Notes under the pieces: generated by a model
The model's database searches: none
Seen by the model: the letters and a program-made list of their open reading frames with translations, nothing else
Told to the model about the DNA's origin: nothing
Made by a program: the position numbers and the translations under genes
From: Macrostomum lignano
Lineage: Eukaryota
Length of the DNA: 56,511 nt
NCBI GenBank assembly: GCA_002269645.1
Contig: NIVC01001108.1
Location: forward strand, 1-56,511
Reading direction: 5' to 3'
Shown here: positions 1-56,511 of the stretch, one piece after another
Layout of the letters: every line of letters starts with the position of its first letter
How positions within the stretch are numbered: position 1 is the stretch's first letter

Positions 1-854
1 CATAATCCTTCAAGTCAGGATTAGTCTTTGATTTTTGTTAAATGAATGTCATCCAGAGCTGTTCCAGAAAGAGAACTGCCTGAGAACTTTCAGAACCCGA
101 CCTAACACTGGGAGTGCTTCTGATCTCGGGCTAGTTAGTTAGTTAATGCTGTCTTAATTCAGATTCTAATTGCAGTTGGCAGCTTGGCTCAGCCAGCTCA
201 AACGAGATTCGCTTAACTCCACCTTAGCTGCAGTCAAAGACTTTGAACTAAAAGAGCTCCAACTGCTGAGAACAGTATAAGGCTGCATTACATTGCTAGG
301 CTAGGGTTAGGTCAAGTGTATTTTTTTCTAATAATTTCCATGCTTGCGTCTCTCTCTGTGTGTGTGTGCATTTGCAACTCGCAGCTTATTGGGAAGAAGA
401 AATTATATAGTACTTTTTAGCAGCCGGACAGGATAAAACTTGTGCCAAGACTTCGTTCGTTCAAACGTCTTCCTTGCCCCAGCAGAGCTCGAGAGTTCGC
501 GGGCTAAATGAGCGCAGTGAATGAAGCGTGCTTGAGGGGTTGCAATGCTAAGCTACAGTCAGTTACTCTAGGAAGGATTGCTACGGACACGTATTTGATG
601 TGTTGCAGCCTTTCAAAAAATATTTCGTAAAATTAAGATTTAGCTACAGTTGGTGTTTATGCGCGTAGCTTACTACTTGAAAAAGCGTCCGTTAAGAAAT
701 GTACAAAGAGAATATCGAATTTTAAATGATACGTGTAGATGTGTCATGAGGCAGAAAGGCTGTTTGACACCCGGATACAGCAGGGAGCCGTCGTCGTTCA
801 TTCAAGCTAACCCCTCCAGAGAGTCCAGGAGTGTGGACATGGTTTCTCGTCAGG

Positions 855-1115
855 GTCCAGAGGTGGATGGTCTCTTTTCCTGGGGTCCATGAGGTGGATG
901 GTCTTTCGTCCGGGGATCCAGAGGTGGATGATCTCTCGTCCGGGTGTTCATGAGGTGGATGGTCTCTCGTCCGGGTGTTCATGAGGTGGATGGTCTCTCG
1001 TCCGGGTGTTCATGAGGTGGATGGTCTCTCGTCGGGAGTCCACGAGGTGGATGGTCTCTCGTCCAGGTGTTCATGAGGTGGATGGTCTCTCGTCCGGTGT
1101 CCATGAGGCGGATGG
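855..1115. repeat. 31-bp minisatellite (GAGGTGGATGGTCTCTCGTCCGGGTGTTCAT), ~8 copies
   Basis: Tandem units read directly; explains ORFs 722..982 and 979..1191. Confidence 0.9.
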
Positions 1116-1269
1116 TAAGTACAGGGACGCTACTCAATATACTAAGAAATGAGCCGGAGGCCTGTAGGAAACGTACGTACAGTTGTCCCACCGCAAGTGC
1201 ATTTACCGGTACATATAGTATGCTTTAGAGAGAAATCAATTTTTAGCACAGATTTCTCACGCCCAAAAT

Positions 1270-1440
1270 TGTCTATGGCCAGACCCCATTCGGCAAGGGT
1301 GCTGTTCTAGCGAGTTTGTCAGCGTCAAAGGGTCTCGGCGTTGTAAAACAGGACGGTGTCGACCACCGCTTGGAACAACCCAGCCCTCTGGCGGCTGGGC
1401 AGGGCCACGGTTTAAAGTACCAACGAAAAACGATGGAGAC
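1270..1440 (-). mobile_element. Degenerate RTE-clade non-LTR retrotransposon fragment (region C-terminal of RT)
   Basis: Minus strand reads ALPSRQRAGLFQAVVDTVLFYNAET, then after a frameshift TLTNSLEQH. This resembles the LFxAxVxxVLLYxAETWTLT motif of RTE LINEs. Stops and frameshift present. Confidence 0.6.
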
Positions 1441-2655
1441 TTTGCCTATAAGACTGCTATTATTCGACTATAGTGCAAACATCCCGTACTCAAAGCGTAT
1501 ATACTTTTCTATTTTTAAATGTACTTTTGGCAAATTTTAAACTATCTGAATTACCCAAAATCACGTTTACCCTGCTCAACCCTACTGATTCTGATGGCAA
1601 CTTGCAATTTGGCATGAGGTACAGTGAAAAATATGAAAATTTTATCGATATTGGTCAAATAATTTATGTAGACTATGATTATTGACAAGCAGATTTCCCC
1701 ATAAAAAATTTAATCGATAATTCACTTTTCATAGCATATACACGTAGGATTACGTCTACAAGTAACTCTGGAACTTCCTGGAAACGTTTGGAAACGTTCC
1801 TCAGGCGGGCAGCGTTTATACTGCAAGATTACATGACTATATGTATATTGTTCGGGCCAAGGGCGAGCAGCATAGACACAAGGAAGTGTAATCTCCGGTA
1901 AGTCAGCAGCAGTACCACCTTTCCTATTGTCTGACGCTCGCTCAACCATAACTATAGTCCTCAGACTTACGTGGTGCATTATACCTACATCGATTCCCCG
2001 TCACACCGTAGGAGATGAGTATTCCACAATTTTACATCCCAAATCACGCGTCTTTATTGAGAATCTTTTTTGATTGCAACTTTGTCGAATTGAGAGCTGT
2101 TTTAGTTCTGAAAAGGTGGAGGATCAAAAACCCAGTGTTTGATGATACGAATAAATGCTGTTTTATGACTGAACTTCTGTGACCTTCAATAGAAACGGAC
2201 TAACCTTTTTGCATAAATCGTCGATGTAGGTTAGGTTTTGTAACTGCTCTTGGTATCTTATTGAGCTATGTATTATTAGCTGTTCGATGCTTAATTCAGC
2301 TTCATGGTAATTGTTGGATTCGGCATTCTGTGTAACTTTTGTGGCCTTAGTACAAGTCTGTCTTTCTAGAATATTTGTCACCGTCTATTAGTGTTGAATA
2401 CTGCAGTAATGCAACCCCTTTTTTGCGCTCCTATGTTAGCTACTGAGCGCTTCGGAAGGCAGCCAATGCGAGTCGCTAGCCTTCGTAGATCAAATCATAA
2501 AAGTGTTCACAAGTCAGCTAATCAGATCAGACGTGAAGATTCCTATTTAAATTCAGCCGCAACCCCTAGGTAATCGTTTATCAACAGCCATTCAACAGTG
2601 TTAAACTTCGTCCAAGGGATAGTAAATAATCAGAGCATAAACAAACAAAACAATC

Positions 2656-3393
2656 ATGAAGACGCAAATTTTAACTTTTTTAATCATCAAACAGCTGGTG
2701 TCAGTCTGGGCGCAGACGTGCCCTGATCCGTTTAGCCTGGAAGGTGACAAATGCCTGTTCGTGAGCACATCGAAGAAGCACACCTGGTGCTCGGCTTATC
2801 AGAAGTGCGCGTCAATCGGAGGTGAGCTCGTCAACTCGTTCGAGTCGATTCTGCTGCTAAGTGGCATGCCGATTCTTGACTGTTTCTGCATTGTGTGGCT
2901 CGGAGTGACCGACCTGGCCGATGAGAGAGGCTCCAGCAAGTCGGGCTGGCAACGCATTAACGGAAACGGCATCCTGCCTTTGAACGATACCATATGGAGC
3001 GATAATGATCCAAATTTCGGTGCGGTAGAGAACTGCATCACGCTTGTCTTTGGCAAAATCGCCAACCGAAAGTGCTCGGAGAAGTTCGGACTGGCGTGCG
3101 AGTGGACTCCGAGTCCGACAGTCGACCCGCTGCCACCACCAACTCATGCCAATTGGCAGCTGACGGAGTTCAAGCGCAGCATCTGCCATGAGAGCACGGA
3201 GTACTGCCACACTGACCTGCTGCAGGTGAAGAACTCAATGCACTGCGTTGCGGCCGGCATGCGTGCTGGCAACTGCAGACACGTGCTGTACAACAGCAAG
3301 CTGAGAACTTGCCGTCTTCTGCTGTTCACCGACGCTCAGGTGGAGGAGGAGATCGAGACGAGCGCCGACTGGGTGAAGTTTTCTCTGCCCTGA
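2656..3393 (+). CDS. Secreted C-type lectin domain protein with C-terminal PAN/apple-like domain, single exon, 245 aa
   Basis: Hydrophobic N-terminal signal (MKTQILTFLIIKQLVSVWA); CTLD motifs CPDPF..C, CASIGGELV, VWLG, WSDNDPN, ENC, C..ACE; Pro-rich linker; HC..C..C...YNSKLRTCRLL pattern typical of PAN/apple. Confidence 0.88.
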   Translation: MKTQILTFLIIKQLVSVWAQTCPDPFSLEGDKCLFVSTSKKHTWCSAYQKCASIGGELVNSFESILLLSGMPILDCFCIVWLGVTDLADERGSSKSGWQRINGNGILPLNDTIWSDNDPNFGAVENCITLVFGKIANRKCSEKFGLACEWTPSPTVDPLPPPTHANWQLTEFKRSICHESTEYCHTDLLQVKNSMHCVAAGMRAGNCRHVLYNSKLRTCRLLLFTDAQVEEEIETSADWVKFSLP

Positions 3394-3709
3394 GCAGGAT
3401 CGACGGTCGGGTCTCAACTGCGGCTGATCTCACGACTTGATTGTCAGCGATTGACATAAACTTATGAGCAAAAATATTTACTAAACAAGTTATTCTTTAA
3501 GGTAAATTAACACGGCCACAGTACGAGGATATCAAAGTCCTAACTATCTAAAATACATTGAAAACTATGTCGCAAGTCTCTGCGCAGGTTTGGCCAGAGA
3601 ATATCTTTTGAAAACAGGGTCGTCAGCACTCACTGATGAGCAGCCCATTGTAGCCAGCCTCCAGCAGCTGTGCAAATAAGTCTGTCTCTACAGATATACC
3701 TGCCGGTCC

Positions 3710-3962
3710 CTCTGTAGCTGGCGCCCCCTTCTATAGCTGGCGCCCCCTCTGTAGCTGGCGCCGCCTCTGTAGCTGGCGCCCCTTCTGTAGCTGGCACTCC
3801 CTCTGTAGCTGGCGCTCCTTCTGTAGCTGGCACCCCCTCTGTAGCTGGCACCCCCTCTGTAGCTGGCGCTCCCTCTGTAGCTGGCACTCCCTCTGTAGCT
3901 GGCACCCCCTCTGTAAGATAGCTGGCGCCCCCTTTGTAGCTGGCGCCCCCTCTGTAGCTGGG
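3710..3962. repeat. 18-bp minisatellite (CTGTAGCTGGCGCCCCCT), ~14 copies
   Basis: Tandem units read directly. Confidence 0.9.
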
Positions 3963-4361
3963 CCAAATATATAATTTTGTTGCTCGAGTGACCAAGGTTA
4001 GTGAAAAACCTTGAAAAAATTCATAAAGCAGTCAACGTTGTTGACATATAAAAATGTCAAAGTGAATTGTGTTTTATTGTACTTAGAGAAAATGGTACCC
4101 ATTGTTCTTGGAGAAGTTTTTCAGATGACGAATAAAACGGAAATATCTTGCATGAAATTTTCCTTACTCTAGGATAAATCTGAATGCCTCAAAGGGCAAT
4201 AAGACTTTTTGTAAAAGGAACCACTAGCTGCATACGGGAAGCAGAAACTGAACAGAATTGTATCAGAGAGAGAGAAATTTGCATCTTCAGTGAATAGCTG
4301 GAACGGAAAAAACTGCTTTTTGTGTCCTTTTTTGTTCTGCAACATTTTGCAACAATGGCTG

Positions 4362-4995
4362 AGTCAAGGCTCATGGGGAGAATTGCTGAGACGTCAAGGT
4401 TCATTGGGAGAATTGCTGAGATGTCGAGGCTCATGGGGAGAATTGCTGAGATGTCAAGGTTCATTGGGAGAATTGCTGAGATGTCGAGGCTCATGGGGAG
4501 AATTGCTGAGATGTCAAGGCTCATGGGAGAATTGCTGAGATGTCAAGGCTCATGGGGAGAATTGCTGAGATGTCGAGGCTCATGGGGAGAATTGCTGAGA
4601 TTTCAAGGCTCATGGGGAGAATTGCTGAGATGTCAAGGCTCATGGGAGAATTGCTGAGATGTCGAGGCTCATGGGAGAATTGCTGAGATGTCAAGGTTCA
4701 TTGGGAGAATTGCTGAGATGTCGAGGCTCATGGGGAGAATTGCTGAGATGTCAAGGCTCATGGGGAGAATTGCTGAGATGTCAAGGCTCATGGGGAGAAT
4801 TGCTGAGATGTCGAGGCTCATGGGGAGAATTGCTGAGATTTCAAGGCTCATGGGGAGAATTGCTGAGATGTCAAGGCTCATGGGGAGAATTGCTGAGATG
4901 TCGAGGCTCATGGGGAGAATTGCTGAGATGTCAAGGCTCATGGGGAGAATTGCTGAGATGTCAAGGCTCATGGGGCGAATTGGTGAGATGTCAAG
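4362..4995. repeat. 30-bp minisatellite (GGGGAGAATTGCTGAGATGTCAAGGCTCAT), ~21 copies
   Basis: Tandem units with 29-bp variants. Confidence 0.95.
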
Positions 4996-6338
4996 TCTAC
5001 AAAGATGGTCTAGCAGAGGGACTTCGTTGCCGAACACCACACAAAGTTTGGTGTGGTGAGGACATGTGAAGCAAATGCAAGATCTCTACAGAGTGACACT
5101 AGTTCCTGTGAATGAGCTCCATGCATTCTTACTGCATACAACAATCAGTTCACCATTCAAACCTTAGTAAAGACCTTCAGAATCGACAAAAGTTTTTGTC
5201 AAGTTCAACTGACCAAAAAAAAATGGAAAGATTTGGACAACGCGAAACGCATTTATAGCATCGTCACTGCAGTCGAAGTGCAAGCTGCTGAAGGAAACTG
5301 TCAATAATAGCACAGCAGCGCATCTGACAAGAAAGTTTTTAAACATCTAATATATTGTCTACTAGCTAATGACATATTGTGAGCATATACCAAAACATTT
5401 ATGACATACTTGTAGGTATCATCATTTATAATAAATAACTGGACCTATCCAAGATCATAAATTTCTTACGATTTAGTTAAAAATACTCACAAAATAAATA
5501 CAAACACATTAACATTTGCTTTAGTTTACTTACCCAATTCGCGTAGGAATCTATCAATCAAACACTAGTGCGAGTATAGACTGACTATATTGTTGTTTTA
5601 TGCAACAAAGAGAAACAGCTCAAACATAAATGCTATACTCTACAGCACATCAATCTATTATCAATCTATTATATATATACTGTACCTTCTGCCAAATCGT
5701 CACTAAGCCTACAGGCCGTAGACTATTAGCTCGTGTTACTTGTATTTATCATACACGACTATAAAACTTGTGTTGCAGCCATCGAGCGTTTTTTCTATGG
5801 TTCAGCAGGCACTTAGCCCGGTCCATTCAACCACTTCGTTCCGTAACGGCCGGGTTAGCCATAGGGGGTGGGTGTGAGGGAATGGGGCAGGAGGTGTCAA
5901 CGATTTCAAGCCCTCATTCATGCCTCCTGGTCTCCTCATGGTCTCCTCGGTAGGAGACGCGATTCAGGTCATTCCACGGTGACCTCACCCCCAAGCAACA
6001 CATTGTAGAAAACATAACAAGTGTAAGCAGATCAGTAGTATATACGCAAATGCTAGATATTATTTTCTAACATATTTATTATTGTAGCCAACTCTAATTC
6101 AAAATAGTTTTACCATGAAACAAGAAAAACTACTTTTTATGCAGTCAGGCTCCGAGATTTTAAGACAGACATGAACTGAAAAGAATTCACGCGTATGGAA
6201 CTGCTGAGAGGGCCTGGCTCTTTACTAATTCTGGATTTTCAGTTGGTGATGATAATGGATCTTCAGCTAGTTAATATTTGCTGCGCATACTAGTGCTAAT
6301 CAGTATTTTCAAGTCGTCCGTCACACGGGCCAGCTTCA

Positions 6339-9300
6339 TCACCAGCGTCTCCCACGGGACGCAGAGCTCCGGAACGAGGCTCTGAACTCAGTAGACCTGG
6401 TGCCACCTGCGCCGGTGGCCCTCTCGGCCAGGTAGCTGTCATAATTGGCCGATATTTTGCCCAGTTCGGCGCGTAGATTCTCCTCGAAATGCGACATCGA
6501 TTCGTTGTCGGTGTCTCGCCGGCCTGGGATTAGCGGGATTGAATTTTTACTTCGGAGTCTTGTTCATGTGCAGAAGACTCTATACTCTATCTGACAATCT
6601 ACCTTACACCAGGGTCTTTAGCAACAGGGGCTTTAGCACCAGGGGCTTTAGCACCAGGGGCGCCAGCACCAGGGGCTTTAGCACCAGGGGCGCCAGCACC
6701 AGGGGCGCCAGCACCAGGGGCGCCAGCACCAGGGGCTTTAGCACCAGGGGCTTTAGCACCAGGGGCGCCAGCACCAGGGGCTTTAGCACCAGGGGCGCCA
6801 GCACCAGGGGCGCCAGCACCAGGGGCGCCAGCACCAGGGGCGCCAGCACCAGGGGCGCCAGCACCAGGGGCGCCAGCACCAGGGGCGCCAGCACCAGGGG
6901 CGCCAGCACCAGGGGCGCCAGCACCAGGGGCGCCAGCACCAGGGGCGCCAGCACCAGGGGCGCCAGCACCAGGGGCGCCAGCACCAGGGGCGCCAGCACC
7001 AGGGGCGCCAGCACCAGGGGCGCCAGCACCAGGGGCGCCAGCACCAGGGGCGCCAGCACCAGGGGCGCCAGCACCAGGGGCGCCAGCACCAGGGGCGCCA
7101 GCACCAGGGGCGCCAGCACCAGGGGCGCCAGCACTTGGAATCATTGGGAGAACAATAGAAGCGTCTAATGCTACTAATGCAGTAGTCTATCAACCTAGAT
7201 GTAAAATGCTTTATTAAATTTTTAACTTACTACTAGCATATAGAGCGCTGTAAGTAGTGGTACCAACAGCTCCTCCAGAGCCAATCGAAGACAGATAGTC
7301 CTCGAACTGCTCGTACTGATGACGCTGCGTTGATTGCAGTGCCGGCCGGAAACTCACGGCCGACAGTTCGGGATGATAGCGCCGACTTCCAGCCAAGACA
7401 GACCCCGATAGCTGACGCCCTCGGGCGTTCCGATAACTGCAGTTGCTTTCCTTATTGAGTAGGAATATTTTATGACAGTTTCATTAAAAAAACACCAATT
7501 TTGTGGTGTGGCATTAAGACGGTTTTTCAAGCGTAGCTGTTTATTGGAATGACCAAAATATATACCTGAGGTCTCCTCGGTAGGAGACGTGATTCAGGTC
7601 ATTTCACGGTGCCCTCACCCCACGGTGACCTCATCCCACGGTGACCTCACCCCACGGTGATCTCATCCCACGGTGACCTCAGCCCACGGTGATCTCAGCC
7701 CACGGTGCCCTCACCCCACGGTGCCCTCACCCCACGGTGACCTCAGCCCACGGTGATCTCAGCCCACGGTGCCCTCATCCCACGGTGACCTCACCCCACG
7801 GTGACCTCATCCCACGGTGACCTCATTCCACGGTGCCCTCACCCCACGGTGACCTCAGCCCACGGTGATCTCATCCCACGGTGACCTCACCCCACGGTGA
7901 CCACGGTGTATAAAATTGTGAGCAGGACAGCTCAGCGCCGCTTCCCGAGAAGCGAAGTTGAGAGTTTAATAGACGGCTTACCAATTTTATTTTCTCCAAT
8001 TCTTCAAGCTGATACCGGAGCCTTTTGGCCACATCAATGGCTGCTTGGCAGACAAGACGGGCTGGCACCAGTCCCTTGTCCAGGGCCCGCTGTAGAATGG
8101 CTTCGCTGCATCTGTTCAGATCCAGGGCATCGAATACTTGCTGACGCTCTGACTCGGGCGGCAACGGATCAGCTGGGGGATCACAGTATGTATTCAGAGA
8201 TTAACAGCATAGGGATTATTGACGAATTCGAATAATCCTTGGAAACGTCTTTAGCAGTCAGTCATTCACAAACCAATCCTTTACAAACCAATCCTTCACA
8301 AACCAATCATTCACACACCAATCATTCACAAACCAATCCTTTACAAACCAATCCTTTACAAACCAATCCTTTACAAACCAATCCTTCACAAACCAATCCT
8401 TTACAAACCAATCCTTCACAAACCAATCCTTTACAAACCAATCCTTCACAAACCAATCCTTCACAAACCAATCATTCACAAACCAATCCTTTACAAACCA
8501 ATCCTTCACAAACCAATCATTCACAAACCAATCCTTTACAAACCAATCCTTCACAAACCAATCCTTCACAAACCAATCCTTCACAAACCAATCCTTCACA
8601 AACCAATCCTTCACAAACCAATCCTTCACAAACCAATCCTTCACAAACCAATCCTTCACAAACCAATCCTTCACAAACCAATCCTTCACAAACCAATCCT
8701 TCACAAACCAATCCTTCACAAACCAATCCTTCACAAACCAATCCTTCACAAACCAATCCTTCACAAACCAATCCTTCACAAGCAGACTGCCTCACCAGAG
8801 AGCAGAGCCTCGGCCGCCTCGTACAGAGTGTCGTGGCTGGTCCGATAGTCTGGCGACATGCTGGCTGCCAGTTTGACAAAGTCGGCCACAGGAAGCCCCC
8901 CAGCCCGGGCCAGATCCAGCAGGTGACAGTCAATCACGCACGAGAGGACTTCGGGCACAACGCCGTCATTTTTCACAGTGTTCTCCACAATCTCGCACAG
9001 TACAGGGGCCGGCGTGTCTCTGAGTTCGTCCTGGGTGAAGCGGTGCAGCGCGCCGCCCGCAAGTTGCAGCAGTTTGGCGCGACACTCCGGGCTGGCCGTC
9101 TCGCTAACGCGAAGCGCTCGTCGAATCCAATCGGCATTGATCGACTCGGACAGCGGCGTGTCGGCTGGCAGGGCGAGAATCACCCTGTCGAGTACTTCGA
9201 CGCCGGATTCTCTGGTTAACTGTTCACTGGATTTTTCGTCGGCTTGTTTATCCACTCGGTCGTCGTGGTCCTCTTCCTGGTCTTTGTGATCATCTTTTTC

Positions 9301-10173
9301 CGCGTCGGCCTCGCGCTCCGGTGGCGTTGGCGCCTGCTGCGGCGGGTTCAGGTGCCGGCTGAATGCCTGATCCAGGTAGCGGGCGGCCAGCTCAGCCAGC
9401 GGTCGTCGACGCAGATGGGCGTTCGTTTCGGCTTTCAACTCGTCCTCTGTAGTAGCGGCAGCCGCGGCTGAAGACGATTCTGACGGGCAGACAGCTTGGA
9501 TCAGTTGAAGGAATCGAGGCAACGGCAGGCTCAGCAGATGATTCTCAGTGTCGCGCTGCTGCTGCTGCTGCTGTCTGCTGGAGTACGGAGAAGAGAAGAC
9601 GCGGTAGTGGTGATGGTGCCGGTAGAAGTGCTCGTCACTATCAGAGCTGAGCGCGGCAGCGGCAGCCGCCGAAGCCTCTGCCCGATGCCAGATGTCCAGC
9701 AGCGCGGCGAGACACCTCTCTGGGAGTTTCGTTTCGTCAGTTGGCCGACCGACGGAGCCGCAGCTGGTCAGCAGGTCGACAATGGGGCCGGCCGATTGGC
9801 CAACCTTGGCCGAATCAAGCAGCTCGCTGAGGTACCGGTCGGTCAGGTCGGCCAGGTTGCCTCGGCCGCGCATTGCCAGCCGTTCGGCCGCGCAGTGCAA
9901 TTGGACGACATTGTCCGGCGAGATGTCGATTCGTTTGTTGTAGCAGAAATCGGCAATCAAGTTGAAGCAGTCGGCCCCGCCGGGAAAGTCCGATTCGAGT
10001 TCGAGCTCCGACACACTGGAATCGGCCAGGAGTTCGCGGAATCGGTCAGATTTGATGAAGAGCGGGAACCGGTGCAGCTTCCACTCAGATTTGACGCCGT
10101 CAGCGGCAAGTCGGACCGTGAGGTCGGACAGTTCGCCAGAGTCTCGGTAGCGGACAAGATCTTGGACTGGCAT
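6339..10173 (-). CDS. BTB/POZ + NPH3-domain (NRL, NPH3/RPT2-like) protein, 4 exons, ~657 aa
   Basis: Exons 10173-8796, 8172-7982, 7450-7231, 6523-6339; GT..AG with matching phases 1,0,1 (exon 3 acceptor is a weaker AAG). BTB motifs SDLTV..WKLHRFPLFIKSDRF and FPGGADCFNLIADFCY..ISPDNVVQLHCAAERLAM match plant NRL consensus (FHLHKFPLLSKSG; PGGAEAFELAAKFCY..NVAALRCAAEYLEM). HDTLYEAAEALL and FDALDLNRCSEAILQRA..VPARLVCQ match the NPH3-domain end; coiled-coil follows. Confidence 0.85.
6607..7133. repeat. 15-bp GC-rich minisatellite (AGCACCAGGGGCGCC), ~35 copies, intron 3 of the NPH3-like gene
   Basis: Tandem units read directly. Confidence 0.97.
7605..7908. repeat. 16-bp minisatellite (CACGGTGACCTCACCC), ~19 copies, intron 2 of the NPH3-like gene
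   Basis: Tandem units read directly. Confidence 0.95.
8262..8781. repeat. 15-bp minisatellite (ACAAACCAATCCTTC), ~34 copies, intron 1 of the NPH3-like gene
   Basis: Tandem units begin ~15 nt from the splice donor. Confidence 0.97.
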
Positions 10174-10671
10174 GGCTGCAGCTCTCGCAGTCTGTCCTGT
10201 GGGTCGCTCTGTTGAACAGACAGAGGCAGGGATAATATGACAGGGAAGAATGAAAGAACGGGCAGAAGAGGAGCAGCAGGAAGAGGTGGGCTGAGAGAGC
10301 TGCCAAGGAGACCTTGTCTAAATCTAGACTTAAGTCATATTTTCATAAATACACACAAATTAATTATCACAATTAGCGGTTTGGCTTAACCCATGATTGA
10401 GCTAGTTGAGCTAGTGCTGATGGAAGCCTTGACAAACTTCTAGTAAAATTAAAATTAGGAATATAAATTAACTAGCTTTCATTTTAGTCTACAGTTGTCA
10501 CTCCAAGTTCTGGTGCTAGATCTCCATGCTCAATTTCCAAACCAATATTCTTCTTCACCTGTGCATTCTAAACTGTACTTTTTTCTATAGGGGAGCGGGG
10601 GGTAAAAACGGAAAAATGTCGTTCCCACGGGAACAGAGTCCGTGCGCTGTACACTCGCTTTCACAATTGAT

Positions 10672-10677
<6 letters not shown>

Positions 10678-10712
<35 letters not shown>
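10678..10712. repeat. (GA)n microsatellite
   Basis: Direct. Confidence 0.9.
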
Positions 10713-10715
<3 letters not shown>

Positions 10716-10807
10716 TGCAATCCCAGGTGTAGCTGGCAACAGAGCTTTCAGGGTCTTCCTAACGATCCTAGGTAAGAGGCTGCCTTGAGATTAGTGATTT
10801 TTCTGCT

Positions 10808-11986
10808 TAGTGTGTCAGGATTGACGATTAGTGAGTCAGGATTGACGATTAGTGAGTCAGGATTGACGATTAGTGAGTCAGGATTGACGATTAGTGAGTC
10901 AGGATTGACGATTAGTGAGTCAGGATTGACGATTAGTGAGTCAGGATTGACGATTAGTGAGTCAGGATTGACGATTAGTGAGTCAGGATTGACGATTAAT
11001 GAGTCAGGATTGACGATTAGTGAGTCAGGATTGACGATTAGTGAGTCAGGATTGACGATTAGTGAGTCAGGATTGACGATTAGTGAGTCAGGATTGACGA
11101 TTAATGAGTCAGGATTGACGATTAGTGAGTCAGGATTGACGATTAGTGAGTCAGGATTGACGATTAGTGAGTCAGGATTGACGATTAATGAGTCAGGATT
11201 GACGATTAGTGAGTCAGGATTGACGATTAGTGAGTCAGGTTTGACGGTTAATGAGTCAGGATTGACAATTAGTGAGTCAGGATTGACGATTAGTGAGTCA
11301 GGATTGACGATTAATGAGTCAGGATTGACGATTAATGAGTCAGGATTTACAATTAGTGAGTCAGGATTGACGATTAGTGAGTCAGGATTGACGATTAGTG
11401 AGTCAGGATTGACGATTAGTGAGTCAGGTTTGACGATTAATGAGTCAGGATTGACAATTAGTGAGTCAGGATTGACAATTAGTGAGTCAGGATTGACGAT
11501 TAATGAGTCAGGATTGACGATTAATGAGTCAGGATTGACGATTAATGAGTCAGGATTTACAATTAGTGAGTCAGGATTGACGATTAGTGAGTCAGGATTG
11601 ACGATTAGTGAGTCAGGATTGACGATTAGTGAGTCAGGATTGACGATTAATGAATCAGGATTGACAATTAGTGAGTCAGGATTGACGATTAATGAGTCAG
11701 GATTGACGATTAATGAGTCAGGATTTACAATTAGTGAGTCAGGATTGACGATTAATGAGTCAGGATTGACGATTAATGAGTCAGGATTAACGATTAGTGA
11801 GTCAGGATTGACGATTAGTGAGTCAGGATTGACGATTAGTGAGTCAGGATTGACAATTAGTGAGTCAGGATTGACGATTAATGAGTCAGGATTGACGATT
11901 AGTGAGTCAGGATTGACAATTAGTGAGTCAGGATTGACGATTAGTGAGTCAGGATTGACAATTAATGAGTCAGGATTGACGATTAT
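10808..11986. repeat. 21-bp satellite (GTGAGTCAGGATTGACGATTA), ~56 copies
   Basis: Tandem units; nearly every one contains TGAGTCA. Confidence 0.97.
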
Positions 11987-12499
11987 CATTGACGACCCTT
12001 TCTGTGTCAGGAACTGCCGTATGTTTTGCGTCAGTAGTGCCAGTCAGTGCCTTTTTGTGCAACAACTTGAGCAATGAAGATGATCAAGGGGCAGAGAATC
12101 TGATAAGGTTGACAGGGGTGAGGCTTAACTAAATTATTCAGCTCGGACTTGTCTCTGCCACTCTCTTGGGATAATGGAGTTCTCTGACTCTCTCTATCTA
12201 CTAGGTTCATTTCCCAAGGGAAGTGTGATTCGAAGAGCATGCCTCGGACTAAACTGTGGCATTTCTATTGGAGAAGCAGCTTTATATTGTACTTTTTTGC
12301 TATTTGAAGGAAATGCGACGCCTCTCCCACTGCAGAATTTTCTGTCTTCAGGCGTTAATTTTTAATCAGGGGCCTTTCACGATGCATTAGTGCAAATTAA
12401 CCTCGGAGTCTGCTGGATTCATGCGTGCGCATTATAGTTTATGGCTTAATCTGACCTTTCTTCCTTTTAATATTGATAATTCTCCGATAATAAGTTTCA

Positions 12500-12885
12500 C
12501 CTATCTCTGTCTATCCCTCTCTTTCTCTATCTATCGCTCTCTATCCCTCTCTATCTCTGTCTATCCCTCTCTTTCTCTATCTATCGCTCTCTATCCCTAT
12601 CTACCCCTTTCAATCGCTCTCTATCCTTCTCTATCTCTGTCTATCCCTCTCTTTCTCTATCTATCGCTCTCTATCCCTATCTACCCCTTTCAATCGCTCT
12701 CTATCCTTCTCTATCTCTGTCTATCCTCTCTATCCCTCCCTATGCCTGTGTCTATCCCCTTTTTCCCTCTCTAGCCTTCTCCTTTATCTATCCCTCTCTG
12801 TCTCTGTATCTCTGTCTATCTCTCTCTACCCCTCGCTATACCTCCCTCTATCCCTATCTATTCCTCTCTATCTTGCTATCCCTCT
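12500..12885. repeat. Degenerate CT-rich (CTAT/CTCT) repeat with duplicated blocks
   Basis: Direct. Confidence 0.8.
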
Positions 12886-13764
12886 ATATCACTAATTATG
12901 TCGCTAAATTTGTTCACATGTTAAATTTCTTATTTACTTATTCGCAGACACACGCAAATTACTTACATTCCCAATGGCATTATTCAGGCCAAAACCGTCA
13001 AAGCTGTCATTTTTCGTTACATATTTCTGAAATTCCAGACAGCTGACTTGATAAATGCTGAGGAATGACATTCCAGATTAGGGTTTTTTCTTGTCTTTTT
13101 TGCCATTTTTCTGGCTAAATAAAATCAATTTCGTGAGCATGCACCATTTGGACTCGAAAGCGGGAAGTATAGTCTGTGAGCTTGGGCTGGGGCTAGAAAA
13201 TCAATGCTCGACAGATAGACTCAAGTGAAGAGGGAAGTTGCTAGGCTAGAAGGGACACGGCTAGAGAAGAATTGAGGTCCTCTGAGGACCTGGGCGAAGT
13301 CCCACCATCCTTGAGGGCGCACACTGAGGGAGAGAGGAATATTAGATGGGTGAGTCTCCCCCGGGGGCCACTCCACGGGAAAATGAGAGACAGAGATGAA
13401 AGTAGAATTGAGCAGGGAACAGGGGAGAAGTGTAGATAGTGGAAAATAGAATTACGCATAGTTGTAAGCAAGGCTTTGGCTGACTAGGATGTATAACTCG
13501 TTTACTCAGTAAGACCTGAGTCGACTAGCTGACCAAAGCTTTTACAGCAAGTTTTTTCTCAGCGCAATAAACTTGCTGAGGATATCCTGTTCTCCGCGGG
13601 GATTTTATCGACTGGAAGTTTTGCTTTAATCGTTTTTTCTAGCTTGATGCGTAATACTAAACCAAAAATGGGTTTAGGAGATAGAGTAGATATTGACAAA
13701 GTGCGGATGAGAAACCGAGAGTAGCATAGAGATTTGTGGATTCTTTTGGCAAAACTGGATAGTG

Positions 13765-14005
13765 CTTAAGTGCCTCAGTGCCTCAGTGTCTGAGTGTCTG
13801 AGTGTCTCAGTGTCTCAGTGCCTCAGTGTCTCAGTGCCTCAGTGTCTCAGTGTCTCAGTGTCTCAGTGCCTCAGTGTCTCAGTGCCTCAGTGTCTCAGTG
13901 CCTCAGTGTCTCAGTGCCTCAGTGTCTGAGTGTCCCAGTGCCTCAGTGTCTCAGTGCCTCAGTGTCTGAGTGTCTCAGTGCCTCAGGGTCGCAGTGCCTT
14001 AGGGT
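13765..14005. repeat. 8-bp repeat (CTCAGTG[C/T])n
   Basis: Direct. Confidence 0.9.
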
Positions 14006-14379
14006 CTCAGTGACTTGGTGTTTATATTTTTAGTGTTCTATACTGTCTGAAAGTCTATAAGTTATGTTTTTATGGCGCATTAGAATAACATAAAGTTCCA
14101 ATGTCGTTTAGTCCTTCTGTCTCGTCGTATGAATGTTAGGTTAGTGTCGGGTTCCTGGCATCAAAGCCTTATAATCTCTGTAAAAGCTCTGAGCCACCAC
14201 ATGTTGCATGCAGCAAAGCCCCATGGCTGACAGTTTAGCAGCATCGGCGCCACTGACCTGAGAGTAAACTCGAACATGCCGCACTCTCCAGTCTGCCTCA
14301 GGGAAAGAGCCAGGCTGCAACGGTGAGGCAGATCCTGAAAGACGCAGAAACAGGATCTGGAGACGAGGTTGAGAAGATG

Positions 14380-14380
<1 letters not shown>

Positions 14381-14449
<69 letters not shown>
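14381..14449. repeat. (GA)n microsatellite
   Basis: Direct. Confidence 0.9.
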
Positions 14450-14452
<3 letters not shown>

Positions 14453-14653
14453 AAAGAGAGGGGAGGAAGCGGACTGAGCCGGGGGCCGAGGATATGAAGG
14501 GGTCACATATAGGAGAGAAAAATCTTCCGAGGTGGAAGGACTGAGACGCGTATGTAAAACCGCATTCGAACCACACCTCTCTCTCAAGCTGTCTTCATCG
14601 GTGTCATATTTAATAGCTATAGTTGACGTTTAGCTTCTCAAAACTCAGATATA

Positions 14654-15547
14654 ATGGTGTCTAAGCAGCACTTTGCCGCAGTCCTGACCAGTCTGGCAGC
14701 CCTCACACTGTTGGCGGCCCTGACCAGCGGCCAGTCAGGCAAGTCCGAATTGCCAGACTGTCCCAGCAACGAGTCAGTTTGCAACGCTGTGCTGCACTTC
14801 CCGGACAGAATAGTGGATCAGGGCCGCTACTGCAACGGCTGCGTGAACTGCGCCCTACCGTCAGCTGAGTCGGACATTCCGGCCACTCTCGCCGCGATGT
14901 CCGACCGCAGCTTCTACTGGCAGCACTGGGAGGACCCCAACATGCGAGTGCAGTTCGTCAAGTGCAGCCCGATGCCCAAGCGAGCCAGGTGCAGCCTCGC
15001 CGACCAGAAACCGGCGGCGGTCTTTGCCAGCCCGATGTCCACCTGGAGTCCCCGGCTGCTGCAGCACCGCTGCAACTGCCCGGACGCCCAGTTCCAGCTG
15101 AGGTCCTGGCGGCCGGCCGAGAACGGCGCCGACTGGCGCTACGACTTCCACTGCCACCTGCCTGTCTGCTCGGTGGCAACCGCCGACAGTAAAGGAACCG
15201 CTGCAGCTGGCCTCGACTCGACGAGTCGCGATGCCGACGATGACGTTTGCGTTGTGAAACGTCGTGCCAGCGAGAATTCGCCATCCAGCGTGGAGTTCAA
15301 GTGCACCTGTCCGCCCGAGTATCACTGCGTTGTCAAGGAGGTTCAAACGAAGAAGCCGGCTTCAGAGCATCAGGGACACGCCGGCGGAGGCGGCGGTGGC
15401 GTCGGCGGCGGAGGAGACGGCGGAAGAGGCGGCAGCGGAGACGAGTCGGAATGGAGGGCCGACCCAGCGGGCGGCGGGCAGATCAGCCGGCGAAGATGCC
15501 AGAAGACGCACCATCAGAGCGGGGCGAACTCGACCACCGGGCATTGA
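14654..15547 (+). CDS. Secreted Cys-rich Argos/giant-lens-like protein, single exon, 297 aa
   Basis: Signal peptide (AAVLTSLAALTLLAALTSG). Cys spacing and neighbouring residues parallel the three Argos modules: LPDCP..VC..RYC; FVKCSPMPKRARC; HRCNCP..WRYDFHC; LPVC..VCVVKRR..FKCTCPPEYHC; terminal C. Family call is from remembered motif similarity only. Confidence 0.7.
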   Translation: MVSKQHFAAVLTSLAALTLLAALTSGQSGKSELPDCPSNESVCNAVLHFPDRIVDQGRYCNGCVNCALPSAESDIPATLAAMSDRSFYWQHWEDPNMRVQFVKCSPMPKRARCSLADQKPAAVFASPMSTWSPRLLQHRCNCPDAQFQLRSWRPAENGADWRYDFHCHLPVCSVATADSKGTAAAGLDSTSRDADDDVCVVKRRASENSPSSVEFKCTCPPEYHCVVKEVQTKKPASEHQGHAGGGGGGVGGGGDGGRGGSGDESEWRADPAGGGQISRRRCQKTHHQSGANSTTGH

Positions 15548-15840
15548 GTGATTGGTTGAATGGTTGGTTAGCTGGTTTGATTTACCGATCAATTGGTTGG
15601 TTGACCGATTAATTGATTGGTTACTTGATTGATCAATTGGGTTGATTGATTGATCAATTGGGTTGATTGATTGATCAATTGGGTTGATTGATTGATCAAT
15701 TGGGTTGATTGGTCAATTGTGTTGATTGATTGATCAATTGTGTTGATTGATTGATCAATTGTGTTGATTGATTGATCAATTGGGTTGATTGATTGATCAA
15801 TTGGGTTGATTGATTGATCAATTGGGTTGATTGATTGATT
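15545..15840 (-). repeat. 21-bp satellite arm (ATTGGGTTGATTGATTGATCA), inverted relative to 16080-17325
   Basis: Unit is the exact reverse complement of the downstream array unit. Confidence 0.9.
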
Positions 15841-16079
15841 ATAATGCCAAGTTGCTGACCGGTCGTAATTGACCTTTATTCACCTTCATGCCCCCCTTTT
15901 AGACGTATTAATTCTTTGAATACAGGTTTTTTAAGAGGTTTCAAGGATTGTGAGGCATCACTAATAATTAATTTATGGTGTTTCATCGATAGTCTTACAG
16001 TTGTTAGTCAGCCATTGAATCAGTTAATTAATCATCATTAAATCGATTAGTTCATCGTTCAATCTAGCTCGTACCAACG

Positions 16080-17325
16080 AACCAATTTATCAATCAATCA
16101 AAACTAACGTGTTTATCAGTGAATCAACCAACCAATTGTTCAATCAATCAACAAACCAATTTATCAATCAATCAACTAACCAATCAATAAATAAATCAAC
16201 ACAATTGATAAATCAACCGACCCAATTGATCAATCAATCAACCCAATTGATCAATCAATCAACACAATTGATCAATCAATCAACCTAATTGATCAATCAA
16301 TCAACCCAATTGATCAATCAATCAACCTAATTGATCAATCAATCAACCCAATTGATCAATCAATCAACCTAATTGATCAATCAATCAACCCAATTGATCA
16401 ATCAATCAACCTAATTGATCAATCAATCAACCAATTGATCAATCAATCAACCCAATTGATCAATCAATCAACCAATTGATCAATCAATCAACCTAATTGA
16501 TCAATCAATCAACCTAATTGATCAATCAATCAACCCAATTGATCAATCAATCAACCTAATTGATCAATCAATCAACCCAATTGATCAATCAATCAACCTA
16601 ATTGATCAATCAATCAACCCAATTGATCAATCAATCAACCCAATTGATCAATCAATCAACACAATTGATCAATCAATCAACCTAATTGATCAATCAATCA
16701 ACCCAATTGATCAATCAATCAACCTAATTGATCAATCAATCAACCCAATTGATCAATCAATCAACCTAATTGATCAATCAATCAACCCAATTGATCAATC
16801 AATCAACCTAATTGATCAATCAATCAACCCAATTGATCAATCAATCAACCTAATTGATCAATCAATCAACCTAATTGATCAATCAATCAACCTAATTGAT
16901 CAATCAATCAACCCAATTGATCAATCAATCAACCTAATTGATCAATCAATCAACCCAATTGATCAATCAATCAACCCAATTGATCAATCAATCAACCTTG
17001 ATCATTGATCAATCAATCAACCCAATTGATCAATCAATCAACCTAATTGATCAATCAATCAACCCAATTGATCAATCAATCAACCCAATTGATCAATCAA
17101 TCAACCTTGAATTGATCAATCAATCAACCCAATTGATCAATCAATCAACCCAATTGATCAATCAATCAACCCAATTGATCAATCAATCAACCTTGATCAA
17201 TCAATCAACCCAATTGATCAATCAATCAACCTAATTGATCAATCAATCAACCCAATTGATCAATCAATCAACCTAATTGATCAATCAATCAACCCAATTG
17301 ATCAATCAATCAACCTAATTGATCA
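16080..17325 (+). repeat. 21-bp satellite (TGATCAATCAATCAACC[C/T]AAT), ~55 copies
   Basis: Tandem units read directly. Confidence 0.97.
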
Positions 17326-17929
17326 GACTGCATGCGCACTTTCACACCCACAAACATTTGTTACTTTATCTCTCAATTTTGATGTGACCCATTCTGTGTT
17401 TAAATGTTGCCCGATTTCACATCGCAAATGTCTGACAATGAGTCTTAGAAAGAATGAAGCAGAGACTCACAGTTTGAAATAGTTTTATTAATCAATTTGA
17501 AAGCTGCAAACATTAATTAAAAAAAACTTGCAATTAACCTTTGATAATTATGTTTATATTTTTAATTAACAAAAATCGCATTTTACGCATAGCAGCTGGC
17601 TTACAACTTAAAGTGCATCAAATTACTGAATAATGAATATGGTAAAAAACAAGACCTCTGAAAGAGCTTACATTGAAATTTTGAAACTGCTAGAAGCGCG
17701 CCAATTTGAAATTTGAATTTTTAGACAGTTTTATAAATTGTTTAAATAAGTTGGAATGGAAATGCAGTGTCTTTCGCAGTAATACGTTGGTTGAAAAAGC
17801 AGATTGGGATAGTGTTATATTTTATTTGTAGGCCACAAGAGAAATGCTAATTGCTAAGCAAAGGGGTTGCTAGGGACGCTAAAACAGAAGATGCCAGTGT
17901 GACATATTGCTACTAAACATTTATTGGTC

Positions 17930-18160
17930 GTTGCTGAGGGCTCTGGTTAGGGTACTTATGGTTGCCAAGGCCTCTTGTTAGGTACCCACGGTTGTTAAGG
18001 CCTCCGGTTAAAGCAATCATGGTTGCTAAGGACTTTGGAAAAAATACACGTGGTTGCTAAGGCCTCTGGTTAGGGTGCTCATCGTTGCTAAGGACTCTGG
18101 TTAGGGCAATCATGGCTGCTAAGGACTTTAATAAAGGTACACGTGGTTGCTAAGGACTCA
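17930..18160. repeat. Degenerate ~31-bp repeat with conserved GGTTGCTAAGG core, ~7 copies
   Basis: Core recurs at ~31-bp period. Confidence 0.7.
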
Positions 18161-18490
18161 ACCGTGTAGTTTATTTCGTTGTTTGGGGTCAGCATAGTCC
18201 AGTATTGACTCAGTGCGTCGCTAAGGACTTAAAAATCCCAAATAAATAGGTTTTACTTCGCATTAGGTAAGAATGATTACAATATTACTTATAGAAAAAA
18301 TATGCCACTCAAAAAAAAGCATGGCACCACCGAGATTTTCAAATAAATAGAAAAAAGCACAAATTTTTGAAAGGATGCCAATAGAAAGACCAACGCTTTA
18401 AAACGAATAATAAGTTTAAATGTAGATTAAAAACTACAATTAGTTTAGTAGTCAAGTTTCAGCTAGATAGATTAGCAGATTATTGAATTA

Positions 18491-21400
18491 CTAATTCAAT
18501 CCAGCCGCGTCATTGTCCATGGCATTTTCTAAGAAATAGAAATTCTCTCGAACCAACTGCTGGCAGCTGTCGTAGCTGAGCAGGCAGTCGTGCAGAGCCG
18601 CCAATTCCGACTGCACCGCTAGCGAGTCCGGATCGCGCCTGGGAAATACGGTGGAAGTCAGCAGCTTATCTAGCAGGTAGTGCAGCCACATCAGATTTGT
18701 TCGAGGATTGAATTTGCGCCAATCGTCTGAGCAGTCGCGGCGCATCATTCGGTACACCTGCGTGGGTTTTGGATGGGTGTTGAGCGGCGTGACTGGTGCT
18801 GATGCAGGCTCAGTGTCTGTACGGACAGACACAGTAAATACAGACAGAGACACAGTCAATACAGAGACACAGCAATACAGACAGAGACACAGCCAATACA
18901 GACAGAGACACAGCCAATACAGAGACACAGTCAATACAGACAGAGACACAGTCAATACAGACAGAGACACAGTCAATACAGACAGAGACACAGTCAATAC
19001 AGACAGAGACAGTCAATACAGACAGAGACACAGTCAATACAGACAGAGACACAGTCAATACAGACAGAGACACAGTCAATACAGACAGAGACACAGTCAA
19101 TACAGACAGAGACACAGTCAATACAGACAGAGACACAGTCAATACAGACAGAGACAGTCAATACAGACAGAGACACAGTCAATACAGACAGAGACACAGT
19201 CAATACAGACAGAGACAGTCAATACAGACAGAGACACAGTCAATACAGACAGAGACACAGTCAATACAGAGACACAGTAAATACATAACCAGATACGGAC
19301 ACAACCAACGCAGTACATTGTACTATTAGTAATAGATAAACAGTGAGATCACCTCAAACTGGTAGTCGCCATCGCCAACAAAGATGCCCTCGTCGCCGGA
19401 CATATCAATATAAAGCACGTAGCCAGGCGCCGGGCTGACCCGACTAACAGTGAAATCAATGATAGCCACTTCCAGGCCTTCGCAATTGATTGCGTAATTA
19501 TGATCGGCCACTCGGTAGCGGATTTTGACCCGGCCAGACCGGCGGACCAGCACATTGTTCCAGTGCAGGTCGCGGTGCTCGAACTGGAACTGCGACTCGG
19601 CGGCGGCCAGAGACAGGGCCAGCTGGAGGATCACGGAGCGGGCCTCGCGGTAGCAGCCAAAACGGAAGGCCGGCAGGGGACAGCCCGCGAATCTTTTTGG
19701 GGAAGGATTATGAGTCACTGAATATATATGGGTCATGGGTTATGAGTCACTGAATATATATGGGTCATGGGTTATGAGTCATTGAATATATATGGGTCAT
19801 GGGTTATGAGTCATTGAATACATATGAGTCATGATTTATGAGTCATTGAATACATATGGGTCATGATTTATGAGTCATTGAATACATGAGTCATGATTTA
19901 TGAGTCATTGAATATATATGGGTCATGAGTCATGAAATATTGAATATATATGGGTCATGGGTTGTGAGTCATTGAATACGAGTATATATGAGTCATGAGT
20001 CATTGAATACATATGGGTCATGATCCATTGGCTATACAATCATAGAATTAAAATCGAGGAAAACATTACAAAGATTACGTATATACTACTTACTTGTACT
20101 CCAGCAGTAGCCACTGCTGCCTTGCCGGTAGGAATTCCGGATTTTCGTTATCAGACACTCGAACTCCGGCATTAAACGCTTCCCACTCCTCGGACAGGCG
20201 TGGGTGCAGTTTACCGCGAACAATGCTAGCATTGAGCAGCTGGACAAAGTTGCCAGTTTTATTACTCCGATACCTATAGGCCAGGTTAGTCAGTTTGCGA
20301 GAGATCAACAGTTCGGGCAGGACTTCGTCGAACATTTTCTGCGGTTCGCAGTTCACCAGCTGGCCGCCCTCGATAGGGAACAGTTTCAGGGCCACCTCCT
20401 GGCGACCGCGGCGAGTGGCGTAGACCTCGCCGTAGACGCCTTCGCCAACTTTGTGCAGGCCGTCCAGCATCTCCTGGGATAGGACGTCCTCCCATCTGGA
20501 GTTTGTGAAAGAGAAAGAATTTGATTAAAGAACCTAATCTAAGAACTAAAGAACTAATTTGGGGCTAAATTGGAATCTCGGCTTGGCTCTGCTCGTGCAA
20601 TCAACGCCCAGCTTGAGGGACAAACCATGAAGTGTACATGCCTAACCACAAATAAAGTTAGGGCCGGTTGTTGTGTGTGACGATGTCGCCTAAAGTGCAC
20701 CAGGATTCACACAGTCCATTCTCTGCTCTTCTAATTGGCGCCCATGTACATGTCTCAAGGAGTATCTTAGTTGATGTGACCGCGCACAGAGACTCGGACC
20801 CGGATAAGATGGGCCTACCCTAGGTCTGATCAATTAGTGTAATTCTGTGCGTCATGACGCATCAACTTCCAATTTTGTCATCTCGAATTTCAACCCTCAG
20901 ATGCCGAATTGGCAGGCTGGAGGATTCTTCCTGAACTTCAAGACTTCAAACTCCCACTCCGCAGCGCACACAACCTGTCTTTCTCTTGGTTGTATCTCTT
21001 AGACAAAGAAATCTCTTGTGCAATCTATTATAAGCAGCAGACCCACCTAACGCAGTCGCTCTGACGGCACAGCCGCAATACGCAGTCGCGATATTCGCAC
21101 TGCTGATAAAGTCGCCAATAGCTCTGTTCCAAAGATTGGTCCAATAATTTCTCGTCGTCTTCCAAAGCAACATTGGCGGAAGCATTCACTGGCAATTTAG
21201 GACAGCGCTTGCTAGGGGACAGGCCAGTCTCGAGATGAACGCCACTAGCATCGTGTTGACTACTACTATTAGTACTATTGTTATCACGCTCCTCCTGTTG
21301 TCGATTAGCGATAGCGGCTGCAACGCCTGCGTCAACTTCGATACGACGTTTAGCGACGCGTTTCAATTTGCGAGCCATATCCTGCTGGCTACTATTAGTA

Positions 21401-22185
21401 GCAGAAGTAGCAGAAGTAGCCACCGATTGTTGGCTATTTCTAGCAGATGCAGCTGAGGCGGCGGCGCCGTTGCTATGCTTCAACTCGGAAGAAGCGGACG
21501 CGGCCAGAACGGCAACAGGCGACAATGGTGACAGAGCTACAATGGCCGCTCTGAGCAACGCGTTAGTAGCAACAGATTCGTTATTCTTCGACGATGACAG
21601 ATGATTGACAGCTTCGTCGCAAGCTTCCAGACAGGGTGGGGATAGCGACTCCTGACGCTCGTGTTGCTGACTTTGCTGGCTGCGAAGATTATAATTACTA
21701 GCGGCTCGACGAGTTCGCCTAGTTGGCATGGGAGTCGAACTCGGGACTGCGACCTGTTGTCGATCAGCGGCTGTTAAAATCGGCGGAGGCAGCGCTTCCG
21801 ATGTGGACGGCGCAGCTTTTCTACGTTGAGATTTTTTACCTGTCAACTGTTTGACTGGCGAAACGGCCTGACAACTATCGTCTGACGAGGTGATTGCCGC
21901 GAAAGCAGAAGACGAAGCCAAAGAAGAAGCAACAGAGGCAGCGGCGCCGCTTTGCTTTTGTTGGCGTTTCTTTTTTGAGAATCGTAAATTGCGTCTCAGC
22001 GGCGGTTGACGAGAATTAGACAGTGAGGAATTAACTGATGAAGACTCGGCGGACAAAGAGTCCATTGCCCGACTATTGGCAGTCAGCACTGCGGCCGCGG
22101 CAGCTGCGGCGGCGCGTCGTCGAACGCCTGGACGACGAGTTGTTGAGGTCGTCGTCGACAAAGACGAGGAACCCCTTTTAGGCAT
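18491..22185 (-). CDS. haspin: Haspin-family Ser/Thr kinase, 4 exons, ~715 aa
   Basis: Exons 22185-21047, 20495-20094, 19692-19353, 18757-18491, phases 2,2,0 consistent. Kinase motifs KVGEGVYGEV, VALK, FEHRDLHWNNVL, DFTVSR (haspin DYT-type), GDGDYQFEVYRMM, NLMWLHYLLDKLL; long basic, disordered N-terminus as in haspins. Confidence 0.95.
18824..19282. repeat. 21-bp minisatellite (ACAGACAGAGACACAGTCAAT), haspin intron 3
   Basis: Direct. Confidence 0.95.
19708..20025. repeat. ~32-bp minisatellite (GAGTCATTGAATATATATGGGTCATGGGTTAT), haspin intron 2
   Basis: Direct; variable units. Confidence 0.9.
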
Positions 22186-22375
22186 GCCAGCTGATGAAGG
22201 GCTTCGGTGTTGATGTAATTAATTGTAAGCTGCGACGATGAAAGCGCGGTTTGAGCAGATAAGGCCAGACAACAGAAAATATCGCATCGGGATAAATAAA
22301 GACTTCATTTTTGTGTCTTTTCAAATAAACTGCGTTTTTAGAAAGTTGATTGTATAAAACTGATGAATAAGGAAG

Positions 22376-22399
22376 CAGACAGACAAAAGTCAGTCAGGT

Positions 22400-22454
<55 letters not shown>

Positions 22455-22455
22455 C

Positions 22456-22486
<31 letters not shown>

Positions 22487-22525
22487 CACAGACAGACAGA
22501 CAGACAGACAGACAGGCAGACAGGC

Positions 22526-22586
<61 letters not shown>

Positions 22587-22617
22587 CACAGACAGACAGA
22601 CAGGCAGGCAGACAGGC

Positions 22618-22669
<52 letters not shown>

Positions 22670-22670
22670 G

Positions 22671-22750
<80 letters not shown>

Positions 22751-22811
22751 CGCAGACAGACAGACAGACACACAGACAGACAGACAGACACGCAGACAGA
22801 CAGACAGACAC

Positions 22812-22858
<47 letters not shown>

Positions 22859-22897
22859 CACAGACAGACACACAGACAGACAGGCAGGCAGACAGGC

Positions 22898-22953
<56 letters not shown>

Positions 22954-22954
22954 G

Positions 22955-23042
<88 letters not shown>

Positions 23043-23063
23043 CGCAGACAGACAGACAGACAC

Positions 23064-23096
<33 letters not shown>

Positions 23097-23114
23097 TAGA
23101 CAGACAGACACTCT

Positions 23115-23194
<80 letters not shown>

Positions 23195-23217
23195 CACAGA
23201 CAGACAGACAGACACGC

Positions 23218-23274
<57 letters not shown>

Positions 23275-23523
23275 CGCAGACAGACAGACAGACACACAGA
23301 CAGACAGACAGACACGCAGACAGACAGACAGACACACAGACAGACAGACAGACACGCAGACAGACAGACAGACACGCAGACAGACAGACAGACAGACAGA
23401 CACGCAGACAGACAGACAGACACACAGACAGACAGACAGACACGCAGACAGACAGACAGACACACAGACAGACAGACAGACACGCAGACAGACAGACAGA
23501 CACACAGACAGACAGACAGACAG
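22376..23523. repeat. (GACA)n microsatellite, ~1.15 kb, upstream of haspin
   Basis: Direct. Confidence 0.98.
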
Positions 23524-24253
23524 TCAAATACACTAAATCGGCTACTCTAATCAAGTTAAAATGAAAATCACAGAAAGCCGGCCATAAATCAAGTGCTAGG
23601 TCGTCAAGGGTTTATATTCAAGCAGACAGTAGAAACTGTAGTTGACAGTTGAATAAAGCTGGGTTCGTAATTACAGAAACGGGATGACAGTGAAGATTAA
23701 ACGAATACTAAAACTTAAACAACACCGTCAAATGTAAGTGTCAGATTAATAATACATTAATAAAATATTTAGTAAATAAACTGTATATTACTAGTAATAA
23801 TGAACTGTACTGCACTGCGAGACACTAAATTATTTATACAATTGCAACTGACGCACTGAGACATTTGATATAATTAACTAAATTCAATTTGCACCGGATA
23901 AAACTACGGCAATAAACAAATATAAAGTTGGAAAAGCTGAAGAATATATTATATTACAATTTTTGAAGTTAATACAATTGTAAGCACAATTATAATACGC
24001 TCGTAAAACAACAAAAGCGCATTTAATTAAATTATTAACGATGACGCCAAGATAAGAGTAAAGGAAATTAGTTTTATTGGTTACTAACAGCGAGCAGAAG
24101 GTGAGATATAAGGTAGAGAGCCGAAAAATGATTTTTTTGTTTTACAAAACAAATAATAATGTCATTACAATGGCATGCATGATTACGAGCAGTGGTAACT
24201 ATAAAAATAAACTATAACTTTCCACGACTCATGCTTTTTATTATTACTGCAAA

Positions 24254-24770
24254 TCAGTCAGACAGTCAGTCATTCAGTCAGTCAGTCAGTCAGTCAGTCA
24301 GTCAGTCAGTCAGTCAGTCAGTGAGTCAGTCAGTCAGTCAGTCAGTCAGTCAGTCAGACAGTCAGTCAGTGAGTCAGTGAGTCAGTCAGTCAGTCAGTCA
24401 GTCAGTCAGTCAGTCAGTCAGTCAGTCAGTCAGTCAGTCAGTCAGTCAGTCAGTCAGTCAGTCAGTCAGTCAGTCAGTCAGTCAGTGAGTCAGTGAGTGA
24501 GTCAGTCAGTCAGTGAGTGAGTCAGTCAGTCAGTCAGACAGTCAGTCAGTGAGTCAGTCAGTGAGTCAGTCAGTGAGTCAGTCAGTCAGTCAGTGAGTCA
24601 GTCAGTCAGTCAGTCAGTCAGTCAGTCAGACAGTCAGTCAGTGAGTCAGTCAGTGAGTCAGTCAGTGAGTCAGTCAGTGAGTCAGTCAGTCAGTCAGTCA
24701 GTCAGTCAGTGAGTCAGTGAGTCAGTGAGTCAGTGAGTCAGTGAGTCAGTCAGTGAGTCAGTCAGTCAGT
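24254..24770. repeat. (CAGT)n microsatellite with GAGT variants
   Basis: Direct. Confidence 0.98.
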
Positions 24771-24953
24771 ATTGCACACACAAGAATCGCAATAAACAAA
24801 TAAACAGTAAAAGCCGCTATTGATACACAGGGGACAACAGGGAGAGCAAAATGACACCAATGGGAACAATAGGGTTAAATAAAAATAAGTCGCACAGGGT
24901 AAGCTTAGGAGCCAGTCAATGCAAACTCGTACAATCGTCAATTGAGCATTCAG

Positions 24954-27900
24954 CTACTCAGCTCGAATCCCCAGATTGGCCTCGGCGCCAGTGACGGCGG
25001 CTGCGCTGGCGGCAGCCTCAGCGTCGGCCGCGTCGGCAGCGGCGGCAGCAAACTGGGCCAGCGACTGAAGCGGCTCAACGTCCGGGTCGGAATCCTGGCG
25101 CTGATGCTGATCGGAGGACTCGCCTGCGGCGGCAGCTGCTGGCCGATGGTCGTCGGCGGCAGACGGCCCAGATTTGCTTCCGTCACCGCCGCCACCGATG
25201 ACAACGTTCTGAGCGTCGTTCATGGCAGACTGGACGACCAAGGCTTGGCTTAGCGTCTCCTGACTGACTGGGCCTTCCAGGTGGATGAGCACGCTCACTG
25301 GCTCCTTGGAGCCGGGCAGGGTGACCTGAAATATGCGTGTAATAATAGGGATTTTAAAGATGGGAGGCTGGCATAGCAACTGACACTCGAAGAGGCTGGC
25401 CCAGCAACTGAGGATCTGGGAGGCTGGCCCAGCAACTGACACTCTGGAAGGCTGGCTCAGCAACTGAGGATCTGGGAGGCTGGCCCAGCAACTGACACTC
25501 TGGGAGGCTGGCCCAGCAACTGAGGATCTGGGAGGCTGGCCCAGCAACTGAGGATCTGGGAGGCTGGCCCAGCAACTGACACTCTGGGAGGCTGGCCCAG
25601 CAACTGAGGATCTGGGAGGCTGGCCCAGCAACTGAGCATCTGGGAGGCTGGCCCAGCAACTGAGGATCTGGGAGGCTGGCCCAGCAACTGACACTCTGGG
25701 AGGCTGGCCCAGCAACTGAGGATCTGGGAGGCTGGCCCAGCAACTGAGGATCTGGGAGGCTGGCCCAGCAACTGAGGATCTGGGAGGCTGGCCCAGCAAC
25801 TGAGGATCTAGGAGGCTGGCCCAGCAACTAAGGATCTGGGAGGCTGGCCCAGCAACTGACACTCTGGGAGGCTGGCCCAGCAACTGAGGATCTGGGAGGC
25901 TGGCCCAGCAACTGAGGATCTGGGAGGCTGGCTCAGCAACTGAAACTCTGGGAGGCAGGCCCAGCAACTGACACTCTGGGAGGCTGGCCCAGCAACTGAG
26001 AATCTGGGAGGCTGGCTCAGCAACTGAGGATCTGGGAGGCTGGCTTAGCAACTGAGGATCTGTGAGGCTGGCCTAGCAACTGAGGATCTGGGAGGCTGGC
26101 TCAGCAACTGAGAATCTGGGAGGCTGGCTCAGCAACTGACACTCTGGGAGGCTGGCTCAGCAACTGAGGATCTAGGATTCTGAAAGACAATGCCATTGCC
26201 AACCAACGGGAGAATCTGAAAAGGCTAAATAGCCCAAGTCAGTACATGAGAAGCGGCAGCATTATAGCAACTAATTAAACCGCACCTGCACAGTTCTGGA
26301 GCCACTGGCGCCAGAGTCGCCTATGCCGGACATGACGCCGCTCTCGTCTTCAATGCTGGCAACTCCGCCGCTATCGCCGTCCAGGCCGCTGATAACGGCA
26401 GTCGGCGGCGGCTGCACGGTGGCCGACGACGGCAGCGAGCGGTTGAGCGCGCCGCGGCAGGCCTGAAAGAGGAACAGTTTGATCAAATAAGTTAGCTAAC
26501 ACACAAACTACTAAGAGTAGCTGATCAGGACTAATGCTATATGCTTAAAGTGGCTAGCGCAGTAAGTTAAGCACAGTTGGCCGCAGTTAGTACATGGTTT
26601 TAAATAGAACAAAAACTTCAGCTAGGGTTCTGTAAGCATGGAGGCTCAGCAAGTTAACCAAATGCACTCACATCAACGTGCTGCTGGTAGCGCTCAACGC
26701 TCATCTCGCCGCAAATGATTTTTTCACAGTTAGCGCAACCGTAGGACACTACGGGTCTGGCTAGCGGCTTGCCGCTGTTGCAGCCTCGCTCCCGGTGCAG
26801 CTTCAGCAGGCTGCTGAATTTGAACTGGGCGTCGCACTCGTTGCAGCGGTATCTGAGGTTTTGGTGGCACTTTTTAATCATCGTCTGGTACCTTGGATAG
26901 CTAATCCTATTGCTTAGATCTTCAATCCCAAGATCTGGATCCCTAATCCTATTGCTTAGATCTTCAATCCCAAGATCTGGATCCCTAATCCTATTGCTTA
27001 GATCAATAATCCCAAGATCTGGATCCCTAATCCTATTGCTTAGATCAATAATCCCAAGATCTGGATCCCTAATCCTATTGCTTAGATCAATAATCCCAAG
27101 ATCTGGATCCCTAATCCTATTGCTTAGATCAATAATCCCAAGATCTGGATCCCTAATCCTATTGTTTAGATCTTTAATCCCAAGATTTGGATCCCTAATC
27201 CTATTGTTTAGATCTTTAATCCCAAGATTTGGATCCCTAATCCTATTATTTAGATCTTTAATCAAAAAGATTTGGATCCCTAATCCTATTGTTTAGATCT
27301 TTAATCCCAAGATTTGGATCCCTAATCCTATTATTTAGATCTTTAATCAAAAAGATTTGGATCCCTAATCCTATTATTTAGATCTTTAATCAAAAAGATT
27401 TGGATCCCTAATCCTATTGTTTAGATCTTTAATCCCAAGATTTGGATCCGCAATCCTATTGCTTAGATACTGAATCTCAAGAATTATATCCCTACTATTG
27501 TTCTTAAGATCATTAATCCCAAGATTTGGATCCCCAATTCTATTGCTTAGATCATTAATCCCAAGATTTGGATCCCTAATCCTATTGTTTTAAATCATAA
27601 ATCACAAGATTCGGATCCCTAATTATAATCTCGTTTAGATCTTAATCCCAGGATCCTTAATCCCATCTAAGAATTTGCTCCTCAATCCCAGGATTCAGAT
27701 TCCGTGCTGTAGTCACTAGATCCCTAATTCTAAGACGATTGTCTCTAACCCCGGAATAAAAGATTTCTAATCCATACCTCGGCTTGTTCAGATGATCAAC
27801 CTTCATGTGGTCAACCAGGTCAGTCTTGGCGTTCCAACCTTCAAACACCTGGCCGCATCTGGCGCAGCCAAAGCGCAGGCGTTTGCCAGAGTGCGACTGC

Positions 27901-30900
27901 AGATGCCGGCCCAGCTCCAGCTTGTTGTGGCAGGTTTCGCCGCAGAAATCGCAGAACATGACGGTCTCCATGGGCGGGATGGCGCTCAGCACCGACTCCA
28001 GGTTCACGTTGGCTGCGGACTGGAAGTGTATGGACGAGCAATTAGATACATAGATAGATGGATAGATAGATAGATAGATGGATAAATGATAGATGGATAG
28101 ATAGATAGATAGATGGATAGATGATAGATAGATAGATAGATAAATGATAGATGGATAGATAGATAGATAGATAGATAAATGATAGATGGATAGATAGATA
28201 GATAGATAGATAACTATCCATCCAGACAGACAGACAGACACAGAAAATCAGGCAGACAGACAGACAGACAGACAGACACAGACAGGCAGGCAGGCAGGCA
28301 GACAGACAGGCAGACACACAGACACAGACAGGCAGGCAGGCAGGCAGACAGACAGGCAGACACACAGACACAGACAGGCAGGCAGGCAGGCAGGCAGACA
28401 GACAGGCAGACACACAGACACAGACAGACAGGCAGGCAGGCAGGCAGGCAGACAGACAGGCAGACACACAGACACAGACAGGCAGGCAGGCAGGCAGGCA
28501 GACAGACACAGACAGACAGGCAGGCAGGCAGGCAGGCAGACAGACAGGCAGACACACAGACACAGACAGGCAGGCAGGCAGGCAGGCAGACAGACAGGCA
28601 GACACACAGACACAGACAGACAGGCAGGCAGGCAGGCAGACAGACAGGCAGACACACAGACACAGACAGGCAGGCAGGCAGGCAGGCAGACAGACAGGCA
28701 GACACACAGACACAGACAGACAGGCAGGCAGGCAGACAGACAGGCAGACACACAGACACAGACAGGCAGGCAGGCAGGCAGGCAGACAGACAGGCAGACA
28801 CACAGACACAGACAGACAGGCAGGCAGGCAGGCATGCAGGCAGACAGACACACAGAGAGGCAGGCAGGCAGGCATGCAGGCAGACAGACACACAGAGAGG
28901 CAGGCAGGCAGGCATGCAGGCAGACAGACACACAGAGAGGCAGGCAGGCAGGCATGCAGGCAGACAGACACACAGAGAGGCAGGCAGGCAGGCATGCAGG
29001 CAGACAGACACACAGAGAGGCAGGCAGGCAGGCATGCAGGCAGACAGACACACAGAGAGGCAGGCAGGCAGGCATGCAGGCAGACAGACACACAGAGAGG
29101 CAGGCAGGCAGGCATGCAGGCAGACAGACACACAGAGAGGCAGGCAGGCAGGCATGCAGGCAGACAGACACACAGACAGACAGGCAGGCAGGCATGCAGG
29201 CAGACAGACACACAGAGAGGCAGGCAGGCAGGCATGCAGGCAGACAGACACACAGACAGACAGGCAGGCAGGCATGCAGGCAGACAGACACACAGAGAGG
29301 CAGGCAGGCAGGCATGCAGGCAGACAGACACACAGAGAGGCAGGCAGGCAGGCATGCAGGCAGACAGACAGACACACAGATTCTCACCTGCTGGTCGAAG
29401 AAGCGCAGCTGCTGATAGGCCACCTTGGCCATGTCAGTCCGCTTGAGCGGCACAGCCAAGTTCAGCACGGTGTTGGCCCCGCCACCGCCGGAGGCAGGCG
29501 ACCTTGATCGCATCCTGGACAGCACCGTCTGCGGCGGCTCCTTCCACTGCATGAACACTCGATGGACGGTGCGCTGATGATGGCGCAGGCGGCTGAAGCT
29601 GGGGAAGTAGACGGGCACTGGTGGCACTCGTACGGCGTCTCGTCGACGTGATCGACGGCGATGTGACGCTCCAGCGCGGTGATCTTTTCGAATTGGGCGC
29701 TGCACAGCTCGCAGGTGAGCTTCAGCTCGTCTAAGTTTCCTGTCGAGAGCAGGTAATGAGCTGTTTAGATATAGAAATCAAAGCGGCTAGGATCGAACAC
29801 AAAGACTCCAAGACAGACTCCAAGACAGGCTTAAAGACAGACTCCAAGACAGGCTTAAAGACAGACTCCAAGACAGGCTTAAAGACAGACTCCAAGACAG
29901 GCTTAAAGACAGACTCCAAGACAGGCTTAGAAACAGACTCCAAGACAGGCTTAGAGACAGACTCTAAGACAGGCTTAGAGACAGACTCCAAGACAGGCTT
30001 AAAGACAGACTCCAAGACAGGCTTAGAAACAGACTCCAAGACAGGCTTAGAGACAGACTCCAAGACAGGCTTAGAAACAGACTCCAAGACAGGCTTAGAG
30101 ACAGACTCCAAGACAGGCTTAGATACAGACTCCAAGACAGGCTTAGAGACAGACTCCAAGACAGGCTTAGAGACAGACTCCAAGACAGCCTTAAAGACAG
30201 ACTCCAAGACAGGCTTAGAGACAGACTACAAAACGGGCTCAAAGGTTGAAAGACAGGCTCAAAGACGGGCCTAAAGACAGACTTAGATACAGGCTTAAAA
30301 ACAGACTCCAAGACAGACTCCAAGACAGTCTCTAAGACGGGCTTGTAGACAGGCTTATAGACAGGCCTAAAGACAGACTACAAGACAGGCTTAAAAAGAG
30401 ATCTGAGACGCAGAGACAGACATCTGACAGGCAGGCACTAGCTCACCGCCAACTGAATCAGCCGAGGCATTGAAATCGTCCATATCAATAGAAGCGGCAG
30501 AGTCTTGCAGTACAGCGGCGCCACCGCTGGCTCGCTGGCGATAGACCCGAACCTGCTGCTGTCTCTTACCACTGCCCTGTCCCTGGTGCACAGCGGCATA
30601 GTGATTAGACAGCAGGTGCACCCGATCGAATGAGGAACCGCACACGGTGCATAGAAACGGTTGCACCAAAGATTCCGCATTGTTAGACGAGTCTCCGCCA
30701 GCCAAGGAGGCGGCGGCGGCAGCGGCCAGAGCGGCAGAATTGGTGCCAACCCGCTGACGGGCCCGCCTACGCAGACCTGGCGCAATCAGCAGCTTGTAGG
30801 CACCGCTCTCAGCTAGGGGATGCTCGGCTTTAACATGCCGACGCAGACTGATGTAAGTTTCAAATGTGCTGTCGCATTCTAGACAGGCGAAAGCTCGAAC

Positions 30901-31272
30901 ACCTGGATGGCGTTGCAATAGGTGCCGATCGCGACTCTTCAGAGTGGCCATGTCAGTCATGCAGATTGGGCAAGGGAACGACTGTAGAGGTGATGGACCG
31001 CCAGCCGAGCGAGATGACACGTAGTGCGGTGTGTCGGTGGCGAATGGCTGCTGCTGCTGCTGGCGGAGCTGCTTTCTGGCCTGCTGTTGCTGCTGCTGCA
31101 GCGGTGGGCGACCTCGCTGCTGATGTCGGACAGCGGGCTTGGGGTCGATTGACTGATCGTCGATCTGCAGTTTGGTAGATTAACAATTTTAATTAAAAAG
31201 CGCGTTATGATCAGACGGAAAAGGTTTCAGCAAAGATCTACGCAGAGACAGACAGATGGAGGGACACAGGCG

Positions 31273-31304
<32 letters not shown>

Positions 31305-31353
31305 CAGGCAAATGGACAGACAGACACAGGCAAATGGACAGACAGACAGACAC

Positions 31354-31388
<35 letters not shown>

Positions 31389-34240
31389 CAGGCAAATGGA
31401 CAGACAGACACAGGCAAATGGACGGACAGACACAGGCAGATGGACAGACGGACAACAGGCAGATGGACAGACAAACACAGGCAGATGGACAGACAGACAC
31501 AGGCAAATGGACAGACAGACACAGGCAGATGGACAGACGGACAACAGGCAGATGGACAGACAGACACAGGCAGATGGACAGACAGACACAGGCAAATGGA
31601 CAGACAGACACAGGCAGATGGACAGACGGACAACAGGCGGATGGACAGACGGACAACAGGCAGATGGACAGACAGACACAGGCAGATGGACAGACGGACA
31701 ACAGGCGGATGGACAGACGGACAACAGGCAGATGGACAGACGGACAACAGGCAGATGGACAGACGGACAACAGGCAGATGGACAGACAGACACAGAGGTT
31801 TAAGCAGACAGACAGACCGATAAAGTAATAAGTGGATAGAAAGACTAATCTACATCCATTAGATCTGTTAACTCGTTTAGCTTTTCTACGAAATTCCCGT
31901 TTTGTTATAAAATAGCTTACACATTCATTTTTACTACTGAACTATGCAGATGCAGATTTAGCTATTGAAAACAGTATCAGTGTTCTAAACAGAAAGATAC
32001 AGGCAAACAGACAGAATCGGAAATCGAACCTCATTATCCAATGCCTCGTCTCGCTGAGCCAGCAGCTGATCGAAGTCGATCTCCATGGTAACGCGACGCT
32101 TCTGCTGTTGCTGCTGCTGCTTATTAGGATTTGGTTTTCGACCACGCCGACTAGCCGAGGCCGGCGTGCCTGGCTTAGCAACAAAACTAGCATCGATATC
32201 AACGTCGTCTGGTTCGTCTTCGAATGCGTAGACGTCGAAGTTGCTTTGCTCTCTGGCGGCGGCGGCTGGCTGCAGTTGGATGGACATGTCAGAGTCCAGC
32301 ATGCCCGGATGCGACCGATAGAAATTACTACGCCCGGGAAACGCCAAATCGTATTCCTCTTCTACAGCGTCTGCAGATTCCATGATGCTGCGCTTGTCAC
32401 GCTGCCAGCGCCAATTGTCTGGCAGCTTCTCCATCAGTACGATGCTGCTGCAGCGGCTGTGCTGCCAGTCCATGTGCTTGGCCAAGTGTTCGGCTGTGCG
32501 AAACGACTGCCCGCAGGCTCGGCACTGCATTGTCAGGCGCCAGTGCAGACAGTCGGGCACAGGGGCGTGCACCTGCGTTAGCGTGTTTTGGGGGAATTTT
32601 AAGTATGACAAGGGAACGTCCACGTTTTAAGAACTTTTATCATATCCTTAGAATAATGAGTAGAATTACTAGAATTTAGATCAGGATTCCTAGAGTTGGG
32701 ATCAGAAATGTCTAGAATTGGGATCAGGATTCCTAGAATTGGGATCAGGATTCCTAGAATTGGGATCAGAAATGCCTAGAATTTGGATCAGGATTCCTAG
32801 AATATAGATCAGGATTCCTAGAATTGGGAATACAAAATTCCTAGAATTTGGATCAGGATTCCTAGAATTGGGAATACAAAATTCCTAGAATTTAGATCAG
32901 GATTCATAGAATTAAAATTCCTAGAATCGGGAATAGAAATTCCTAGAATTGGGTTCAGAATTCCTAGAATTGGGTTCAGGATTCCTAGAATTGGGATCAG
33001 AAATGTCTAGAATTGGGTTCATGATTCCTAGAATTGGGATTAGAATTCCTAGAATTGGGATCAGGATTCCTAGAATAGGGTTCAGGATTCCTAAAATTGG
33101 GATCAGGATTCCTAAAATTGGGATCAGAAATTCCTAGAATTGGGATCAGGATTCCTAGAATTGGGATCAGAAATTCCTAAAATTGGGTTTAGGATTCCTA
33201 GAATTGGGTTCAGGATTCCTAGAATTGGGTTCAGCATTCCTAGAATTGGGATCAGGATTCCTAGAATTTGGAGGGATTCCTAGAATTGGGATCAGAATTC
33301 CGTGAGCCAGACTTTAAAAACACAACAACTCACCCTATGCTGTTTAACATAGTGATTCTGCAACGCTTTAACAGTTCTTAAACGCATTCCGCAATAGACA
33401 CATTCCAATCCGTGCGAGTCACTGTGACTAGCAACAATGTGCTGGTCTAGACTACGAGACGAGGACAGCTTCAAGGAGCAGATTGGACAATTGTACGCTC
33501 CGATAGTTGTTGCAGGAGAATGAGCTCCGGGTGACGACAATTTCAATCGCTTATCAATCACCGACGATGAGAATGACGATGATGGAGTCCTAGAGGAAGC
33601 TGGACCAGACGGTCCAGATGATCCGGGTCGCTTCCTGTGAGACGGAGTGGCGCCACTAGCTGACCCAGCCGTTGGCGTTGCAACAGCCGTGCTACTAGTG
33701 TTGTGCAACTTCAAGTAGTCAATCTTGTTTGTGTGGCCAGCCCTCAGCCGGGTGGATCGCCACACCTGATTAGAGCCGGGCTCATCGCCTCCACTACTTG
33801 CTGCATCTGGAGAGCTGCCATCTGTGCCAGCACTGGCTGCATCTGCAGGCTTAGCTTTCCTCGGAGTTCTATGGGAATTAGAAATTTGTTGAACTTATAC
33901 TGTGGTAATTTTAATTTTTTGTCTCATGGTCAACTAATAACAGTCTGTAGAAATTACTTGTAATAACAAATACTATAAATCATATGTAGGCTTGTATAAG
34001 TATATCATAAATAACTGTGCATACTCTGCACCTTGGTATGGAAATCTAGTTTTAGTATAATCAGTACATTGTAAAAGATAATCCAATTACTCTTTTGGTG
34101 ACAATTCTATCAATTAGTCTAATAAGTTATGTTGTAACTTGCTATTATAAATATATTTATAATATATTAATTTATTTAAATTTAAAAAAAGCTTTTTTAT
34201 ATATTATGATATTGTATAATTTAGTCCAGGGGTCCCCAAC

Positions 34241-34312
<72 letters not shown>

Positions 34313-37300
34313 CCTTTGTCTTTCTGCCAGAACATATGGAGGATATTAGAGATGCGCCATAACATTACAACACATGCTTTCTTGCAATTGCTACTGTTTA
34401 CCACTGGTCTGTAGCAATAGCACTTCTGCATCACATGCAATAAGAGCATGTCATCCCATACAACTAACTAGGTAGTCATGGTGCTAGCCAGGTTTGTAGG
34501 GAATGCAACTGGGTATTTATACTTATAATGGGCTAGATAGCCTGCGAGACACATAGGCATACTGAATACTCACTATATGCTTTCTATACTATGCACTAAG
34601 TATGACTTTAGCTATCCTTTCAGATACACCTACTGTTTATGACAATTCTATAAATGTAAGGTATTCTAAATAAATTTAAATAATCAATATGTAGTGCATA
34701 TAATTGTAACAACTGCAAGGTCCTTTATTGTTGCAACAGCAAAAAAGGTCTTATTGTTGCAATTACAAAAAAGTCCTTTATTGTTCCTATGCCTTATGGG
34801 CCCCACATATAAAGCATGACTTCTGGCTGCATGCCACGCGCAACTTCTATGGCAATCAAAAATGTTCCTATGTAGCTGGCATATCCACAAGATTATGGTA
34901 TTTATTTACTATTAAATGATTTTTAGTAGTAGACTAGCAATCTAGTGCGGCCTCCCTTCGGGGCGCCCAATAAGCATGGAGCAAAAATAGTTAATGGAAA
35001 ACAATTAAAAAAGCACATTTTCTTAAACACCAATTCCTTCTTAACTTTTAAAAATCACCTTATTCATGTAAAATTGTCACGGACAATGATATTTGCTATG
35101 AATCTATTTTTTTCTAAAATTAACAAATATACAACAAAATATAACTTTCACAAAGATAACAAACATTACCTCTAAATAGAAAATATTCCCAAGACAGCAA
35201 GCATCCCTCCAGATAGCAAGCACCCCTCCAAAAGTAAGCAACCGCAGATAACAAGCATCCCCCAAATATTGTAGAAGCATCCACCCAGATAGCAAGCATC
35301 TGCAGATAGCAAGCATCCCCAAATATTGTAGAAGCATCCACCCAGATAGCAAGCATCCCCCAAATATTGTAGAAGCATCCACCCAGATAGCAAGCATCCC
35401 CCAAATATTGTAGAAGCATCCACCCAGATAGCAAGCATCCCCCAAATATTGTAGAATCATCCACCCAGATAGCAAGCATCCCCCAAATATTGTAGAAGCA
35501 TCCACCCAGATAGCAAGCATCCCCCAAATATTGTAGAAGCATCCACCCAGATAGCAAGCATTTGCAGATAGCAAGCATCCTGCAGGCAGCAAGCATTTCC
35601 CAAATATTGTAGAAGCATCCACCTAAACAGCAAGCATAGCAAGCAAGAATCCATAAAAAGCAAACATCCCTAGATAGAAAGAATCCCATACATGTAGCCA
35701 AGCTTATCAAGCGCAGTAATCCTTTGTTTGCCAAGCGCAGTAATCCTTGGTCTATCAAATACAGTAATCCTTGGTCTATCAAGTGCAGAAATCCTTGGTT
35801 TATCAAGTGCAGTAATCCTTGGTATATAAACTGCAATAATCCTTGGTTTATCAAGTGCAGTAAGTCTTGGTTTATCAAGTGCAGAAATCTTTGACTTATC
35901 AAGCGAAGTAATCCTTGGCTTATCAAGTGCAGTAATCCTTTGTTTATCAAGTGCAGAAATCCTTGGTTTATCAAGTGCAGTAATCCTTGGTATATAAACT
36001 GCAGTAATCCTTGGTTTATCAAGTGCAGTAAGTCTTGGTTTATCAAGTGCAGAAATCTTTGACTTATCAAGCGAAGTAATCCTTGGCTTATCAAGTGCAA
36101 TAATCCTTCGTTTATCAAGTGTAGAAATCCTTGGTTAATCAAGTACAGTAAGCCTTGGTCTAACAAGTGCAGTAAGTATTGGTTTATCAAGTGCAGTAAG
36201 TCTTGGTTTATCAAGTGCAGTAAGTCTTTGTTAATCAAGTGCAGTAATCATTGGTTTATCAAGTGCAGTAATCCTTGGCTTATCAAATGCAGTAAGTTCT
36301 GGTCTATCAAGTGTAGAAATCCTTGGTTTATCAAGTGCAGTAAGTCTTGGTTTATCAAGTGCAGAAATCCTTGGTTTATCAAGTGCAGTAAGTCTTGGTT
36401 TATCAAGTGCAGAAATCCTTGGTTTATCAAGTGCAGTAAGTCTTGGTTTATCAAGTGCAGAAATCCTTGGTTTATAAAGTGCCGTAAGTCTTGGTCTATC
36501 AAGTGCAGAAATCCTTGGTTTATCAAGTGCAGTAAGTTTTGGTTTATCAAGTGCAGAAATCCTTGGTTTATAAAGTGCCGTAAGTCTTGGTTTATCTACT
36601 GAAGTAATCATTGGTTTATCAAGTGCAGTAAGTCTTGGTTTGTCAAGTGCAGAAATCCTTGGCTTATCAAGTGCAATAATCCTTGGTTTATCAAGTGCAG
36701 TAAGTCTTGGTTAATCAAGTGCAGTAATCAATGGTTTATCAAGTGCAGTAATCCTTGGCTTATCAAGTGCAGTAAGTCTTGGTTTCTCAAGTGTAGAAAT
36801 CCTTGGCTTATCAAGTGCAGTAATCCTTGGTTTATCAAGTGCAGTAATCATTGGTTTATCAAGTGCAGTAAGTTCTAGTCTATCAAGTGCAGTCATCCTT
36901 GGTTTATCAAGTGCAGTAATCCTTGGCTTATCAAGTGCAGTAATCCTTGGTATATCAAGGGCAGTAAGGGGGTTTATCAAGTGCAGTAAGTTCTGGTCTA
37001 TCAAGTGCAATAATCCTTGGCTTATCAAGTGCAGTAAGTCTTGGTTTATCAAGTGCAGTAATCCTTGGTCTATCAAGTGCACTTGATGGGCCAAGTCTTG
37101 GTTTATCAAGTGCAGAAATCCTTGGCTTATCAAGTGCAGTAATCCTTGGTTTATCAAGTGCAGTAATCCTTGGTTTATCAAGTGCAGTAAGTTCTGGTCT
37201 ATCAAGTGCAATAATCCTTGGCTTATCAAGTGCAATAATCCTTGGTTTATCAAGTGCAGTAATCCTTTGTTTATCAAGCGCAGTAGTCCTTGGTTTATCA

Positions 37301-40300
37301 AGTGCAATAATCCTTGGTTGATCAAGTGCAATAATCCTTGGCTTATCAAGTGCAGTAATCCTTGGTTTATCAAGTGCAGTAAGAGGGTTTATCAAGTGCA
37401 GTAAGTTCTGGTCTATCAAGTGCAATAATCCTTGGCTTATCAAGTGCAGTAATCCTTGGCTTATCGAGTGCAATAATCCTTGGCTTATCAAGTGCAATAA
37501 TCCTTGGTTTATCAAGTGCAGTAATCCATGGCCTATCAAGTGCAATAATCCTTGGTTTATCAAGCGCAGTAATCCTTGGCTTATCGAGTGCAATAATCCT
37601 TGGTTTATCAAGTGCAGTAATCTTTGGTTTATCAAGTGCAGTAAGTTCTGGTCTATCAAGTGCAATAATCCTTGGCTTATCAAGTGCAATAATCCTTGGT
37701 TTATCAAGTGCAATAATCCTTTGCTTATCAAGTGCAACAATCCTTAGTTTATCAAGCGCAGTAATCTTTGGCTTATCAAGTGCAATAATCCTTGGTTTAT
37801 CAAGCGCAGTAATATTTGGCTTATCAAGTACAATAATCGTTGGCTTATCAAGTGCAATAATCCTTTGCTTATCAAGTGCAACAATCCTTAGTTTATCAAG
37901 CGCAGTAATCTTTGGCTTATCAAGTGCAATAATCCTTGGTTTATCAAGCGCAGTAATATTTGGCTTATCAAGTGCAATAATCCTTGGCTTATCAAGTGCG
38001 ATAATCCTTTGCTTATCAAGTGCAATAATCCTTGGTTTATCAAGTGCAGTAAGGGGGTTTATCAAGTGCAATAAGTTCTGGTCTATCAAGTGCAATAATC
38101 CTTGGCTTATCAAGTGCAATAATCCTTGGTTTATCAAGTGCAATAATCATTGGTTTATCAAGTGCAATAATCCTTGGTTTATCAAGTGCAGTAATCCTTA
38201 GCTTATCGAGTGCAATAATCCTTGGCTTATCAAATGCAATAATCCTTGGTTTATCAAGTGCAATAATCCTTGGTTTATCAAGTGCAGTAATCCTTAGCTT
38301 ATTGAGTGCAATAATCCTTGGCTTATCAAGTGCAGTAATCCTTAGTTTATCAAGCGCAGTAATCTTTGGTTTATCAAGTGCAATAATCCTTGGCTTATAA
38401 TCCATAATCCAGGTCTTTTATATTAGTTTTTTAATAAAAGCTTTCAATAAAAAAAATTGCTACTTTTATTCTTTTATACACTACTAAGAATCAAACCCAG
38501 GTAGCTGCATTAGCAGTCCAGTGTGTTTACATCTAGGCTAGCACTCATTGAAATTATAAATGAATTTGTAGCACTTATAATTCAACACTCACACCAAGTC
38601 AATTGAGTAAAAGTTACACGAGGCAGTTTTGACATAATCAATTTCTTAGGCAAGTCAGTACCAGTCTATTAAAGTTAGCAATATGGTTACGCAAGATAAA
38701 TCAAGTATTGTGCTATGCTTCCACACTGCGTTTTCGATACTGTGACGTAATTTAATTCAGTGTCAAAATTCAACTAGTACACAGACGATGAATAAAAGCC
38801 TATTGTGATGATGCAATCTATTTCAGAATCAGAATTCAACCAGTCAGTTTTTTTTTTCTCTAGCATTCTTACAATGCATTTCAAGTCGAAAGAGCTGCTT
38901 GACCTTTGCAAAAAAGCATGTTTTTTGAATATTTAATCCCTTTAGCATCGAGCAACTTCTTAGCCACAATGCATGTACCGTCACGGAAAAATTTCTGATT
39001 GAACAGTGCAAGTTCAAAGAAAATTGGTTGAGCTGTTTTTGCTAAAATCGATCACACACACACACATACCGACAGACCATTTTTAGTATATGGATAGAAT
39101 ATAGTAATATTGGGGTCTCTATGAATATACATTGATACTTAGTGCAACATGCAAAATTTTCAAATGGTCTAGTGCATGTTGTGACACTTTCCTGGCTATA
39201 GGTTTAAGTGGATAAACTATTTGCCATAGCATAGACCTCTGGCAAACAAACTGACAATAGACAAAACAATCTATACTAAAATTAATAATTCTTATACAGG
39301 GTGGCCCACATAATATACCTAATATAAAATGTTATAACTTTTGTCATTTGCAACTTATGTTGACAAAATTTTAACATAAGGTTGCTGGAAGATAGCCTTT
39401 TTTGTCACAAAAGGGGGGTTTAATGTGTGCTGCGCTAGTGCATTCTAGCACAAAAGCATACAAGGAAGAAAAATCTGACGCAGTACAGCACAAGACAAAA
39501 AATTGGCACAATTTGATGCAATAAAAAACTTCTAACAAGACAATATTTTATTTGACAGAAAATTAAGCATGTACAAATATAGAATTTCTTGTTATTAGCA
39601 CTTTTTGTTTGCCAATATATTGATCGCTTTTAATTAATTTACATTAACATTGCATTTTCTATGAAACAGATTCAAATACAAGTTTTACCAGTATTTTTCA
39701 AACAGAAAATTATTGATTTTTGCATTTTTTCTCAGAGTTGTGGTACATGGTACAAGAAAACTTATTTGATAGGAATAGTTCCGGTGCATGGTACAAGCAA
39801 ACTTTTTTGATAAGATTTCTTCTGGCAAATAGCACAATCAAACTTTTTTGATTGAAATCATTCCAGTGCAGGCATGCCATGATCCTGACTATGGGGTTGC
39901 TATCCAGATGCTGGAAAGGGAGCAAATGTTTGCAGGCAAACTTCTGGTAGGCAAACATTGGTAGGCAAACTTCCGGCATACAAATGACCCCTTACAAAGT
40001 TTGCATACAAATGACCCCTCACAAAGTTTGCATACAAATGATCCCTACAAAGTTTGCATACAAATGATCCCTACAAAGTTTGCATACAAATTCCTGCAAA
40101 TTTTATTGGCATACAAATTTTAGTGCCCAAATTCATGCCAATTTTTTGGTGTTCCATGTAAATTAATGTTTTTACATAAAATAAAGGAAAATTTATATAG
40201 TCTAGAAAGTTGGTAATAAACTTTTTGCTTTTTTTAAAATTAATAATAAATAAAATTAGTGTAAATGATTGCTAAGAATGTAAACTTTGCATTATTATTT

Positions 40301-42061
40301 CTGTAGGTTTAATTTAAATTTGTTTAAAATGAAAATATTTTAAATATTTTATAGACTTTTTATACAAAAGCCTTTCTTTGGAAACTCTAGGCCTATTCGT
40401 GAAAATTGAATGACATTTTTTAAGAATTTTTTTTTGTTTTTGGCATACATTTACCTGAGATAAGGATTCTGATTCTTGTTCCAGTATACACTACTACACA
40501 ATTTGGACCCTGGGTTGCCATATGTATACCATTATATTTGCAAAATTTATATATGCAAGCAAGCACTTACATACAATGTTAAAATTTTGTCAGCATTGGT
40601 TGCATACTGGTATGCGGATCATGTACCCATATACGCCAGAAAAAATTCGGTCGTCAAAGACTTTGTATGCCAGTATATGCCAAAAACAAAAAGTTGCACT
40701 AAAGTGTATAACAAAAATTCCTAAAAAAGGTCATTTGGTTGTCATGAGTAAAGTTTTCTAAGAAAGGCTTTTGTATAAAAAATGTTTTTACAATATTATG
40801 AATTGTTTCAATTTTAACAAACTTAAATTATACCTACAAAAAATATGATGCAAAATTAATACTCTTAGCAAAAATTTACACTAATTTTATTTATTTTTAA
40901 TTTAAAAGAAGCAAACTGACATATAAATTTTCCTTTATTTTACATAAAAACGTTAATTTACATTATAATTTTCATGCATGGCATGAATTTTTTTCACCAA
41001 AATTTGTACGCCAAAAAAGTATGCGTGGCTGTGTTACTTGTGTACGTCAATAGTGTATACCAACAAAGTGCGCCAGGGGTTGTGTATGCCAATTGTGTAT
41101 GCCAAGGACTTAGGGTGGCCGTTTTGTATGCTGGAAAGTTCCATGCATACTATCTGCAACCTGGGTTGTATATAACAAAAGTTATTAACATTTTAAATCA
41201 AACATAATGAACCAAAGCTGGCTATAAGAAATTATGTCAAATGACAAATATAACAAATAGTCATATGCAGAAAACCACTACTCATTCCAGACTCAGGGCA
41301 TCAAAATCCCCTTTCACCTTTAATTTATAATTATTTCCATATATGCACTCTGCTAAAATGATCCCAAACCAAAGCTGGTAATATTACCTTTACTTTAAGG
41401 CCTAAGTGCATATATGCATTATGTACAATATTAATTTTAACCCAGCTTTGGTTCACAATCATTTTTATATGCATTACACATTCAAATGATTATATACCAA
41501 AGCTGATATATAAGCATCATCCAACAAACAGCACTTTGTATTTAGCATATTTTATTTAGTATTTTTAGTTTTTTAGTTTTGAACATACCATTTTTGCATT
41601 GCAATGAGCAAATTATAAGTTCATTGTAAAACAAAATGGGCAAAATAGAAGGTGATTGTAAACCCAAGGAATGCCTAAAGTTATTGTTTTACTTTAAATC
41701 AGGTGCATTTTGTGGGCCACCCTTTATATATAAAATATAGCACCATAACACAACAACAAAGACAAGATTGCAAGAATTGATATTTAATTCAATAGGCTAG
41801 TGTTTTATAATTACAATCAATTTCATTAATACACATTTTGGTACAGTTATGACTAGCTAGTCTCTACTCTAGGCTTAATATTAATAAATAGTTAGTTTGA
41901 ACTTGTATTGTAGAATGAAGCTGATAAACAGGATTCGGATTTTAAAACAAGGTCAAAAGAATACTTAGGTGTAGCTAGTTTAGACATACTTAAAAAACTA
42001 AGATATAAAAACTCATAGATAGAAACACTTACCGATTAACAACCTTCGAAGCCTTTTTCAT
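24954..42061 (-). CDS. Multi-C2H2/C2HC zinc-finger protein, 9 exons, ~1060 aa, ~12 fingers; one apparent -1 frameshift at ~29613
   Basis: Exons 42061-42033, 33868-33334, 32572-32030, 31164-30447, 29739-29388, 28019-27778, 26891-26672, 26462-26286, 25325-24954; canonical GT..AG with matching phases (2,0,0,1,0,2,0,0) if one base is restored in exon 5. Fingers e.g. CPICSLKLSSSRSLDQHIVASH, CLECDSTFETYISLRRHVKAEH, CDFCGETCHNKLELGRHLQSH; last finger CANC..HVDAC is assembled across a splice. Exon 1 is less certain than the rest. Confidence 0.85.
25360..26172. repeat. 28-bp minisatellite (GGAGGCTGGCCCAGCAACTGAGGATCTG), ZF intron 8
   Basis: Direct; same family as 45415-45685. Confidence 0.97.
26900..27660. 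repeat. 42-bp (2x21) minisatellite (GATCCCTAATCCTATTGCTTAGATCAATAATCCCAAGATCTG), ZF intron 6
   Basis: Direct. Confidence 0.95.
28045..29378. repeat. Compound array: (GATA)n, then GACA/GGCA mosaic, then 40-bp higher-order unit; ZF intron 5
   Basis: Direct. Confidence 0.95.
29800..30390. repeat. 24-bp minisatellite (GACAGACTCCAAGACAGGCTTAGA), ZF intron 4
   Basis: Direct. Confidence 0.95.
31245..31820. repeat. GACA-derived composite minisatellite (GGCAGATGGACAGAC...), ZF intron 3
   Basis: Direct. Confidence 0.9.
32670..33298. repeat. 21-bp minisatellite (ATTCCTAGAATTGGGATCAGG), ZF intron 2
   Basis: Direct. Confidence 0.93.
34246..34310. repeat. (CT)n microsatellite
   Basis: Direct. Confidence 0.9.
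35195..35635. repeat. 41-bp minisatellite (AGCAAGCATCCCCCAAATATTGTAGAAGCATCCACCCAGAT), ZF intron 1
   Basis: Direct. Confidence 0.92.
35700..38400. repeat. 21-bp satellite (TTATCAAGTGCAGTAATCCTTGG core), ~2.7 kb, ZF intron 1
   Basis: Direct; about 125 units with higher-order blocks. Confidence 0.97.
39297..41724. mobile_element. Putative non-autonomous Tc1/mariner-type element (TA-flanked TIRs) with nested long inverted repeat
   Basis: TA|CAGGGTGGCCCACA at 39295-39310 and TGTGGGCCACCCTT|TA at 41711-41726 (13/14 match); internal inverted arms ~40105-40447 and ~40676-41030; no transposase ORF seen. Confidence 0.55.
39980..40090. repeat. Short 25-27-bp tandem repeat (CAAATGA[C/T]CCC..ACAAAGTTTGCATA), 4 copies
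   Basis: Direct. Confidence 0.85.
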
Positions 42062-44309
42062 TGTTTCTAGAAAATTAAGTGAACTCAAGTAAGCACTATT
42101 ACGGGATAACGATTTCTATAACGATTTACGACAATAAAAATGGTTGAATGCTCGTTAATTTACGCTACAAAAAACGATTCGGATTTTTTGCTAAAGACCG
42201 AAAATAAAGTTGCAAAACTTGCTTTTATTGCTGGTTCCTATATGGGAATAAGTTATTTACAGCATTTTATGCATTTTTTTAGTTTTTAACAAAAAGCAGA
42301 CATAAGGAGAATTTACTTTGTTTAACTGCGGTAAAAGAAGTTTTTTTCAAACCATTTTGTAGCTAACATTTTAAATCCTATTTTTAATAGCATTTCTGGT
42401 AACCTTTCGAACTTTAATCTCATTTGATACAATAAAAAGATGACAAAACGTAACAGTCAAAGTTATTGAGGAACGTTTTAAAAAATGAAGTATCTGATCA
42501 TAACTTTAATATGGCAGCAAAAAACCAGATAGATAGACTTATTCACCAAATTGAATTCTGAATTTACAGAACCGGGAAATTGATGTGGGCAATTGTCAAT
42601 TGAGTTAAATAATCGGCTGGTTCTCACTGATAGCTGTGCTAGTGATATTATTAATGCTTTCTGTTGCTTCGAGTTTATCACTTGTTACCATATTTCTAAC
42701 TGATTCGGAGCATAAGGAAGCACGCAGTGCGGGTAGGTTTGGTGCAATGCAAGAAAATCCAGAAATTTGTCGTACAACAATACCACAAACAAATTGTTCT
42801 AAGATTGATGGGCTGTCTACTGCGGTGAATTGGTGGCTGGTACATTGTGTTTAACCGTCCATATTACAATGTACTTTGTATGCTCTTGCTAAATGACAAA
42901 TTAAACTGTCTATTCTTTAATTTGTCTCATGAATTGCAAATGCGCATGTATTTCTATAAATGGCCAACTATAGTGTCAAGTACGTACAAAATGATTTATA
43001 CAAAAAATGAGCGTACTACGTGTGACATAGCTAGCAACCTATATACATGTATAGAATGCACCAATTTCCTAATATTTTCGTTATTGTTTTACTGCTGCAG
43101 GTGAAAAGCTCTATGCTTTTTCAGTCAAGTGTTTTAGTGCTGACTTGTATACTGCATCTGCATGTACATGTATACGTTCAAACCAAGCATGCTGTGCGAC
43201 TTGTTTATATGCTGTAATTGCAGTCGAATAGTAGTTTAACCTTTTGGGTTCCAACACAATTGCAGTTATGCTGTAATATATACTACGTCGCTGAGATTTG
43301 TAGATGCTCCTGCTAATACACTTTGATGAGAAGAGGACATTAGACATCGTCTAAGTGTCCTAAATATAATTTATTACATTCATAATTAATTGAATGGATA
43401 CCCTGCGAATTAAAACAAAAAATACAAATGTGTCTTTTTGAATTATTTATCATTTATAAATGTATAAATGGCTTTTTAACTAATAAACTGATTAAAAATA
43501 CATCTGGATCAAAAGCTTAGTAAAACTAAACAATCAAATTTCATTGACAAATTTAAGCTGTCGAATTTTGTAAATTTAAAAATGTTTATTATTTAAAACA
43601 AAATACGTTAACCTGATAAATAACGACTAGAGTTACAAAGTTTTGAAAACACAGTTTAAAGCCTTTAAAAATGTAGTACATGTATAATTAAAGTTGAGAT
43701 ATTGATAATTGTACATATTTTTGCACTATGTCAGATTGCTTTTTATGATAAAAATGAAAACGATGTGTTATAAATATTGTGTTACTCTTTAAACACGTGT
43801 CGGTTTAGATAAACAAATTGCTTGTAAAACAAATAAAATTTATAGGTAATTATTACATTTTTGAAATGTCAATAGCCTGGAATGTTTCAAACCGCGGTTA
43901 ACAACAGTCAATCATTTATCGCAAAAATTCATAGGGTTATTGTTTAAAAAATTGCACAAGCAGACATACAGTAAATAACTTAAAAAGGAATGCAATATTA
44001 ATAAACGACAAACTGTGAGTTGGATCAAGCAACAGTAATTGTGACGCAACACAATGTAAATAAATACCATTACATATTTATGCGTATTAATGATTTTATG
44101 ATAAATTATAAATATGAATGTTATGACAGTGATACAACAATAGATAATATTGTGCTTGTTATGTAATCAGAAGTGTCGCATCTTCGCACGTTCGCATCGC
44201 ATCTTCGCACGAGTTGTTAATTGCCAAGCGTGACAAAAATACACCCAGGTAAATTTAAAACGGAATCAGAGCTACAGGAGATACAGTATTACGAAGCAGT
44301 TTTGAGGAG

Positions 44310-44545
44310 ATGCAGGTGAGACAGTAGAGGCTTCCAGGTAAGATAACAGATTTTCAGATGAGACGTAGCCTTCCAGGTGAGACAGTATAGGGACTTCCAG
44401 GTGGAAAAGTACAGAGACTTCCAGGTGAGACAGTATAGAGACTTCCAGGTGAGACAGTAGGGGACTTCCAGGTGAGACAGTAAGGGACTTCCAGTTGAGA
44501 CAGTAAGGGACTTCCAGGTGAGACAGTAAGGACCTCCAAGTAAGA
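44310..44545. repeat. ~23-24-bp minisatellite (ACTTCCAGGTGAGACAGTAAGGG) downstream of the 4TM gene
   Basis: Direct. Confidence 0.85.
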
Positions 44546-44638
44546 CCATTCTTTGTGTTATTCAGAAAAAATCACGTCAAACATTGCTTTAACCAAATAG
44601 ATTCAATATTAATTTAGAGTGCAGTCATTCCCCAGGCA

Positions 44639-47600
44639 TCAAGCCTGTGCGTACACATCCGAAGCGGCATAAGAGCCAATGGCCGAATATGGATTTCCGC
44701 CGTGCATCAGAAACTGCTGCTGCTGCTGCTGCTGCTGCTGAGCATCAATATTAATTGGGTCGTCGCCATTGCCAAAAGCGGCTTTGTCGCCTGAACTGCT
44801 GCCAAGTTCGGTGTCAATCTCGCATGCGTAGGAATATATTACTAGACAGAAGCCCACCTGCGTGAAGAGACAAAACCATACAGAATAATGAGGCTGAGCG
44901 ATACGGTTGGCATATCAATGAAGGTAGGTCTAGTGGCACATTCGTGGGGTAGACAGTGACACATTAGGAAAGACAGTGACATATTAGGGAGCACAGTGGC
45001 ACATTAGGGATGACAGTGACATATTAGGGAGCACAGTGGCACATTAGGGATGACAGTGACATATTAGGATTTAGGAAAGACAGTGACACATTAGGGATGA
45101 CAGTGACACAAAAGGGAAGACGGTGACATATTAGGGAAGACTAGTAGTGAGAGTAGTGACGCACACCAACCCAATAAAGGCAGCAAAAAAGGTCAAAGCT
45201 CGCGATGGCGATGCACTTACATTGCACAGAAATCGAATAATGTAGAAGAGATTCTTCCACACCAGAAACGGTAGGCGCTGAAGCGATTAATGATAGAAAA
45301 TACCTTTAGAAAGTATATTTCGATACGAAAATCAATATACTTTACTTTCGATAACCAGAAAGTTTCGTTAAAGGAAGACAGACAGCAGGGGATATAAAAG
45401 TGGTGGTGGTCCAGAAACTGAGGATCTGGGAGGCTGGCCCAGCAACTGAGGATGTGGGAGGCTGGCTCAGCAACTGAGGATGTGGGAGGCTGGCCCAGCA
45501 ACTGAGGATCTGGGAGGCTGGCCCAGCAACTGACACTCTGGGAGGCTGGCCCAGCAACTGAGGATCTGACAGGCTGGCCCAGCAACTGACACTCTGGGAG
45601 GCTGGCCCAGCAACTGAGATTCTGGGAGGCTGGCCCAGCAACTGAGGATCTGGGAAGCTGGCTCAGCAACTGAGGATCTGGGAGACTGGCAAGGGCCAAG
45701 AAACTAAGAAAGACAGCAGCAATAAATAGATAAATGCAGTTAAAAAGGTTTTTCTAACAGCTTCGATTGCTAATAAATACTGAAATAGTAGTCGTAGATA
45801 AGATCATATGTAAATTGAATTTTAGCTAACTTACCCATCCAGCAAGGCCATACCAGGAATATACATAGCAGCTGATGCCCAGTTCAACAAGAATATAGAT
45901 GCTCAATAAAATGTAGAATCCTTTCAGAGCTGGTAGTAGATCATAAATTTTCTAAAAAATATGGTAGGCAGATGACAAAATATTGGCTTGAACAATTTAG
46001 AGTATAATATTTTAAAGTTATCAACAGTTAATGAAACCAGAATGCTTCAGAATGCTTACATAGACTCTTGGGCGCAGGATGGCCACCAGCATATAAACAG
46101 CAATGACAATGATAATAATGTGGGCCAAAGTCACGATGCCATCGCAGATGGAAAAACCTTTCCAAAACAGTCTCTTCCAGAATGATCGAAATGCTCCATG
46201 AATTTCAAACTTGAGATTCTCATTGTAGGTTAGCCAGTCAAGGAACACGGTGACTAGCTCAACAAATGCAGTGATCTAAAGAATAAAATGAAATTCAAAC
46301 ATAATAAATTTTTGATATTTTATCAAATGACAATTGATTTTTATAAAATTTTAACCATTTCTTTTTTTCATAATTATAAACCAAAACTTCTATGCATTGT
46401 GAAATTTTATAAATCTTTAAAGCAAAAAGTCCAAGGTTTAATTCTCTATGATAAATCACTATTATCATTGAGATCCTTAAACTATAAACCTTATAAAAAC
46501 CCAAAATCTTTATAATTACAAAATTCTAAAGTTAATTTTCTAGGCCAATTTCAATAAGAGTGTCCTATATAGACATGCTTGGATGCATTTTAAATGCAGA
46601 GTTTTTTGTCAATATCATGGTGCTTGTGACATTGTCAGTTTAAAGTGGTCCCGTAAAAGGGCCGTTGGACTGCAGCTCCTCTACAATTCCTCCAATCGTT
46701 TATTTTAACGTTTACTTGTAGTAGTGCCCAACGAATCTGTGCCTATTGCTAATTCACTGCGCGTTTTGCTATCCTTTCATGCGACCGTAGAAAACTGGCA
46801 CGATCGATAATTTTAAGTTCTTTAGCCAGCCAATGAAAACCGCTCGTGCTTCGCGCTACCCCCCTCTGCGTTCCTTTATTAAACCCTGCCTGGTGGGCTG
46901 GGGGCCTCCTCCCTGTCTAGCCTGTTTAGCTGTTTAGGCTTCTTGGCCTCTTGGCGTCTTGTTTTCCTTTTCTTGTCTGGCTGCCTTGAGCCTCCTTATC
47001 TCTCGCCACGGCCCCTCTGTCTGGGCTAGCCTGTTTACACACTACTTCACTGTGTTCCACCATGGCTAACGCCAATCTCGCCACTACTCATCTGCCTACC
47101 TACTGCTACTCACTGCCTTCACCGTGCTCATCGCCATTGCTGATCACGTTGCGTTGCCACCGCATCATTCGCCTGCCACTGACTTCATATTCTATTGCCT
47201 TCAAAACCATTGTTGCAGCCGCCAGTGCCCAGAACGCTATAAGCTTGCATTGACATTAGTAACCAAGTAAATATTGATCTCGACAATAAAACAACCACGG
47301 CAGTTTCCTGCCCTTATCGCCAAGTGCTCCGCTACACAATCCGCTTTATAAGAATTGACTTCAATTCATTTTGGGACTACGACTTACAGCAACTCTCATC
47401 AAAATGGCCCTTTTAAGGGTCATAGCCATAGCCGCTACACCAATAATCGTGACAGTGCTATTTGCAACCTTGGGCCCAAAATCAGGGTGCCAAATTAGAA
47501 ATCAGGGTGCCAATTGGCACTGGTCAGAGTTTTAGTTTAAGAATTTAAATTTAATGCTTAATTTTTACACTTTTACAAAGTCAATACATAGTATACATTA

Positions 47601-50372
47601 CATTGTGAGGAAGGGCTATTAATAATACTGTATAAATGTTGTAAAATTATTTGTGTTGCATACTGTTTCTTGGTAAACCATTTTTTGAGATTCATACTAA
47701 AAACAATTATTTTTGTTTAATTGTTGTGATTTACAAAAATATTCTCACAAATTAGTATTTGTTTTAAATGGTGAGAAATCTTGGTATAAATAGAAGCCCT
47801 AAGTGGGCCAAGAGAAGCAACTCACCACAAGCATCCAATTGCAAGCAAAGTTTAATAACTCCTTACTAAATCTTTAAAAAGCAATTGTTCAAATTGACTT
47901 ATTCATTTTCTAGAGTATTAAGCCCCTTATTAGGAGAATTAGAGAACTGCTAAGGAGCAGGAATCGCCTCAGGGCAATAACCCTATTGAGAATATAGTCA
48001 CCTCAGGGCAGGAGAAGTCACTTAAGGGCAGAGCAAACTACATAAGGCTGTGACCCTCTGATCCTGGAATGCCCAGGACTAAGAGATAGTAGGAATATAC
48101 AATGCCATTAGACTACTCAGGCCAAAGAGTACAGTGAATGTACAACCCCTACCAATAGATAGACGCTACCAAGATAAGAATAAAAGTAGTCATGCTACCC
48201 ATAAATAAAGTACATGCAAGAGTTATATAACATGCAACATTAACTAAGAGAAGATAGAAATTTGATAGCTTTTGGTGGCAGCTTTAGGAAACTAGAAAAT
48301 AGGAGTTAGAATAGTCCTACAACAGCTGGTGACAATAGTGGGGATATTATTATTAAAGAAAGTACCCTACAACATTGTATATAATTATGACTACATCAAA
48401 GATATTCTAGCAGTTCTGTAAGAATTATTTCATTGTTTATTAATCATAACTCATTGGTCACTAGATGACATTATGACATTATGACATTAATATATAGACT
48501 ATATATTCATTTATGTGAAAGTTTTTTAATTGAAAATTGAAAAATTGAAAATTCCTAGAAAAAGTTATAAATAGTTGTTAGACTCATTATTCATTTAACT
48601 CTTTTTCATACATGAGATAAGATACACACTAGCACAGCCACATACACTACATTTCAATGATCTCAGTTGTATTTCATTATAATATACTCAGCAACAGTCA
48701 AAAGTTTCACCCCACTAAGCGAGATGATTTCTTCACTTATTGTGAGTGATGCAACCTACGGCAAGTGCAAAGCTTATTGCCGCTTGGGGGTGGCTTAGGT
48801 CTGCTTAATGGTCCAGGCCTAGACATTAAGCAGACCCAAGCCCAGGAACAATGCCCCGCCACACCAAGCCAATGCTGTTAGTCAACTGAAGGAACAGCTA
48901 CAGCTGCACACTCTGCGCTGGCCTTCCCAGTCCCCAGACATGAATCCCATTGAGCATGTATAGGACTTCCTAAAACGTAGCATTCAAAAAGAGAATCCAC
49001 CATAGAATGTTGCAGAGAGCTCTGCATCATGCCATTGAAAACACTTTGGAGCGGCTTCCCCAGGACTTTCTGCGTTGCCTCATCATTGGGATGCCCCACA
49101 GAGTCATTGCACTTTTGCATGCAAGGGGATCCCACATGCATCGCAATTCTAACTGAATATTGCATAAAAAGTTTATGATTTTACTACGAGTATTGATAGT
49201 CAATCAACTTTCTCTTCCTTGCGGTGCCTTAGTTGCGTAACTTGTGGGTTGAATTGTGAGTGTGAAGTTTTCACAATTTGGAGGGTGGAACTTTTGACTG
49301 TTGCTAAGTATATTTAGCATAAAAAACTCTAATATATATATTTAATAAACATTTTTGCTAAATATATTAATTGTAAGACAATAAGAATATGTTATTATTT
49401 TGCAACAAAATTTAAAAAAGAAATAGCATTTTTTATAGTATTATATTTTGTACTTTATAAAAGTTATAGGCTCTTATACTAATAAGTTTAGATTTAATTC
49501 TGAAATTTCCAGCCTAAAAGTTCCAACATACAATAGATGTGAAAAAGGGTTGTATAAAAATATTGCATATAGAATAATGTTAGAAAATTGCACCATAGAG
49601 CCAGTGCATAGAGTAGCTGTTGCCTGTTGGTATACAAAATAGGCCCTACCAAAATAGGCCTATAGATTATAATTCAAAAAGGGTCCTTTAATATTGCAAT
49701 ACAAAAAGGTCCTTTATTTTTGCTATCTCTTCCAATAATGTCTAGCTTATATACCACAAGTAAATTTGTTTTTTTTGGTGTAAACTTGAAAATATAATGA
49801 AAGAGTCACTTTTATGGTATGCTGTATAACAGATATGAGTATGATACAAGTGTAAATCTAGAAAAAAATTGGGGCAGGAAAGCAAGCTACGAGCATATAC
49901 TAAACACTATAAGTATAACCCAATATTGAAAAATAGACCTTGTAAAGTGGCAGGCCAAAAGAAAATGGTATAATTTTTTGTTTCTCTATTATTTCTCTAT
50001 TAGCGAATTATAATATAATTTAATATAAATAAATTCTAGACTATAGCTTTCAAAGAAATAAATATAATGATGCATATAAGGTTATTTAAAAGCAAAAAAA
50101 CTGTGCCTAGCCCTAAAAATTAACTGTGTGCAGTGTGCAGTGTGCATAGCCATAGTATACAAGACATATAGGCAAAGCTAGGACTAGGTCCCTTTTCCAA
50201 ACATTTAAATATGAAATGTTTCTGCTTTATAATGACACAATGAAACTTCTTCCATACTTACTGTTATAATAATACATCCAATGAACGTTCCCATCCGATT
50301 ATCAAAGCAAAGACAATGTTTAAGAGGTAACATTGGTTCAACGTCAGTTCTTTTTTTAAGCTTCCAACCCAT
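44639..50372 (-). CDS. Four-transmembrane protein of unknown family (LAPTM/DUF7027-like topology), 5 exons, ~226-239 aa
   Basis: Exons 50372 (or 50333)-50262, 46275-46060, 45951-45835, 45277-45221, 44857-44639, all phase 0 with GTAAG donors and pyrimidine-rich acceptors. Spliced product: ..MLPLKHCLCFDNRMGTFIGCIIIT/ITAFVELVTVFLDW..IVTLAHIIIIVIAVYMLVAIL../..FYILLSIYILVELGISCYVYSWYGLAGW/RLPFLVWKNLFYIIRFLCN/VGFCLVIYSYACEI..polyQ..AQA*. Four hydrophobic helices, N-terminal CxCF motif. Confidence 0.85.
44945..45140. repeat. 20/40-bp minisatellite (GACAGTGACA[C/T]ATTAGGGA.), last intron of the 4TM gene
   Basis: Direct. Confidence 0.85.
45415..45685. repeat. 28-bp minisatellite of the same family as 25360-26172, intron 3 of the 4TM gene
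   Basis: Same unit and same sub-variants. Confidence 0.95.
48687..49308 (+). mobile_element. Internally deleted Tc1-family DNA transposon (622 bp) with TIRs and transposase C-terminal remnant
   Basis: TIR CTCAGCAACAGTCAAAAGTT (48687-48706) vs AACTTTTGACTGTTGCTAAG (49289-49308), TATA on both flanks. Plus strand encodes WPSQSPDMNPIEHV*D and LIIGMPHRVIALLHARGSH, classic Tc1 motifs, with stops. Confidence 0.88.
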
Positions 50373-52470
50373 TATTCGGCTTCGGGTATTATTATTCGCA
50401 CAGGTACAGAGTCACACTTTTTATAAATAATTTTAGTTTCTATTTTTTCTATTGCAAGAAATGATAAGCAGGTTACATTACATGGAATATTTATTAAATA
50501 CACTACTAGTGAATCTGATGTGCTAATAGAATAATCGAAACCTTTAAAAATGGCGGAACAAGAATAAGTTAAAAGTGATCTAAAAGCATTATCAATTGCG
50601 CTATAAATGTTCAAAATAGTCACTTCATATTTAAAAAATATTTTCAAAAGCTTTTTGTAGTATAATTGTTTTTTTATAAAAAATACAAAAATATTATCGT
50701 TTTGTTTGTTTAACATAGGTCTTTCTAAGTTTGATACGTAAATTTTACGGATGTTTTTTCGACGGCGCTTAAATTGATGTATAACCACACAGCTATTTTC
50801 TGAATTTTGAACCGATTTTCCAGGATTTTCCCTGGTGGTCAGCTGTAGAATCCACTTGGAACCGGCAGTGAGTTCCAGCTCTGAGCATGAAAACGTACAT
50901 GTACGTATTGTACTTGAGCATTTAACTACACATGTATATTTGTGAGAAGGGAAAACGTAAAATTCTGTTTCCCGGGGGTTTGCTTCTGTGATGAACCCCT
51001 CCCCCTTATAATTTTTTGTGGGTTGGCTGCCTCAGTGCATGGGTAAAATACAGTACCTACATTGCCTGTACAGTGTATGCAGGATTTTCTTTAAAAAATT
51101 ATCCTGAAATACATTTATAGTTCCGCGTTGCATGCATCAGCTCCATCATGTACCATGGTCCATGGAGAAGTTAAAATTTAAACAGTCCTACACACATATT
51201 AGCAAAGTAATTTTAGCAAATCGATTATTTAATTAAATTTGATTTTTTGGTATATTAACAAAGTAATATTTAAATTGTTGCATATAATTAATATATTTTA
51301 TATTGTCTGTTGTCTCGAAAAAAATTCGTCTACAGAGAGAAGCTTCGTTTTTCAGCTGCATTCGTCAAAAAATATCAAATCATTTATAATTTTAATTAAA
51401 TACGCCATGTCCTATAGCAGCTGGCAAAATTATGAAACTCTTAGACGGCTACATGTATTATGCTGCAACTTTGCTAGCCTGAAAGAAGAGGGAGGTTCAC
51501 GTACGAGATGGCCCACAGCATTATTACTGAAGATTTTGTGTGCCTAGCTGTGATTATTGCAGCAAACCAACCCAGCGAATAGAAGCAGGCTAGGAGGAGG
51601 CTACCCTGCAGCCAACCACAAACCCAGCCAACCCCAGCAATTTACTACCTCCCTCACACCCTCCCTCAGACTGTTCAAAGCGGCCCCTCCTCTGGTGGAA
51701 ATCGCCCCCGCCCCTAAAACCACAGACCAGACCAGCACGAAGCTACTAGTGTGGCCCAATTTCCTTCCTTCAAGTCTACAGCCACCAACGGTCCAACTTA
51801 GGCTTGGAAAGCATACAAAATCCCCCCAGCGGAATAAAAAAAACAGCTGATTAAGACAAACCCGCTAAACTTCTTCCCACAAGCATTTTACCCCTATTCA
51901 ATCCGTCTCCCAACTCCCTTAGGGCTCGCCAAAGCGTTATAATAGAATTAAAAACCAGAGAAATGCGGATTTGAAAGCCCAAATCCTCAATTGCATTTGG
52001 CCTTCTTCTCTAAAGACCACTTCACTCTGGTGCAGTCTAACTCTGCGCTCGTAAATTAAAAATCAACGATCGAAGTCTGCCAAAAAGCTTAACGCGCGGG
52101 CAGCGCAGATCTGCACAGAACACCTTGCGCCCGAAGCTTGCAGACAGGTTTGTCTGGTTTTTTCCTGGCGAGACCCGGTAAGAAATCATACCTGGCATCG
52201 TAAAAGCCAAGAGTCAGTAGATATACATTGGATCTGGAATTTTTTGACGCCGCTCAACCAGAACTAGAACGTCTTTGACTTTGTCTTTTTTAAATCTCTA
52301 CCCTCCAGCCTAAACGATTTAAAAGCGAAGCAAAACGCATTCGAGCTGCTAACATAAAAAACTTCAAAATGTCGACGATTCGAACACCTGGCTGACATTT
52401 GGTCCGCACTCTGGGTTTACCTTTCGGTGTCGAACTATAACTATTTCGGACAACTACGGCCAGCACAGAG

Positions 52471-53826
52471 ATGTCTTCAACTGATCGAGTGCGGCTGAAG
52501 AATCTGCCACCAGTGCAGCTTTGCAGCGCCGGGAATCAAGGACATCCTGCGCTGCTGTTCCAGCAACAGCTTCAGCAGCAGCAGCAACAGCAACAACCTG
52601 GCTTTGGAACCCTGCCGGCACGTCGCGGAAACCTCGGTGCCGGATTAGGCGCAGGAGGGGCTGGTCAATCAGTTGCTCGACCGAGACGACCGCTATCGCA
52701 GACGATTGACGACGAGTTCACAACAGCCAGCCAGCAGGAGAAGACAATCGTAACGATGACGACAATGATGATCAGCATCGATCGGCGGCAGCTGCGGATT
52801 ATAACGACGAAGTGGCAGTTCGTGACCGGCTGTTGGCGTTCGCGCCTCCGCCACCTCCGCCTCCGCCACCGCCGCCGCCGCCGCATTCAAGAGGCCGCTC
52901 CTACGGACAGCATCAGATGCAGCCGCCAGCTTCCGCAACTGGTGGCATCTATGGTCACTATGGAAACGGTGAGTTCTCACATTGACGGATAGAAAAAAAT
53001 TATAAATACACTAGCTATATAAGTCGCAATCAATACCGTCTTAGTCATCATCTCTTGCAATCAGTAAGAGCGCAATTAATTGTTATCACAGAAAGCTCCC
53101 ACTGCACCATGGCTTCAGTTTAGCGCCCCGGGGGCAATAAAAACTTCTTTCAGTTGAAATCGTCTCTCAGTGCTTAGGAATGATGACTCGGCGTATATAG
53201 AGAACATTTCCTTCTCTTTTAATAGCTCTGCCCAGGCAGGCAAAGGTAAAAGGGTCCCCGATTGAGATGTGACTCATCGACTATTATAAGTTTTAAGCCG
53301 TGAAAAAAATAATTAATAGCTCTTTGCCTTGTGGATTGACTGCTTTTAGCTACAACACCTCACCAACCAACAACAACAATACCGCATCATTGAGCGCAAA
53401 GTTTTAGCTTTCATTCTACGAATTTTTGTTCCAATAACATCTGTTGCGTCATTACCCATAAGTTTGGCTTACTCATAATTTAGGAGTAGAATCGACCGCA
53501 ATAGCAGCATTGACCTCACACTTCTAATTCTAAATTTATTCCAACCGAAGGCAACGCTGGAGTCAACAGCAACAACTCGACGCGCCAGCAGCAGCCACCG
53601 CCTGCGTTTCTGCCGCCCACAATCGGCATTCCGATTCCGCCACCACCAGCGGAACCGCCACCGGGTACGCCCAGGGACTCCATCGTGCTGGGAGGCGGCG
53701 GCGGCGGCGGCTGTCACTTTGCGGAAACCGGCTTGCTGCAGCAAACCTTGAAGAGCCAACAGCAGCAGCAGCAGCAGCAGCAATACTGCAGCGTAGATTC
53801 CGCTAATACCTTTTATCTGCCAGCAG
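52471..53826 (+). CDS. 5' exons of a Gln/Pro-rich low-complexity protein, unidentified; apparent frameshift at ~52710-52740; gene may continue downstream
   Basis: Exon 52471-52968 (donor G|GTGAGT) and exon 53551-53826 (donor G|GTGAG) join in phase 1 only in the frame encoding PAGEDNRNDDD..PPPPPPPPPPP..GGIYGHYGN/GNAGVNS..PPPAEPPPGTPRDS..QQQQYCSVDSANTFYLPA. The first 80 codons are open in another frame. A candidate exon 3 at ~54424-54527 is unconfirmed. Confidence 0.6.
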
Positions 53827-53879
53827 GTGAGAAGTGCAGAATAGGTTTATGTGTTCTTGATTCCATCTTTCTATGATTC

Positions 53880-54370
53880 TTTAATCTCTTGTCTCATCTC
53901 TCTATTGAGTATCTAATCTCATATCTCATCTCTCATCGATCCTCTAATCTCATGTCCTCTAATATCATGTCTCATTTCTCTATGATTATCGAATCCCATG
54001 TGTTATTTCTCTAAAATTATCTAATCTCATGTCTCATTTCTCATCGATTCTCTAATCTCATGTCCTCTAATCTAATGTCACATCGCTCTATGATTATCTA
54101 ATCTCATGTCTCATTTCTCGATGATTATATAATCTCATGTCTCATCTCTCTACGATTCTCTAATCTCATGTCTCATTTCTCATCGATTCTCTAATCTCAT
54201 GTCCTCTAATCTCATGTCTCATCTCTCTATGGTTCTCTAATCTCATGTCGTCTAATCTCATATCTCATCTCTCTATGATTCTCTAATCGCATGTCTCACT
54301 TCTCCTTGATTCTCTAATGTCATGTCTTATCTCTCTGATTCTCTAATCTCATGTCTCATTCCTCTACTCT
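53880..54370. repeat. Degenerate ~31-bp CT-rich minisatellite (CTCTAATCTCATGTCTCATCTCTCTATGATT)
   Basis: Direct; starts ~55 nt after the donor at 53826. Confidence 0.85.
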
Positions 54371-54873
54371 CCAATCTCACTCTTCCAATCCAACTCTGCG
54401 ATGATACTAGTAGATACCCATCGAGTCCTTCAGCTGAGTCACAGCTGTTCCACTTTGTTGACTCCATCTCGAACAAAGAAATCCTGCAGATCCCCCACAA
54501 ATGGGACAATTGCTTGAATTTCTATAATAGAAAAAAATTTATTCGAACAAAATATATCATTCTCAATCAATGGACTGCTCGACTCGCTTCATACGGATAA
54601 ATATTGAATCAGTTGTGTCTACAGGTAGATAAACTCTACAGAGAATTCTGATTGACTCATCCATGCAAGGGGAGGAGCGGAGGATCAGGGTGGGGATTTG
54701 GAACCCACTTGACCGTCTCCCCAGTTGAAGCTAGGAGATTTGCCTACAGGGATTTGTGGGGACAAAGACCCACTTTAAAATCCCAGGTCCCAGGATAGGA
54801 TAATGATCGGCTCGTGGAATTCCCGCCTCCTATACCCGGATTAAATCGCAATATTTACACATAAAATCCCAAC

Positions 54874-55149
54874 CAGGGGCGGATTAAGGGGGGGGGGGCG
54901 GGGGGGGCGGCCGCCCCCCCCCAAATAGCTTAACCGAACATATCGCGCCCCCAAAAAACCTAAATTTGCACCCCTAAACGTGATTTTTCGCCCCCAAACG
55001 CCTCTATAGCGCCCCTAAGCTTGATTTTTCGCCCCCTACGCGCATTTTTTGCGCCCCCTAGCTTAAAAATTGGCGCCCCTTACACTCGTGTTGGCGCCCC
55101 AAACTTGGACCGCCCCCCCCCCCAAAATGAAACTCTGGATCCGCCACTG
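54874..55149. mobile_element. hAT-type MITE, 276 bp, with perfect 8-bp TSD
   Basis: TIR CAGGGGCGGAT / ATCCGCCACTG (10/11); TSD ATCCCAAC at 54866-54873 and 55150-55157. Confidence 0.9.
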
Positions 55150-55305
55150 ATCCCAACTCCCGATAAGAATGAAGTCGGCTTCGAAAATCCATCGAAAATG
55201 GGGGAAACTGGAGACGTCCGATTTATTCTTTGTTCCAAAAGTGGGGAAAATTATCATCTGTGTACAAAGATAATCGTTAGCTATAAAGACCAGGAAAGAC
55301 CTGGG

Positions 55306-56443
55306 ATCTGGGAGCTGACTGAAGGGGATCTGGGAGCTGACTGAAGGGGATCTGGGAGCTGACTGAAGGGGATCTGAAATCTGACTGAAGAGGATCTGAA
55401 ATCTGACTGGGGGGGATCTGGGAGCTGACTGAAGGGGATCTGGAAGCTGACTGAAGGGGATCTGGAAGCTGACTGAAGGGGATCTGGAAGCTGACTGAAG
55501 AGGATCTGAAATCTGACTGAAGGGGATCTGGGAGCTGACTGAAGGGGATCTGGAAGCTGACTGAAGGGGATCTGGAAGCTGACTGAAGAGGATCTGAAAT
55601 CTGACTGAAGGGGATCTGAAATCTGACTGAAGAGGATCTGGGAGCTGACTGAAGGGGATCTGGGAGCTGACTGAAGGGGAACTGGGAGCTGACTGAAGGG
55701 GAACTGGGAGCTGACTGAAGGGGAACTGGGAGCTGACTGAAGGGGATCTGGGAGCTGACTGAAGGGGATCTGGGAGCTGACTGAAGAGGATCTGAAATCT
55801 GACTGAAGGGGAACTGGGAGCTGACTGAAGGGGATCTGGGAGCTGACTGAAGGGGAACTGGGAGCTGACTGAAGGGGATCTGGGAGCTGACTGAAGGGGA
55901 TCTGGGAGCTGACTGAAGAGGATCTGGAATCTGACTGAAGGGGATCTGGGAGCTGACTGAAGGGGATCTGGAAGCTGACTGAAGAGGATCTGGAAGCTGA
56001 CTGAAGGGGATCTGGAAGCTGACTGAAGGGGATCTGGAAGCTGACTGAAGGGGATCTGGAAGCTGACTGAAGGGGATCTGGAAGCTGACTGAAGGGGATC
56101 TGGGAGCTGACTGAAGAGGATCTGGAAGCTGACTGAAGAGGATCTGAAATCTGACTGAAGGGGATCTGGAGCTGACTGAAGAGGATCTGAAGCTGACTGA
56201 AGGGGATCTGGAAGCTGACTGAAGGGGATCTGGAAGCTGACTGAAGAGGATCTGAAATCTGACTGAAGGGGATCTGGGAGCTGACTGAAGGGGATCTGGA
56301 AGCTGACTGAAGGGGATCTGGAAGCTGACTGAAGGGGATCTGGAAGCTGACTGAAGGGGATCTGACTGAAGGGGATCTGGAAGGGGATCTGCTGACTGAA
56401 GGGGATCTGGAAGCTGACTGAAGGGGATCTGGGAGCTGACTGA
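55306..56443. repeat. 23-bp satellite (GATCTGG[G/A]AGCTGACTGAAGGGG), ~49 copies
   Basis: Direct. Confidence 0.97.
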
Positions 56444-56511
56444 AACGAAGAGTGACAAATATCTTCACCGTCTTGAAGAGGCTAAGGGTCCGTATAATTC
56501 AGTTTTATTGC

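What the first reader, a model, noticed from the sequence alone, without database searches (positions are those of the whole stretch)
6339..10173. Plant-type NPH3/RPT2-like (NRL) BTB adaptor as a spliced gene in an animal genome
Seen: BTB segment and NPH3-domain end closely follow plant NRL consensus, then a coiled-coil and a C-terminus RASFRSSASRGRRW. Knowledge: NRL proteins are described as a plant family of CUL3 substrate adaptors in phototropin and auxin signalling; NPH3 has a C-terminal RxS-phi-S phospho/14-3-3 motif. RSSAS fits that pattern, though not at the extreme terminus, and may be chance. Three GT-AG introns filled with host-type satellites, between animal genes, argue against contamination. 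Inference: an ancient lineage lost in model animals, or an old HGT; a candidate uncharacterised animal CUL3-NRL signalling module.
Basis: partly seen in the sequence, partly recalled or inferred. Interest (0 to 1): 0.8.

Follow-up and report, generated by a model that had tools for sequence, protein, structure and literature searches.

The report
Animal branch of plant NPH3 proteins
This flatworm (Macrostomum lignano) gene really does encode a BTB–NPH3 protein of the type called plant-specific, but it belongs to an old, undescribed animal family found from sponges to acorn worms, so it is neither a contaminant nor a recent plant-to-animal transfer.

Summary
A four-exon gene with three GT–AG introns on the minus strand (10173→6339) encodes a 657-aa protein. 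It passes Pfam's curated cut-offs for BTB (25.3 bits against 20.5) and NPH3 (44.8 bits against 27). The window is Macrostomum lignano: residues 153–523 are identical to UniRef A0A1I8J8Q3, already auto-named "NPH3 domain-containing protein". The gene is not a flatworm oddity. Relatives occur in other flatworms, a nemertean, an annelid, gastropods, octopus, a rotifer, a hemichordate and homoscleromorph sponges. An animal profile aligns to a plant NRL profile over 428 columns, from BTB to the end of NPH3 (hhalign probability 100%, E 6e-55). In neighbour-joining trees the animal sequences separate from the streptophyte sequences in 100 of 100 bootstraps. A phase-1 intron is shared by flatworm, nemertean and hemichordate genes. 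Recent transfer and contamination are therefore excluded, and descent within animals with loss in model lineages is supported. The deepest origin stays open. The proposed 14-3-3 site is not supported: 0 of 102 animal-type sequences end RxSxS, and spiralian members end [KR]-[WYF]. A role as a CUL3 adaptor or scaffold is plausible but untested. I found no paper describing animal NPH3 proteins.

The parts
8796..10173 (-). Exon 1 (aa 1-459 plus 1 nt): BTB domain, 3-box-like helices, NPH3 N-lobe, acidic disordered linker and most of the NPH3 C-lobe
   Evidence: Open reading frame from ATG 10173 and GTGAGG donor at 8795. The exon 1-exon 2 junction is identical in UniRef model A0A1I8J8Q3 (P0001).
9868..10149 (-). 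BTB/POZ domain (aa 9-102)
   Evidence: Pfam PF00651, 25.3 bits against cut-off 20.5. AF2 pLDDT is above 90. Foldseek and HMM matches go to BCL6, ZBTB8A, KEAP1, KLHL3 and A55 BTB domains. BLASTP identity to plant NRLs over aa ~16-158 is 33-39%.
8173..8795 (-). Intron 1 (623 nt, phase 1), mostly a 15-bp minisatellite (8265-8781)
   Evidence: GT..AG; TRF. A phase-1 intron lies in the same or the adjacent alignment column in Tubulanus, Ptychodera and two Logan flatworm-like contigs.
7982..8172 (-). Exon 2 (aa 460-523): end of the NPH3 domain, including the helix aligned to the plant 'LIP' region
   Evidence: The frame is continuous with exon 1. hhalign aligns it to plant ..ERKRLC..MDCQKLS..NERLP.R.VVQVLF.
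8015..10140 (-). Whole region homologous to plant NRLs (aa 12-512, spanning intron 1)
   Evidence: hhalign of the animal profile against the plant profile: probability 100%, E 6e-55, 428 aligned columns. Predicted helices match in order between the flatworm and plant AF2 models.
8105..8943 (-). Best Pfam NPH3 stretch (aa 411-482 = profile positions 183-254 of 258; spans intron 1)
7451..7981 (-). Intron 2 (531 nt, phase 0) with a 16-bp minisatellite (7605-7902)
   Evidence: GTAAGC..AATAAG; TRF.
7231..7450 (-). Exon 3 (aa 524-596 plus 1 nt): end of the long helix, then a disordered Ser/Arg/Tyr-rich tail
   Evidence: This is the only acceptor/donor pair that keeps the frame. The 'SRRY' segment aligns with paralogue P0002. 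pLDDT is below 50 over most of it.
6524..7230 (-). Intron 3 (707 nt, phase 1) with a 15-bp minisatellite (6620-7134)
   Evidence: GTAAGT..TCCCAG; TRF.
6339..6523 (-). Exon 4 (aa 597-657 plus stop): predicted helix 605-632 and a basic, aromatic C-terminal tail
   Evidence: The last 25 residues carry net charge +5 and 3 aromatics.
6342..6356 (-). C-terminal RGRRW-COOH, the family-type basic+aromatic end
   Evidence: The paralogues end SRKW and SRRW. Tubulanus ends TKW, Owenia PRY, Haliotis and Littorina S(H/Q)RY, Physella HRF, Bulinus SRF and Adineta YRY.
6357..6371 (-).
   Evidence: The string is present, but it is internal and not conserved. No animal-type sequence ends in the plant motif.

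Best explanation
Window 6339-10173 (minus strand) is an intact Macrostomum lignano gene. It is one of at least three diverged paralogues in that species. It encodes a member of a metazoan BTB-NPH3 family that is homologous to plant NPH3/RPT2-like (NRL) proteins from the BTB domain to the end of the NPH3 domain. The family was inherited vertically within animals. It is present in homoscleromorph sponges, a hemichordate and many spiralians, and it was not seen in the classical model animals. The flatworm therefore did not obtain it recently from a plant. Shown here: the gene structure, the domains, the end-to-end homology, the animal-wide distribution, the clade separation and the shared intron. 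Inferred: the protein works as a BTB-mediated dimer or oligomer whose BTB + 3-box region could dock CUL3. The all-helical NPH3 domain would be the partner-binding (or, as reported for plant NRL5, GTP-hydrolysing) module. The disordered basic/aromatic C-terminal tail ending in [KR]-[WYF]-COOH would be a docking or membrane-contact element. That tail replaces the plant phototropin/14-3-3 switch (RxSxS-COOH), which the animal proteins lack.
For: The gene model has three GT-AG introns and a 657-aa product. Pfam NPH3 scores 44.8 bits (cut-off 27) and BTB 25.3 bits (cut-off 20.5). The organism and an earlier gene model come from 100% identity to UniRef A0A1I8J8Q3; the M. lignano paralogues lie on 721-kb and 883-kb scaffolds. 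A profile search of 1.84e9 representative proteins gave 1100 hits. The roughly 60 best non-Macrostomum clusters are animal-type. Thirty were looked up: Tubulanus, Owenia, Haliotis, Physella, Littorina, Bulinus, Ptychodera, Octopus, Opisthorchis, Paragonimus, Cichlidogyrus, Hymenolepis, Adineta, Corticium and Oscarella, mostly on Mb-scale chromosomes. All 28 animal members scanned match Pfam BTB and 17 of 28 match NPH3. hhalign of animal against plant profiles gives probability 100%, E 6e-55 and 428 columns. In the NJ tree and 100 bootstraps, support is 100 for animals against streptophytes, 71 for the flatworm group, 99 for the sponge group and 95 for gastropods. The phase-1 intron after the 'HDxL(Y/F)E..E.LL' helix is shared with Tubulanus, Ptychodera and two Logan contigs. 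The AF2 model (pLDDT 78.3, pTM 0.69) shows a BTB domain followed by an all-helical domain. Its helices correspond one-to-one in order with an AF2 model of a plant NRL (mapped through). The BTB + 3-box region matches KEAP1, KLHL3 and vaccinia A55 (solved with CUL3).
Against: No expression or junction data were available here; only the exon 1-exon 2 junction is backed by an earlier model. The function is entirely inferred: no CUL3 binding, GTPase, localisation or phenotype data exist for any animal member. The Pfam NPH3 match covers mainly the C-terminal third of the model, and 11 of 28 animal members fall below E 1e-3. Only 30 of about 150 listed clusters could be named and 950 further hits were never seen, so both 'only animals and streptophytes' and 'absent from model animals' are incomplete statements. 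The latter rests on Stogios et al. 2005 (PMC1257465) and on the plant literature. The trees are NJ only, midpoint-rooted and without an outgroup.
Confidence: 0.85

Rival explanations
1. Recent horizontal transfer of a plant NRL gene into Macrostomum, or into flatworms only.
For: The family is described as plant-specific (PMC11313873, PMC1257465). The BTB region is closer to plant NRLs (33-39% identity) than to any solved animal BTB (best 21 bits).
Against: Homologues occur in sponges, a hemichordate, a nemertean, an annelid, molluscs and a rotifer. The animal sequences are monophyletic and lie outside the streptophyte clade (100/100). The grouping inside the clade follows taxonomy. An intron is shared across bilaterian phyla. 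Identity to plants over the full length is only ~23%.
Confidence: 0.02
2. Contamination or mis-assembly: plant DNA in the flatworm assembly.
For: None beyond the unexpected domain.
Against: The introns carry the same style of minisatellite that fills a third of the window. The flanks hold other eukaryotic genes. Three diverged paralogues lie on large M. lignano scaffolds. The closest relatives are other animals, not plants.
Confidence: 0.01
3. The animal family as a whole arose by one very old transfer between an early streptophyte alga and a stem animal, in either direction, rather than by descent from a common eukaryotic ancestor. This concerns the origin of the family, not this gene's status.
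For: Every named hit is either a metazoan or a streptophyte. One is from assembly GCA_003427395, which is cited in Chara braunii papers. No fungus, chlorophyte or protist was among the 30 clusters looked up. Vertical descent would require many independent losses. The Corticium sponge copies are intronless and tandem.
Against: Only a small part of the 1100 hits could be named, so other lineages may hold members. The two clades are deeply diverged (~23% identity) and reciprocally monophyletic, which fits either scenario. No giant-virus carrier was found in one pattern scan of IMG/VR.
Confidence: 0.4
4. Functional rival: the protein is not a CUL3 substrate adaptor. It is instead a membrane- or cortex-associated scaffold or trafficking GTPase, as proposed for plant NRL5 and for the NPY/SIB polarity proteins.
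For: NPH3 domains of seven plant NRLs showed GTPase activity, and NRL5 binds RABs and VAMP721/722 (PMC11313873). Plant NRLs are cortical polarity components (bioRxiv 10.64898/2026.08.17.745269). The flatworm tail is basic and aromatic (net +5). The helix aligned to the plant self-association 'LIP' motif is present (bioRxiv 10.1101/2024.06.17.598829).
Against: No GTP-binding motif is defined for NPH3 domains, so nothing could be checked in the sequence. The BTB + 3-box architecture is also that of CUL3 adaptors. The two roles are not exclusive.
Confidence: 0.3
5. The locus is a decaying paralogue (pseudogene) of the better-conserved M. lignano copies.
For: It is the most divergent of the three paralogues. 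It has His/Gln/Ala low-complexity inserts and lacks the Y-x-P-Y tail motif seen in relatives.
Against: A 1974-nt frame stays uninterrupted across four exons with canonical splice sites. The family-invariant residues, the intron position and the terminal R-R-W are all conserved. The AF2 model is confident.
Confidence: 0.05

Closest known systems
Plant NPH3/RPT2-like (NRL) proteins (NPH3, RPT2, NCH1, NPY/MAB4/ENP, NRL5, SIB/NRL2)
   Same: Same architecture and order: N-terminal BTB, 3-box-like helices, an all-helical NPH3 domain, a long helix at the position of the plant LIP/coiled-coil region, then a disordered tail. The profile-profile match covers 428 columns. The shared motifs include LHKFPL, FPGG..F..(V/A)ADFCY, NV..LRCAAE(Y)L.M, LP.....(W/F), CR..L, D.YL...A..g.L....F..L......R...D.L(Y/F) and (I/M)D...LS.e.L..A.....(I/L)P. 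Predicted helices correspond in order.
   Different: The animal proteins form a separate clade. They have no N-terminal extension, and an acidic low-complexity insert splits the NPH3 domain. The plant signatures WWxED, DGLYRAID and NERLP are absent. The C-terminus is [KR]-[WYF]-COOH instead of RxSxS-COOH. The known plant partners (phototropins, AGCVIII kinases, PINs) are not known from animals (my knowledge).
Animal BTB-BACK-Kelch / KEAP1-type CUL3 adaptors
   Same: Long-form BTB with an N-terminal helix, followed by helices that superpose on the 3-box/BACK start of KEAP1, KLHL3 and vaccinia A55.
   Different: There is no Kelch, MATH or zinc-finger substrate module. The region after the BTB is an NPH3 domain, which had no counterpart in my PDB fold search. 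Sequence similarity is limited to about 100-150 residues.
Automatic database annotations of the same family
   Same: UniRef A0A1I8J8Q3 'NPH3 domain-containing protein' is this gene. NCBI names the Haliotis and Octopus orthologues 'BTB/POZ domain-containing protein At5g48800-like / At1g30440-like' and 'phototropism 2-like'.
   Different: These are pipeline labels only. No paper in the searchable library discusses NPH3 proteins in animals. Recent papers still call the domain plant-specific and 'not found in metazoans' (PMC11313873).

Membership tests
BTB-NPH3 (NRL) superfamily | N-terminal BTB/POZ domain | tested here: met
   PF00651, 25.3 bits against cut-off 20.5, aa 9-102. Confident AF2 BTB fold.
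BTB-NPH3 (NRL) superfamily | NPH3 domain (PF03000) following the BTB | tested here: met
   44.8 bits against cut-off 27. hhalign to the plant profile runs through the end of the NPH3 domain, probability 100%, E 6e-55.
BTB-NPH3 (NRL) superfamily | Terminal NPH3 helix (plant LIP, 'LRVVVQVLF') followed by a coiled coil | tested here: inconclusive
   A helix at aa 497-538 aligns to the plant LIP region. Its sequence is ARLVCQAAI.., and the heptad signal is weak (5/12).
Plant NRL crown group | C-terminal RxS(-3)x(S) phosphosite / mode-III 14-3-3 motif | tested here: not met
   The protein ends RGRRW. RSSAS is internal and not conserved. 0/102 animal-type against 23/53 plant-type sequences end RxSx[SAT].
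Plant NRL crown group | Phylogenetic placement inside the streptophyte NRL clade | tested here: not met
   The animal sequences form their own clade; the split from the streptophyte sequences is recovered in 100/100 NJ bootstraps.
Plant NRL crown group | Plant sequence signatures WWxED, DGLYRA(I/V)D, NERLP | tested here: not met
   None is present in the window protein. The equivalents are PRF.., HDTLYEAAE and DKGLVP.
Plant NRL crown group | Interaction with phototropins or AGCVIII kinases; light-regulated plasma-membrane association | not testable with these tools
   Needs experiments.
NPH3-domain GTPases (as reported for NRL5 and six other plant NRLs) | GTP binding and hydrolysis by the NPH3 domain | not testable with these tools
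   PMC11313873 defines no sequence motif (P335 is not conserved even among plant NRLs), so only an assay can test this.
BTB-type CUL3 substrate adaptors | Long-form BTB plus 3-box/BACK-like helices | tested here: met
   AF2 helices 3-12, 107-125 and 129-141. Foldseek hits to KEAP1 BTB (149-152 columns) and A55 BTB-BACK/CUL3 (157 columns). The animal profile matches KLHL3 over positions 4-134, 55 bits.
BTB-type CUL3 substrate adaptors | phi-x-E CUL3-contact motif before strand beta4 | tested here: inconclusive
   By eye, V54-S55-E56 in the window protein and M-x-D in sponge and hemichordate members sit before the ..V.L..FPGG strand. The register against solved CUL3 complexes was not verified, and the motif definition is from memory.
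BTB-type CUL3 substrate adaptors | Physical binding to CUL3 and ubiquitylation of a bound substrate | not testable with these tools
   No multimer prediction or experiment was available.
Metazoan BTB-NPH3 clade (proposed here) | Protein starts directly with M..(D/E)(F/L)..(F/Y)R.SGELSD; phase-1 intron after the HDxL(Y/F)E..E.LL helix; in spiralians a [KR]-[WYF]-COOH end | tested here: met
   N-terminus; intron; C-terminus RGRRW.

The most novel reading that the evidence does not exclude
The BTB-NPH3 module is not a plant invention. Either it predates the split of animals and plants, or it was exchanged between early streptophytes and stem animals. The animal branch would keep the ancestral, phototropin-independent activity of the NPH3 domain (CUL3 adaptor, cortical or trafficking scaffold, or GTPase) under a different C-terminal control motif, [KR]-aromatic-COOH. 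That would make the long-unclear core function of the NPH3 domain testable in RNAi-amenable animals such as Macrostomum.
Probability: 0.4. Interest if true: 0.75.

Novelty: new variant of a known kind. Interest (0 to 1): 0.58.

Why it matters
NPH3/NRL proteins are central to phototropism, chloroplast movement, auxin-transporter polarity and drought responses. The biochemical role of the NPH3 domain itself remains unsettled. [quoted passage not shown] A conserved animal clade, reaching from sponges to hemichordates and many spiralians, contradicts that generalisation. It offers a natural comparison that strips away phototropin, 14-3-3 and PIN biology. It also adds an uncharacterised BTB family, and so a possible CUL3 adaptor, to non-model animals, including parasitic flatworms and molluscs. 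For this particular window the result is more modest: one divergent paralogue of a family that is already visible, though undiscussed, in public databases.

Tried and rejected
1. My first splice guesses (exon 3 acceptor at 7436 or 7447, donor at 7264) broke the frame or lacked AG. They were replaced by 7450/7231.
2. The search for homologous proteins with the single protein and with two alignments returned only Macrostomum, two Logan contigs and Corticium relatives. The word index seems saturated, so cnidarians, echinoderms, choanoflagellates and other groups could not be surveyed by name.
3. The PDB sequence and fold searches matched the BTB (+3-box) only. I found no solved NPH3 domain to compare with.
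4. One IMG/VR pattern scan found no viral carrier. The bacterial/archaeal genome scan could not be run from the alignment.
5. Literature searches for NPH3 with Macrostomum, Metazoa, spiralians or the NCBI '-like' names found nothing on animals.
6. The 14-3-3 reading of RSSAS was rejected on conservation.
7. The 'host-type satellites' argument was weakened: the intron arrays are private sequences, similar only in kind to the rest of the window.
8. A simple heptad and hydrophobic-moment check did not establish a coiled coil or an amphipathic membrane helix.
9. Rfam and tRNA scans of the window found nothing.
Full report
**Observation**

The region was read on both strands and ORFs were listed. 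A 465-codon ORF starts at ATG 10173 on the minus strand and runs into a GTGAGG donor at 8795. Testing donor and acceptor combinations gave one model that keeps the frame. Its exons are 10173-8796, 8172-7982, 7450-7231 and 6523-6339. It has three GT..AG introns of 623, 531 and 707 nt. The CDS is 1974 nt and the product is 657 aa, ending ..RASFRSSASRGRRW.

Each intron is mostly one minisatellite: 8265-8781, 7605-7902 and 6620-7134. These units do not recur elsewhere in the window. They are of the same kind as the 31 arrays that make up about 33% of it.

**Domains**

Pfam scores the product at 44.8 bits for NPH3 (PF03000, cut-off 27, E 1.6e-11) and 25.3 bits for BTB (PF00651, cut-off 20.5).

**Organism and contamination**

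The protein database returns UniRef A0A1I8J8Q3 from Macrostomum lignano, named 'NPH3 domain-containing protein'. It is 100% identical over 373 aa and uses the same exon 1-exon 2 junction. The search also returns 40-43% identical M. lignano paralogues on 721-kb and 883-kb scaffolds. The neighbours in the window are a haspin kinase (18491-19736, minus strand), a sub-threshold C-type-lectin ORF and a Cys-rich secreted-looking ORF. Contamination is not credible.

**Distribution**

A profile of five flatworm sequences was searched against 1.84 billion representative proteins. It gave 1100 hits at E<=1e-3 and 103 at E<=1e-30. About 60 clusters scored above the first plant NRLs, at 150-435 bits. Like the window protein, they start directly with 'M(D/E)F..FR.SGELSD'.

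Thirty clusters were looked up:
- Nemertean: Tubulanus polymorphus.
- Annelid: Owenia fusiformis.
- Gastropods: Haliotis, Physella, Littorina and Bulinus.
- Cephalopod: Octopus, which NCBI names 'phototropism 2-like' and 'At1g30440-like'.
- Parasitic flatworms: Opisthorchis, Paragonimus, Cichlidogyrus and Hymenolepis.
- Bdelloid rotifer: Adineta vaga.
- Hemichordate: Ptychodera flava.
- Homoscleromorph sponges: Corticium candelabrum and Oscarella lobularis.

Most lie on Mb-scale chromosomes. One plant-side hit is Taxus. Another comes from assembly GCA_003427395, which is cited in Chara braunii papers. All 28 animal members tested match Pfam BTB, and 17 of 28 match NPH3 at E<=1e-3.

**Homology with plant NRLs**

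The 28-sequence animal alignment was compared with a 20-sequence plant alignment by hhalign. The result was probability 100%, E 6e-55 and 428 aligned columns, running from the BTB domain to the end of the NPH3 domain. BLASTP of the window protein against plant-type sequences gives 33-39% identity over aa ~16-158 and 23% over aa 16-528.

AlphaFold2 with the animal alignment gives a confident model (pLDDT 78.3, pTM 0.69). It shows a BTB domain followed by an all-helical domain, and low-confidence, probably disordered stretches at 186-194, 285-312, 541-602 and 634-657. A model of a plant NRL, mapped through the hhalign alignment, has the same succession of about 20 helices.

The PDB searches match only the BTB and the 3-box-like helices: BCL6, ZBTB8A, KEAP1, KLHL3 and vaccinia A55 solved with CUL3. 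No solved NPH3-domain structure turned up.

**Phylogeny and gene structure**

I built an NJ tree of 94 sequences of at least 480 aa, using 492 trimmed columns. It separates streptophyte from animal sequences. Within animals, the sponge-type sequences, the gastropods and the flatworms each group together. Bootstrap support out of 100:

| Grouping | Support |
|---|---|
| Animals against streptophytes | 100 |
| Sponge group | 99 |
| Land plants | 98 |
| Gastropods | 95 |
| Flatworm group | 71 |

Intron 1 of the window gene is phase 1 and follows 'HDTLYEAAEALLS'. A phase-1 intron lies in the same or the adjacent column in Tubulanus, Ptychodera and two Logan contigs that are 55-57% identical to the window protein over the NPH3 region. 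Corticium is intronless, and the Chara introns lie elsewhere.

Together these results exclude recent HGT and support vertical inheritance at least since the bilaterian ancestor, probably since early Metazoa. Two origins remain possible for the family as a whole. One is descent from a common ancestor of animals and streptophytes with many losses. The other is a single very old transfer. These cannot be separated here, because most of the 1100 hits could not be named and the alignment-based searches of the named database failed.

**C-terminus**

Plant-type sequences end in RxSx[SAT] in 23 of 53 cases. The alignment consensus is RRRRHSIS, and R, S and S are invariant in the 20-sequence set. This is the phot1/14-3-3 site described for NPH3 S744 (bioRxiv 10.1101/2024.06.17.598829). 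No animal-type sequence ends this way (0 of 102).

Ten of the eleven free-living spiralian gene models end [KR]-[WYF]-COOH instead. The endings are RRW, RKW, TKW, PRY, HRY, QRY, HRF, SRF and YRY. Several have S-x-[KR]-aromatic, and many have Y-[FW]-P-[YF] a few residues upstream. The RSSAS string in the window protein is internal and not conserved, so the 14-3-3 reading is not supported. What the animal motif does is unknown. The last 25 residues carry net charge +5 and three aromatics. That is compatible with acidic-lipid or domain docking, but it is not evidence for either.

**Mechanism**

This section is inference. The long-form BTB with 3-box-like helices is the architecture of dimeric CUL3 adaptors, and plant NPH3 is reported to act with CUL3 (my knowledge). 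The NPH3 domain would then be the partner-binding module. Alternatively, or in addition, it may act as a cortical or trafficking scaffold or as a GTPase. That was reported for NRL5 and six other plant NRLs (PMC11313873) and for NRL polarity proteins (bioRxiv 10.64898/2026.08.17.745269). None of this can be tested with sequence tools. No GTP-binding motif is defined, and the phi-x-E CUL3-contact motif (V54-S55-E56 here, M-x-D in many relatives) was judged only by eye.

**Novelty**

Stogios et al. 2005 found BTB-NPH3 only in Arabidopsis among 17 genomes (PMC1257465). A 2024 paper calls the domain plant-specific and 'not found in metazoans' (PMC11313873). Five literature searches found no paper on animal NPH3 proteins. 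Pipelines, however, already label these proteins (UniProt, NCBI).

The finding is therefore a real and moderately surprising family-level observation: a metazoan variant of a known family. It is not a peculiarity of this locus, and it is not a signalling module demonstrated in any sense.

Noticed in passing
window 1-56511: Thirty-one mini- and microsatellite arrays (periods 4-62 bp; for example 21-mer x56 at 10807-11985, 24/48-mer x112 at 35704-38398, (AGAC)n at 22402-23523 and (CAGA)n at 28223-29380) cover about 33% of the window. Many create long spurious ORFs on both strands.
   Followed up: partly
window 18491-22185 (minus strand): Haspin-type protein kinase gene in several exons. ORFs 19326-19736 and 18491-18997 match Pfam Haspin_kinase (91 and 46 bits). 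ORFs 20090-20470 and 21028-22185 look like upstream exons: a kinase N-lobe and a Ser/Ala-rich N-terminus. A 21-bp satellite (18820-19270) sits in an intron.
   Followed up: partly
window 2656-3393 (+) and 14654-15547 (+): Two secreted-looking ORFs. The first is a weak C-type lectin match (17.4 bits, below the 22.6 cut-off). The second is Cys-rich with a Gly-rich tail and no Pfam match.
   Followed up: partly
window ~38400-52000: AT-rich stretch (GC 0.29-0.38) with no long ORFs and few repeats, in contrast with the GC-rich, satellite-laden left half.
   Followed up: no
window 25361-26177 and 45407-45690: The same 28-bp satellite unit (TGGGAGGCTGGCCCAGCAACTGAGGATC) occurs at two places 19 kb apart. 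The intron satellites of the NRL-like gene, by contrast, are unique in the window.
   Followed up: no
L008 (Corticium candelabrum OY729830.1): The sponge copies are intronless and tandemly arranged: a second BTB/NPH3-like gene starts about 750 bp downstream. Several Corticium paralogue clusters exist (P0078, P0149, P0177).
   Followed up: partly
P0061 / P0070 group (metagenome contigs, e.g. L005): A group of unnamed environmental sequences sits next to the rotifer sequence in the NJ tree. They have the NRL-type BTB, but it is followed by repeats of 'NL(I/V)(D/R)VA(G/S)EILD' rather than a recognisable NPH3 C-lobe.
   Followed up: no
animal-type relatives, C-termini: Bilaterian members share a tail motif Y-[FW]-P-[YF] (TYFPYS, VYFPYT, SFWPYT, SYWPFN, NYPYY) a few residues before the [KR]-aromatic end. 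The window paralogue has lost it, and sponges and parasitic flatworms lack both.
   Followed up: partly
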